From Convolutriloba macropyga (Eukaryota): 64,000 nt of DNA. This document shows positions 1 to 64,000 of the stretch, piece by piece. Where the stretch lies: contig NC_134476.1 of the NCBI RefSeq assembly GCF_964194025.1, positions 4,836,001-4,900,000 of the forward strand, read 5' to 3'. The notes below the pieces were generated by a model, which did not search any database, was not told where the DNA came from, and worked only from the letters and a program-made list of their open reading frames with translations. Position numbers and translations under genes: made by a program. The first letter of the stretch is position 1. Each line of letters starts with the position of its first letter.

Positions 1-25
1 TGACAATTTTGGGGGTCTTCGGCTC

Positions 26-145
26 AATTTTCGGGCTGCCAAACTTATTTGTCAAGTAACGTCGGTATGCATACGATGCACTGTTTCAATTTTTGGGCTG
101 CCAAACTTATTTGTCAAGTAACGTCGGTATGCATACGATGCACTG
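26..145. repeat. Two-copy tandem repeat, period 62 bp
   Basis: GGGCTGCCAAACTTATTTGTCAAGTAACGTCGGTATGCATACGATGCACTG starts at 33 and again at 95. Confidence 0.85.
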
Positions 146-1720
146 GAACTTGATTTCAAATTGAGTTGTTTTTGTATTTTCGTCAAGGACAATCCGACAT
201 CTCTTAGCGTAACAACTTGGCCGACAGTGAGAAAACAAAGCAGTTTAACCATGATTTCAGTTTAAACAGAGAAAGTTAGAAGGAAACTTTTCACCCCCTA
301 GCTCAATTCATGTTTATCAAGCACGAATCATGGTTTAAAAGCAGAAATCATAACCATACTATATTGGGAACCATAGTATATTTGCAATTTTGATTACAAT
401 CACTAAAATTCACATTAACCATTTCACAACGTCTATCACAAGTTTTCAAGGCCATTCAAGGCTTTATTGATCTTATAATTTGTGTATGACACATCAGTTT
501 GTTCAAAACTTGCTTCAAAATTAGAATTAAGACTTGGCCGAGTCTTATGAAAAACTTTTTTTGTGTAAAACAAGACTTGACCAGAGTGCAGTCGTTTTTC
601 AGTGCCGATATTAAATACGCGTTTAGACATTCCCAGTACTGATCAGTACTGATACAGACGAGCTTCATAAGTCCAAAAAGCATGTTGGAGTGATTTAGAA
701 GCTTAAAGTCTAGTAAGTTTTGAGTAATTTTACAACAACCGGAATCAATAATGGAGTTAATATTTCCTCAAACTGAGACTTTCTTAGCTGTCGTAGTTAA
801 TTGTAGATTTTCATTTTGATTCTTTTTCAAACCACAATGTCAGTTATAGGCCTTCCCACGCATACATCCTGCTGTTTTTACGTCTTATACAAATTACTGT
901 TTTATAAATTATCGTTTTTTTGTATCCGTACTTTCTGAAGTGGATAAGTTGAGTGAGTGTGCTATTTTTAAGATAATTTTGGTACCCTGTTGCACTTTGA
1001 AATCTTTTTCGCAGCGAATCAGATTTCCTTGATATACTGTAATTGAGCACTCAAATTGCATTTCAATGTTTTTTTTTCAGTTTTGTTTCGCTTTTCCAGC
1101 CGATCGTATGTCAACAAACGCGTCATGATTTTTTGTACTGTAATAGGTTTAACAAAAGCAATAATTGTTATCAATTTATGCTGTAATTGCCAAACAAATG
1201 AAACAAAAGTGACGAAAATACTTTCAGCAAACATTTTACGAAAAAGATAATTATAACCAAAAGATTAAACATAATTGAAGCAAAAAAAATTTAATACAAA
1301 TTATACAAGAATCCATTAACATTACTTGAAACGTGAAATCAAATAATAAAAATTAATTAAAATGATAAATTTGTTGTTTTCTCCTAAAAATAAAAATGTT
1401 TAAGTTATTAATAGAAGTTCCTAAAAAGATTTAGGAACAATGCGTTATAATTTGGCCGTTTTCTGCGCCTTTTTTGCATAATTTCAACTCATTGAACGTT
1501 TATTTATGTACGAAACTTAAACTATAGTCAACAAATTTCTTTAACTAACAACTTTTATAACCTTTGAACAAGGATTGAAAAAACTAATCGCGTGCGTTTT
1601 ATAAAGTCTAGATTATAGTAGTACAACTACTGACATTTGACATTTGAGGACATTAAGGACAATGAACAAAAAATTGAAAAACTTTTGAAGAAATGTCAGC
1701 TAAAACGAAGAAAAACGTAC

Positions 1721-1898
1721 TGTAAGTCTGACACTCGTCGTTTAAACACGTTTTCCACAAACCCAGTGAAAAGTTATAAGAATTATCTCCATTAGTTATA
1801 ACTCCAGTATAACCAGAACACCCATTAGCTCCCAATGACCACAGAAAACTATTGAGCATAAACGAAAAACCAAAAGCAACAATCGAACTTTTTTGCAT
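1721..1898 (-). CDS. Claudin/PMP22-like gene A, exon 1 (no intact downstream exons seen in window)
   Basis: ATG at 1898; MQKSSIVAFGFSFMLNSFLWSLGANGCSGYTG...FSLGLWKTCLNDECQTY, then a phase-1 GTACGT donor at 1720. Same motif and intron position as the other family members. Confidence 0.8.
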
Positions 1899-4252
1899 AA
1901 TTTTGAGGTCAAACTTTAACAACTTAATATTAATCAAATGACAAATTTCAAAATGTGATGTAATTATTATTTTCAATGACATAGTTATTAAGTTCTCATG
2001 TTTTCAGCAATATTTGTTTGACGTTAAAGTTTTAGTAAACAAACAAATATTAACTTGAGCATTTAGCCTTTTTAAGTTAAAGATCAAAAGTTTTGTAACC
2101 AAAAGTTTCTCAGTTAATTCTTATAAATTCTCCTAGTTAGCGCAAAAAAATCTAATGAACTGTCTTTGATAAATAAAAATCAGTTACCGAAATCACAAAA
2201 AAATCGCATTTCATTAACTGATAGATAAAAATTAATTTCGAGCCGAGTCCTAATTTGAAATCGCATTGTCGTTAGCCCAGTAAATATACGAGTATTAATG
2301 AGCAAAAACCTCAATACATGGGATAGAGCATTATAAATATAATTTCAGTTAGGTTGGCTTCTCAAATTTCGAGCAATATAGCGAAACTTGTTTCGAACGA
2401 AATATCCGTACGTAAAAAGACACTGAAAAGCATTTTGATACGCAATTGAATTCGTACCTGAACACATTGGTTAGATATCGTTTTTAAAAAACATGTTCAG
2501 CAATTTTATAAAAACTTCAACAAATGGTTGCGCACGCAAAAAATAAACAGTAGATTGCCGCTTGGAAAATTGAATTGCCCCTGAACAAACTTTCAGGGGC
2601 ACTTAAAAAGTTTATAAAAAAGAGGTTTCTGGTTTTATTGGGTACAATTACTCAAGGACTTCTAACTTTTGCCTGATTAAATTTCAGAAGTTTGTTTTGA
2701 TCTCTGATGTAATTTTGCAATAACGGTGCAACAGTATTACTCAAATAAACGTTTTTTTTCTTACTACTAATTTAAACTAAGAAAACAATGTGAAAATTTT
2801 ACAGTAAATTCAGAACAAAGTACTTTTACTCTGAAACACTGATTTCTCGAATTTTAAACAGACATTCATTTTTTGCTGCATTTAGTTTTGGTGGGAAATT
2901 ATACAGCAGTTTTTGGTGAAAATACACGCGTTGAGCATCTTACCCTGAAAATATATGTCTAATTTTAACATTGATCATATGTTTAAAAAAGTGATTCGTG
3001 AGACCAGCTTATTATCAACTGGAAAAAATAATGAAAGCAGTCTGTTTTGTGACTTGCGATGCAAATCAAATCAGTGCTATTCGTAAACAATCGTTTTCTG
3101 GATTTCTCTCGTTTTTTTGCGAAACACCAAAAATGTTGTAGAATATTAAAAACTGTAAAAAAAGGTTATTTGTTTTTTGGCTTACCTAGGACCCGCTCGG
3201 ATGGTGATGAAAGATTAAAATGGTTTGAAAAATGTTTTAGGCATTCAAAAGATGATATTTCGATTCATAGTCGGATTAATTCTGCTTCATAGTACAGAAT
3301 TTTTTTAAAAAAATTGCATTTTGATTTTAACTAAAAGATATTAAAATACACTTTTAATCCTAGGCTTGATGTTTCTTTTGCCATTTTATACAGCAATTCC
3401 GTCAGTTACTTTTTTCAAACGCTCTCTTTGATGATGTGTCGTAAACAGATTGAAATATGGTTAGACTTTAATGATAATTTAGACGTAATTTAATTTTCAT
3501 TTTAAACCTAGTCCAGCAACTTTGCACTGTCCTGATTGTCAAATTATAGTTGCGTGTTCTTCTGCTCATTCTGTCGGATCCAATGTGTATTAAGTTGCAC
3601 AGTTTTTAACAATTTGGCACTATTTCACACAAATGCGCGCAATTTTGAATCTAATAATTTCTTGTCAGAGCATTTGATTATAGACATTTTTTGTCTGGAT
3701 TATTGACCTGATCTTAGTTACACAAAATTGAATCGTCGCATTTTGTTATTAGAGTCACAAAACTTCACAATCTGATTAATTGCCAATTTTTTGTCTGGAT
3801 CGTCTAGTAATTCCCAATTTCTGTCGTAGTTGTCTAACCCGATTCATATTTACACCATTTAACCATCAATGGCAATTAAATGAATAAAATAACGTAACTA
3901 AACTTCTCCGAAATTAAATTTCAGATAATTTGCTCTTTTTAGCAAAATTTTTTAAGAGAGTGAGAGCAGTTTTTATCTTGCGCTTAAACACTAAACATTT
4001 AATTTGCAATCCCCTTTTGGTTTATCGAAATAAAAAAATTTTAAAATAGAAATTGTGATTCTTGATTTTTCTTGTTTTTCTTGCCAAAAGCCTAAGAACT
4101 TAGGATTTGGTGAAATTTCATGTTAGAGCCCTCAAAACTGGTGAAAGTTGATTGTAAATTACCGCAGCATGTAACTAAGTACATCAAATTGTCAAATACA
4201 ATACTATACTGGCCAATAATTTAAATAAAAACTTAATACAAAATCTTAACTG

Positions 4253-7200
4253 TCAGTATTTGATTTTGACAAGCAGTGCAATGTAAGTTGAAACCATAGC
4301 AGGAACCACTCCGACCCACGGTAAAATCAAACTCCAACCGATTGATGAGTCTGTGTTCTCGGGAACTAGGTCTTTGAGCGCTAATGTCAGACATAAATTA
4401 GCAATAACAAGGAATATGCCTAAAAAAGAAAATTTAATTATCTATTGATTTTTTCTCAAACTTTTAATGGTTAGAAATAACTATGTTGTCTTTTAACATT
4501 GTAACACATTGTAATTCTTATAACTAATCTTCATCTTTATGATAATATTCTTTAATTCATCAGCGTACGCTAGACAAGATTGAATGTTTATCTTGTAAGA
4601 TCTTGCATGATAGTAGTAATACGACGCAGAGGTATACCCCAATACTTCCGCCTTAGTAAACATTGCGCGAATAACAGATACTTGAAATGAAACAAATTAG
4701 GAGACCAGCTTTGTATCTTATTTTTCGCAAAAGGTGTTACGTCACTTTTGCGAATTTAAGACACTTTGAAAATAGTATGCTAGGTGATAGCTGACAATTT
4801 AAAATAGGTGACAAACCTTGTATCACGTTTCCGCTCATTTTCGGTATCTATTTTTTGGATCAAAAAGCATCTCTAATTAAACGCGCGCTTTTTGAGCCTA
4901 ATTAAACGCGCGCTTTTTGTAGCATGCATAAGTGATTTAATACTTTGTAATAAGCCCTTTAATAAAGTTTTTCTTGAGGCTTTTTTTCTTTTAAAGTATA
5001 AAGTTTTTCTTTTAAAGCTTTAAGGTGATTTAAAGACAAATATTAATTACAAACAGCTTTAAATACGAAGTAAATTAAATTTATGTTGAGTGGCAACAAA
5101 TATTATGCTGTACGTCCCAGCGCCACAATAACTGATTTTTTTTTCTGAAAAAATCCTTGCTCAAAAAAAGTTTTGCGCGATGCTAATTTGGGACTGGCCG
5201 AATCTATTTTCACTGGCCGAATCTATTTTGTGGCACATATGGTGTACGTCCCAGCGCCCTTGTATGTGTATGTGGGGATGTGTTTGCTTACACGGATGTT
5301 CGCGTGTACGTGTCTCCATTTGCGTGCGTTTGTTCGCTTTAATTTACCAGTTATCAATTAATAGTTTTAGTAACCACTTTTTCATGCTCAAAATCGCGTA
5401 TTGACTTAGGCCTAATTGCGGATTATAGTGCGAAATCGAGTTATGTTGCGTGCGAAAAAGAGATACATTAATCTAGCACATTCGTGATACATAGCGCGCA
5501 AAAAATAGGTTAAATAGCTTGTATCTCAATTTCGCTGTCAAAATTTGGACAATTTTGCGAAGAAGGTTTGCGCAATTCTCTTCAATTTGGCCTGTTTTTG
5601 CTAAAATAGCTTTTTTTTTCGCAATATTGTTGCATTTTCAATGTATTAACATAGATAAAACGAACAAGAGATACGCAGATTGTGCAGATTTGCCCTTGAC
5701 GTTTTGGGTATACCTCTGCGGCGTAATGAGTGAGAAATTGTTTCCATCAGACAGTCAGACAGTTTTGCCTCATTTTTTCCAGTAAACCTGTGAAAAAATT
5801 TGATTAATTTACTGGGGTGCAAAGCATTTCATTAGCTTTGCAATGTAACCTGACAGGATGACTGTTTACAATTTAACTTTTTTTTCGATAACTATCAAGC
5901 ACGTGTAAGATATTTTGGTTTCCTTTTTTGATTCATTGGTTTCCAAAAGTTTGAATTACATAGATTTTGAGTTTTCAGCTTGTTTTTGATAAAATCTCAA
6001 AGTGTTTCGATTAAAACAACATAATTTCTTTATTTACTACATACTCTACAAGCATGATTTATTTTATATATCATTTCAGGAATTAATGTGTTTTTTCTTA
6101 AATGATGATAATTAGTTATAATAATACCCTGAATCGCAGAGCATGTAATTGAGAGTACAAGAGGTCTGTTTCCTTGAACCGAAGCCAGCATGTACCCCGT
6201 GAAAGCTGCGGCTGCAAATGGACAGAGAGCCATGTAGAAAACTCTCGCTGATTTCATCTTCATCACGAAACTTCGTTCCAGATTGTCAAAATCTAAAGCA
6301 AACAAGACCAATTTTTAGCTTCAATTGTTCATTTCTCGAAAATAGTAAACAGTAACAATTTTTTCCCTATACATGGCTACAAAGTTTTGTTTTTGGCACG
6401 TATTGGAAAAAACAAGCGAAAAAATACAAGCCCAAAGAAATAAAAGTGGAAAATATTTCGGAAAAAAAGATCTGAAAAAAAGATAGGAAAAATTTAGGGA
6501 AGTCTCAGTAAGATCTTTTTCGTCCAAGCTCTGACGATAAGCATTGGGTTATGGTAGTATAAAACCTAATTTCGTGAAAAATATGATCATGCTAGTTTTG
6601 CATGTGCTACCTTTTTGCTACCAATGGTTTCATGCAGTTATTTCAAACTCTGCTCAGTTGTGCAGACGAAAGCATTTTATCCAACTTATAACTGAAGTCT
6701 CAAACAATAATTTGGTATTAATTGTTTTTATCTATTACTGTCTGTAAAAGTAATTCATTGAATCTTTTTTTATTATCTCCTTTTCTAAAAAGAAAAGATA
6801 ACAGATTCAACTAATAGTTTTTTCTTGCCTGACTTTTTTGAGACCTTATCTATATTCGTCGATTTTTACACTTCATGTCGCCTTAAAAAATCTCTATTGT
6901 TAACGACGCTTTTTATTTACACACATTGGCTTTTATTTCAATTTTAAAGGAATGTGTAAATATAAATTTTAATGTGTAAAATGTTAAAGAATATTTTAAA
7001 TGTTAAAGAATATCTTAAATGTTAAAAAAAATTTTAAAGAATTAAATCAGAATAATTTTGCAGTTTGCAATTTTTAAATTGAAAATACTGAAAACTGAAA
7101 ATACTGAAAAAATTGTGAATAAACTAGCATTCTGAAGATGCATTTTAAATCTAGACATTTGTCTTTAATTTGCTAGCTTAGTGACGATAGATGTTTCTCC

Positions 7201-8402
7201 TTTTTCACTACACGAGGTTTTGTTTCGATCCTTTGAAAGTAATTTTAGGCGGTAATTCAAGACGCGACATCATAATAGATGATACTTTAATTGAGTAGGG
7301 AGATACAGCAGTGCAATGATGAGAGCTTAAATACTGTTTTTGCTGATGACAAATAATCTCAGCAGGTTTTCAGCAAAAAAATGTTTTTTTTTTAGATGGG
7401 AACATGATGCAGCAGTGTAAGCTGCACTTTATTAAATGATTTGTAACTTTAAAAAATGGAATTTATCATCAAGTTTTCATGAGAACTCAATATTATTTTG
7501 GCTAATGATACTAGAATTATAGACAAAAAAATAAATGCATTTGAGAGTGGTCAGAAAAAAGCGTCCATTGAGTTCAATTTTTTTTTCACCTTCTATATGA
7601 AAAGTAGACAAACTTCAGTGCAACGTTTTTCTTATTTGACTCTAGGCATTGCAAACAACCGATTGAGTCCAAATATTTTGGTATAAAATTTAATGAATAT
7701 TATAGATTCAAACAGCCAAATCCGTTAGGAGATGAATATTGGCTAAATTTTCTCGACTAGGAGAAAAAAGTTCAAAAGTTTCCGGTAAAAATCAATCAAT
7801 TTTTAAATGTGATTGTACAATTTATGGTGGCGCCACAACAACTGATTGTCCAAACTACAAAATTAAATACTTATTGTATTGTTGGTACAATTTGTTGTGA
7901 AAATATTTTTTTCAGTGCAATTTAAGATATTAAATCTAAAATAGGCATCAAATTTTCAGCTTTGTTTTTATCAGATTTTGCTCGGAAGATTTATTGATTG
8001 CTCTTTGTTTGATTGACAGTTAAAAGAACCTGCCTACAGAAGAAAGCAACCTTCATCATCAAGGCTTTTTCGCATGACAATCACTTAGTTCTCAGCTAAT
8101 GAGACATAATTGTTTGTCAAACGAAGTTTTTCAGTTTTTAAGTTTTTCCGTTTCTAAGTTTTTTACTGGCAGAAAAACATTAAGAATCACTGTTTGATAT
8201 GGTTTGGCATAAAATCAAATTTGAAATTCTGTTTTGACTGTTTCTGCAGTTGTATATCCGTCAAAATCTGAACTGATAAATGGATTGCACAGCCCAGAAT
8301 TTGAGACAGAAAGAATAGATCCGAAAAATGAACACCCGAGCGCCGCATTTCAGCTCATTATTGACAAAACTTCGTTGTTTATTGTACGTTTCATTGAAAG
8401 AC

Positions 8403-8458
<56 letters not shown>

Positions 8459-8827
8459 TAGATAGAAGTGAAGTTTTCATAAGCTATGTTTTTTTAGCTC
8501 AACTTTGTCATGGAAATGTGTTTTTCAGTGACCTTTACTCTGTTAAGTATTTTAGAAAACGTTGACTTTCAGAGACACAAAATCACGATAGCATTGATAA
8601 GCAGGCCTAAATCAGTCTGGATTTTGATGACGTCATATCTTACCATATTTGTAACATTTCTCATTCTCGCAGTATTTCCACAACCCATAGGAGTATTCGA
8701 CAAGGAGAAATGGCTCGCTGATAAAACCAGTGTATCCAGACTTCCCATTAGCCAAAAGTGCCCACAATAAACTGGACAGAACAAGACCCCCTCCTATTGA
8801 AATTAACAATCGACGTTTTTCCATCAT
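4253..8827 (-). CDS. Claudin/PMP22-like gene B, 171 aa; exons 8827-8644, 6292-6128, 4419-4253
   Basis: GT-AG phase-1 introns; 184+165+167=516 nt open frame. TM1, YSYGLWKYC-x4-C loop, TM2, TM3, IGWS before TM4, ends VKIKY-stop. Confidence 0.9.
4621..5724. mobile_element. Non-autonomous TIR DNA transposon in intron 2 of gene B
   Basis: ACGACGCAGAGGTATACCCCAA at 4621 is an inverted match to TTGGGTATACCTCTGCGGCGT ending at 5724. Short TSD readable as AAT or TA. No ORF; internal GTACGTCCCAGCGCC repeats. Mirror copy begins near 63084. Confidence 0.6.
8406..8456. repeat. (TA)n microsatellite
   Basis: Direct TA dinucleotide run in gene B intron 1. Confidence 0.95.
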
Positions 8828-9414
8828 TTTGACGATTTTTGATATTTATTTATGACTAAAATTCTATAGTTAGTTATTTCAAATCGTTTATGACTACAAT
8901 TGCGACTTTAATAACTAAAGTGTACATCAATTTAAAGAGTTATATTTATTTAAACTTTGAAGTGAACTCGCCTGATTAACTTTTGTTGGTTAGTGGTGTT
9001 TGTTGAAGTCAATTTAATGCGTTGGCTCTTTTTAACTTTCCGTAAACTTTTCATAATTAGTTCATTTTGGTTCTGTTATAACTAGTAAAATGTCATGGAA
9101 TCAATGCCCGTTTTGAATTTTACAACTTGTTGGTTGTTAAATAATTGGCAAAATAACAAAGCTTATCGTATTTTGAAATAACTTAGCAGATCAGTGAACT
9201 GTAATTTGATATAAAAACAAATTAATTTTTCGAAGAATTTAAGCAATCGAACAATCAGGTCTATTTCATATCGTTGTTTTCTGTTATTATTCATTATGCG
9301 CCTCTGCGTGATAGTAAAAATTGAGAAATTTAGAAACTAGTACTATGGTCTCAAATACGACAAAAATCATTCACAAAATTAAATTTGGATGTTAATGCTA
9401 TATATAAAACAACA

Positions 9415-9545
9415 TATTCTTGCAAGATCTTGCAAGATTAATATGGTTTGCAAGAACCTCGCAATCGTGCGAGATTAACATCATCTTAAAGCAGACAGCA
9501 ATTTTGCAAGATCTTGTCATATTAACATCCCAATTCGGCCAGGGC
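9415..9545. repeat. Dispersed CTTGCAAG-rich repeat fragment (MITE-like)
   Basis: Iterated palindromic TCTTGCAAGA motifs ending in CGGCCAGGG; related patches near 28960-29045, 31130-31235, 51440-51545, 55900-56000 and 58400-58520. Confidence 0.5.
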
Positions 9546-11354
9546 TGCGATATTAACGATCACTATTTTTCTTACAAAACACGGTACAGATTTTCAATGA
9601 AAGAGAAAGCAAACGTATTCCAGGTAAATAAGAGATTACGAAATAACAGCAATTTATACAAATTTGTTTAAGAAAAAAGACCATTGAGCTCCTTGCACCG
9701 TGACAGTTTTGTACCATGTCAGTTTTGACGTTTGCCCAATGAGTTCAAGAGAAGAACCAAGAATTTGAATATTAAGTATGAACAGACGAAATTCGAGAAT
9801 AGTTATCTCTGAGGCCAGGTGTGAATTTCAGAGGAGCACAGAGCAAATTTTAGTGAATCACCGCAACATTATCACACAAAACTTTATAGTATGATTGAGA
9901 TAATTTAAGAACTTCACAGAAAAAAACTAGGAGTATTGCTGCAATTTTAAGAGTATCGCAGAGATATCTTCTGAATATCACTAAGCATCTTTGAGAGCAT
10001 CACAGAAAAATCTTCACAACAAATTTTAATCAACTCTCGTTGCGATAACAGCAGTATTGTAACTTACTGTTGAAAGAAACATGATAAGCCCCATTTAATA
10101 AAATTTGCTTCATCATCAGGCGACGAGTTTAGCATACTATTTTATCACCACTGTTACTAGTAGTAGTATGTGAGCAGAGCTGGGGGGGGGGGGGGTAAAA
10201 GGACGTACCTATGTATAAAGATTACCTATAGCTTATTTTCATCAATTTTCCAAAGACGTACCTAAAATAGAGAGTGAGAACAATAGAACTGTCATCTTAT
10301 CGTAATTACCCAGGGGTAATTATCTTAATTACCCCAGGGAAATGCATCCGCTCTAATGCACTTCAGCTAATCTTATCTACTTAATAAAATATATCTGCAG
10401 AATTTTTTCTTTCATTCACTTCATTTACGCATAACTTTTTCAATTATCCAAGTTTTAGTTTTTGATTATTAATGAAGTTTTGGTTCGAATAATTTCAATA
10501 TATTGAAAATTTTTCACAAAATCTTCTGTAAAATCTATTTTTGAAAATTTCATTTTTTAACTTTTTTTTACTCCTGATGATATGAAAGTATGCAAGACTT
10601 TTTGGCAGTTTCTTTTCGTAGTTTCTGGTTTATTTCTCAGTAGTTTCAGTTTCGCAAACCCGAAACCATGAACAAATTTTTTCAGATAATGATGTTCAAA
10701 TAATCGATTAAAATTTTTTAACTCAGATTTCGTTGAAAAATACTAAAGCACAGAAAACCATCACTGAAAATTTTTTTGTTTTTTCACAGTTTCAGATTCT
10801 GAAACCTCAAACTAAAAATTTTTTTGGTCGAAAATGTATACTACAGTACAACTTTAGAGGGTATTTTTCGAAGTGGAATTCAATGGCGGTAATTTCACGG
10901 TCAATTGTAGATTATGGGTTTGGGTTTTATGTAGTTTTAGTTTCTCAAACATCAAACTACAAAAAATTTTCTTCGAGAATGGTAACTTATATCATCACTC
11001 TATATGTTGTTTTTAAACAATGCATTTGATAGTGATTTATTTGACCCTAAGAAGTTACAATTTTTGGGTTTTTGCGAAGTTTCAGCTTCTGAAACCTGAA
11101 ACCTCGAACTATTTTTTTTGGAATTTTGTGTTACAGTACATCTTTATAGCGTAATTTCTAACGCAGAATTTAATGGATACAATTTAAAAGTCGTAAAAAG
11201 AGGACAAGTTTTCATTTTTCGAAGTTTTGGATTCTGCAACCTGAAACCTGAATTTTTTTTTGGATTTGTGTGTTACAGTACATCTTTATATTGTAATTTT
11301 TCAGGCCGAATGCAGAGGGCATAATTTATAAGTCATTGCTAAAGTAAAAGTTCT

Positions 11355-11870
11355 TGGAAAAAATACCCAATTATTGCCAAAAATTACCCAATTATTGCCG
11401 AAAAAACCCAAATATTGGCAAAAAAATCCCAAATTCTTGAAAAAAAACAAACACTCAACCAATGTGAAAAATTCCCAACTATTGCCAACAGAGCCCAGGT
11501 CTTGGTGAAAAACACCCAATTCTTGACCCAAAATATCCAATTATTGTCAAAAAACTCAAATGTTACCAAAAAATATCAAACTGTTGTAAAAAAAAACAAT
11601 TCTAGCCCAAGATTATCTGTTTCTAGTAATGAATTACACAATTCATAGCAAAAATACACATTTATTACCACAATCTACTAAACTTTTGCCAAATATACCT
11701 AATTCCTGCGACAAGGAACGCAGTTCTAGTAAAAATATCCCAATACTTGCCACACCGAGACACAAGTGTCGCCAAAAATACCCATTTTTACCACAAAATA
11801 GCAAAATCTTGTCAAAAAATACCCAAATTGTAACCAAAATAACAAAATTGTATCAAATATTTATCTAAAA
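11355..11870. repeat. Degenerate ~21-bp minisatellite in left arm of element
   Basis: Iterated AAAAATACCCAATTATTGCCA-like units; mirrored at ~21620-22135. Confidence 0.75.
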
Positions 11871-12088
11871 TATATCAAAAATTAGACAATCTTGCCATCA
11901 TCCGTTTTTCTCTAATTTCTTATCAACAATCCAAGTATTTAGTGACCTTAAAACATCAACTTTTGAGATCATCTTTTGTAAAGACGAATCTTCTCAGGTG
12001 ATCGATATAGGTTTAATGAGTACAAATTTGTCACGAATTTATTGCTATTGTACAGAATTAATCGTTAAAAGTTCAGTCATAGTAATTT

Positions 12089-12376
12089 AACAATTACGTA
12101 CTACTATCTTCTCAATTAAGAACAATTACGTGATCATTTTGTGTAAGAGGGCCACTCACCTCTTTGGAACAAAATTTACTCCAGCTACGTCATATGATTG
12201 CTTCAATTAGGGATACCTATGTATTGTATGGGGTCACTGAACTCATGTGAACATAAAATAATCCTTACTACTTACGATATTATTCCTATTTTATCAAAGC
12301 ATGCACAGCTCACGTGCTTGAAGTCTTACTCATAGTATTGTAACAATTACGTCACTATTGCGTCATAATGATGTCA
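12089..12376 (+). promoter_or_regulatory. Putative promoter with clustered ATF/CRE-like sites and an E-box
   Basis: AACAATTACGT three times (12089, 12121, 12342), TACGTCA 12186, CACGTG 12311 and TGCGTCA 12359, directly upstream of the cargo gene; mirrored in the right arm. Confidence 0.35.
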
Positions 12377-12552
12377 TTTTTTTATTGTAGTGCACAAACA
12401 AAAATTCAACTCATTGCGCTTATTTTCGTTCTGTTCAACAACTTAGCTATAATTAGACTTTTTCATTTTTTTCGGAGACAAGTTTAATCTCCTTTTCCTA
12501 CAAACCTAAGTTTTCAGTTATAAACCTTTCAGTGGAGATTCTTCATCTCTAG

Positions 12553-13661
12553 GACATCTTCCTATTTCCCATTCCAGGTAAGTCACCTCTGTCATAGAAT
12601 ACGAAAACAGACCAAAAAAGAATAATAAGGGGCTATTATAATCATCGTACTCATTCGCAAATAGCATATTATTTTTTCAGAGAGAAAGTTTTTTTCAATA
12701 TCTGTATTTTCAATTTATTTAGGACTTCAACCGTCGTCACCTAAAAAAGGCTGGAATAATGAATATCAAATCTGTGAAATTGAACGAAAATCTTAAGGCC
12801 CACTTCTTCTTCCCCGATTTCAATGATGATGTAGCAATTATAAAGGAGAGGAAGACGTGCTTCGGCTGGGTAGCTGAACCTCCATTCTGCATTCCGAGGC
12901 AGCTTCTGGTCTTCATTATTGCAATCGAGAATTTGCCAGAAGTTTCTGTTCCATACCAACAGAAAACTGTAGACTTCTACGAGAACCACATCGAAAACAA
13001 AACTTTACAAGTCTCAGACAACATGGAACTGAGAAGATCAGTTATTGCACAATTTTGTGATTATGAGTTGTTCTATAGACCAATGTATGAAAATCAATTA
13101 GGATTTTATGAGGAGGAGAGGGAACTTAAATTTCTCTGGTGTGTGTCTGACGAGTATGACCATTTGCAGGAGCAGAAACCTGATCGGGATTGTGACGAGT
13201 GGGAAAATGGGTCATTGACAGGGAGTATTATCGCAATTATAGAAGAAGAGAACGCACTTGATCCCAAGTTAGACAACAAAAAATCTGACCAGGCAGTCCC
13301 TTTTGCGTAATTTTCTACAGACACTGGACAAGATGCAATGAAAGAAGTACAGGGAGCATCGAGTGTTGAAAATACTTCAATCAAGTCTGCCAGAACCATC
13401 CTTAGTACTGTACTCAATGATTATACAGATTACCAAGATCATATTTTATCTAATGAAGCAAGTGAAAAAATATCTGAAAAAACTTCCCTTAAATCTGAGC
13501 AACCAGCATCTTGTACACAAACGACTGTCAAGAGAAGGGCTCCTGCTGTCAATAACCCTGAAAGAGTGGGAAGTAAAAATTTAGATGGTGATGAAAACAA
13601 AGACAACTTGTGTCCTCCATCGTGCAAATTGAGACAAGCTGCTGAGTTGTATAGTACCTAA
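12553..13661 (+). pseudogene. Spliced cargo gene of unknown function (~300+ codons, one in-frame TAA)
   Basis: ORFs 12759-13310 and 13338-13661 are in the same frame, separated by one TAA. The frame is open back to a TTTAG acceptor at 12722. A 25-nt exon 12553-12577 (AG...CAG/GTAAGT) splices in frame. Confidence 0.6.
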
Positions 13662-16008
13662 ACTAACAGGCTGAGAAGTAATTTTTTTGACTGATTATCT
13701 GTTTGTATTTCCGGTATAATTTCAGATCCAAAAACTATTATTTCCTGAGGTGACTAATTGACTGTTTAATTTGTAATATCTCTTTTTTACACTCAGAAAA
13801 AGCTGAATTTCATGTATGCTTTTGAATTGATACTTTGATAAAATAATTTATTTGAGTTTTACAAATGCAATTTTCGAAATTAACTTTTATTTCAAGTTCA
13901 TATTTGAATTAAAATTTATGTCAAAAAATGCCTGTTTTTGTAATATCTGTTTTTTTCTCAAAAATGGCGGTTAACGACAAAAAAGGCTTGTTTTCATAAA
14001 ATTTTTTTTCAAAAACGCGGGTTTTTTGGCTTCTGCAATGAACTCCCGGCAGCTGATACTGGATGACGCAAAACGATTACAGTGATAATTTCGAAGCAAA
14101 CTCCAGCAGCAATTCTTCCCATCAGAATATTGCAATAAGCGTGCTGCCTTTGATAATAGATTACCTGGTCATTTAAAAGAAGAATTTTTGGCAGGAATTT
14201 TTAGAAACAGATACTCATACAAATCTTTAGGTATAGAATTTACCATTTTTAAAAAAAAGTTGAAAACCTTTTGCATAATTTTTTAATGTTTAGAAAAAAT
14301 ATTCTTTTACTATCCCATTTTTTTCAAAGAAGTCGTTTTTTTACAAAAGGTTTCTTTTTTCATTTTTCCATTTGTCAGTTTTTGAAGTTTTTTAATGTGA
14401 AGTTTTGAATTGAATCATTGTTTTAAATGAAAATCTTTCTTACTAAAATGATTTTCTTTGAAAATTGTTGTGTTTTACACACTGTTTTTAACAAAAATAT
14501 AAATCTTGATGTTTTTTTAATTTTTTATTTCTCCTTTTTTTTCTGTTTTTTTTAATGTAAAAATTTAATTTTAATTAATTTTTTTTTTGAAAAAACAAAA
14601 TTTTACTAGAATAATCTTTCTTTCAAAAATGCCTTTTTTTCATAAGGTTTTAAACAAAAAATGCAAATTGTGTTGTTTTTTATTGTTTTATTTTTCCTTT
14701 TTTTCTGTTTTTGAATTTTTTAACGTAAAATTTTAAGTTTTTTTTTCGAAAGAATTTGTTTTTACTAAAAAAAATTTCTGTCAAAAATGCCGTTTTTTAC
14801 ATAAGGTTTTTAACAAAAAATGCAATTTGTGTTGTTTTTTATTTTTCTATTTTTCCTTTTTTCTGTTTTTGAATTTTTTTTATGTAAAATTTTAAATTTT
14901 TTTTTCGAAAAATCTTGTTTTACTAAAAAAAATTTCTGTCAAAAATGCCGTTTTTTACATAAGGTTTTTAACAAAAAATGCAACTTGTGTTGTTTTTTAT
15001 TTTTCTATTTTTCTTTTTTTCTGTTTTTGAATTTTTTAATGTAAAATATGAAATTTAATTAATTTCTTTTTGAAAAAACAAATTTTACTAGAATAATTTT
15101 TTTTTCAAAAATGCCGTTTTTTACATAAGGTTTTAAACAAAAAATGCAACTTGTGTTGTTTTTTTATTTTTCTATTTTTCATTTTTTTCTGCTTTCGAAT
15201 TTTTTTATGTAGAATTTAATTCTTTTTTGAACAAACAAGTTTTACTAGAATAATTTATCTTTCAAAAATGCCGTTTTTTACATAAAGTTTTTACCAAAAA
15301 AAGCTATTTTTGTTTTTTAATTTTCTATTTTTTAGTTTTTGAATTTTCTTATTGAATTACTTTTTTTTCTTAAAAATGTTGTTTTCTTAAATATTTTTTG
15401 GCAAAAATGCCGTTTTTTACATTATGTATTTAACAAAAAATGTGAATTTTGTTGTTTTTAACTTTTCTGTTTTTCCTTTTTTCAGTTTTGGAAGTTTTTT
15501 TTGTAAAATTTTTAATTTAATTTTTTTTTGAAAAAACATTGTTTTAGTAAAACAATTTTTTTCCAAATGTCGTTTTTTGCATAATATTTTCAACAAAAAA
15601 TGTAAGTTTGATGTTTTTTTCTTTTTCGATTTTTTAATTTTTCAGCTCTTGATGTTTTTTTGCAATTTCTTTAGCAAAGCAGAAAATTGTAAAAATCAAT
15701 GTATTACAATTATTACAAAAATCAATTATTTATTACAATTATTTATTACAAATTAATACATTTATTAATAAAATTTGCGGAAATCTATAACAAATCAAGC
15801 TTTTGATGACAAGCATATTTGTTTGAATTTTATCATTTTAAACAATTACATTTTTATTGATATCATGTTCTTCTTGAGAAATTCCGATTTATTCATCGTC
15901 TCGTGATAAAAATACTTCAGAGTAAACCCTGGGGTACCGGTGTCGCGTGGTGACAATTACTGGCTTCAAGCATCCCTAGCGTGCATCTCTGGATGTTGTT
16001 CGGAAATT

Positions 16009-16065
16009 AAAGATCGTTGGGCGCGCAGAACGCGCCTCGCGGCAGAGCCGCGATCAACGATCTTT
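16009..16065. other. GC-rich Y-shaped (three-way) hairpin, copy 1
   Basis: Stem AAAGATCGTTG/CAACGATCTTT with ears GGCGCG-CAGAA-CGCGCC and TCGCGGC-AGA-GCCGCGA. Confidence 0.8.
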
Positions 16066-17587
16066 TAAAAACTGAAAAACTGAAAAATGTCTTCCAAAAC
16101 TGAAAAAAGGAAAAACAGAAAAGTAAAAAACAACAAAATTCACATTTTTTGTAAATTACATAATGTAAAAAACGGCATTTTTTGCCAAAAAATGTTTTAG
16201 AAAACAACATAATAAAAAAAATAATTCAATAAAAAATTCAAAAACTGAAAAATAGAAAAATAAAAAACAACACAAGTTGCATTTTTTGTTTAAAAGCTTA
16301 TGTAAAAAACGGCATTTTTGAAAAAAAAAACATTCTAGTAAAACTTGTTTTTTCAAAAAGGAAATTAATTAAATTTCCTATTTTCCATTAAAAAATTCAA
16401 AAACAGAAAAAAGGAAAAATAGAAAAATAAAAAACAACACAAGTTGCCTTTTTTGTTAAAAACCTTATGTAAAAAACAGCATTTTTGACAGAAATTTTTT
16501 TTAGTAAAACAAAATTTTTTAAAAAAAAAATTTAAAATTTTACATAAAGGTTTTAAACAAAAAATGCAACTTGTGTTGTTCTTCATTTTTTATTCTTCCT
16601 TTTTTTTCTGTTTTTGAATTTTTTCATGTAAAAGTTTAAAATTTTTTACTCAAAAAATTTTGTTTTACTAAAAAAAATTTCTTTCAAAAATGCCGTTTTT
16701 TACATAAGGTTTTAAACAAAAAATGCAACTTGTGTTGTTTTTTTATTTTTCTATTTTTCATTTTTTTCTGCTTTCGAATTTTTTTATGTAAAATTTAATT
16801 CTTTTTTGAACAAACAAGTTTTACTAGAATAATTTATCTTTCAAAAATGCCGTTTTTTACATAAAGTTTTTACCAAAAAATGCTATTTTTGCTTTTTAAT
16901 TTTCTATTTTTCAGTTTTTGAATTTTTTATTGAATTACTTTTTTTTTCTTAAAAAATGTTGTTTCCTTAAACATTTTTTGGCAAAAATGCCGTTTTTTAC
17001 ATTATGTATTTAACAAAAAATGCGAATTTTGTTGTTTTTAACTTTTCTGTTTTTCCTTTTTTCAGTTTTGGAAGTTTTTTTGTAAAATTTTTAATGTAAT
17101 TTTTTTTTGAAAAAAGATTGTTTTAGTAAAACAATTTTTTTCCAAATGTCGTTTTTTGCATAATATTTTACACAAAAAATGTAAGTTTGATGTTTTTTCT
17201 TTTTCGATTTTTTAATTTTTCAGCTCTTGATGTTTTTTGCAATTTCTTTAGCAAAGCAGAAAACTGTAAAAATCAATGTATTACAATTATTACAAAAATC
17301 AATTATTTATTACAATTATTTATTACAAATTAATACATTTATTAATAAAATTTGCGGAAATCTATAACAAATCAAGCTTTTGATGACAAGCATATTTGTT
17401 TTAATTTTATCATTTTAAACAATTACATTTTTATTCATATCATGTTCTTCTTGAGAAATTCCGATTTATTCATCGTCTCGTGATAAACATACTTCAGAGT
17501 AAACCCTGGGGTACCGGTGTCGCGTGGTGACAATTACTGGCTTCAAGCATCCCTAGCGTGCATCTCTGGATGTTGTTCGGAAATTAT

Positions 17588-17640
17588 AGATCGTTGGGCG
17601 CGCAGAACGCGCCTCGCGGCAGAGCCGCGATCAACGATCT
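17588..17640. other. GC-rich Y-shaped hairpin, copy 2
   Basis: Same ears; stem AGATCGTTG/CAACGATCT; direct repeat of copy 1 at an offset of 1577 bp. Confidence 0.8.
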
Positions 17641-19849
17641 CTTAAAAACTGAAAAACTGAAAAAAGTCTTCCAAAACTGAAAAAAGGAAAAACAGAAAAG
17701 TAAAAAACAACAAAATTCACATTTTTTATAAATTACATAATGTAAAAAACGGCATTTTTTGCCAAAAAATGTTTTAGAAAACAACATAATAAAAAAATAA
17801 TTCAATAAAAAATTCAAAAACTGAAAAATAGAAAAATAAAAAACAACACAAGTTGCACTTTTTGTTATAAACCTTATGTAAAAAACGGCATTTTTGACAG
17901 AATTTTTTTTAGTAAAACAAAAATTTTCGAAAAAAAAATTTAAAGTTTTACATAAAAAAATTCAAAAACAGAAAAAAGGAAAAATAGAAAAATAAAAAAC
18001 AACACAAGTTGCTTTTTTTGTTAAAAACCTTATGTAAAGAACGGCATTTTTGAAATAAATTTTTTTTATTAAAACAAAATTTTTCCAATAAAAATTTTTA
18101 GAATTTTACATGAAAAAAATCAAAAACAGAAAAAAAAGGAAAAATAAAAAATGAAGAACAACACAAGTTGCATTTTTTGTTTAAAACCTTATGTAAAAAA
18201 CGGCATTTTTGAAAAAAAAAATTATTCTAGTAAAACTTGTTTTTTCAAAAAGGAAATTAATTAAATTTCCTATTTTCCATTAAAAAATTCAAAAACAGAA
18301 AAAAGGAAAAATAGAAAAATAAAAAACAACACAAGTTGCTTTTTTTGTTTAAAACCTTATGTAAAGAACGGCATTTCTGAAATAAATTTTTTTACTAAAA
18401 CAAAATTTTTCGAATAAAAAATTTTAGAATTTTACATGAAAAAAATCAAAAACAGAAAAAAAAGGAAAAATAAAAAATGAAGAACGACACAAGTTGCATT
18501 TTTTGTTTAAAACCTTATGTAAAAAACGGCATTTTTGAAAAAAAAATTATTCTAGTAAAACTTGTTTTTTCAAAAAGGAAATTGATTAAATTTCCTATTT
18601 TCCATTAAAAAATTCAAAAACAGAAAAAAGGAAAAATAGAAAAATAAAAAAAAACACAAGTTGCCTTTTTTGTAAAAACCTTATGTAAAAAACAGCATTT
18701 TTGACAGAAATTTTTTTTAGTAAAACAAAATTTTTCGAAAAAAAATTTAAAATTTTACATAAAAAAATTCAAAAACAGAGAAAAAGGAAAAAAACAACAC
18801 AATTTGCATTTTTTGTTAAAAGCCTTATGAAAAAAATGCATTTTTGAAAGAAAAATTATTCTAGTAAAATTTTGTTTTTTCAAAAAAAATTAATTAAAAT
18901 TAAATTTTCACATAAAAAAATTAAAAAACAGAAAAAAGGAGAAATAAAAAATAAAAACCATCAAGATTTATATTTTTGTTAAAAACAGTGTGTAAAACAC
19001 AACAATTTTCAAAAAAAAAATCATTTTAGTAAAAAAGATTTTCATTTAAAAAAATGATTCAATTCAAAAATTCATATTAAAAAACTTCAAAAACTGACAA
19101 ATGGAAAAATGAAAAAAGAAACCTTTTGTAAAAAAACGACTTCTTTGAAAAAAATGGGATAGTAAATTATACAGTAAATTATACAGCAAAAATGGGATAG
19201 TAAATTATATAGTCAAAACAGTAAAAAATTATGCAAAAGGTTTTCAACTTTTTTTTTTTAAAAAATTGTAAAATCTATACTTAAAGATTTGTATGAGTAT
19301 CTGTTTCTAAAAATTCCTGCCAAAAATTCTTCTTTTAAATGACCAGGTAATCTATTATCAAAGGCAGCACGCTTATTGCAATATTCTGATGGGAAGAATT
19401 GCTGCTGGAGTTTGCTTCGAAATTATCACTGTAATCGTTTTGCGTCATCCAGTATCAGCTGCCGGGAGTTCATTGCAGAAGCCAAAAAACCCGCGTTTTT
19501 GAAAAAAAATTTTATGAAAACAAGCCTTTTTTGTCGTTAACCGCCATTTTTGAGAAAAAAACAGATATTACAAAAACAGGCATTTTTTGACATAAATTTT
19601 AATTCAAATATGAACTTGAAATAAAAGTTAATTTCGAAAATTGCATTTGTAAAACTCAAATAAATTATTTTATCAAAGTATCAATTCAAAAGCATACATG
19701 AAATTCAGCTTTTTCTGAGTGTAAAAAAGAGATATTACAAATTAAACAGTCAATTAGTCACCTCAGGAAATAATAGTTTTTGGATCTGAAATTATACCGG
19801 AAATACAAACAGATAATCAGTCAAAAAAATTACTTCTCAGCCTGTTAGT

Positions 19850-20935
19850 TTAGGTACTATACAACTCAGCAGCTTGTCTCAATTTGCACGATGGAGGACA
19901 CAAGTTGTCTTTGTTTTCATCACCATCTAAATTTTTACTTCCCACTCTTTCAGGGTTATTGACAGCAGGAGCCCTTCTCTTGACAGTCGTTTGTGTACAA
20001 GATGCTGGTTGCTCAGATTTAAGGAAAGTTTTTTCAGATATTTTTTCACTTGCTTCATTAGATAAAATATGATCTTGGTAATCTGTATAATCATTGAGTA
20101 CAGTACTAAGGATGGTTCTGGCAGACTTGATTGAAGTATTTTCAACACTCGATGCTCCCTGTACTTCTTTCATTGCATCTTGTCCAGTGTCTGTAGAAAA
20201 TTACGCAAAAGGGACTGCCTGGTCAGATTTTTTGTTGTCTAACTTGGGATCAAGTGCGTTCTCTTCTTCTATAATTGCGATAATACTCCCTGTCAATGAC
20301 CCATTTTCCCACTCGTCACAATCCCGATCAGGTTTCTGCTCCTGCAAATGGTCATACTCGTCAGACACACACCAGAGAAATTTAAGTTACCTCTCCTCCT
20401 CATAAAATCCTAATTGATTTTCATACATTGGTCTATAGGGCAACTCATAATCACAAAATTGTGCACGTTCCATGTTGTCTGAGACTTGTAAAGTTTTGTT
20501 TTCGATGTAGTTCTCGTAGAAGTCTACAGTTGTCTGTTTGTATGGAAGAGAAACTTCTGGCAAATTCTCAATTGCAATAATGAAGAACAGAAGCTGCCTC
20601 GGAATGGAGAATGGAGGTTCAGCTACCCAGCCGAAGCACGTCTTCCTCTCCTTTATAATTGCTACATCATCATTGAAATCGGGGAAGAAGAAGTGGGCCT
20701 TAAGACTTTCGTTCAATTTCACAGATTTGATATTCAGCTTTTTTTAGGTGACGACGGTTGAACTCCTAAACAAATTGAAAATACAGATATTGAAAAAAAC
20801 TTTCTCTCTGAAGAAATAATATGCTATTTGCGAATGAGTACGATGATTATAATAGCCCATTATTTTTCTTTTTTGGTCTGTTTTCGTATTCTATAACAGA
20901 GTTGACTTACCTGGAATGGGAAATAGGAAGATGTC
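19850..20935 (-). pseudogene. Mirror copy of cargo gene, further disabled
   Basis: Shares the GCG-TAA stop; adds an 8-nt deletion removing the ATG, a 15-nt in-frame deletion (MELRRSVIAQ to MERAQ) and GAA>TAA at 20387-20389. Confidence 0.65.
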
Positions 20936-23900
20936 CTAGAGATGAAGAATCTCCACTGAAAGGTTTATAACTGAAAATTTAGGTTTGTAGGAAAAGGAGA
21001 TTAAACTTGTCTCCGAAAAAAAATGAAAAAGTCTAATTATAGCTAAGTTGTTGAACAGAACGAAAATAAGCGCAATGAGTTGAATTTTTGTTTGTGCACT
21101 ACAATAAAAAAACGACATCATTATGACGCAATAGTGACGTAATTGTTACAATACTATGAGTAAGACTTCAAGCACGTGAGCTGTGCATGCTTTGATAAAA
21201 TAGGAATAATATCGTAAGTAGTAAGGATTATTTTATGTTCACATGAGTTCAGTGACCCCATACAATACATAGGTATCCCTAATTGAAGCAATCATATGAC
21301 GTAGCTGGAGTAAATTTTGTACCAAAGAGGTCAGTGGCCCTCTTACACAAAATGATCACGTAATTGTTATTAATTGAGAAGATAGTAGGACGTAATTGTT
21401 AAATTACTATGATTGAACTTTTAACGATTAATTCTGTACAATAGCAATAAATTCGTGACAAATTTGTACTCATTAAACCTATATCGATCACCTGAGAAGA
21501 TTCGTCTTTACAAAAGATGATCTCAAAAATTGATGTTTTAAGGTCACTAAATACTTGGATTGTTGATAAGAAATTAGAGAAAAACGGATGATGGCAAGAT
21601 TGTCTAATTTTTGATATATTTTAGATAAATATTTGATAAAATTTTGTTATTTTGGTTACAATTTGGGTATTTTTTGACAAGATTTTGCTATTTTGTGGTA
21701 AAAATGGGTATTTTTGGCGACACTTGTGTCTCGGTGTGGCAAGTATTGGGATATTTTTACTAGAACTGCGTTCCTTGTCGCAGGAATTAGGTATTTTTGG
21801 CAAAAGTTTAGTATATTGTGGTAATAAATGTGTATTTTTGCTATGAATTGTGTAATTCATGACTAGAAACAGATAATCTTGGGCTAGAATTGTTTTTTTT
21901 TACAACAGTTTGATATTTTTTGGTAACATTTGAGTTTTTTGACAATAATTGGATATTTTGGGTCAAGAATTGGGTGTCTTTCACCAAGACCTGGGCTCTG
22001 TTGGCAATAGTTGGGAATTTTTCACATTGGTTGAGTGTTTGTTTTTCAAGAATTTGGGATTTTTTTGCCAATATTTGGGTTTTTTTCGGCAATAATTGGG
22101 TAATTTTTGGCAATAATTGGGTATTTTTTCCAAGAACTTTTACTTTAGCAATGACTTATAAATTATGCCCTCTGCATTCTGCCTGAAAAATTACAATATA
22201 AAGATGTACTGTAACACAAAATTCCAAAAAAAATAGTTCGAGGTTTCAGGTTTCAGAAGCTGAAACTTCGCAAAAACCCAAAAATTGTAACTTCCTAGGG
22301 TCAAATAAATCACTATCAAATGCATTGTTTAAAAACAACATATAGAGTGATGATATAAGTTACCATTCTCGAAGAAAATTTTTTGTAGTTTGATGTTTGA
22401 GAAACTAAAACTACATAAAACCCAAACCCATAATCTACAATTGACCGTGAAATTACCGCCATTGAATTCCACTTCGAAAAATACCCTCTAAAGTTGTACT
22501 GTAGTATACATTTTCGACCAAAAAAATTTTTAGTTTGAGGTTTCAGAATCTGAAACTGTGAAAAAACAAAAAAATTTTCAGTGATGGTTTTCTGTGCTTT
22601 AGTATTTTTCAACGAAATCTGAGTTAAAAAATTTTAATCGATTATTTGAACATCATTATCTGAAAAAATTTGTTCATGGTTTCGGGTTTGCGAAACTGAA
22701 ACTACTGAGAAATAAACCAGAAACTACGAAAAGAAACTGCCAAAAAGTCTTGCATACTTTCACATCATCAGGAGTAAAAAAAAGTTAAAAAATGAAATTT
22801 TCAAAAATAGATTTTACAGAAGATTTTGTGAAAAATTTTCAATATATTGAAATTATTCGAACCAAAACTTCATTAATAATCAAAAACTAAAACTTGGATA
22901 ATTGAAAAAGTTATGCGTAAATGAAGTGAATGAAAGAAAAAATTCTGCAGATATATTTTATTAAGTAGATAAGATTAGCTGAAGTGCATTAGAGCGGATG
23001 CATTTCCCTGGGGTAATTAAGATAATTACCCCTGGGTAATTACGATAAGATGACAGGTCTATTGTTCTCACTCTCTTTTTTAGGTACGTCTTTGGAAAAT
23101 TGATGAAAATAGGCTATAGGTAATCTTTATACATAGGTACGTCCTTTTACCCCCCCCCCCCCCCAGCTCTGCTCACCTACTACTACTGTTACTATATAAA
23201 CGGTGGTAATGAAAGAGTGCGGCAAACTCGACAACAGTGTGACTATCTTCAAATCATCTGCCTCTGTGGTAGTCTTAATAGTCTTAATTTACTATGTGGT
23301 ATAAGTTATGCAGCTTTTATGAAAGCAACAAGATTTGATTTAAAACATTAAACGGAGTGGTTTAAACAATATGGCTTTCTATTGGAGTTTGATAACTTTT
23401 GGGTGGCAATAATAATAACTTTGCTGCAGCTAATATTGTCACAAAAGAGTTTCACAGAGCAAACGTCATTATGAATAAATGTCCAAAGGATGAATTGAAT
23501 TGAAGGGATTACAAAAAAAGATAAATTTCTTTCCGCATATTCAACCATTATCTTCTTCAACCACATAAACGCAACGCCAAATAGAGTCCAAGAAAAAATT
23601 GTTTTGTTGTATTAATTGAGCAGTCTTTTAAACAACTTCGATAACAGCAAACCAATGAATGTAAAACTTTTATAACTTTTATTCAGGCAAATCTTAACGG
23701 AAAAGCAATAATCTGCAAACAAGACCCAACTCATCTGTGATTTGTCTACAAAAATTGAAGTCTGAAACACTATTTTGATTTCATCCTTGATTTATTATAC
23801 TTGACTCAGTATAAGTCAGGTTTTTATAGTTGAATGGTTTTCGTTACAAAATGTTTCAGATTTTCATCTACGTTCTGCTTTGTTTTAGCTCTGTCTAGTG

Positions 23901-24617
23901 AATTCTGATTAATACAGAACTCTATACAATACATGTGTTAAACTCGACAAAAGAATAATTAAACATCTAAGCAGTTTTTTTCCATAATTTAAGCCAAAAT
24001 AAAATAAGTGACTCCTTCAAATCTGTTGTGTTAGGAGGTCATTTTGGAAGAGTATTTTACCGTTTGAGATGTCCGCATATGAAAATCCAATTAAAAGAAT
24101 TATTATAAATTTGGAATTTTGAGAAAAACTGTTCACTATTTTCGCTCTTGAAAGATTATGACATTAAGGCATAAATAAATGTGTTTTGTAGATAAATGTG
24201 AGTCCTCCCCTGCCCAATTTGTACAAGAGAGTTGTAAGATTGCTTTCAATGTCTCAAAGGAAACATTTGTGACTGAAACAAAATCCTATGATTACATGCT
24301 CTTGAAAGAGATGCAATATTGTCAATTCTTAGAACTCCTAAGTAAATTTAATTAGTTTGTATGATGAATAAAATTGTTAAATTTGCAAGTTCAAAATTGT
24401 AAGATAATTTTGTATGAAAATTAGACTATTTAATTGTCAAGTTCATAATCAGCATTCATAAAAGATTTATTTGTCCTCCGACAGTTTAGCATTTTCCGCA
24501 TAAGATGAATTAATTGCTCTTTTTTAGTCAGAGGAGGTTTCGTGATCGTTGTTTGACAGGGTTGCGTAATCTCAGTTTGATCGGTTTACATAATCACTGT
24601 CTGTTCGGGTTACGTAA

Positions 24618-27600
24618 TCACAGCTTTATCTTTATGAACAGGGCTAGAAGAGCACCAGCTAATGCAGGTACAATTCCGATCCAGGGTATGATGCTGCTAT
24701 AGCCCACAGATCCAACATAATTAATTTCATTATAGGCCAAACTCTGGCACATATTGGCCAATATCAGTAGCACAGCTGAAAATAGAACAAAAGAACCAAA
24801 ATGTTTCATTCACGACAGTTGCCATTGTTTTCTAAGCAACTATTACCTCAAAAATTACAGTTTCAACCGTTTCTTCTTCATTAGAAATGAAATTGGTAAA
24901 CTGGAAAGTGACTAAATGGTTAAGAAGTCCACACCTTTTGTTTTTTAAATAAAAAATCTGTTGAGATCCAAATTTCTCTTAAGAAAATCCATTTAACAGA
25001 TTCACTTGGCTCCACTGAATGAAACTGGGGATCTGTCATCATAGAGATTATTTTTAATGACAAAAAGAAGAAAAATTCTATGTTCATTCATTTTTTCGAA
25101 GTCAAACGGTTTTCAAGTTGTTGAAAGCATAACTACTGAATGCAAACAACATAAAAGTCCATTGATGGCTACCTCGTAAGCTCAACAGTCTTTTCATTGA
25201 TAATAGCTAGTGATAACACCACAAAAAGAACAGAAAGAGGCAAAAACGAAAACAGGCATATGGAAACCACAAAAATAAGTTATTATCTGTCTAAAATACT
25301 TTTAATCAAATGTGCTTTGTTAGGAATCCCAGTGGTACCTTTCATTAATAATGTTTAATGATGAGAAAAAATTAGAGCAAGATTCACAAAAGAATTTTGG
25401 AAACAGAGTGTCAACGCCATAAAACTGTTAACTATTGACTAAACGAGCAATAAAAAATCATTTAAGGTTTCTTGGAAAGCCTAAATTTTAACTTCTTATT
25501 ATCAGTTTTTTATCATAATGCCGTTCTTTGATAATGAGCAAAAACTATTAGGCAAAAATGAACGCCACAGGAAACAAAAAGATATCAAAAACAAAACCTC
25601 ACTTGCTGAAATGCAGTGATTTTAACATTATGCCAACTAATCGTATTACGTTGAATACGTTAGTGATAAATTGACAAAAGTAACAACAAGGCAGGTAAAC
25701 AGCGACAAATGAAGGTACAATTTATCACTAAACTTTTTAATGTTAGAAAAACAAAAGTATCTTGTTTGATAATTGACTTATTAAACCATTTAATACACTT
25801 TCTCTTTTGAAATAAAATGATAAGACAGCAAATTCTTACAATAAGTTCGTTTAAAGCTAAAAAATAGCAAAAATCATATGAAATCATTTTGAATCAAAAC
25901 TATAAAAGTTTTCCCGTGTTCAATTACAAAAACCAGTAGATCACATGCAGCAGCTTGAAAAGCAATTGTAGAAAATCACGGGAAAATTGTTGGAAAGAGC
26001 AACTAATATGCCGCAAGTGAAAAAAAATTATCCGTGAAACCCCAAAGATTGATCAAACAACAGTTTCTCTCTATATTTTCAAAGCATTTTGCGATTCGCG
26101 ATTTGATTTGAAATTCTAGGATGTTATCCGCCATTCTGCAGCTCAGTGGGAATATAACTTTGGCGCCAACTCAGGAGCATGTGTTTTATTACATAGTAAG
26201 GTGCAATCAAACAACACATATTTTTCAAGAAGGACAAAAAAATTTTGGGGCGCCAAAACAGAGTGGATTTATGTTTTTTGCTTTGAAAATAGTCATTTTT
26301 TGTCCTGTTTAATGTTGTTGCCGTACCAAAATCACTGCTCCAATTTGATTTCTCACTGATGTTAGAGACTCACTAAAAATATGAAGGTCTGAAAAAATGT
26401 CCTACCGTTGTAATCTAGGTCCATTTAATTGTAAAAACCACAATGAAACTAACAAAAACCTCGCTATAGGATTGAATTGTTATCAACAATACGAAAAATC
26501 CCAATTTTGAAAATAATATAGCAAAAATGTCTTATTTTTATTAAATGTGAACAAAAATTTACAATATTCTCTTAAATATAAAACTTTTTACCTGGATAAC
26601 TCCTCATAAATTAAAATTAAAAATGATTTCAATTTATAATTCGGCTCTCGATGCGGTTCGAAAGAAATGATACCACTCATATCTTTCTACGTCAATTATA
26701 TTCTTCGTACAAAATTGACTGAAAAAAAACCAGTCCAACATATAGTTCCAGCTGTCACGAAGTGATGTTGGAATAACAAATGCTGTAATATTCGTTTGAT
26801 GTGGACACTTTTGCACGTCCTCCTTGAAGCTCTGGTCATCCAAAAATGTCTTTTCAGTGGCTGGAGGAGTTAATGGTTACATCTTGACGAATTGGGATAC
26901 GTTTTAATGGGAAAGAATTTTCCACTTCATGTGTTGAAAATTAGAAAAAAATGTCAATTTAATCTTAACTCATAATAATTGAACCTCAGTTGTTTAACTA
27001 AAAATATCCATACTAACATCAAAGCAAAAGATTATTTGAAAAAAAAATAAATTGTTTGTCAAAATTGAAATGCTCGTGAAAATCTCCGCTTACCATTAGC
27101 TGACGCAATGAGAGCGCCTATGACCGAGAAAAAGTCTCCAATGAAGACCGAAGCCAGAAGGGCACAGCATGCCGCTGCTCCAGTGAGATACTCCACTACG
27201 TAAAATGTCCTTGCAAACATTATTCTTGTCTTGAAAGCACTGCTGCCATGAAAGACTGAAAAAGTACCCCATTTTTAACTATCATTTTATTATCTTTTTT
27301 TCGATCAACAAATATTCCAAATATCTGAATATCTGGTATCTTTATCACAACTATCATTATTACAATTTNNNNNNNNNNNNNNNNNNNNNNNNNNNNNNNN
27401 NNNNNNNNNNNNNNNNNNNNNNNNNNNNNNNNNNNNNNNNNNNNNNNNNNNNNNNNNNNNNNNNNNNNNNNNNNNNNNNNNNNNNNNNNNNNNNNNNNNN
27501 NNNNNNNNNNNNNNNNNNNNNNNNNNNNNNNNNNNNNNNNNNNNNNNNNNNNNNNNNNNNNNNNNNNNNNNNNNNNNNNNNNNNNNNNNNNNNNNNNNNN

Positions 27601-29340
27601 NNNNNNNNNNNNNNNNNNNNNNNNNNNNNNNNNNNNNNNNATTCTTATTGTTATTATTAATATTTTTTTTATTATTTTTTTAAAGATTGTTGTTATTATT
27701 ACTAATTTTATCATTATTATAAGTACTTTTTAACTATTACCACGATTATAATTAATGTTATTATTTTCAATAATCTTCTTTTTACGTTGATTGGTGTTAC
27801 TTCAATGTAATTTGTTTTTTTTTGTATTTGTCAATCTCACTATTACAATTGTGACTAAGGTAACATTGGAATTAATAAAAATGCTTCACAATTGGCCTCT
27901 GATCACAATTTTTCCAGTTGTGAAGTCAAAAGTCCCCTAAGGGTAATGGAATTTATCTCCTTGATACTGACGCTTCGCAATTGTCAGTTTAGTTTTAAGG
28001 TTATTTTTAACAACACCAATTTTGATAAAACCAATTTTAGTTTTTCTGAATTGAGGAAAAGTAGAATTTTCATTTTTTTAAAATCTTATTATTTTATTTC
28101 TTCGTCATTTTTGAGGAAGAACATTGTGTATGTTGATCCTAGATGTTTTCGCTCAAGATCATTGTTAGATCTGAATAGTTTGAGCGGTGAAAGATAGCTG
28201 AAGAAAAAGTTTGTGGAGATTTTTATCTGCGCAAATTGATTGAAAGTACAGCCATGCACATATTTTAACATAATTATACTCTTATTGTTATGTCTTCTCT
28301 AACTCCAAAATTCATGTGGTGATTGCTTTAACAATCGTTTTCCGCACATCAAAAGACAACAAAGAAATGAGATTTTTCGTTTATTGCGCTTCCTTACAGT
28401 CAATCCTGTTGCGTATTTCTCTCTATCAGTCTCTGAAATGATATTCCACAGCAGGTCTTTTTTTGAAGAATTGAGGGAGGACATACCTGATCTGTTGTTG
28501 ATGCAAAAAACTTTTTTTGTAAAAGTGCGCATTGTTTTTAAATGCATCATAACTGCGTTATCTCTCATCATCTTACAAATTGATTTCAGGAATAGGGTTT
28601 GATTAAATTGGGAGTTAGAATTTGAAACATTTTGCAAAGGTAATGGTGACTCTGATTGCTAGCGGCAGCAGCTACGAAAGTAAAAAATACGCATTCAAAT
28701 TTTCACCAATTAAGAAATCAAATTCGGTAGTCACACTTTTGCACTTCATATGCTATGGTAAAAGCAATAATGGAAAAGTCAAATTTTCCATACAATAATC
28801 TCAGTCGTTTATTTTTGCTTCAAATTCAGAGTTACTAGTAATTTGCGAATATTCAGTTTTTATTTATTTTTAACACTAAAATTTAATTTTTTTAAAAATT
28901 TTTATACAATTTAGTTCAAATTTTCTGAAATAACAGAGTCTCTTAGTCGAGACAGGATGTCAATCTTGCAAGATCTTAAAAGTTTATGCATAATCTTGCA
29001 AGCGCTTGCAAGATTCTTGCAATATTAAGATCGTGAATCGTCTAGGAAAGTTTAACTGACGTGCAGATAACGGAAACTATATGCACTTTAAGAACCGGGA
29101 GGGGTTGATTTTTGATTGTCATAAATTTGTACCATATTTGACGCATGTTCCATCAGCGCATGCCTTCCACACGCCAAACGAAGCTTCATGCGTGATATCT
29201 TGTATCGTAAATGGGCCCACATTTCTTTCTTCACCAGGAACCGTTACATGATATCCATCGTTACCACAAGCCAACAAGCCACAAAGAATACTACTTCCAA
29301 CCAGTCCAACAGCCACAAAGACCAGAATTTTTTTATCCAT
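24618..29340 (-). CDS. Claudin/PMP22-like gene C, 175 aa; exons 29340-29133, 27255-27094, 24775-24618
   Basis: 208+162+158=528 nt open frame with GT-AG phase-1 introns; SFGVWKAC-x4-C loop, VGYS before TM4, ends IKIKL-stop. Intron 1 spans an N gap. Confidence 0.85.
27369..27640. other. Assembly gap (272 N) inside ATT-rich low-complexity tract
   Basis: N run flanked by degenerate (ATT)n sequence. Confidence 0.98.
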
Positions 29341-31632
29341 TGCTTTGCAAACTTTCTGCAAAATTATTGTCTGTTTTTATGTTTCCATTTTCCCGTGGAC
29401 ATAATTTTGAACTTGCGCACAAAGTAATGTTTTTTTTGTTCTGGTAATAAATTTCACAGTCGAATGAAAATTTTTTTTTAATCATTTCAATGTACCATGC
29501 ATTTAAACGGGAGTAAAAATTGCCATGATATTTGGTTTTCACTTGATTTTTGCATATGCATCTGAAAATGACTAATCCCGTCTTTTATTGTGAGCGATAC
29601 AAACCATTATCTAAGTTTTTTTAGATCTAAAAAATTAAATTAATACAAATCTTTGTTATCAAACTTTGATTCGGAATCAAAAGTTTTTGCTCATTAAAAG
29701 TTCAAATAAGGGAGTGTTTGTTTTGTTGAAGAATTCTTCATTCTTCTCAATCGCTCTCTATAACATCAGTCCTGTTCTTCTTAAATTTCAGAATTCTTCT
29801 CTTTTCAATCTTCATTGAATTCTTGAAAATTATTTATGTTCTCCCCTCTCGTTAGGTGAGACAATTTTTACAAAAACGAAGGTCCCCTCTAATTGGGTGA
29901 CACCTCTAAAATGACTCCACTCTTCTTGGAGTTCACAAAGAGTTCTTGGAGTTCATTATCTAAGTAAAGGTAAATTAAAAAACATTACTTTGTTCACATA
30001 ACCAAAAAATGCTCACGAGGAAAAGGAGAGCAAAAAAATTTGTTGAGATTAAAGTGAAAGAGCTCGAATGAAAATCGAAGTCGAGTTCGATTTAAAAGAT
30101 TTTGTCTCAAGCAGACCCAACTGTTCACGGGGAAACTAAATTGTTCAACTGTGGGTTTGCTGATCAATTTTTACTTATGATTGCTTGATTAGCTAAGCAC
30201 ACAAACCCACAACAAAATGTAACCTCCACTAATATTTGGTTGAATTCAATTTAGTTGTTTTTTTAATGTTTAATTGCCGTGTTTTCAAATTATAACACCC
30301 TGAACTTAATCTGAATCGCATGAGAGCAAATATCAAAAAGTTTTCACAGTTTAATTTTGTTTAGAATTATTTACTGTTACGTCTATTGTTTTGTTTGTTC
30401 CGAAGCTTCAACTAAACAGACAAATTTCCAGTTCTCCGCCTTCTTATAATAAAGTTCTGTCACAAAGTCAAACATTAAATATTGTTTCAAGTTTTGCAGA
30501 AAGCAATTCAATGCTATTTGGCGATGTTCATTTTGTCATAAATGTCGAACCCCTGCTGACCTGATTGGCCATTCTTAAGACAAAATGTGGTTCCAACACC
30601 TGGCTGACGGTTATCTTGCAAGAATCTGCCAACACTATGCTTCAGCATTTCGTTGGTTTTTCGTAATTTAGCGAATTTCCCCAAAATGCGCGACAAAATT
30701 GCCATTCCTCGTCGCTATTCTCGGCTTCTATGCTAGCATTTTGTTGGTTTTGCGTATTTTAGCAGATTTTCTCAAAAAAAGCGACAAAGCAAAAATCACC
30801 AACCAAATTGCCATTCCTCGTCACTAATCTCGGCAGCGAAATCTAGCGACAATAGCACTACAAAATTGGCGACTAATTGCCCAAAATCAAAAGACTAGAT
30901 TAGAGTAGGTGAAAAGGTTAAAGGATTAGATTCAATTACACTTGTCGCTATTTTTGCGCAATTTAAAAAGCAAAAATCTGCGAACTATTTACCAAAGTTT
31001 GAGGCTGTTGAGCCTTTTCGCGCTCGCTTACTTTCCTAATCTTAATATATGTATGTAAAATACATGCGTAAGGCAGTGACGAGTCGAGTATATATACTCG
31101 GGCAAATGCGTTGTTTGCAATGTAATGATAATGCAAGATCTTGTAAGAAAATGGAGCGAAATGCAAGAGTCTTGTAAGATGACAAACCATCCTACAAGAC
31201 CCTTACGAGATAACCGTCACTGCCCGTCTAGGGCAGGTCTAAGTAATTTTGGTCAAAGTAGCCCTGTAAAAGTTTGATTTATATACATGTGCAGGTACGA
31301 AGGACTCTAGAAATCGTAATGATTTTGGAGAGGTTTTAGAGATCTATTGAAAAAATTGTCAGGAATTACACAAGCGATGAGATACTATGGGCTCGTTCCT
31401 AGAGTTTCCATTTCTTAAAAGCAATTTCTGAAACCATTCTTTTCACTAATTCGGGCGCAAAGCTCGGAGTTTTTTTTCCTAAATTTAAGCGTTTCGCATC
31501 TGTATTCATATCTTTGGAGTTGAAGTTGGATTTTTCTAAGATCTCGGAATTGGGTTAAATAATGATAATTTGAGTCTTATACAACGTTAAGAGATTGACG
31601 AGATTAGGTTAGAAGAAAGTTCAAGAGCGTTT

Positions 31633-31705
31633 GACTGGTTGGTGTAGTGGTTAGCACGCTAGGCTTGCAACTAAGAGATGCCGGTTACAGTGTCAGCAAT
31701 GGTCT
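31633..31705 (+). pseudogene. tRNA-Ala(TGC)-like pseudogene or tRNA-derived SINE head
   Basis: 73 nt; A-box TGGTGTAGTGGTTAGCAC, anticodon loop CTTGCAA, partly pairing GACTG/TGGTC ends; T-arm/B-box degenerate (GGTTACAG). Confidence 0.55.
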
Positions 31706-34600
31706 ATGTTCACTATTGCTGCAACCACTTACAACGCCCTAAGATTTTTTTCTTTATTATTTTCATCAATCAGATTTCATTCATTCTGCATTCAAAAGTG
31801 GGCGATTAAAACTACGAAGTGGAGTATAAAAGTTTTTTAGAGTATAAAAGTACTCTATATCAATGAACACCAAATAATATTCATCCAGCCCTATTTTATA
31901 GTTAAAGGGTAAAAGGGTTGTTGAGTTTGTGCTTGTTCGCCAACTTAAAACGCTGGTTTTACTGTACAAGATAACAGTTTCTTTAATTCTGAATGAGTGT
32001 TCGTTTTTAGTTTTTCCGAAAAGTGATTGTAAATTTAGTAACATAACTCTATATCTCCACAGTCGGTAACTTTTGAAAGCCTAAATATTATGAATCAATA
32101 ATATATCAGTTTTCAAAATAAATGGAGCTTTTCTTAAAAAATTAACGTATCAATAGGAATTTAAACAACTGCTCTACTTAATCCAGGTTTAGGAGATCTT
32201 ATACAAACTCTGCTTCAAAAACAAAGTTTATTCGAATTGTTGAGGAATCGGTTAAATTTAAAATTTTTTAACAGCTTTGCAGAGTTTACTTGAACAATTG
32301 TCTTCTTTTCTCATTCTTCGTTTTATCTCGATGAATACGGAAAATAGAGCACCGATTGATGCCAGCAACACCCCAACCCAAGGTCCGATGCTGTTTTAGT
32401 CGAAAAGTCATCCATCCGGAGCTCGAAATTACGTCAAAATCTGGCAAATGTTTGCTAGAATGAGGAGTACATCTGAAACCAGTGCGCAAATGATCCATCA
32501 ATCCAAATAAAAAGCTAACTTGTTGTGAAAAAACAAGAAAAAAATGCTTTCAAAATATTAATCACAAATGACTTGAAGACATTGCTGACATATTACCGCA
32601 TTGTCAAAAAAAGTCATTAGTTTCAGTGCGTTGAGATGACGGTATCAACGGAGTTGTGCTGATATAGAGCATCTGGCAACTTGCCAAAAAAAGAAAATAA
32701 CGAGTTTGTCACCATAGCAAAAAAGTTAATAAAGAATCAAAGACACTTAAACTAATTGTCATTTTCTTGAATTATTGAGTTGAATTATGAGACACTTATA
32801 AATTGTGCCAGGAATTAGACGTTTGAACTAAAAAAAGTTAGGTTTCAAAATATTTTGCAAGTTTTTCGCTACAAATTTTTGGGATCTATTCTGTTCGCCC
32901 TCCAGTGTTTTTATAGCCCCCAATGAGATTTTTTTGCTTTTACATAGCACGTTGCTTTTTTAAAAATTAGTACGTGCTCCTGGGGAGTAAAATTTATATG
33001 CTCACTAAGCTGGGGGGATTGATTCTAACCTTTGTCAGAATCGACATGAAAGTACCTGCGAGATACAAGTGTAAGTTTACAGGTATTCAAAAGTCTATTG
33101 AAAAGTTTTTGATAGACAAGTCAACAGCAGTTCCTATCCAAAAAGCTAGCACATGTCGTGAATTCCGCTTCAAATGACCTCTGACCAGTTAAACTTCAAT
33201 AACAACTATTTCTGTTTTTACATAAATCATTTACACTTTTTGTATATTTAGCGACAGCTATCTCTATACAATAATATAGATTTCTGTCTCTCTCACTGAA
33301 AAATCATACAAAGAGATTAATCCCCCTGAGTTGCACCTGCCATCGTTTACATTGTAACTTGCTATATAACAACACATACTCTGTGACCGAGGTACCACAA
33401 TCCGGAGGCACCAAGACTTGAAACCAGCTCCGTTTTCAAACTTGCCTTTCTCCTCTCTCAACCAATAACTTGAATTGCTTAACAAATATTGGAAAAGGAT
33501 CTTAAAATTTTTAGACCTTATAAAAAGACCAAATGAAACTACTCAAAACAATTGATCTGTCCAATAGCTTCCCATGAGCTTACTGATGAGATAAGAACAG
33601 CTATGTTGGTGAAATTTCGATCAAGATAAATTCCAGCAAGGTGAATCATGCAGTTGTTTTTGCAAGATATTCCATTTTGTAGAATGTCCTTGCAAACATT
33701 AGTCGTTATTCGTGTCATAAATCCGTTGCCGCCAAAAAATTCTGAAAACAAGTTAATTTTTACAGCTATGGCTTTATTAGGATCTGTTTCCATCCCCGCG
33801 AACTATAGATTGAAGTTAAAATATACCATTATAAAAGTGTAAATATGTCAATTACAGAAGATCATAATCTAAATGGAAGTCAGGGGACTCTTTTTGATAA
33901 ATTTTTTAAAAAAATGTTCTGGTCTTAGCTTGCTCATCGCTATCAAAATTTAACTATATTATTTTTAGTATATACAGTTTTTTTTCTGGAAATCTGCTTC
34001 AAACTGGTTTTTAAACAGAAACTGATTTTTCCATACGGCATTTGTTGAATTTTTGGGGAAAAATCGTGCCTTTGCTGGCGAGAAAATCTAATTCTGTGTA
34101 GCAAAAGGTTCGAGAGGTTCCCAATTTTGTGGAGTTTATAGCAAATCAAAATGGACAATGCCTGTCGCAGGGAAGTCACAAAGACGATGGGTAGTTTCAG
34201 AGTCACAAAGACTCCGTTAAGAGATTGAAGTATTTTTGTCCTGGCTTGGTCACCTGTACCCACAGCTGTGTCGCTGGATGTAATATCAACAAGTGCTATA
34301 TTTTTACACAATGAGATACCTGTAATGAAATGGGCTATGTAACCGAGGGGCGCATAAACAACAAGAGGGAACAATTTTGGGTCTTCCCCTTTATAGCCCC
34401 GCATACCATAATGGGGGGCTATAATTTCATGGGGGGCTATAATGGGAAAGACCCCAATTTTTCTACCTAGTATTTTATTTTATAGCAGCGCATGCACTGT
34501 AAATGACTTGCGTAGCTTAGGGAGATTTGGATGACACAAACGATTGAAGCCAAACGAATGAAGCCCCCTGTATGTTCCCCTAGCCGCGTACCTATACTAC

Positions 34601-34605
<5 letters not shown>

Positions 34606-34652
<47 letters not shown>
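34606..34652. repeat. (TA)n microsatellite
   Basis: Direct TA run 3' of gene D. Confidence 0.95.
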
Positions 34653-34655
<3 letters not shown>

Positions 34656-34790
34656 CTTATAACTTTTATTACCTATATGTAAACATATATAAAATTTAAT
34701 TGAAAAGTAGCGACAATCCATATAATAAATTATCAATGAAAACAAAAAGCTGCACTTTACTACAGAACTATAACAATTTATTCTATAATC

Positions 34791-36186
34791 TCATTTTGTT
34801 GACTGTTCTGGGGGGTGTTTGAACTTGACCAGAAAGGCGATGCAGGTAGTAATGAACCCGGGCAAAATTCCCACCCAGGGCAAAATGAGACTCCATCCGA
34901 CAGTGGGGCTGATGTTTTTGGGAACCCTTTCTTCCAATGCAAGGGTTAAACACGTGTTGGCAATTATGAGAAGGATTCCTGTAAATCAATAAAAATTGTT
35001 TTCCTTAAAATCTTTTCAATAGAAATGGCACCAATTTGAGGGAAAACAATTGGCTGATATATGCTAGATTTGTCAACAATTTAAAAACAAAGTATGACTA
35101 AATATCTCTTATTTATCTTCTTATTTATCCAGGTTATATTGATACAGAAAAAAAAACATTGAAAAACAATAGTTTTCACAAAAATATAAGTTTTGACAGA
35201 AAGCTGTCTTTTTCACCTATAGTAACGTCACGAGACACATAGTTTTTTTCCTGCATATTTTGAAAGTCTAACAAAAAGATGGAAAATATCATGTAATTTG
35301 TTTTTATTATTTTACCTTGAATTGTGGAGCATACACCAGCGAGTACCAATGGTTTATTTCCCTGCATTAGAGCCAGCATATAACCAGTGAAAGCTGCGAC
35401 TGCGAATGGACAGAGAGCGAAGTAGAATGCTCTCGCCGATTTCATCTTCATCACAAAACTATGATCCTCTAAGTTGAAATCTAAAACACATTTTTGGTAT
35501 CGTATCCGTTTTTGACTCCTCTCCCCTTACCGGCTTAGTGAGTGTATTTTATAGGCACACCTTAGGCACACGTGTCATAAGTTTACATAAAGATTTACTA
35601 TGTAATGGCAAGTAATAATAATTATAGCCAGGCAAAAAAAACTGAAAATTGTAAGACGACACCCCATTTTTGCTTTACTTATAGTTTTGACAATTCGAAA
35701 CCCAAGCACAAGAATATCATGAGTGAAAAATAAACCCATACTTATCAATTGGAGTTTTTTGTCATTGCGAATATGAAATATAAGTAAAAACTATTTTCAA
35801 ACTTAGAAGAAAAATTCAATCGCTGTCATTTTTTGCATAACATATAATGTTTTTTTTTCAACCTCTATAAAATATTTTTTTACAAATTACTATATAGTTT
35901 GCAATACGCAACAAAATTATGAATTTTTAAAAGAGTCGAAACAAGATGAATTGCAACTTCAAACTTTTTTTCGGTTCTGGTTTCGGTGTAATAACTTACC
36001 ATATTTGGTACATATGTCATTTTTGCAGTACTTCCACATTCCGTATGAGTAATTATCAATATGTCCAAGTGGCCTGATGATAAATCCAGTGTACCCTGAT
36101 TTCCCGTTAGCCAAAAGTGCCCATAATAAACTGGACAAAACTAATCCTGATCCTATCACGATCAACTTTAAACGCTTTTCCAACAT
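34791..36186 (-). CDS. Claudin/PMP22-like gene D, 179 aa; exons 36186-36000, 35480-35316, 34978-34791
   Basis: 187+165+188=540 nt open frame with GT-AG phase-1 introns; YSYGMWKYC-x4-C, VGWS before TM4, ends KHPPEQSTK-stop; close paralog of B. Confidence 0.9.
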
Positions 36187-38696
36187 TTGAGAATTTCTGA
36201 TGAGGTGGTTTACGTTGGTTTAGAAGTCTTCAAGGCGAATGCTTACGTTTTGTTTATGTTTAAGTTTTGGTTATAATTGTTGTTTGTTCAACTTGAGATG
36301 TCGTTGGCTGTCATTGTTGATATTGAGATATCACCCCAAAATTATTGATCATTAAAATAACTTGAAGTTACTGAGATGTGATTCAAAATGATAATTCCAA
36401 TGCCTTCAGTTTTGCTTTTCATCCTTTAAATAAATAGCAATCAAGTTTAATACTACACTAACAAATTACTTTCTACTTTCGAATAATGACCGGGTGTGTT
36501 TTGTAATTTTCTACTTTTAGAGGTTGAGCTGGACTGCTCTTTGCGATGACCTTTCCGGACGAAATGTAATTATTTATGTTTTTCTGGATAAACTTAGTTC
36601 AAATATTCAAATATTCAAGTAAGTGACAATCAAAAAATGGTTTACGATTTACGATCTGTCAGAAACAAAACTCGATAAAAAATACAACTGTGATCAATTT
36701 TGTAGGTATCGATTAATAATAAGTTCCGTCTGTGACCTGACAACTTAGCGGACCATATTTTTGCAACACCAACCGCACGACATCCATCAATTTGTCAGAT
36801 TTGTTTTTGATTGTTCTAAAAGATTAAAACTTTTTCTTTGAAACAGCTCTGAATTTCAAAACTACATTCTAGTGGTCGAGGCGATCCTTTAAATTTCCAC
36901 TAGGATCAGTGAAATATGTGTTTACTGGGTTAAAAATACTGTGACACTTTTAACCAGTTGTTTGGGGAGATTTTCTTAAACTGCTTTTAATAATCGTAAA
37001 AATAATATGATAATTAAAAGAAATTCTAATTGCCAAAACCTAAAACCCTGTTTTTGTATTTTGCCTGAAAAATTTATCAATCACATAATTTTTAAGTTCT
37101 TGCGGACGTGGATAGCTCTGTATCGTGTTAATTTTAGGGAAAACATTTCTACAAAATTTGTTTGCGAAGTTGTGCTTTGACACAATGGTTCGACCGACCA
37201 ATTTTTGACAAGCCAAGATTCTTTTTCATTGCATTTTCCGCACTTGTATTTGCGTTTCATGTTTCTTAAGTTATCTAAATTAGTTAAAAATAGCAAGAAA
37301 TAATTTTAAAATTACAAAAAGAAACCACCAAAATTTTTTATGATAAATTTTGACCAGCCCCAAATGCATTTAGAGCAGTCCTACAGTGCTCCTCAACTAT
37401 TTTTCGGATATCAATTTTTTTCAAAATTTGACTTATCTTACTTCACTTTTGTAAAAAATGATCGTACCTCACATTTACACAAAAAAATATTTTTTACTGG
37501 TGTTATATTACGTTTTTTGTCCTTTTCATGTCAAAAATATTCTACCAAATTTAAAAAAAATTTAAAATGTTTGAAATATTTTTTAAATATTCGATTATGT
37601 CAAAGATCACGAAATGAGTCAGTTTTGGTTTAATTTGACAGCAGCTTGCTACTGCTATTCCATAAGCAGATTGCAAACAATACCGCGAAAAAGTTAAACA
37701 AAATACACACGTTGGCCACCTTTTGGCGATATTAAATGAAATACATTTATTCTTAGAACTAAAACATTTTTTGCCAATTGTGAGCGTTTAATAAAAAAGA
37801 ATGCTAAAATTTTCCGATTTGACTTTATAAATAAAATTTTGAAACTGTCACTCAACTCATCCAATGGGGGCTTTCAACCACACCAAAACGGGTTTACAGC
37901 CTCATGGCAAAGTCGGCTATTATTAATGATAGGTTAAGTTTACGTAACTGTTTTTTGGATGTCTTTTATTGTTTTGTTTCTCTACACGGCAAACAATTGA
38001 TTATTTTTTAAGGCTTACTGCTTCTCCGACGCACATAGTTTTAGAACTAAGGCAACAAAAAAAAACAAAAAAAAAGATCTCGGAAAATTTTTGCTAAACG
38101 AGACCCACTTGACTGATTTCTTATTCTACGCTCTTGCTCCATGCTTTGAACATAAAAATCTGATGGTTTTCGACAAAATTTTAATTATTAGATTTCAAGA
38201 ATTATGTAATTACACTAAAATATATCAGTATGAAAATATTATGAGAAAGATATGATACAATTTTACTGTAAAATAGTACAATAATCTGCATAAATTACCA
38301 AAGCTTTCAAAATCAATAATATGATTACTTTTAATATGGGTTACAATGGACCAAGTATTTTACTGGTTTGTTTTCTTTCACTTGCGGAAAAATAAATTGT
38401 TGTCATAATCATGTATGAACAAATTGATACTTGTATGAACAAATTGATGCTTCCTCTGATAATGACTTGTATGTAATAAGAGATACAACCAATTTCAAAT
38501 TTAATACATAAGGTTATAAAAGTGATTTATAATACTTTTGAATTTTCAGGTTTTTTCGACGTTTTTCTCGGGGGGGGGGGGGGGGGTTGGAGTAGGAAGA
38601 AGAACTTATTTTGATAACTTGAGGCGCGTTATCTAATTTAAAATCAAATTGTCGCCTGAACTAGTTTTGTTCTGACACACCGAATGTTTTTTTTTA

Positions 38697-39339
38697 TCAC
38701 ATTTGAGTTTGACCAAGATTTTTGTTCACTTCGCAGCTCATTTCGTTCATGGCATTGATGTGAACAGTCATCATAGCTCCGAGGAAGCCAGGTAGAACCC
38801 CAATCCATGGAATGATAGAACTGTAGCCCAGATAGACGGGGAAGAAAGCTCCCTGGGTGTCGTAGGCCAGTATTTGACAAAGATTGGCTATCATAAGCAG
38901 AATAACTGAAACACACAACGAGTGAGACAAGCAGGCCACTGTACAGGATTTTGAAATCTGTCTTTACCCCCCCCCCCTCCCCCACCTATCCTCAGGCTTA
39001 GCGGTTATGTTACATTGACGCCTCTTCGGCTCCAGGCGCACGTTTTTACATGTGCTATGCTATATATAAGGTATAAGTTATAAACGGTTTACGTCCTTGT
39101 GTGTGTTTGTGTGTGAAATAATAAATTAATTAAATTAAATTGCTATGTTCTTGAAAGTAATTTTTTCTAACCGTGAATTGAAGTGACGACGACTGCGACT
39201 TTGGAACAAATATCACTGTAGAAAATAATGGCAATTATCGCAAAACAAGCTGCAGGTCCAACCACATAGTCAATGATATAGAATATCCTCGCAAGCACTA
39301 TCCTCGTTGAAAACTGGGTCGGTTCTGGTCTCATTTCAC
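38697..39339 (-). CDS. Claudin/PMP22-like gene E, exons 2 (39339-39172) and 3 (38905-38697); exon 1 not visible
   Basis: Exon 2 EMRPEPTQFSTRIVLARIFYIIDYVVGPAACFAIIAIIFYSDICSKVAVVVTSIH (168 nt, AG/GT, phase 1) aligns to C exon 2. Exon 3 ILLMIANLCQILAY...LGYSSIIPWIG is open to its stop. Confidence 0.8.
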
Positions 39340-39700
39340 CTTAAACAAAATTCATAATCTTTTTTTATATCTCAGTGATTTGGGAATATTTATCGTGCAA
39401 GATGATGCAAACTTTCTCATAAGATATTTGCACTGGGGGCATTTTTAATCAGATCTGATGTTTATCTTATCAAATCTTACACAACAAAAATTCTAATCCA
39501 ATGAAATTTTAGCTTATAAGTTGCCTTTTCAGATCTGACATGAAAAGAATCAAGATTAAGATAATTTTTTATTGTGTAAGATCAATCTGATAAGCGGATT
39601 TTCATGAGTAGGAAATGCTGAAGCTGATTTTTTTATCGCGTGAAATCTAATAAGTTCAGTATAAAAATAAAATGAAAAATTCTAAAAATTTTAGTAGGAG

Positions 39701-39900
39701 NNNNNNNNNNNNNNNNNNNNNNNNNNNNNNNNNNNNNNNNNNNNNNNNNNNNNNNNNNNNNNNNNNNNNNNNNNNNNNNNNNNNNNNNNNNNNNNNNNNN
39801 NNNNNNNNNNNNNNNNNNNNNNNNNNNNNNNNNNNNNNNNNNNNNNNNNNNNNNNNNNNNNNNNNNNNNNNNNNNNNNNNNNNNNNNNNNNNNNNNNNNN
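39701..39900. other. Assembly gap (exactly 200 N) at the axis of the inverted duplication
   Basis: N run; the sequence resuming at 39901 is the reverse complement of 39023 and below. Confidence 0.98.
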
Positions 39901-40020
39901 AGGCGTCAATGTAACATAACCGCTAAGCCTGAGGATAGGTGGGGGGGGGGGGGGGGGGGTAAAGACAGATTTCAAAATCCTGTACAGTGGCCTGCTTGTC
40001 TCACTCGTGGTACGTTTCAG

Positions 40021-40229
40021 TTATTCTGCTTATGATAGCCAATCTTTGTCAAATACTGGCCCTACGACACCCAGGGAGCTTTCTTCCCCGTCTATCTGGG
40101 CTAAGTTCTATCATTCCATGGGATTGGAGTTCTACCTGGCTTCCTCGGAGCTATGATGACTGTTCACATCAATGCCATGAACGAATGAGCTGCGAAGTGA
40201 ACAAAAATCTTGGTCAAACTCAAATGTGA
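40021..40229 (+). pseudogene. Gene E' exon 3 with several single-base indels (pseudogene or contig-end consensus error)
   Basis: Mirror of 38905-38697; GGCCCTAC vs GGCCTAC, CTAAGTT vs CTACAGTT, CCATGGGA vs CCATGGA, CGAATG vs CGAAATG. Confidence 0.6.
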
Positions 40230-42793
40230 AAAAACATTCGGTGTGTCAGAACAAAACTAGTTCAGGCGACAATTTGATTTTCAATTAGATAACGGCCTCA
40301 AGTTATCAAAATAAGTTCTTCTTCCTACTCCACCCCCCCCCCACCCGAGAAAAACGTCGAAAAAACCTGAAAATTCAAAAGTATTATAAATCACTTTTAT
40401 AACCTTATGTATTAAATTTGAAATTGGTTGTATCTCTTATTACTTGCAAGCCATTATCAGAGGAAGCATCAATTTGTTCATACAAGTATCAATTTGTTCA
40501 TACATGATTATGAAAACAATTTATTTTCCCGCAAGTGAAACAAAACAGACCAGTAAAATACTTGGTCCATTGTAACCCATATTATAAGTAATCTTATTAT
40601 TAATTTTGAAAGCTTTGGTAATTTATGCAGATTATTGTACTATTTTACAGCAAAATTGTATCATATCTTTCTCATAATATTTTCATTACTGATATATTTT
40701 AGTGTAATTACATAATTCTTGAAATCTAATAATTAAAATTTTGTCGAAAACCATCAGATTTTTATGTTCAAAGCATGGAGCAAGAGCGTAGAATAAGAAA
40801 TCAGTCAAGAGGGGTTCGTTTAGCAAAAATTTTCCGAGATCTTTTTTTGTTGCCTTAGTTCTAAAACTATGTGCGTTGGAGAAGCAGTAAGCCTTGAAAA
40901 ATAATCAATTGTTTGCCGTTTAGAGAAACAAAACAATAAAAACCATCCAAAAAACAGTTACGTAAACTTAACATTATTAGTAGCCGACTTTGCCATGAGG
41001 CTGTAAAACCGTTTTTGGTGTGGTTGAAAGCCCCCATTGGATGAGTTGAGTGACAGTTTCAAAATTTTCTTTATAAAGTCAAATCGGAAAATTTTAGCAT
41101 TCTTTTTTATTAAACGCTCACAATTTGGCAAAAAATGTTTTAGTTCTAAGAATAAATGTATTTCATTTAATATCGCCAAAAGGTGGCGAACGTGTGCATT
41201 TTTGTTTAACTTTTTCGCGGTATTGTTTGCAATCTGCTTATGGAATAGCAGTAGCAAGCTGCTGTCAAATTAAACCAAAACTGACTCATTTCGTGATCTT
41301 TGACATAATCGAATATTAAAAAATATTTCAAAATTTTTAAATATTTTTTAAATTTGGTAGAATATTTTTGACATAAAAAGGACAAAAAAACGTAATATAA
41401 CACCAGTAAAAAATAATTTTTTTGTGTGAATGTGACGTACGATAATATTTTTTACAAAAGTGAGTTTTTTTTAAGATAAGTCAAATTTTGAAAAAAATTG
41501 ATATCCGAAAATAGTTCTCAAAATGCAGGCGTAAATTGAGGAGCACTGTAGAACTGCACTGTAGGACTGCTCTAAATGCATTTGGGGCTGGTCAAAATTT
41601 ATCATAAAAAATTTTGGTGTTTTCTTCTTGTAATTTTAAAATTATTTCTTGCAATTTTTAACTAATTTAGATAACTTAAGAAACATGAATCGCAAATACA
41701 AGTGCGGAAAATGCGATGAAAAAGAATCTTGGCTTGTCAAAAATTGGTGGGTCGAACCATTGTGGCAAAGCACAACTTCGCAAACAAATTTTGTGGAAAT
41801 GTTTTCCCTAAAAATAACACGATACAGAACTATCTACGTCCGCAAAAGCTTAAAAATTATGAGAATAATAAATTTTACAGGCAAAATACAAAAACAGGGT
41901 TTTAGGTTTTGGCAATTAGAATTTCTTTTAATTATCATATTATTTTTACGATTATTAAAAACAGTTTTAAAAAATCTTCCCAAAGAACTGGTTAAAAGTG
42001 TCACAGTATTCTTAACCCAGTAAACACATATTTCACTGATCCTAGTGGAAATTTAAAGGATTGTCTCGACCACTAGAATGTAGTTTTGAACCCTGGAAAA
42101 CTAATTGCAGCCTATTTGGCTATTCAGAGCTGTTTCAAAGAAAAAGTTTTAATCTTTTAGAACAATCAAAAACAAATCTGACAAATTGATGGATGTCGTG
42201 CGGTTGGTGTTGCAAAAATATGGTCCGCTAAGTTGTCAGGTCACAGACGGAACTTATTATTAATCGATACCTACAAAATTGATTACAGTTGTATTTTTTA
42301 TCGAGTTTTGTTTCTGATAGATCGTAAATCGTAAACCATTTTTTCGATTGTCACTTACTTGAATATTTGAATATTTGAACTAAGTTTATCCAGAAAAACA
42401 TAAATAATTACATTTCGTCCGGAAAGGTCATTGCAAAGAGCAGTCCAGCTCAACCTCTAAAAGTAGAAAATTACAAAACACACCCGGTCATTATTCAAAA
42501 GTAGAAAGTAATTTGTTAGAAGTGTAGTATTAAACTTGATTGCTATTTATTTAAAGGATGAAAAGCAAAACTGAAGGCATTGGAATTATCATTTTGAATC
42601 ACATCTCAGTAACTTCAAGTTATTTTAATGATCAATAATTTTGGGGTGATATCTCAATATCAATAATCACAGCCAACGACATCATAAGTTGAACAAATAA
42701 CAATTATAACCAAAATGTAATCATAAACAAAACGTAAGCATTCGCCTTGAAGACTTCTAAACCAACGTAAACCACCTCATCAGAAATTCTCAA

Positions 42794-44174
42794 ATGTTGG
42801 AAAAGCGTTTAAAGTTGATCGTTATAGGATCAGGATTAGTTCTGTCCAGTTTATTATGGGCACTTTTGGCTAACGGGAAATCAGGGTACACTGGATTTAT
42901 CATCAGGCCACTTGGACATATTGATAATTACTCATACGGAATGTGGAAGTACTGCAAAAATGACATATGTACCAAATATGGTAAGTTATTACACCGAAAC
43001 CAGAACCGAAAAAAAGTTTGAAGTTGCAATTCATCTTGTTTCGACTCTTTTAAAAATTCATAATTTTGTTGCGTATTGCAAACTATATAGTAATTTGTAA
43101 AAAAATATTTTATAGAGGTTGAAAAAAAAACATTATATGTTATGCAAAAAATGACAGCGATTGAATTTTTCTTCTAAGTTTGAAAATAGTTTTTACTTAT
43201 ATTTCATATTCGCAATGACAAAAAACTCCAATTGATAAGTATGGGTTTATTTTTCACTCATGATATTCTTGTGCTTGGGTTTCGAATTGTCAAAACTATA
43301 AGTAAAGCAAAAATGGGGTGTCGTCTTACAATTTTCAGTTTTTTTGCCTGGCTATAATTATTATTACATGCCATTACATAGTAAATCTTTATGTAAACTT
43401 ATGACACGTGTGCCTAAGGTGTGCCTATCAAATACACTCACTAAGCCGGTAAGGGGAGGGGAGTCAAAAACGGATACGATACCAAAAATGAGTTTTAGAT
43501 TTCAACTTAGAGGATCATAGTTTTGTGATGAAGATGAAATCGGCGAGAGCATTCTACTTCGCTCTCTGTCCATTCGCAGTCGCAGCTTTCACTGGTTATA
43601 TGCTGGCTCTAATGCAGGGAAATAAACCATTGGTACTCGCTGGTGTATGCTCCACAATTCAAGGTAAAATAAAAAACAAATTACAAAATATTTTCCATCT
43701 TTTTGTTAGACTTTCAAAATGTACAGAAATTTTCCTTGTGACAGTACCTTTGAAACTAGCTTTCAGTCAAATTTTTATTTTGTGAAGTTTGAAAATTATG
43801 ATGCTTATCGATATTTTTTTCTGTATCAAAATAACTGGATATATAAGTCTATGAATACGAGATATTTAGCGATAATTTTTCTAAATTGCTGACAAAAACA
43901 GAATAGAACGATGTAAGGTTTTCCTTCAATTTGGTGCGACCCCTATTGAAAATATATTAAGGAAAACAATGTTTATTGATTTACAGGAATCCTTCTCATA
44001 ATTGCCAACACCTGTCTAACACTAGCACTGAAAGAAAGGGTTCCCAAAAACATCAGCCCCACTGTCGGATGGAGCTTAATTTTACCCTGGGTGGGAATTT
44101 TGCCCGGGTTCATTACTACTTGCATCGCGTTTCTGGTCAAGTTCAAACACCCTGCAGAACAGTCAACAAAATGA
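42794..44174 (+). CDS. Claudin/PMP22-like gene D', 179 aa; exons 42794-42980, 43499-43663, 43987-44174
   Basis: Intact 540-nt frame with GT-AG introns; differs from D by two residues, both in exon 3. Confidence 0.9.
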
Positions 44175-44278
44175 GATTATAGAATGAATTGTTATAGTTA
44201 AATAAGTAAAGTAAAGCTTTTTGTTTTCATTGCTAATTTAATTGGATTGTCGCTTCTTTTCACTTAAATGTTATTTAC

Positions 44279-44279
<1 letters not shown>

Positions 44280-44357
<78 letters not shown>
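44280..44357. repeat. (TA)n microsatellite
   Basis: Direct TA run 3' of gene D'. Confidence 0.95.
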
Positions 44358-44361
<4 letters not shown>

Positions 44362-47300
44362 TAAAAGTGCATTTATATATATTCAATAAACTCAATAATT
44401 CATTTGTCTGATAACTGGGAAGCCTTAGCCATTGAACAGACGTAACAATAGAAGTTTCAAAGAAAATATGAACTTTGTAAATTGATAAATAATTGATAAC
44501 ATCGACAACACAATATTCCAATTTTAAATTTTGACAAGTGTTCTGAGTTATCTCGATACGCTTCTTCACATAAGCATTAAAAATCAAAAATTATACTTTC
44601 AGTCTATTGCAATTAATTGATCAGGTGATAGAAAACCTCTACCCTTCAAATTGCGTCTCTAAACCGAAAACCTAATCCCAGAAATTGCTAAAACGTTATC
44701 CCGTACGCTAGGTGTTTTAACTCGGTTCGAAAAACTTCAGTCATTCTCAAAATATAGCACCACACCTTCCTCTTCCTCGAGCTTATAGTGGTTATCAAAA
44801 CTATATCATAAATATAAAATGGTTATCAAATGTCTAGCGCCCAATTACAATGAAAGATACCATTATCGGGCTCAATAATTTCTAGAGGGGATATAACGGG
44901 AGAGTAAGTACCAATATCAGTGCGCATTTTATAGGAATTTATAGAAGAAATAAATTTAGAAGAATTAAATTTCGAGGAAAAATTAGAAAAATTAAATTGA
45001 GAAGAAACAAGGCGGCTCGGTAATGTGCAATGGCACATAAGGTTCCGACCCCGCCTATCCACAATTTTGGCATAATTGTCTACCAAATGAGGAACAGATA
45101 GAAAAACCCAAAAATTATTTCTTTGCGAATCCCAAAAAAGCCCAACTGTTTTTCAAAAAATTCTGTATGAACGATAAGATAACCTCCAAAACAAATAACT
45201 CAGTGGAGTAAACATTGATGCATTAGATTGCTGTAAAATGTCAATATTAAGAAAGCGAGTCAAAACGAACAGCAAAATCAAACAACAACAACAACAAACA
45301 TTAATTACATCAAAAAATTTATGTCCCTCTTAAAAACTAAATTTAATAACAAAGTCAACATACCGTCAGATAAACCTGAAACTAAACAAAAATAACTTAT
45401 AAATCACCAGAAAACATATGCGACCAGTCCATAAAAAGGTTTGGTAACAATTATACAAAAAAGAACAAAAACAGAAAAGTAAAAAAATTAACTTATTTTT
45501 TTGAAACAATTAACTTCAAAGTAATGAATACCATTAGGAATAAATTAATATTACCACAAATTTGCGATTACCACTGCTTCTATAGAAGGGCATTAGGACC
45601 TGACCTTATTCATTTTTTAGAGCGGCCTTTTTTCATGAAAAGTAAACCCTCGAGACCTGTAATTATCCAGAATATTTCTTGCATCTACAAAAAGAACGTC
45701 AAATATGACAAAAATCAAATTAATTTATTTTTTTTGTGAAAAAGCGGTGTCGAAGCCAGTAAGGTCATAACAAAATCTTTAAAAAAAAGATTTTGGGACA
45801 CCAGTCCCTTTTATTCCCTTGACACCCATAATGTCATATTTGACCTGTAATCAACTAACGAGATTAGGTAACAAAAAGAAACATAAAAAGAACAAAATTG
45901 CGAAATTAAAAAGTTTTTTTTTAATTTTGGAAAACGATTGTTTTCAAAGTCATGAAAGCCATCAGCTATCTACTAATATCAGAATATCGGTTCTTTTATT
46001 CTTCCGTGAAAAGCCACTGAAATCTATCACTATACAGGAAATTTCATACGACCGAAACGACAAAGTATAAATGACAGTTAAGACAAAATTAAAAAATTCA
46101 ATTGATTTCTTCAAGAAAGAGGCGTCGAGGCCATTAAAACGATGATTTATATCTTTCAGGATTTTAATATGTTCAATTGTGCTTTAATTTGAATGCTAAT
46201 ATGGTGACATGAGAACTGTCAATAATGTGATAATGTGACAAAATTAGAAAACGTGAAAAACTGGCAAATATCAAAACAAACAAAAATCTAAAATCTTGTA
46301 GTATCAAAGCCAGAAAACATTAATTTCAGGCTTAAAACTGCACCCAAGAACAAATGTTAACTCAGTAGAAAGAAGAAGCAGTCTTTTTTTGCTGACACTA
46401 AGCTGGAAGTTGAACAAATTAAGAAAAAAATAGAGGAAAAGTTAATTAAGCCATTATTTATTGAAAAGTCAATTATTTTTAAAAAAGAAACTACCATAAA
46501 CTTTCAATTAAAAAACTAAATGCATTAGCCTGGAGCTGTTTAGCAAGCGAATTGGTTGGACCTATCACCCCTGAGCTTTGATTTGATATGTTCTGTTCTT
46601 TATTATTAAAAAAAAAAGTCTTTTTTTTTAAAAAAAAAGACCGACTGATTACAACCCGATTTTTTTTGGATTGTAACAGTCCAAGAATGGCCCAAAACTA
46701 CCCCTGTTAATACTTTTTGTCCGTTAAGAACAATTGATTTTTCGAATGTTGTAGATATAGATAATTTCTGAGTTGAAACTCAAAATAAATTTTGCATTTT
46801 TGATAATCAACGAGTAAAGTTAGCAAAAAACGGCAAAGTTTTAACTACAAGGCACTCTCTGCGGACTCTGAAGTAGAAATAGCCCCCCTCTGAGTCTACA
46901 AAGATTGTATGAGTGTTGTTTGGGGGTGTACTGTAGGCAAATTTAATCAAAGTGGACTAAAGTAGCTTATTTCGTGCTGTTGTTGATGAAAAAGGCTAAA
47001 TTTTGAAATGTTTATCCAGATTTTTTGACCAAAAAATTCAATCAAAACAATTAATAATGCTTGTTCGTCTTCAAAAATAAAATCAACGACACTATTTTTA
47101 AAAATTATAACAAATTTTAGCAAAATTGACGAAAATTTAGGCAAAAATTCCGGAAAATGTGAATAAAAACAACGTGAATTCACTCTTCTTTTCTCAGAAG
47201 TTTAAGCCTCGATAACTCCCTGTAGAAAACGAAAATTAAAAAAATCTTTTTAATTCCATATTCTACGCTGGACGAGCTTTCTAAAGATACCAGTCTCAAC

Positions 47301-47696
47301 TCTCTACGATGAATATATCGAGCGGCGAAAATTCACGGAACAAAAAAAACCCAGTTGAGTATATAGTTCCTCCCCCCTCAAGAGAACAACTACTAAGCAT
47401 CATGCAACATAACGATTCCAGTTTACTAAAAGTTGTCTTTTATGATCAATCAAATTTAGTCTACTAAAAATTATCTTACAACGTGCTTCAAAGTTTTTCA
47501 CGAATCGGACAAAGAATTTTCTTACAAGTTTTTACAAGAAACGGTTACAATTTAAAAAAGTTGTAACAATCGAAAGATTGAAAGTAAGAGTTGAGGAAAT
47601 TACTACGAGTGGGTCTTTAATGATATTATTATGCAATTTCTGGTTAATTTCATATTGTACAAACATATAAACATATATTGGATCGATTATTTGCAA

Positions 47697-47910
47697 AATA
47701 ATAAAAAATTACTGATTTTTGTAACTATTGGAGCTAGCTTTGTTTGTGGACTGTACGCGTTTTGTAATGAAGGATACCATTATGAGATAGGTTTGCATAA
47801 AATTGCTCTTGGTTCCCATGCGCCAGTAACTTTAAAAAAAATGAAATGATCTACTTTGTCCCTTATTGCTTAGTGGAAACTGTTTCCTTGGTCCTGTCAA
47901 AAATAAATTG
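47697..47910 (+). pseudogene. Degenerate claudin-like exon 1 (psiF)
   Basis: NKKLLIFVTIGASFVCGLYAFCNEGYH resembles C exon 1 (DKKILVFVAVG...LCGLLACGNDGYH). No ATG at the homologous position, TGA at 47847-47849, then a decayed TGG AAA CTG...TGT CAA AAA. Confidence 0.6.
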
Positions 47911-50721
47911 GCTTCAATCGTTTGTGTCATCCAAACCTCCCTATGCTACGCAAGTCAGTTACAGTGCATGCGCTGCTACAAAATAAAATACTAGGTAGAA
48001 AAATTAGGGTCTTTCCCATTATAGCCCCCCATGAAATTATAGCCCCCCATTATGGTATGCGGGGCTATAAAGGGAAAGACCCAAAATTGTTCCCTGTTGT
48101 TGTTTAAGCACCCCTCGGTTACATAGCCCATTTCATTACAGGTATCTCATTGTGTAAAAATATAGCACTTGTTGATATTACATCCAGCGACACAGCTGTG
48201 GGTACAGGTGACCAAGCCAGGACAAAAATACTTCAATCTCTTAACCTCTCGATAAACTCCACAAAATTGGGAACCTCTCGAATCTTTTGCTACGCAGAAT
48301 TAGATTTTCTGGCCAGAAAAGGCACGATTTTCCCCCAAAAATTCAACAAATGCCGTATGGAAAAATCAGTTTCTGTTTAAAAACCAGTTTGAAGCAAATT
48401 TCCAGAAAAAAAACTGTATATACTAAAAATAGTATAGTTAAATTTTGATAGCGATGAGCAAGCTAAGACCAGAACATTTTTTAAAAAAATTATCAAAAAG
48501 AGTCCCCCGACTTCCATTTAGATTATGATCTTCTGTAATTGACATATTTACACTTTTATAATGGTATATTTTAACTTCAATCTATAGTTCGCGGGGATGG
48601 AAACAGATCCTAATAAAGTCATAGCTGTAAAAATTAACTTGTTTTCAGAATTTTTTGGCGGCAACGGATTTATGACACGAATAACGACTAATGTTTGCAA
48701 GGACATTCTACAAAATGGAATATCTTGCAAAAACAACTGCATGATTCACCTTGTTGGAATTTGTCTTGATCGAAATTTCACCAGCATAGCTGTTCTTATC
48801 TCATCAGTAAGCTCATGGGAAGCTATTGGACAGATCAATTGTTTTGAGTAGTTTCATTTGGTCTTTTTATAAGGTCTAAAAATTTTTAGATCCTTTTTCA
48901 ATATTTGTTAACCAATTCAAGTTATTGCTTGAGAGAGGAGAAAGGCAAGTTTGAAAACGGAGCTGGTTTCAAGTCTTGGTGCCTCCAGATTTTGGTACCT
49001 CAGTCACAGAGTATGTGTTGTTATATAGCAAGTTACAATGTAAACGATGGCAGGTGCAACTCAGGGGGATTAATCTCTTTGTATGATTTTTCAGTGAGAG
49101 AGACAGAAATCTATATTATTGTATAGAGATAGCTGTCACTAAATATACAAAAAGTGTAAATGATTTATGTAAAAACAGAAATAGTTGTTATTGAAGTTTA
49201 ACTGGTCACAGGTCATTTGAAGCGGAATTCACGACATATGCTAGATTTTTGGATAGAAACTGCCGTTGACTTGTTTATCAAAAACTTTTCAATAGACTTT
49301 TGAATACCTGTAAACTTACACTTGTATCTCGCAGGTACTTTCATGTCGATTCTGACAAAAGGTTAGAATCAATCCCCCCAGCTTAGTGAGCATATAACTT
49401 TTACTCCCCAGGAGCACGTACTAATTTTTAAAAAAGCAACGTGCTATGTAAAAGCAAAAAAAAATCTCATTGGGGGCTATAAAAACACTGGAGGGCGAAC
49501 AGAATAGATCCCGAAAATTTGTAGCGAAAAACTTGCAAAATATTTTGAAACCTAACTTTTTTTTAGTTCAAACGTCTAATTCCTGGCACAATTTATAAGT
49601 GTCTCCTAATTCAACTCAATAATTCAAGAAAATGACAATTAGTTTAAGTGTCTTTGATTCTTTATTAATTTTTTTGCTATGGTGACAAACTCGTTATTCT
49701 CTTTTTTTGGCAAGTTGCCAGATGCTCTAAATCAGCACAACTCTGTTGATACCGTCATCTCAACGCACTGAAACTAATGACATTTTTGACAATGCGGTAA
49801 TATGTCAGCAATGTCTTCAAGTCATTTGTGATTAAACTTTTAAATGCATTTTCTTCTTATTTTTACACAACAAGTTAGCTTTTATTTGGAATGATGGATG
49901 ATTTGCGCTCTGGTTTTAGCCCTACTCCTAATTCTAGCAAACATTTGCCAGATTTTGACTTATTTTAAAGCTCCAGATGGATGATCTTTCGGCTACTTGG
50001 GTTGGAGTGTTGCCGGCACTACTCGGAGCTCTATTTTTGGTATTCATCCATATGAAACGATGAAAATGCAACCGACTTACGACCGCAAAATGAGCAATGA
50101 AGACAATTGTTTATGTGAACTTTGCAAAGTTGTAAAAAAATTCAAAATTCAATCGATTCCTCAACAATTCTTATAAAATTTGTTTTTGAAGCAGAATTTG
50201 TACAAGATTTCTTAAACCTGGATTAAGTAGAGCAGTTGTTTAATTTCCCATTGATACGTTAATTTTTTAAGAAAAGCTTCATTTATTTAGAAAATTGAGA
50301 ATAATTTATTCATAATATTTAGGCTTTCAAAAGTTGCCGACTGTGGAAAAATAGAATTATCTTACCAAATTTAAAATCACTTTTCGGAAAAATAAAAAAA
50401 CGAACACTCATTCAAGCTCATTCAAAATTAAAGAAACTGTTATCTTGTACAGTAAAATAAGTGTTTTTTGTTCTAATTGGCGAACAACACAACCTAAACA
50501 ACCGTTTTACCCTTTAACTATAAAATAGGGCTGGATGAATATTATTTGGTGTTCGTTGATACACCATGTGAGTACTAGTATACTCTAAAAATTTTTATAC
50601 TCGACTTCGTTAGTTTTAATCACCCAATTTTGAATGCAGAATGAATGAAAGCCGACTGATGAATTTAACAAAGAAAGCAAAATCTTAGGGCGCTGTAGGT
50701 GGTTGCAGCAATTGTGGAAAT

Positions 50722-50794
50722 AGACCATTGCTGACACTGGAACCGGCATCTCTTAGTTGCAAGCTTAGCGTGCTAACCGCTACACCAACCAGTC
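50722..50794 (-). pseudogene. Mirror copy of tRNA-Ala(TGC)-like/SINE head
   Basis: Reverse complement of 31633-31705 with a few substitutions. Confidence 0.55.
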
Positions 50795-53045
50795 AGAAGC
50801 TCTTAAACTTTCTTCTAACCTAATTTCGTAACTCGTACCTCAAGTCTTCATTTCTCTAATCAATCAAACAAGCAGAGCTCCTTATTAAGCTAAGCGAAAC
50901 TTATCTGATGCACAATTTACACTAGATTGTTCTCCTTCAACCTTCTAACCACAAGGATATTTAAAAATTTAATCGATTTCTTCCCGAATAAACAAAAATT
51001 TGATAAAACAAAAAAGTGATAAGACACAAAAAACGTTCCGTTAATTACAGTATTAACGTTGTCTAAGACTCAAATTGTCGTTTTTTAACCCATTTCCGAG
51101 ACCATAGAAAAATTCAACTTCAACTCAAAAGATGTGAATACAGATGCAGAACGCTTATTAAATTTAGGGAAAAAACTCCGAGCTATGTATGCATCGACAA
51201 AATCTTCTAGATTTATTTATCACAAACTGTATTGGAGATGGAAGACAATTTGCACCCACATTGGTGAAAGGAATTGTTTCAGAAATTGCTTTTTTGAATT
51301 CGAAACTCTAAGAACGGGCCCATAGTATCTCATCGATTCCTGATAATATTTTCATTAGATCTCCAAAACCTCTCCAAAATCATTACGATTTCTAAAATGA
51401 AGCTTTTCCAGGGCTACTTGGAACAAAATTACTTAGACCTGCCCTAGACGGGCGGTGACGGGCACTATCACGTAGGAGTCTTGTAAGATGGTTTGTCATC
51501 TCACAAGACTCTTGCAATTCGCTCCGTTTTCTTACAAGATCTTGCATTATCATTACATTCCAACAAACAAATTTGTCCGAGTATATATATATATACTCGA
51601 CTCGTCACTGCCTTACGCATGTATTTTACATACATATATTAAGATTAGGAAAGTAAGCGAGCGCGAAAAGGCCCAACAGCCTCAAACTTTGGTAAAAAGG
51701 TCGCCGATTTTGCATTTTAAATTGCGCAAAAATAGCGACAAGTGTAATTGATTCTAATCCTTTGATCTTTTCGCCTACTCTCATCTAGTCTCTTGATTTT
51801 GGGCAATTCGTCGCCAATTTTGCTGTGCTATTGTCGCTAGATTTCGCTGCCGAGATTAGTGACGAGGAATGGCAATTTGGTCGGTGATTTTTGCTTTGTC
51901 GCTCATTTTGAGAAAATTTGCTAAAATACGCAAAACCAACAAAATGCTAGCATAGAAGCCGAGATTAGCGACGAGGAATGGCAATTTTATCGCTCATTTT
52001 GGGGAAATTCGCTAAATTACGAAAAACCAACGAAATGCTGAAGCATAGTGTTGGCAGATTCTTGCAAGATAACCGTCTTCAATTAGCCAGGTGTTGGAAC
52101 CACATTTTGTCTTAAGAATGGTCATTCAGGTCAGTAGGGGTTTGACATTTATGAAGAAATGAACATCGCCAAATAGCATTGCTTTCTGCAAAACTTGAAA
52201 CAATATTTAATGTTTGACTTTGTGACAGATTTTTATTATAAGAAGGCGGAGAACTGGAAATTTGTCTGTTTATTTGAAGCTTCCGAACATACAAAACAAT
52301 TGACATAACAGTAAACAACTCTAAACAAAATTAAACCTTGAAAACTTTTTGATATTTGTTCTCGTGGGCTTCAAAATAAGTTCAGGTGTTATAATTTGAA
52401 AACAAAACAAAACATTCAAAAAACCACCAACTAAATTGAATTGAACCAAATATTAATGTAGGTTGCATATTGATGTGGGTTTGTGTACCTATGCCAATCA
52501 AGCAATTATATGTGAAAATCGAGTCGCAAACCAACAGTTGAACCACTTAGTTTCCCGTGAACAGTTGGTCCTGCTGGAGGAGAAACCTTTTAAATAACAT
52601 TTCCGAACCAGAAATCTTTTAATTTCTCAACACGAAACTGTTTCTCTTTCATTTCCCCCGCGAACAATCTTTTGCTTTAATAAGAGTACAATGTTTTCGA
52701 CTGATAATGGTTTTATTGCCAAATGATAGAGAGGGGGAGGGGGGGGGGCTAGTAATTTCAATGAAGGGCCATTAAAGGGATGTAAACATTTTAAACGTCA
52801 AATAGTATAACAGTTATTATAATTTTACTCCCTTTATAATTTTTATTATAAAATTTTACACCCTTCAAATAGCAATGTAAATTGAAGCCACGAGCCCAAT
52901 TTATTATTATTGGGCAATGCCAACTATTATCACAGAAAAATTGCACTAATTTATTCACGTAGCAGAAAATTGTTTCTGAGGAAAATGAAACAGTTTCCTA
53001 GAAACGCAAAACAGAATTTTAGGGTGATAATTTGTAAAAAAAAAA

Positions 53046-56000
53046 ATGGTTGATAAAAAAATTATTGTCTCTGCTGGCTTGTGGTAACGATGGAATTCAC
53101 TATAGATTGACAGCGGAAAAAGCAACTACTGGCCAGTTTACGACGCAGGATTCTCCGTATAAAGTCTCGTACGGCTTGTGGAAATTATGCGTTGAAAGCT
53201 TGTGCGGCAAATACGGTAAAAATTAGTTAAAATAACTTTGACAGACACAATTGCAGATTAGAAGTTAGAGTTAAATTGAATCATTTTTTGCGGTTAAAAT
53301 GAGGGAACCAATTGAATAGGAAGTTTGAAGTTCTATGCGTTATTGGTAATTTACCTTAATTGAACTGTCCTGGTTATATTTTTAAATGGAAATGTGCTAT
53401 TTTAAATAGCAAATTATTTAGTATCTGCAAAAACTCTTGTTAATCTGATCAAAATTTGCCAATTCTGTAAGTCAAGTTTCTATGTGCTGAAGCATTTACC
53501 ATATAAAATTTTATAGTTTCTGTTAAACATTTTTTTTGGTTTTTGTCTTAATTTGACTTCTTTTTGTTTTGAAGATGAGCCGTCTAAAGCAATTGATTTA
53601 GAATTTTTAGCTAAATGAAAAATTTTTGATTGTTGGTAGCAAATCTTCTGTCGCCTCATCTTACCAGATGCCTATCTTGTAATACTCCTTTGTTCCCTTA
53701 GTTCCAAAATTGAAGTGCTCAAACAAAAACAGAAAAATACAAAAAATCTAACGCTGCACGCAAAATTTAACTCAAATAACAACTTAAGTTTTTTCCTTTC
53801 AAAGGTAAAACCATAAAAATTTTCTTAATTTTAGTTTGGAATAATCGAAAAATCTAATATCTGCTGAAATTCTTACCAAACTAAAAAAATTTCTTACCTG
53901 TTTAAACCAAAAAAACACAAATAAAAATCTACTTTTCTTAAAGATTAAAGTATAGTCTGGTTGTTTACTCATTCATAAAAAAAACTTGCTTGATTTGCTC
54001 TAAATCTACAGTCTAAGGTCTTTCCAGAAGTTTTCGAGCCAAAAATTGTTGAGGTTTTCCATTTTTACTGTAAAACTAATTAAAATCTGTCCTAGTTTTG
54101 CAGGAGGTCTTTTATTAAGTGAAATTGTTGCATTCATGAAAACTCTGATCTAATGTTGCCGAGGGTCCTTTATTAGCTGAAACTCTTTGCGCAATTATGA
54201 TACATCAAATTAACGAGAATGAAGATTCGCGGAAAATAATTAGAAACAAAACAATGGCGTTCTTTTTGATGTATAAACTTTGCTCAAAGAAGAAGTTAGA
54301 GGAAAAGAAAATGAAATCTAGCAACAAGATGATAGAAAAAAAGAATTTGAATAAACAATCGGTAATTGATTTTAAAAAATTGATGCTGGTTTTGAGAATT
54401 ATCCTGTGAGTTTTGTATTCAAAAGCACTCAAAACTTTAAATAGCTTTCAAAACAATCTTTTGGCAAAGTTGATTGCTTTCTCTTCATCTGTGATGCAAA
54501 ATTTTAACAAGAGTTGTTCATTTTTAGCTTCTTAGTTTGCAACTACTAATATGCATCCTGAAAATCAAAATACAAATCGCAAATGCTTTTCAAAATAGTT
54601 TTCTTTCTGTAATATTTAGAATCGATAAAAAAAGAACCAGATGAATCAAATTTTCAAGTCAGCTCTTTCTTGAGATAAATTTTTCTGAAGCAGGTCAATT
54701 AAAAAGTACAAAGTGTATTTTATTCAAGTACGCCATTAGAATTCTCTTTTTATTAAAACTAATTCAATTTTGGTTACGGCATTATAACCCTTTCAACACT
54801 TTTGATCTCATTTTGACAGAAAAATTAAAGAACTGCTTTCGAAGTGTTGACGTGTATTTACAGATTATGATAAATTCAGTGATGCATTCAACGCACGACT
54901 AAGGGCCGCAAGGACATTCTACATTTTGGAGTATCTTGTGGGGGGAGCAGCGTGTTTTGCTCTATTGGCTTCAATCTTGATCGCAGATGTTTTCACCATT
55001 ATTGCGGTTCTCATCGCATCAGCAAATGGTTAAGTAAAAACAATATTGAAGATTTATGACGTTATCTTGTTTTTTAAAACAAAACAATTTGTTTGCTTAT
55101 CTAGTTATTGGATGTGTGATATATTTTATGAAATGAAGCAGGCTGGCCACAGAGTAAAATTTGGCTGGAAATATATTGGACTATAATGTGAGGCGATTTG
55201 CTCTCAAACAACTGGCGAATTGGGGAAAGGGCACCCCGGGGGATGCGGGGGTCAAACTCTAGTAAACACCCTTCACAACATAAATTTATGTCTCCGAAAA
55301 AATTTCGGTGAACCGCATTCTTAGTGTCTAGTAAGTGTAAAGGCTCCAAGAAAACTTACTGCTCTCTATATATTACCTGTTTATCCGGTTTTTCAGGACC
55401 AAAACTTCAATTTTTTTAGAAAAATGATCAAGTCAAAAATCGAAAAAAAAATCCGGACTAATTTAATCGGTAAAAATTTTGCTTGAGAGCAATTAATCAT
55501 AACTACTGTTGAAAACATTATACTGAAAGCTCATAGCCTATGGACGAATTGGATTTTCGGTTCAAATATTTTTATGGATATAGATTTTCTGATCAATATG
55601 ATATTGCCCAAGATAATGCCTCATTGAATGATGAAAAAGTTCGAGTTTGTTTGTGAAGTTCGTATGGCCATTCGTATTGACAAACATTCTCAAAAAATTA
55701 TTCATTGTAGGCTATAAAATATACATTTTCACCAAAAATTGCATTAATAGTTCTAAATTCGGGAAACTCTTTCAATTAAAAAAATGCTTTTTCATCTTCA
55801 AGTCATCTGCAAAGAAGCCTCAAAAACAAACCCGCTCAAGAATTGAAATATCTTCAGAGAATCTGAACAAAGAATGAAGTTAATTTTGTAAGAATATGCA
55901 ACTTGCAAGAGTAACATTGTCTCAAAAGATCTTGCAAGATAAAGTCCTTTTAGAATGTAGCAAATGGTTGCAAGATTAACATACAGTCCCGGCCAGGGTT

Positions 56001-56797
56001 CGAAAACTTGGAGTTGGGCTTTGCATGCTGCTCTATGCCATAGTTGTGACAACCTATTGAACAGACAAAAAACCAAAAATATCATGAACCCGCAAAACGT
56101 ATACTTTTGCCACAAATGCATTCTCTGAGGCTTAAGTGGAAAATCGCGACAAAAGCTTCAATTAACAAATTTTTAATTTGTTTTTACACGCTATTCTAAA
56201 GCATTTGTGTAGAACTGAAGAACTTTTGAAAAACAGTTACTCTTGCAAACGGTAAAATTTGCAGCTAAATGTCGAAACTTGATAATTTCTTCGATTATGG
56301 GAAATTTCATTACTATCATAGAGTATCACAGAGCTTCAATCACTGTTACTTTTGCAAGTGTGCAAAACAAAAAATGAACAACAAACAAGCATAGAAAAAA
56401 GTTTTTATGTTTCCAGAAAACAGTAAAAAAAACATAAATTGGTCATATAAAAAGACTATAAATTGAAGGTTTCTCACAATCTGATGAACTAAATGAAAGC
56501 AAAAGTTTGCTAATCAAAAATTTGTTTACTTTTTGAAAGAAAATTAGCAGTCTTTTTGAAAAATAATCAGGCTAAAGATATTTATATTTGAGTAACATTG
56601 TTCTATTTGATTTAATTTATAAATTTTCTCCATTTTCAGCTGTACTACTGATATTGGCTAATATGTGCCAGAGTCTGGCCTATAAAGAACTCCCTGATGG
56701 TGGCTCTGTGGGCTATAGCAGTGTCATACCCTGGATAGGGATTGTACCCGCAATCGCTGGTGTTCTTTTGGCGCTCCTCATAAAGATAAAGCAGTGA
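53046..56797 (+). pseudogene. Claudin/PMP22-like psiC'; exons 53046-53215 (frameshifted), 54864-55028, 56640-56797
   Basis: MVDKKIIV, then a ~41-nt deletion relative to C removes most of TM1 and gives a stop after 13 codons. The rest of exon 1 (LLACGNDG...SYGLWKLCVESLCGKY), exons 2-3 and all splice sites are intact. Confidence 0.8.
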
Positions 56798-59164
56798 TTA
56801 CGTAACCCGAATTGATTACGTAATCCTGTCAAACTATTGTTATGAAACCTATTCTGACGCAAAAACGTTAAACTGTTGGAGGAAATCTAAAATTTAAATG
56901 AAAGATTAATTTGAAATTGTAAATTAAATAGTTTTATTTATAATACAATATTATTGAACTCCATAATTTGTTTTGATTGAAATTCTAATTTCTCAGCAGC
57001 TCTTTTAATTGACAATCAATCCCATTGCGTGTTCAAGGTCTGAAAAAAAAACAAATTTCAAAAAAATTTGTGTTTTGTTAAATCAAATAGACAAAACGTG
57101 TGGTACAAGAAAATCAATCAGCAACTTCTCCAGGGTTTCCATTCAAACGGTTCTCTGACGCTGCTCTTGATAGGGTAAGCTAGAGGGAAAAAATTTCTGA
57201 GGGAACTGTAATAAACTCGTTTTTAGATTGATTTAATAACTCAGTTTTAGTAATACCCATTTAACAAGTCTTGGACGCCAAATATGAACAATTGCCAAAA
57301 GGCTATACAACTCGTGTATCCAATGCCAGAGAGTTTTTTACAGTAGATTTTATTTTGCAAGAAGTGCGAGATGTGCCTGGAAAAAAAACATCACATGATC
57401 AAACATTATCTAGAAAAGAACAAAGTTGGCTTCCTATTACTACATCTTCAAAAAATTGATGTAATTGTCACTCTAAAAAAATGCAAAAATTGTTTGTTTT
57501 TGATTGCGTTGATTTTTTCCCTCCTAATATTTCACTTTTATTTTGTTAAGTTTAACATGTGTTGTCTGTAGAGTTGTATATTAATCTGACTTCTCTGATT
57601 CGGGCAACTAAAAAGCGGACCAATAAGGATAATCTGAACTAGCTACGTAAAAACAATTATAAACACGTCAAAAATATTATAAACACGTTGCATTTTACTG
57701 GCATGTGTTATGGAAACTGGTTTAAAAACTTATTTTAATGGTTTTTCAAAATGTCGCTAAGCGATTTTTAACAAAATCGATTTTCAACAAAATCAAGCAT
57801 TGTTAACAAAACCATTTTTCAGGGACCCCTTAGCCGCTAAAAATTTTCTTTTTAGTAATTTTTTGGAGTTCAAGCACTTTATCAATCTCTGTAATATAGC
57901 CTTTCAAATGTAATTCGTACCGTGAACGTTAATTTACTCGGTAATTTAGTCAACGATTCTCTGAAAATTATTCTATTATACTTTGAAATTTGTTTGTGAT
58001 GTTTTGAAGTTTAATTTGTTGTACTCTGAAATTTTCTCATTTCTGCACTAAAAATTGCTCTGTGCTATTCTGAAACTTTTTCTGTGACAGTCTAAAAATA
58101 GCTCTGTGATACTTTGAAAACATCTCTGTGGCCCGTAGCCTCAGAGATATTCTATCCAGATTTTGCTTGATCTGTGTAAATATCCAGAACCATTACGTTT
58201 TCTCAGCTAAAAAGTTGAAAATGACACGCAAGACGAGAGTCCTTCCTGCCATTAAATCACAGTACGGGAAGCTTAACTTTGTTGTTTATTAAAAAATCGT
58301 ATAAACTTCAGCTTTTTGTGTCATAGGTTTACGCCTGGGAACTTTATCGTTGAGAATCTTCTCTGTAGTTTGTAAAAAAGGCATAATGATGATTTAGAGC
58401 TCTGGCCGATACCGGATGCTAATTTTTGCAAGATGCTTGCAAAAAGATGTTAATCTTGCGAGATCGTGCGAGACGATTTTAGTGTTTCAAGATATTGCCA
58501 GAATCTTGCAAGATTCATATCCGAGTGTCATTCCTTGAAATTTTCTCAAATATTACAGGAAACCTAAATGTAATGTAGAGTTTTTATTTTAAATCATGAT
58601 TTTACTAATTATATTCAATGCTTGTTTTTGATAACTTATGTCTAAATATGGAGATCGAGTTATTACTATAACATTAGTTTCGGAAACGCGATTTTTTTAC
58701 TCTCACGTATAATAGATAGTAAGAGTAAATAAAGATATAAAATATACCTGATTGCTTAATTGCTCAAGTCCTTCGAAAAATCAAATTTTTTATATCAATT
58801 CAATTTACAGTTCGTTGATCTGCTAAGTCAATATAAACAAAAATCTTTGTTATTTTGCCCAGTTTAACAATCAATATGTTGTAAAACTCAAAACGGGCAT
58901 TGATTCGATGTAATTTGCTAATTATAGCAAAACCAAACCAAACTAATTCTGAAAAGTTTACGGAAAGTCTAAAAGAACCAGCGCACAAACTTCGATTTCA
59001 ACAAATACAACTCAACAACAAAGTTTAAACAAGAATTTAACACAAAGTTTAAATAACTCTTCAAAATGATGTGAAATTTAGTTGTAAAATCGCAATCGTA
59101 GCCATAAACCATATTGAAATAACTAACTAGAATTAGTCATAAATAAATTTCCAAAATTGTCAAA

Positions 59165-59529
59165 ATGATGGAAAAACGTCGATTGTTAATTTCAATAGGA
59201 GCGGGTTTAGTTCTGTCCAGTTTATTGTGGGCACTTCTGGCTAATGGAAAGTCTGGCTACACTGGTTTTATCAGCGAGCCATTTCTCCTTGTCGAATACT
59301 CCTATGGGTTGTGGAAATACTGCGAGAATGAGAAATGTTACAAATATGGTAAGTTATGACGTCATCAAAATCCAGACTGATTTAGGCCTGCTTATCATTG
59401 CTATCGTGATTTTGTGTCTCTGAAAGTCGACGTTTACTAAAATACTTAACAGAGTAAAGGTCACAATGTGAGAAAAACACATTTCCATGACAAAGTTGAG
59501 CTAAAAAGACATAGCTTATGAAAACTTCA

Positions 59530-59577
<48 letters not shown>

Positions 59578-62500
59578 CATTGTAGAATAATATTCATTAC
59601 TTATTACCTGAAAACTTTTGAACTTTTTTCTCCTAGTTATGAAAATTTAGCTTATAATCATATTCTAACGCCTTTGGTTTTTTGATTTTATAAAACTCAT
59701 TTAAGTTTTTACTAAGATATTTCGGCTCAATCGGTTGCTTGCGATGTTTAGATTCAAATAAAAAACATTGCACAGAAGATAATTTACTTTTCATAAAGAA
59801 TGAGAAAAAAATTGAACTCATTGCACGCTTTTTTTCTGACCACTCTCAAATGAATTTATATTTTTGCTTATAATTGTAGCATCATCAGCCAAGAAATTAT
59901 TGAGTTCTCATCAAAACTTGATGATAAATTCCATTTTTTTAAGTTACAAATCATTTAATAAAGTGCAGCTTACACTGCTGCATCACGTTCCCATCTAAAA
60001 AAACATTTTTTTGCTGAAAACCTGCTGAGATTATTTGTCATCAGCAGAAACATTATTTAAGTTCTCATCATTACACTGCTGTATCTCCCTACTCAATTAA
60101 AGTATCATCTATTATGATGTCGCGTCTTGAATTACCGCCCAAAATTACTTTCAAAGGGTCGAAACAAAACCTCGTGTAGTGAAACAGGAGAAACTTCTAC
60201 TGTGAGGCTCAATTGTCACTAAGCTCGCAAATTAAAGACAAATGTCTTGTTTTAAAATGCATCTTCAGAAAACTAGTTTATTCACCATTTTTTTTAGTAT
60301 TTTCAGTATTTTCAGTTTTCAGTATTTTCAATTTAAAAATTGCAATCTGCAAAATTATTTTGATTTAACTCTTTAAAAATTTTTTAACATTTAAGATATT
60401 CCTTAACATTCAAAATATTATTTAACATTTAAAATATTCTTTAACATTTTACTCTTTAAAATTTATACTATTTAAATTTATATATTCATTCAAAATCGAA
60501 ATAAGCGCCTGTGTTTGTAAATAGAAAGCGTTGTTAACAATAGAGTTTTTAAAGACGACATGAAATGTAAAAATTGATAAATATAGCTAAGGTCTCAAAA
60601 AAATTAGGCAAGGAAAAACTATTAGTTGAATCTGTTATCTTTTCTTTTTAGAAAAGGAGATAATAAAAAAGATTCAATGAATTATTTTTACAGACAGTAA
60701 TAGATAAAAACAATTAATACCAAATTATTGTTTGAGACTTCAGTTATAAGTTGGATAAAATGCTTTCGTCTGCACAACTGAGCAAATTTTGAAATAACTG
60801 CATGAAACCATTGGTAGCAAAACGGTAGCACATGCAAAACTAGCATGATCATATTTTTCACGAAATTAGGTTTTATACTACCAGTTTGGACAATCCGTTT
60901 TTATTGCGCCAGCATAAACTATACCATCACATCTAGGGACCGAAAACAAATACGCATTGTAGAATAATATTCATTGATTTTTACCTAAAAACTTTCGAAC
61001 TTTTTTCTCTTAGTTACGAAAATATAGCTAATAATCATATTCTAACGCCTTTGGTTTTTTGATTGTATAAAACTCATTTAAGTTTTTACTAAGATATTTC
61101 GGCTCAATCGGTTGCTTGCGATGTTTAGATTCAAATAAAAAACATTGCACAGAAGATAATTTACTTTTCATAAAGAATGAGAAAAAAATTGAACTCATTG
61201 CACGCTTTTTTTCTGACCACTCTCAAATGAATTTATATTTTTGCTTATAATTGTAGCATCATCAGCCAAGAAAATTTTGAGTTCTCATCAAAACTTGATG
61301 ATAAATTCCATTTTTTTAAGTTACAAATCATTTAATAAAGTGCAGCTTACACTGCTGCATCACGTTCTCATCTAAAAAAACATTTTTTTGCTGAAAACCT
61401 GCTGAGATTATTTGTCATCAGCAGAAACATTATTTAAGTTCTCATCATTACACTGCTGTATCTCCCTACTCAATTAAAGTATCATCTATTATGATGTCGC
61501 GTCTTGAATTACCGCCCAAAATTACTTTCAAAGGGTCGAAACAAAACCTCACGTAGTGAAACAGGAGAAACATCTACTGTGAGGCTCAATTGTCACTAAG
61601 CTCGCAAATTAAAGACAAATGTCTTGTTTTAAAATGCATCTTCAGAAAACTAGTTTATTCACCATTTTTTTTAGTATTTTCAGTATTTTCAGTTTTCAGT
61701 ATTTTCAATTTAAAAATTGCAATCTGCAAAATTATTTTGATTTAACTCTTTAAAAATTTTTTAACATTTAAGATATTCCTTAACATTCAAAATATTATTT
61801 AACATTTAAAATATTCTTTAACATTTTACTCTTTAAAATTTATACTATTTAAATTTATATATTCATTCAAAATCGAAATAAGCGCCTGTGTTTGTAAATA
61901 GAAAGCGTTGTTAACAATAGAGTTTTTAAAGACGACATGAAATGTAAAAATTGATAAATATAGCTAAGGTCTCAAAAAAATTAGGCAAGGAAAAACTATT
62001 AGTTGAATCTGTTATCTTTTCTTTTTAGAAAAGGAGATAATAAAAAAGATTCAATGAATTATTTTTACAGACAGTAATAGATAAAAACAATTAATACCAA
62101 ATTATTGTTTGAGACTTCAGTTATAAGTTGGATAAAATGCTTTCGTCTGCACAACTGAGCAAATTTTGAAATAACTGCATGAAACCATTGGTAGCAAAAC
62201 GGTAGCACATGCAAAACTAGCATGATCATATTTTTCACGAAATTAGGTTTTATACTACCATACCCCAATGCTTATCGTCAGAGCTTGGACGAAAAAGATC
62301 TTATTGAGACTTCCCTAAAATTTACCTATCTTTTTTTCATATAATTTTTTTCGAAATATTTTCCACTTTTATTTTTGGGCTTGTATTTTTTCGCTTTTTT
62401 TTCCAATATGTACCAAAAAACAAAACTTTGTAGCCATGTATAGGGAAAAAATTGTTACTATTTACTATTTTCGAGAAATGAACAATTGAAGCTAAAAATT

Positions 62501-62682
62501 AGTATTGTTTGCTTTAGATTTTGACAATCTGGAACGAAGTTTCGTGATGAAGATGAAATCAGCGAGAGTTTTCTACATGGCTCTCTGTCCATTTGCAGCC
62601 GCAGCTTTCACGGGGTACATGCTGGCTTCGGTTCAAGGAAACAGACCTCTTGTACTCTCAATTACATGCTCTGCAATTCAGG
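59165..62682 (+). CDS. Claudin/PMP22-like gene B', exons 59165-59348 and 62518-62682; exon 3 expected just beyond the window
   Basis: Same translation as B exons 1-2 except G13A; GT-AG phase-1 sites. Confidence 0.85.
59533..59575. repeat. (TA)n microsatellite
   Basis: Direct TA run in B' intron 1. Confidence 0.95.
59577..62260. repeat. Near-identical 1.3-kb tandem duplication in B' intron 1 (59577-60883 and 60954-62260)
   Basis: Both copies begin GCATTGTAGAATAATATTCATT and end TTTTATACTACCA; 70-bp unique spacer; single copy in gene B. Confidence 0.9.
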
Positions 62683-64000
62683 GTATTATTATAACTAATT
62701 ATCATCATTTAAAAAAAACACATTAATTCCTGAAATGATATATAAAATAAATCATGCTTGTAGAGTATGTAGTAAAAAAAGAAATTATGTTGTTTTAATC
62801 GAAACACTTTGAGATTTTATCAAAAACAAGCTGAAAACTCAAAATCAATGTAATTCGAAATTTTGGAAACCAATGAATCAAAAAAGGAAACCAAAATATC
62901 TTACACGTGCTTGATAGTTATCGAAAAAAAGTTAAATTGTAAACAGTCATCCTGTCAGGTTACATTGCAAAGCTAATGAAATCCTTTGCACCCCAGTAAC
63001 TTAATCACATTTTTTCACAGATTTACTGGAAAAAGTGAGGCAAAACTGTCTGACTGTCTGATGGAAACAATTTCACACTCATTACGCCGCAGAGGTATAC
63101 CCAAAACGTCAAGGGCAAATCTGCCCAATCTGCGTATCTCTTGTTCGTTTTATCTATGTTAATACATTGAATATGCAACAATATTGCAAAAAATAGCTAT
63201 TTTAGCAAAAACAGGCCGAATTGAAGAGAATTGCGCAAACCTTCTTCGCAAAATTGTCCAAATTTTAACAGCGAAATTGAGATACAAGCTATTTAACCTA
63301 TTTTTTGCGCGCTATGTATCAAGAATCTGCTCGATTTATGTATCTCTTTTTCGCACGCAACATAACTCGATTTCGCACTATAATCCGCAATTAGGCCAAA
63401 TTCAATACGCGATTTTGAGCATGAAAAAGTGGTTATTAAAACTATTAATTGATAACTGGTAAATTAAAGCGAACAAACGCACGCAAATGGAGACACGTAC
63501 ACGCGAAAATCCGTGTAAGCAAACACATCCCCACATACACAAACACCTTTTTTGAGCGAGAAATTTATCAGAAAAAAATCAGTTTTTAGGGCGCTGGGAC
63601 GTACACCATATGTGCCACAAAATAGATTCGGCCAGTGAAAATAGATTCGGCCAGTCCCAAATTAGCATCGCGCAAAACTTTTTTTTGAGCAAGGAATTTT
63701 TCAGAAAAAAAATCAGTTATTGTGGCGCTGGGACGTAGAGCATAATATTTGTTGCCACTCAAAATAAATTTAATTTACTTCGTCTTTAAAGCTGTTTGTA
63801 ATTAATATTTGTCTTTAAATCACCTTAAAGCTTTAAAAGAAAAACTTTATACTTTAAAAGAAAAAAAGCCTCTAGAAAAACTTTATTAAAGCGCTTATTA
63901 CAAAGTATTAAACCACTTATGCATGCTACAAAAAGCGCGCGTTTAATTAGGCTCAAAAAGCGCGCTTTTAATTAGAGCTGCTTTTTGATGCAAAAAATAG

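What the first reader, a model, noticed from the sequence alone, without database searches (positions are those of the whole stretch)
10159..23187. 13-kb snap-back (fold-back) non-autonomous Polinton/Maverick-like element
Seen: termini AGTAGTAGT...ACTACTACT, an exact 6-bp GTTACT duplication on both sides, inverted arms of ~5.3-5.5 kb making up over 80% of the element, and no long ORF. Established: Polintons/Mavericks have AG-starting, often (AGT)n-reiterated termini used for protein-primed replication, 6-bp TSDs made by a retroviral-like integrase, TIRs usually of hundreds of bp up to about 1 kb, and pPolB, INT, ATPase, protease and capsid genes. Inference: this copy is one Polinton end copied back on itself by a template switch, like snap-back defective genomes of linear viruses. 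The clean TSD implies it was integrated in trans as an already palindromic molecule, i.e. a defective-interfering or satellite parasite of an active Polinton.
Basis: partly seen in the sequence, partly recalled or inferred. Interest (0 to 1): 0.9.

Follow-up and report, generated by a model that had tools for sequence, protein, structure and literature searches.

The report
Foldback transposon family with Maverick-type ends
The 13-kb palindrome is a real inserted copy of a roughly hundred-copy family of gene-poor, hairpin-shaped mobile elements in an acoel worm genome. Its ends and 6-bp insertion scars are those typical of Maverick/Polinton virus-like transposons, but no Maverick genes or autonomous partner could be found.

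Summary
Window 10159-23187 is a 13,029-bp element with AGTAGT...ACTACT ends and an exact GTTACT duplication. Its inverted arms are about 5.5 kb each, and its longest ORF is 183 codons.

It is not a one-off snap-back. Three more complete copies from the same host (probably Convolutriloba macropyga) have the same palindromic plan. They measure 12.3, 15.2 and 17.5 kb and carry different 6-bp duplications: GAGATT, CGCGTA, AATAAG. All 12 ends examined start AGTAGT.

Each arm carries, from the end inward:
- a conserved terminal stretch of about 260 bp with a poly-G run,
- ~140-bp and 21-bp repeats,
- an orphan 300-codon ORF,
- a ~160-bp satellite array.

The two arms of a copy always group together (105, 264 and 270 informative sites against 0). 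So the arms are re-copied or homogenised within each lineage.

The (AGT)2/(ACT)2 end motif with a 6-bp duplication is the published Maverick signature. IS3EU/GingerRoot and Ginger2 ends do not fit. No pPolB, integrase or capsid remnant was found, and no autonomous partner could be searched for.

Best reading: a non-autonomous foldback family with Maverick-type ends, probably moved in trans. This is a new variant of a known kind, of moderate to high interest.

The parts
10153..10158 (.). Left target-site duplication GTTACT
   Evidence: It is identical to 23188-23193. Three other copies have 6-bp duplications of different sequence.
10159..23187 (.). Whole foldback element (13,029 bp)
   Evidence: The same sequence is present in a second assembly. 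No other copy lies in the window.
23188..23193 (.). Right target-site duplication GTTACT
10159..10420 (+). Conserved terminal domain of the left end. It has the AGTAGT end motif (here three AGT units), about 17 bp, a poly-G run (10182-10195), TAAAAGGACGTACCTATGTAT, a second GACGTACCTA, and a short palindrome around 10305-10337.
   Evidence: Alignment of 12 ends: the commonest base holds 0.8-0.96 of sequences per 20-column bin over about the first 260 columns, apart from variation in poly-G length. L001 shares only 10159-10406 with this copy before diverging.
22926..23187 (-). Conserved terminal domain of the right end, the mirror of 10159-10420 (poly-C 23150-23164)
10159..14322 (+). Left arm, non-satellite part
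   Evidence: 97.2-98.8% identical to the reverse complement of 19188-23187.
19188..23187 (-). Right arm, non-satellite part
10600..11340 (+). Subterminal repeats of about 140 bp with GTTTCAG...CTGAAAC cores; mirrored in the right arm
   Evidence: TRF reports period 142 at 11070-11334. The sequence was read.
11351..11857 (+). Blocks of 20-21-bp tandem repeats. Copy number varies between copies: about 1.3 kb of them in L001 at 7223-8523.
12759..13661 (+). Left copy of the family's 300-codon orphan ORF ('ORF300'), pointing inward. It is broken by 1 premature stop, with no frameshift.
   Evidence: Intact 300-aa versions exist in other copies (P0001, P0005, P0012, P0022). There is no Pfam or PDB match. 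AlphaFold mean pLDDT is 33. dN/dS is 0.4-0.8.
19850..20740 (-). Right copy of ORF300, pointing inward. It is broken by 2 premature stops and 1 in-frame indel, with no frameshift.
   Evidence: The outer bound 20740 is inferred from arm symmetry.
14440..15634 (+). Satellite array of about 160-bp units, + orientation
   Evidence: TRF reports period 158, 7.6 copies.
15630..16100 (+). Central unique segment 'U' (471 bp), first copy. It is AT-rich with a G+C-rich tail holding a short inverted repeat.
   Evidence: U follows the + satellite in L004, L005, L006, L008 and L011.
16092..16548 (-). Satellite array, - orientation (inner)
16538..17220 (+). Satellite array, + orientation (second). It is part of a 1.6-kb tandem duplication: 14953-16548 matches 16538-18115 at 93.6%.
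17208..17677 (+). Second copy of U, in the same orientation (98.3% identical to the first)
17660..19166 (-). Satellite array, - orientation, the mirror of 14306-15642

Best explanation
Window 10159-23187 is one inserted copy of a multi-copy family of non-autonomous, foldback-type (almost fully palindromic) mobile elements in the acoel Convolutriloba macropyga or a very close relative.

Each arm runs, from the end inward: a conserved terminal domain of about 260 bp, two kinds of short tandem repeats, an orphan 300-codon ORF, and a ~160-bp satellite array. The arms meet at a short central segment, U.

Shown:
- The family integrates as a two-ended palindromic unit.
- Integration makes 6-bp target duplications at unrelated sites.
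- Every end is AGTAGT...ACTACT.
- The two arms of a copy share a more recent common origin than different copies do.

Inferred:
- The ends and the 6-bp duplication are those of Maverick/Polinton elements. So integration is most likely carried out in trans by a Maverick-type (retroviral-like) integrase.
- The reiterated AGT ends could serve protein-primed replication by that element's polymerase.
- For a palindromic molecule, a displaced single strand would fold into a hairpin that restores a duplex end. Copying one arm from the other, by fold-back synthesis or by intra-element gene conversion, would explain why arms stay nearly identical within copies.

ORF300 is probably not needed for movement. 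It is weakly constrained, gives no confident fold, and is broken in this copy.
For: Four complete copies have the same plan and different exact 6-bp duplications:
- window: GTTACT, 13.0 kb
- L005: GAGATT, 12.3 kb
- L006: CGCGTA, 15.2 kb
- ctg21344: AATAAG, 17.5 kb

Other points:
- 12 of 12 ends start AGTAGT.
- PMC8097293 says the commonest vertebrate Maverick end motif is 5'-(AGT)2//(ACT)2-3' with perfect 6-bp TSDs, and that end reiteration serves jumping-back in protein-primed replication.
- PMC10045372 gives 6 bp for Polinton. IS3EU/GingerRoot also make 6 bp but have TA..TA ends.
- PMC2836005 gives TGTNR ends for Ginger2.
- Family size: 102 clusters and 371 member sequences of ORF300, all in one ENA assembly.
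- Within-copy arm identity is 97.7-99.4%, against 88-95% between copies. Quartet sites are 105/0/0, 264/0/0 and 270/0/0.
- A second assembler reproduces the whole copy.
- A homologous inverted stretch of the window lacks the element.
- The host was identified through a cluster member named for C. macropyga and through an NCBI contig that carries another copy end.
Against: - No pPolB, integrase, ATPase, protease or capsid remnant was found. This covers every element ORF of at least 70 codons scanned against Pfam and every gene called inside the other copies.
- No autonomous Maverick with this terminus was found. The host assembly could not be searched by DNA, and the terminus is absent from IMG/VR and JGI metagenomes.
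- The Maverick end motif was documented for vertebrates, not acoels. No paper in the library reports Mavericks in acoels.
- The arms (4-6 kb and more) are far longer than reported Maverick TIRs of 46-1447 bp.
- Long TIRs built of tandem repeats are typical of foldback elements moved by cut-and-paste transposases.
- Some copies are probably larger than any Maverick: L004 measures about 13.5 kb from its end to U.
- The family's high copy number is unusual for Mavericks.
Confidence: 0.6

Rival explanations
1. A classical foldback transposon moved by a cut-and-paste DDE transposase of another, possibly undescribed, superfamily that happens to make 6-bp duplications. On this reading the AGTAGT ends are a coincidence.
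For: The architecture matches foldback elements such as Tetris, Galileo and FB: very long TIRs made of tandem repeats, a variable middle, and no transposase (PMC4079207). That paper notes that foldback structure arises independently in different superfamilies through loss of the transposase and TIR elongation. The subterminal repeated motifs (GAYGTACCTA, 21-bp repeats) look like arrays of transposase-binding sites. Copy number is high.
Against: Known foldback families make duplications of 7 bp (P/Galileo) or 8-10 bp (Mutator-like), not 6. The known 6-bp superfamilies have TA..TA ends (IS3EU/GingerRoot) or TGTNR ends (Ginger2). The exact (AGT)2/(ACT)2 motif at 12 of 12 ends fits the published Maverick motif.
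Confidence: 0.3
2. One reading: this particular copy is a single Polinton end that snapped back once, giving a unique defective genome that was then integrated.
For: The ends and the duplication fit. The centres of different copies turn at different points of U, as independent fold-backs would.
Against: The two-armed plan, including ORF300 and satellites in both arms, is shared by all complete copies and across subfamilies only 83-89% alike. No Polinton gene remnant lies in the arms. The different turn points can equally be asymmetric deletions at the centre of an older palindrome.
Confidence: 0.05
3. An assembly or read artefact (a fold-back chimeric read), or a local inverted duplication made by the host rather than a mobile element.
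For: The window also contains a much larger inverted duplication centred on a 200-N scaffold gap. That structure may itself be a scaffolding artefact.
Against: The arms differ by 1-3% and the centre is asymmetric. A second assembler gives the same sequence across both junctions. Independent copies at other loci have their own 6-bp duplications.
Confidence: 0.03

Closest known systems
Maverick/Polinton elements (end motif and integration signature as described for vertebrate Mavericks, PMC8097293)
   Same: 5'-(AGT)2 ... (ACT)2-3' ends. Exact 6-bp target duplications at unrelated sites. Terminal inverted repeats. Complete copies of 12.3-17.5 kb fall within the reported size range of 12.7-24.6 kb.
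   Different: None of the core genes (pPolB, integrase, ATPase, protease, capsid proteins). Arms of 4-6 kb or more, against TIRs of 46-1447 bp. Almost the whole element is palindromic. It carries satellite arrays. Copy number is about a hundred. The host is an acoel, where Mavericks have not been described in the papers searched.
Foldback transposons: Drosophila FB, Galileo (P superfamily), Tetris (PMC4079207)
   Same: Non-autonomous. Very long TIRs built from tandem repeats whose number varies between copies. A variable middle domain. TIR repeats that also form kb-long satellite arrays. Many rearranged copies.
   Different: The duplication is 6 bp, not 7 or 8-10. The ends are AGTAGT. Each arm carries a 300-codon ORF. 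The arms are several-fold longer.
Snap-back (copy-back) defective genomes of linear viruses that replicate by strand displacement
   Same: One end and its adjoining sequence are present twice in inverted orientation. The two halves of a molecule are near-identical, as expected if one is copied from the other.
   Different: Here the palindromes are integrated, heritable and spread as a family. No parental genome is known, and the arms carry no parental genes. This comparison rests on inference, not on a test.
IS3EU/GingerRoot and Ginger2/TDD DNA transposons
   Same: Transposases of the integrase type. Duplications of 6 bp in IS3EU/GingerRoot. For Ginger2, one paper reports 6-bp AT-rich targets and the other reports 4-5-bp duplications.
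   Different: Their ends are TA..TA (occasionally TG..CA) and TGTNR, whereas this family has AG..CT. The targets here (GTTACT, GAGATT, CGCGTA, AATAAG) do not fit RTATAY.

Membership tests
Maverick/Polinton (autonomous element) | [quoted passage not shown] | tested here: not met
   Pfam finds nothing in any of the 15 element ORFs of 70 codons or more that were scanned. No Pfam family is on record for any gene called inside the other copies.
Maverick/Polinton (autonomous element) | Encodes a retroviral-like integrase | tested here: not met
   Same scans as for the polymerase. The only rve hit lies in a Ty1/copia gene outside the copy in L004.
Maverick/Polinton (autonomous element) | Encodes capsid proteins, a packaging ATPase and a maturation protease | tested here: not met
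   Same scans. ORF300 has no Pfam or PDB match and no confident fold. A profile search of 1.84 billion representatives returned only fragments of the same family.
Maverick/Polinton-type ends (what a non-autonomous derivative would keep) | 6-bp target-site duplication | tested here: met
   4 of 4 complete copies: GTTACT, GAGATT, CGCGTA, AATAAG. The 8-bp reading fails in 3 of 4.
Maverick/Polinton-type ends (what a non-autonomous derivative would keep) | Reiterated end motif 5'-(AGT)2 // (ACT)2-3' (or the (AG)3 type) | tested here: met
   12 of 12 ends start AGTAGT. The motif is as published in PMC8097293.
Maverick/Polinton-type ends (what a non-autonomous derivative would keep) | The terminal sequence is shared with an autonomous Maverick in the same genome | not testable with these tools
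   The host assembly (ENA ERZ25071359 / NCBI GCA_964194025.3) cannot be searched by DNA here. IMG/VR and JGI metagenome scans with the terminus gave 0 hits.
Foldback transposons (FB / Galileo / Tetris type) | TIRs make up most of the element and are built of tandem repeats; there is no transposase | tested here: met
   Repeat number varies between copies.
Foldback transposons (FB / Galileo / Tetris type) | Duplication length of the mobilising superfamily: 8-10 bp for Mutator-like, 7 bp for P/Galileo | tested here: not met
   The duplication is 6 bp in all four complete copies. The comparison values come from PMC4079207 and, for Galileo, from my own knowledge.
IS3EU/GingerRoot | TA..TA (occasionally TG..CA) termini with 6-bp duplications | tested here: not met
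   The ends are AG..CT in all copies. The criterion is from PMC10045372.
Ginger2/TDD | TGTNR termini and RTATAY targets | tested here: not met
Snap-back defective genome of a linear virus-like element | Arm sequence equals one end of a known parental genome, extended past its normal TIR | not testable with these tools
   No parental element is available. The arms hold no recognisable parental gene.

The most novel reading that the evidence does not exclude
The family is a satellite-like parasite of Mavericks. On this reading it is a gene-less, palindromic linear DNA that keeps only the Maverick ends. It would be replicated by the helper's protein-primed polymerase. Each displaced strand would snap into a hairpin, so each new molecule would be rebuilt from a single arm. 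That would explain the strict within-copy identity of the arms and the varying turn points in U. The molecule would then be integrated by the helper's integrase, and its satellite arrays might serve as stuffer. This would be the first described foldback-type, high-copy non-autonomous derivative of the Maverick/Polinton class, and evidence that Mavericks are or were active in acoels.
Probability: 0.2. Interest if true: 0.85.

Novelty: new variant of a known kind. Interest (0 to 1): 0.6.

Why it matters
Non-autonomous derivatives of Mavericks/Polintons are scarcely documented, and Mavericks usually stay at low copy number (PMC8097293; PMC3014272 notes their apparent absence in anole). A family of about a hundred copies with Maverick-type ends would show that this integration machinery can be hijacked on a large scale.

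The finding would also add a new superfamily to the list of lineages that have evolved foldback architecture independently. It links Maverick-type ends to the birth and spread of a ~160-bp satellite.

The strict within-copy identity of 3-kb arms gives a clean, testable signature of how long palindromes are maintained or regenerated. It also flags large palindromic repeats as a practical hazard for assembling and scaffolding this acoel genome.

Tried and rejected
- Pfam on 15 element ORFs and on full-length ORF300 relatives gave nothing.
- A PDB sequence search gave only chance matches.
- AlphaFold on a 20-sequence alignment gave pLDDT 33. The model is unusable, so no fold search was run.
- A profile search of 1.84 billion representatives returned only fragments of the same family. 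The few long hits (P0163, P0178, P0188) have unrelated or no domains.
- Rfam on the whole window gave 0 matches.
- The terminus pattern gave 0 hits in IMG/VR and in JGI metagenomes.
- I tried to find a fine 'empty site' in the homologous inverted stretch of the window. That region is too diverged (62-70%) to place the site to the base. Only the coarse absence of the 13 kb can be stated.
- The varying turn points in U were considered as proof of recurrent snap-back. I rejected this as proof because asymmetric deletions at the centre of a palindrome give the same picture.
- A size constraint like a capsid limit was considered. I did not pursue it because L001 and L004 are probably 25 kb or more.
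- dN/dS of ORF300 is 0.4-0.8 among copies that were chosen because they are intact. That is too weak and too biased to claim function.
- I could not retrieve Kapitonov & Jurka 2006. The end motif is therefore cited through PMC8097293.
- I did not fetch any Maverick protein as a comparator.

Full report
**1. The observation**

- The left end reads AGTAGTAGTATGTGAGCAGAGCTGG followed by 14 G. The reverse complement of the right end differs from this at one base, and its G run is one base longer.
- GTTACT lies directly outside both ends.
- Gapped self-alignment shows inverted arms 10159-14322 and 23187-19188 at 97-99% identity. They continue inward into opposed satellite arrays, 14306-15642 vs 19166-17816, at 84%.
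- That gives about 5.5 kb per arm, or 84% of 13,029 bp.
- The longest ORF is 183 codons.
- No other copy lies in the window.
- The window is AT-rich (31% G+C) with very few long ORFs, as expected of an intron-rich animal genome.

**2. Anatomy**

Each arm, read from the end inward, holds the following.
- A terminal domain of about 260 bp. It contains the AGT-reiterated end, a poly-G run, and the motif GAYGTACCTA twice. That motif occurs 4 times in the window, all in the two ends, against 0.04 expected.
- Repeats of about 140 bp, and blocks of 20-21-bp repeats.
- An inward-pointing ORF.
- An array of ~160-bp satellite units.

The centre is not symmetric. A block made of '+ satellite, a 471-bp unique segment U, - satellite' is tandemly duplicated (14953-16548 vs 16538-18115, 93.6%). 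As a result U occurs twice in the same orientation.

**3. The ORF**

The longest ORF piece finds 102 protein clusters (371 member sequences), all from one ENA assembly, ERZ25071359. Many of these are intact proteins of 300 residues.
- In the window, the left copy has one premature stop. The right copy has two premature stops and one in-frame indel. Neither has a frameshift.
- The protein matches nothing in Pfam or the PDB.
- It gives no confident fold (mean pLDDT 33).
- A profile search of 1.84 billion representatives finds only fragments of its own family.
- dN/dS among four intact copies is 0.4-0.8.

I treat it as a lineage-specific orphan of doubtful function.

**4. Other copies**

I fetched the DNA around ten relatives.

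| Copy | Span | Length | Arm identity | 6-bp duplication |
|---|---|---|---|---|
| L005 | 7348-19633 | 12.3 kb | 96.4% | GAGATT |
| L006 | 5448-20618 | 15.2 kb | 95-96% | CGCGTA |
| ctg21344 (L007 + L009) | 3755-21219 | 17.5 kb | about 90% | AATAAG |

- The ctg21344 copy is only about 83% identical to the window copy.
- L001 and L004 show one arm followed by more than 7-8 kb of the satellite.
- L008 is rearranged, L002 is truncated, and L011 shows one end.
- All 12 ends seen start AGTAGT.

So the palindromic plan is the norm for the family, and the family inserts with 6-bp duplications at unrelated sites.

**5. Arms are re-copied within each lineage**

I compared the ~3-kb ORF-bearing segment across copies.
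- The two arms of one copy are 97.7-99.4% identical. Arms of different copies are 88-95% identical.
- Among sites that are informative for four arms at a time, 105, 264 and 270 group the arms of one copy. None groups arms across copies.
- A palindrome handed down passively with independently evolving arms would leave shared left/right differences. There are none.

Either one arm is copied from the other when a new copy is made (fold-back synthesis), or the arms are homogenised by gene conversion.

The centres differ between copies. U is mirrored with turn points near U positions 143/174 (L005), 352/397 (L006) and 389/438 (L008), and it is not mirrored in the window. Independent fold-backs would give this pattern, but so would asymmetric deletions at the centre of an older palindrome. 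I cannot tell these apart.

**6. Real, not an artefact**

The same locus lies on an ENA contig built by another assembler (ctg26081). It matches 20.3 kb spanning the whole element and both junctions, with no mismatch and two gap positions. The arms differ by 1-3%, and the other copies sit at other loci with their own duplications.

**7. Host**

- One member of the ORF's C-terminal cluster is RefSeq XP_075265660.1 of the acoel Convolutriloba macropyga. It is a chimeric gene model that uses the ORF's 3' part as its last exon.
- An NCBI contig of that species (GCA_964194025.3) carries another copy end.
- From my own knowledge, the ENA contig names look like those of a HiFi metagenome assembler. 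That would fit a symbiont-bearing animal.

**8. What it is**

Two published criteria fit.
[quoted passage not shown] The reiteration is thought to serve jumping-back during protein-primed replication (PMC8097293).
- Among integrase-type DNA transposons, 6 bp is characteristic of Polinton. IS3EU/GingerRoot also make 6 bp but end TA..TA, and Ginger2 ends TGTNR (PMC10045372; PMC2836005).

The architecture, however, is that of foldback transposons such as Tetris or Galileo: very long TIRs made of tandem repeats, a variable middle, and no transposase. Those families make 7-10-bp duplications (PMC4079207). That paper also recalls that foldback structure has arisen independently in several superfamilies.

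I therefore read the family as a foldback-type non-autonomous element with Maverick-type ends. It is most likely integrated in trans by a Maverick-type integrase.

The link is circumstantial.
- No Maverick gene remnant is present (and the gene tables of all loci).
- No autonomous partner could be sought, because the host assembly is not searchable by DNA here. The terminus is absent from IMG/VR and JGI metagenomes.
- The papers searched report no Mavericks in acoels and no palindromic Maverick derivatives.

**9.

- The Maverick-type signature and the prediction of further palindromic copies with other 6-bp duplications hold.
- The idea of a single snap-back of one Polinton end does not hold. 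The palindrome belongs to the family, and the arms are not recognisably Polinton sequence.
- The 'defective-interfering/satellite' idea stays open. I put it at about 0.2.

**10. Context noticed**

The window as a whole is a larger inverted duplication.
- 4848-9300 pairs with 64000-58706, and 30090-39023 pairs with 52595-39901, at 86-97% identity.
- It is centred on the 200-N gap at 39701-39900.
- The ENA contig ends at about window position 39419, and its coverage tag is 16x, against 39-62x for the other contigs.
- This may be an old real palindrome, or two diverged haplotigs joined tail to tail by scaffolding.
- Either way, the 13-kb element has no counterpart in the other arm. There the matching interval is about 430 bp, so the element is an insertion relative to a homologous sequence. 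The exact empty site could not be aligned.

**11. Scores**

- Confidence that this is a real member of a multi-copy foldback family with 6-bp duplications and AGTAGT ends: about 0.95.
- Confidence that it is moved by Maverick-type machinery: about 0.6.
- Novelty: new variant of a known kind.
- Interest: 0.6.

**12. Slip**

An earlier count gave the bounds of the two ORF pieces of the left arm, and these imply the place of one break.

Noticed in passing
window 4848-64000 (arms 4848-39023 and 39901-64000; centre at the N run 39701-39900): The whole window is a larger inverted duplication. 4848-9300 pairs with 64000-58706 and 30090-39023 pairs with 52595-39901, at 86-97% identity, and it runs off the right end of the window. 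The centre is a 200-N gap. The ENA contig of this locus ends at about 39419 and is tagged 16x, against 39-62x for the other contigs. It could be an old real palindrome or two diverged haplotigs joined tail to tail.
   Followed up: partly
window about 57527-57955 (right arm) versus 9979-23855 (left arm): The 13-kb element has no counterpart at the matching place in the other arm of the large inverted duplication. The surrounding sequence is only 62-70% alike, so the empty site cannot be placed to the base.
   Followed up: partly
window 44359-47908: A 3.5-kb stretch is present in the right arm of the large inverted duplication and absent from the left arm (between 34553 and 34604). It lies next to a (TA)n microsatellite. 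It has no long ORF, no terminal inverted repeats and no AGTAGT ends.
   Followed up: partly
window 38570-38586, 38967-38977, 39941-39959, 40333-40342, 52739-52748; L011 5707, 6271, 22990; L006 4220: Long G or C runs, several of them followed by TAA(A), recur in other repeats of this genome, as they do next to the ends of the family studied. They may mark the ends of other repeat families or reflect a property of this genome.
   Followed up: no
L011 6522-29539 (NCBI GCA_964194025.3, CAXMKX030004020.1); protein P0210 = XP_075265660.1: A RefSeq gene model of C. macropyga (451 aa, 23 kb with introns) joins about 285 residues of an unrelated secreted-looking protein to the last ~165 residues of ORF300. 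This suggests either exonisation of the element or a false gene model.
   Followed up: partly
L001 11200-19106; L004 11500-20758; L008 11300-17013: The family's ~160-bp satellite forms arrays of 6-9 kb in some copies (up to 44 monomer hits), far longer than the ~1.3 kb in each arm of the window copy. The element may therefore seed satellite DNA. No array was seen outside the element in the window.
   Followed up: partly
   Followed up: no
L004 1-344: A Ty1/copia-type polyprotein gene (gag, zf-CCHC, rve) lies outside the element copy. It shows that integrase-bearing retroelements are present in the host genome.
   Followed up: no

Follow-up and report, generated by a model that had tools for sequence, protein, structure and literature searches.

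The replication of Polintons has been modelled but, to our knowledge, never observed, and non-autonomous Polintons were reportedly named by Kapitonov and Jurka in 2006. Among other protein-primed replicons, the subgenomic molecules of phi29 are palindromic. The adenovirus/AAV hybrid mini-genomes of Lieber 1999 and Sandalon 2000 are said to carry duplicated protein-primed ends around an AAV hairpin, and reportedly were engineered and Rep-assisted. Mavericks are defined, in a section of PMC8097293, by (AGT)2//(ACT)2 termini and a 6-bp target-site duplication (TSD), and some pPolBs are known to carry a VSR domain, according to part of PMC10748475. In AAV design a plain closed end can replace the T-shaped hairpin (cceAAV, in a passage of PMC10881427).

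Here we describe a palindromic Polinton/Maverick satellite from Convolutriloba macropyga, first seen as a T/Y-shaped hairpin (the T hairpin) that occurs twice in a 64,000-nucleotide stretch, the whole of the DNA analysed and referred to as the window. We report its ends and TSDs, a complete helper sharing those ends, its exact axis, the conservation of the hairpin and breakpoints at the hairpin loops. A literature search at title and abstract level turned up no account of Polinton derivatives that are palindromic about a T-shaped axis.

The hairpin and the element in the window

The earlier note, made from the letters of the window, described a two-eared hairpin with a stem of 9-11 bp, present twice, and the coordinates and folds bear this out. 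In copy 1 an 11-bp stem (16009-16019/16055-16065) carries ears at 16020-16036 and 16037-16053, with T16054 unpaired. The stem of copy 2 is 9 bp (17588-17596/17632-17640), the ears are 17597-17613 and 17614-17630, and the unpaired base is T17631. All four ears are 17 nt long, and each copy leaves a single T unpaired. The description as a GC-rich island in AT-rich DNA is also accurate, the GC content being 0.61 compared to 0.18 for the satellite. Folding as ssDNA and as RNA, which that note had proposed as a check, gives a strong structure both ways. The ssDNA values are -26 to -28 kcal/mol (z -7.1 to -9.0) for both strands of both copies, in every case with none of 200 shuffles as stable, and the RNA z values are -5.6 to -7.3.

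On the minus strand both ears had been read as 7-bp stems, one of them with a G-T pair. This holds with RNA parameters, under which each ear is a 7-bp stem with a loop of 3 nt and a G-U pair closes one of them, whereas DNA parameters shorten the G-T-bearing ear to 6 bp and widen its loop to 5 nt. The G-T pair arose by mutation at this locus and is confined to it; the two window copies have A at 16030 and 17607 where 33 of 35 aligned copies have G, and those 33 have two perfect 7-bp ears, scattered single changes aside. A scan of 10000-24000 with the Rfam 15 covariance models, to E 5, gave one chance match (S15 leader, E 3.8) and no ribozyme or other family, and the candidate of a known ribozyme or structured RNA was rejected.

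Table 1. Features of the palindromic element, in window positions
Feature	Position	Strand	Remarks
Left target-site duplication, 6-bp GTTACT	10153-10158	+	End reading
Whole palindromic Polinton/Maverick satellite, 13,029 bp	10159-23187	.	Termini AGTAGTAGT...ACTACTACT
Left TIR	10159-10420	+	91-97% identity to TIR of complete 14.6-kb Polinton
20/21-bp subterminal repeats	11351-11860	+	About 70% like repeats at the helper's polymerase-side end
Short helper remnant from just upstream of pPolB frame	12330-12380	+	76-83%
ORF, about 300 codons, function unassigned	12759-13661	+	One stop at codon 184, in both arms
Helper remnants	14054-14292	+	pPolB 3' end 14054-14187 (75%); intergenic DNA after pPolB 14201-14292 (77%)
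About 158-bp AT-rich satellite array, left arm	14351-15660	+	71-74% to the helper's other subterminal array
About 350-bp spacer, lineage-A-specific	15661-16008	+	No helper match; mirrored around the T hairpin in undamaged copies
Direct tandem duplication	15092-17781	+	Offset 1577-1579 bp; outer limits blurred by satellite
Hairpin copy 1, T/Y-shaped	16009-16065	.	Original axis of palindrome
One-sided deletion junction	16067-16069	.	13 nt past three-way junction; mirrored spacer lost
Hairpin copy 2, T/Y-shaped	17586-17642	.	Duplicate
About 158-bp satellite array, right arm, reverse orientation	17647-19121	-	
Mirror copy of ORF, broken	19850-20743	-	1.6% divergent from left copy
Right TIR	22926-23187	-	Inner limit inferred by symmetry
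Right target-site duplication, 6-bp GTTACT	23188-23193	+	End reading

Self-comparison of the window reveals mirror arms that span 10159-23187 (Table 1). The axis of this copy is rearranged, one arm having been deleted 13 nt past the T hairpin before a tandem duplication of about 1.58 kb doubled it. The order follows from the two window copies themselves; they have the same junction and the same ear change, and the duplicates, in which spacer, hairpin and junction are all doubled, are 97-100% identical over 15701-16200. The earlier note placed the hairpin at the edge of a unique spacer, where the satellite flips. The 158-bp satellite does flip there, but the spacer edge is secondary since undamaged copies carry the spacer mirrored on both sides and have the hairpin as their exact axis. 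Contrary to a further suggestion of that note, the hairpin did not cause the fold-back at this site, as the whole family is palindromic.

An older inverted duplication of host DNA spans the window (1-9300 and 24574-64000) and continues beyond it, with 80-98% identity and a centre near 39023-39901, an N run. The Polinton satellite lies in one arm only, and the mirrored host arm is too diverged for the empty insertion site to be read. The host duplication includes repeated exons bearing a G-L/M-W-K-x-C motif reminiscent of claudins (Pfam PMP22_Claudin at no better than E 0.38), and its right arm contains a 1.3-kb direct tandem duplication (59573-62260, 98.7% identity).

A family of palindromic elements

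In the 1.18-Gb genome the hairpin has at least 40 close matches (40 of 77 candidates scored), a 23-mer of the spacer adjoining it lies at 101 places and the arm ORF has at least 151 matches (150 of 1018 candidates scored). The T hairpin is the exact mirror axis in 21 of 30 loci from the hairpin search, the sequence after it being the reverse complement of that before. Eight of the other nine have a one-sided deletion beside the hairpin and one is at a contig end. All 13 spacer- or hairpin-anchored sites that were fetched (L186-L197, L205) lie within a family palindrome, so the earlier note was right to tie the hairpin to inversion axes, and independent dispersal is not seen. When ten elements were extended by 10 kb on each side their arms reached shared ends. 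Undamaged copies are wholly palindromic elements of about 12-13 kb with the T hairpin as exact axis.

The ends identify the family. Fourteen palindromic elements with both ends have 6-bp TSDs, perfect in ten, with one mismatch in three and two mismatches in one. The window element has (AGT)2//(ACT)2 termini (AGTAGTAGT/ACTACTACT) and AGTAG starts nearly all ends. Together with a TIR in common with an autonomous element, these are the attributes of a non-autonomous Polinton/Maverick derivative. Autonomous genes (pPolB, integrase, ATPase, capsid) are absent from the satellite, which has one ORF per arm with no Pfam match and a 134-bp pPolB remnant.

An artefact of assembly or of fold-back reads is rejected for the family by the TSDs, by arms that are 0.3-6% apart and by the many different centres; contigs of public runs also contain the spacer and the hairpin. 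L123 and L124, whose arms differ by 0.11% and whose centres have a gap, may still be artefacts. Assembly gaps at the axis occur in many copies. L126 and L127, sisters in the tree, lie on different contigs; each is one arm adjoining a gap of 200 Ns at the hairpin, and the two are possibly one element split by the assembly. Ear 1 is shortened in three copies; as a mark of lineage this was rejected in favour of recurrent slippage.

The earlier note also raised the possibility that the hairpin is the end of a nested element. It was never found outside the family and is absent from helper and pPolB loci. A covariance model run on 56 loci (helper, pPolB, lineage B and others) found no diverged T hairpins. 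A loose two-ear pattern, which cannot match the T hairpin itself, gave 14 places, and the seven fetched have no T hairpin and no arm match. It is very improbable that the hairpin is the captured end of a parvovirus-like virus or other element, nested at the centre. The shape is like the AAV ITR tip, as depicted in part of PMC11575299, and neither the 350-bp spacer nor the hairpin has a helper match. Against capture, the hairpin never occurs outside the palindrome, has no match in viral or metagenome contigs and no flanking duplication, and the spacer is mirrored around it as the arms are. A parvovirus NS1 search of the genome gave no match, with the controls equally silent. A different repeat family of at least five copies (L198-L202) starts with a short GC-rich hairpin, and in L199 such a hairpin is present at both ends of a MITE-like inverted repeat of about 480 bp.

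A complete Polinton with the same ends

The terminal 26-mer of the satellite has 100 exact genomic matches. Ten TIR pairs were fetched, six belonging to palindromes and four to non-palindromic elements of 14.5-15 kb, which we term helpers. Two of the four were scanned for ORFs and encode an A32 ATPase, an rve integrase, an adenain-like protease (E 0.003) and a frame of about 1,200 aa with zinc fingers and matches, below the cut-off, to DUF559 (E 3.5e-5) and DNA_pol_B_2. Two further ORFs, with no Pfam match, we read as capsid genes; no Rep-like family was found in the ORFs scanned. Two accessory ORFs of one helper (L091:1290-1898 and 2207-2956) have no Pfam match and a pattern that is PC4-like by eye. 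Matches to pPolB number at least 77 in the genome; many of them lie in frames open for more than 1,000 aa, and the Polinton load is large and recent.

The satellite and the four helpers have a TIR of 225-260 bp in common, with 91-97% identity. Three terminal variants of 23 nt recur without a difference in both helper and satellite copies, a sharing that suggests exchange of ends. More generally, the first 23 nt or so of the TIRs come in several variants, mostly the same at both ends of an element and common to helper and satellite. Through the TIR, the 21-bp repeats and a piece from upstream of pPolB, the arm follows the order of the helper's polymerase-side end. At the position of pPolB it has instead an unrelated ORF, followed by the pPolB remnant and downstream DNA. 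The spacer and the T hairpin have no counterpart in the helper, and the hairpin is absent from the complete 14.6-kb Polinton.

Two tips and the arms

In an unrooted tree of 115 ORF copies a single branch with 100/100 support separates lineage A (59 rows), recognized by the T hairpin or its spacer, from lineage B (30 rows), the remaining 26 rows having unknown centres. All 19 scored lineage-B copies have a plain AT-rich triloop tip within the satellite, and the one lineage-B copy checked at both ends has a perfect TSD. Lineage B is therefore palindromic without the hairpin, which is lineage-specific and dispensable for the palindromic form. Many lineage-B copies (L107, L108, L111, L114, L116 and others) keep a 1-2-nt mismatch about 20 bp from the plain tip, in fixed linkage to the orientation of the loop and erased in L109, L159 and L163. 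It is an inherited unpaired site, reminiscent of poxvirus hairpins.

In 33 of 39 pairs the nearest sequence to an arm is the other arm of its own copy, and subfamily changes are present on both arms up to the T hairpin. No left/right difference, of the kind that would mark flip/flop inversion of the ears, is kept consistently across the 24 lineage-A copies tried, one of which gave no alignment. Changes private to a copy but present on both arms look neutral (omega about 0.92, with eight stops), whereas those in at least three copies give omega of about 0.55. Because the private changes look neutral, the likeness of the arms perhaps reflects gene conversion after insertion and not the copying cycle; repair of a folded strand, or the copying of just one arm, would fit it as well as such conversion does.

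The arm ORF has distant relatives at 28-39% identity but no family match. It matches nothing in Pfam, no PDB sequence and no helper gene. A single-sequence fold of the whole has pLDDT of 31; residues 1-60 are modelled as four strands and a helix with pLDDT 57-77. Three fold searches with these residues gave a best Z of 5.4 and Foldseek E values of 0.08 (PDB) and 0.005 (viral), and PC4/Pur-like single-strand binders top or populate all three, none significantly. A PC4/Pur-like N-terminal domain is only a lead from this predicted model. A Rep/HUH domain was rejected, Pfam and PDB sequences giving no match and the low-confidence model being a small beta-sheet, as was a Rel/NF-kB dimerisation domain, which had an Atlas score of 0.80 only and no support in the fold searches.

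Conservation of the hairpin

Does the hairpin serve the element or is it simply carried? The sequence is conserved, in line with the role that the earlier note had given it. Variants common to at least four copies occur at none of the 63 positions of hairpin plus stem, against 15 of 156 and 19 of 200 adjacent positions (Fisher p 0.005-0.007). Most hairpin copies were found with the hairpin as query, which favours conserved ones, and the query-independent test is weaker: in eight diverged copies found through the ORF or TIR the hairpin differs at 14/285 positions (4.9%) and the neighbouring GC-rich arm at 114/1248 (9.1%), p 0.018. In twelve close copies the difference is not significant (p 0.08). 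These comparisons are moderate evidence that the hairpin is under constraint. Compensatory change, proposed in the earlier note as a test of the structure, is absent, with none of 28 pairs changed on both sides in 27 distinct sequences from one genome, and selection on structure and selection on sequence are therefore not distinguishable.

A doubtful though serious alternative is that the hairpin arose once in the template switch that founded lineage A, or provoked it, and has been carried without function as a frozen scar. The lack of covariation agrees with this, as does a sister lineage that is mobile without the hairpin. Both arms and the ears are undeleted in only one of 23 lineage-A copies that were found by ORF or TIR and have sequence across the centre, and protein-primed phi29 yields subgenomic molecules that are attributed, in part of PMC4974454, to template switching. 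A scar accounts less well for a hairpin and stem without subfamily variants when about 10% of flanking positions have them, though we caution that the hairpin is CpG-rich. In addition, for a fragile structure to persist in copies with 10-15% divergence, it must confer an advantage or mutate more slowly.

Breakpoints at loops and in the stem

Breakpoints were read in 29 lineage-A loci found by ORF or ends, leaving out of the ear count six with gaps or contig ends, three that lost the whole hairpin, three with short ear slips and one undeleted. Twelve long deletions end inside ears, ten of them within 1 nt of the loop (p 1e-4), and in 11 of the 12 the retained arm ends at the nearer ear. With five further copies found through the spacer, 13 of 17 ear deletions end within 1 nt of the loop (p 6e-5); the interval around the loop was chosen after seeing the data, and the L119 breakpoint was read by eye from a messy junction. 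Microhomology blurs other breakpoints by 1-3 nt. In contigs of public runs, fold-back joints fall at two positions, 16029 and 16043, each at a loop. A second cluster comprises 16 loci, 12 of them found with the hairpin as query, that keep the hairpin and break 11-21 nt from the three-way junction on either side, 12 breaking at 13-17 nt.

The earlier note had supposed a pause, template-switch or nicking site, and breakpoints do cluster at the hairpin loops and stem. The central deletions end at ear loops or within the stem at 11-21 nt, from which we conclude that the ears likely fold and are cut. At the deletion junctions there are short microhomologies or small insertions, which we read as products of end-joining. 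Hairpin opening by the host is the simplest cause of the breakpoints, and host nicking occurs near capped ends. The loop breakpoints point to a DNA structure and so make it extremely improbable that the hairpin acts as an RNA element. Equally good folding as RNA fits that idea, as do ORFs that converge on the centre, from which read-through transcripts would form one giant RNA hairpin with the T hairpin at its tip; against it, no Rfam family matched.

The stem cluster bears on another possibility, that the hairpin sets the place of a site-specific nick in the stem, about 14 nt along, as at the parvovirus terminal resolution site. The helper's Vsr-like polymerase domain, or Rep in trans, would make the cut, and the two-armed form would alternate with a resolved single arm. 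The concentration of breaks at 13-17 nt on either side and the sub-cut-off DUF559 match of the helper pPolB are in its favour, but we consider such a resolution site quite unlikely. The breakpoints are spread over 11 nt in the first A/T run, which microhomology joining and host nicking near capped ends would also hit. The scanned helper ORFs include no Rep-like family, the arm ORF models (at low confidence) as a small beta-sheet and not an HUH domain, and lineage B is without such a site. The specific version in which the helper polymerase's Vsr-like nuclease nicks the hairpin some 14 nt down the stem, switching a hairpin-closed single arm to the integrating two-armed form and back, we regard as unlikely. 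If true, it would join two replication logics, protein-primed outer ends and a parvovirus-like central hairpin, and provide the first substrate for the Polinton polymerase nuclease.

A proposed cycle

At the mirror axis of this wholly palindromic, non-autonomous Polinton/Maverick of 13 kb stands the conserved T hairpin, and we consider it probable that it acts as the closed turn-around end of a fold-back form. The helper's protein-primed polymerase would start at either AGT end, and the displaced strand would snap back to a duplex of about 6 kb closed by the hairpin, the open end of which is again an origin. The polymerase could then copy round the hairpin, remaking the two-armed duplex that the helper integrase would insert. 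The hairpin would serve as a stable, short-looped cap that selection keeps in lineage A, and a plain triloop could take its place. Within the chromosome the axis would extrude, be cut at the ear loops or about 14 nt down the stem and be end-joined; such cutting and joining may have given the one-sided deletion in the window, before the tandem duplication doubled the hairpin. No extrachromosomal or replicating form was seen. On the best reading, the element is a snap-back satellite of a Polinton and the hairpin its closed-end cap, maintained by selection, with a role in nicking unproven. A palindrome family with two natural tips and dozens of dated break products gives concrete Polinton replication intermediates to seek, the one expected being a hairpin of about 6 kb with a single protein-linked open end. 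The family is also a genome-wide record of host cutting sites on T-shaped DNA hairpins.

Comparison with known systems

The stem, two GC-rich ears, 3-nt loops and one unpaired junction base resemble the T/Y hairpins of parvoviruses as they appear in parts of PMC11575299 and PMC3004791, and as there both orientations are present on the two strands. Membership of the parvoviral ITRs, to which the earlier note likened the hairpin, does not follow from that shape. The hairpin is not terminal but at an internal axis some 6 kb from both ends, the ear pairs show no covariation, and the element has no NS1/Rep or capsid genes. Hairpin priming is not needed in the satellite because its ends are TIRs.

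With phi29 the satellite shares a protein-primed replicon that gives shorter molecules derived from one end, and convergent transcription units (in part of PMC4974454). The phage molecules are transient, whereas the satellite family is stable, integrating and diversified.

The closest relatives are Polintons/Mavericks (polintoviruses, adintoviruses) and their non-autonomous derivatives, which, in the sections of PMC8097293, PMC10748475, PMC6431247 and PMC8502044 that treat them, likewise have AGT-repeat ends and a 6-bp TSD. The TIR in common with a complete Polinton, a size near that of the helper and the pPolB remnants agree with this placement. The satellite differs in having no polymerase, integrase or capsid gene, with one unrelated ORF per arm, and in being wholly palindromic about a T-shaped axis.

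In architecture the satellite resembles self-complementary AAV, with its central mutant ITR, and the snap-back genomes of AAV. In both, mirror arms are joined by a T-shaped hairpin and a strand folds on itself into a duplex closed at one end, as described in parts of PMC10881427 and PMC8235507; lineage B, with its plain closed tip, is naturally like cceAAV. Unlike these, the satellite has protein-primed Polinton TIRs and not Rep origins as its outer ends, its ears are 7 bp, no Rep-binding or resolution site has been shown in it, and it is natural and integrated. The satellite is a natural counterpart of the self-complementary AAV design.
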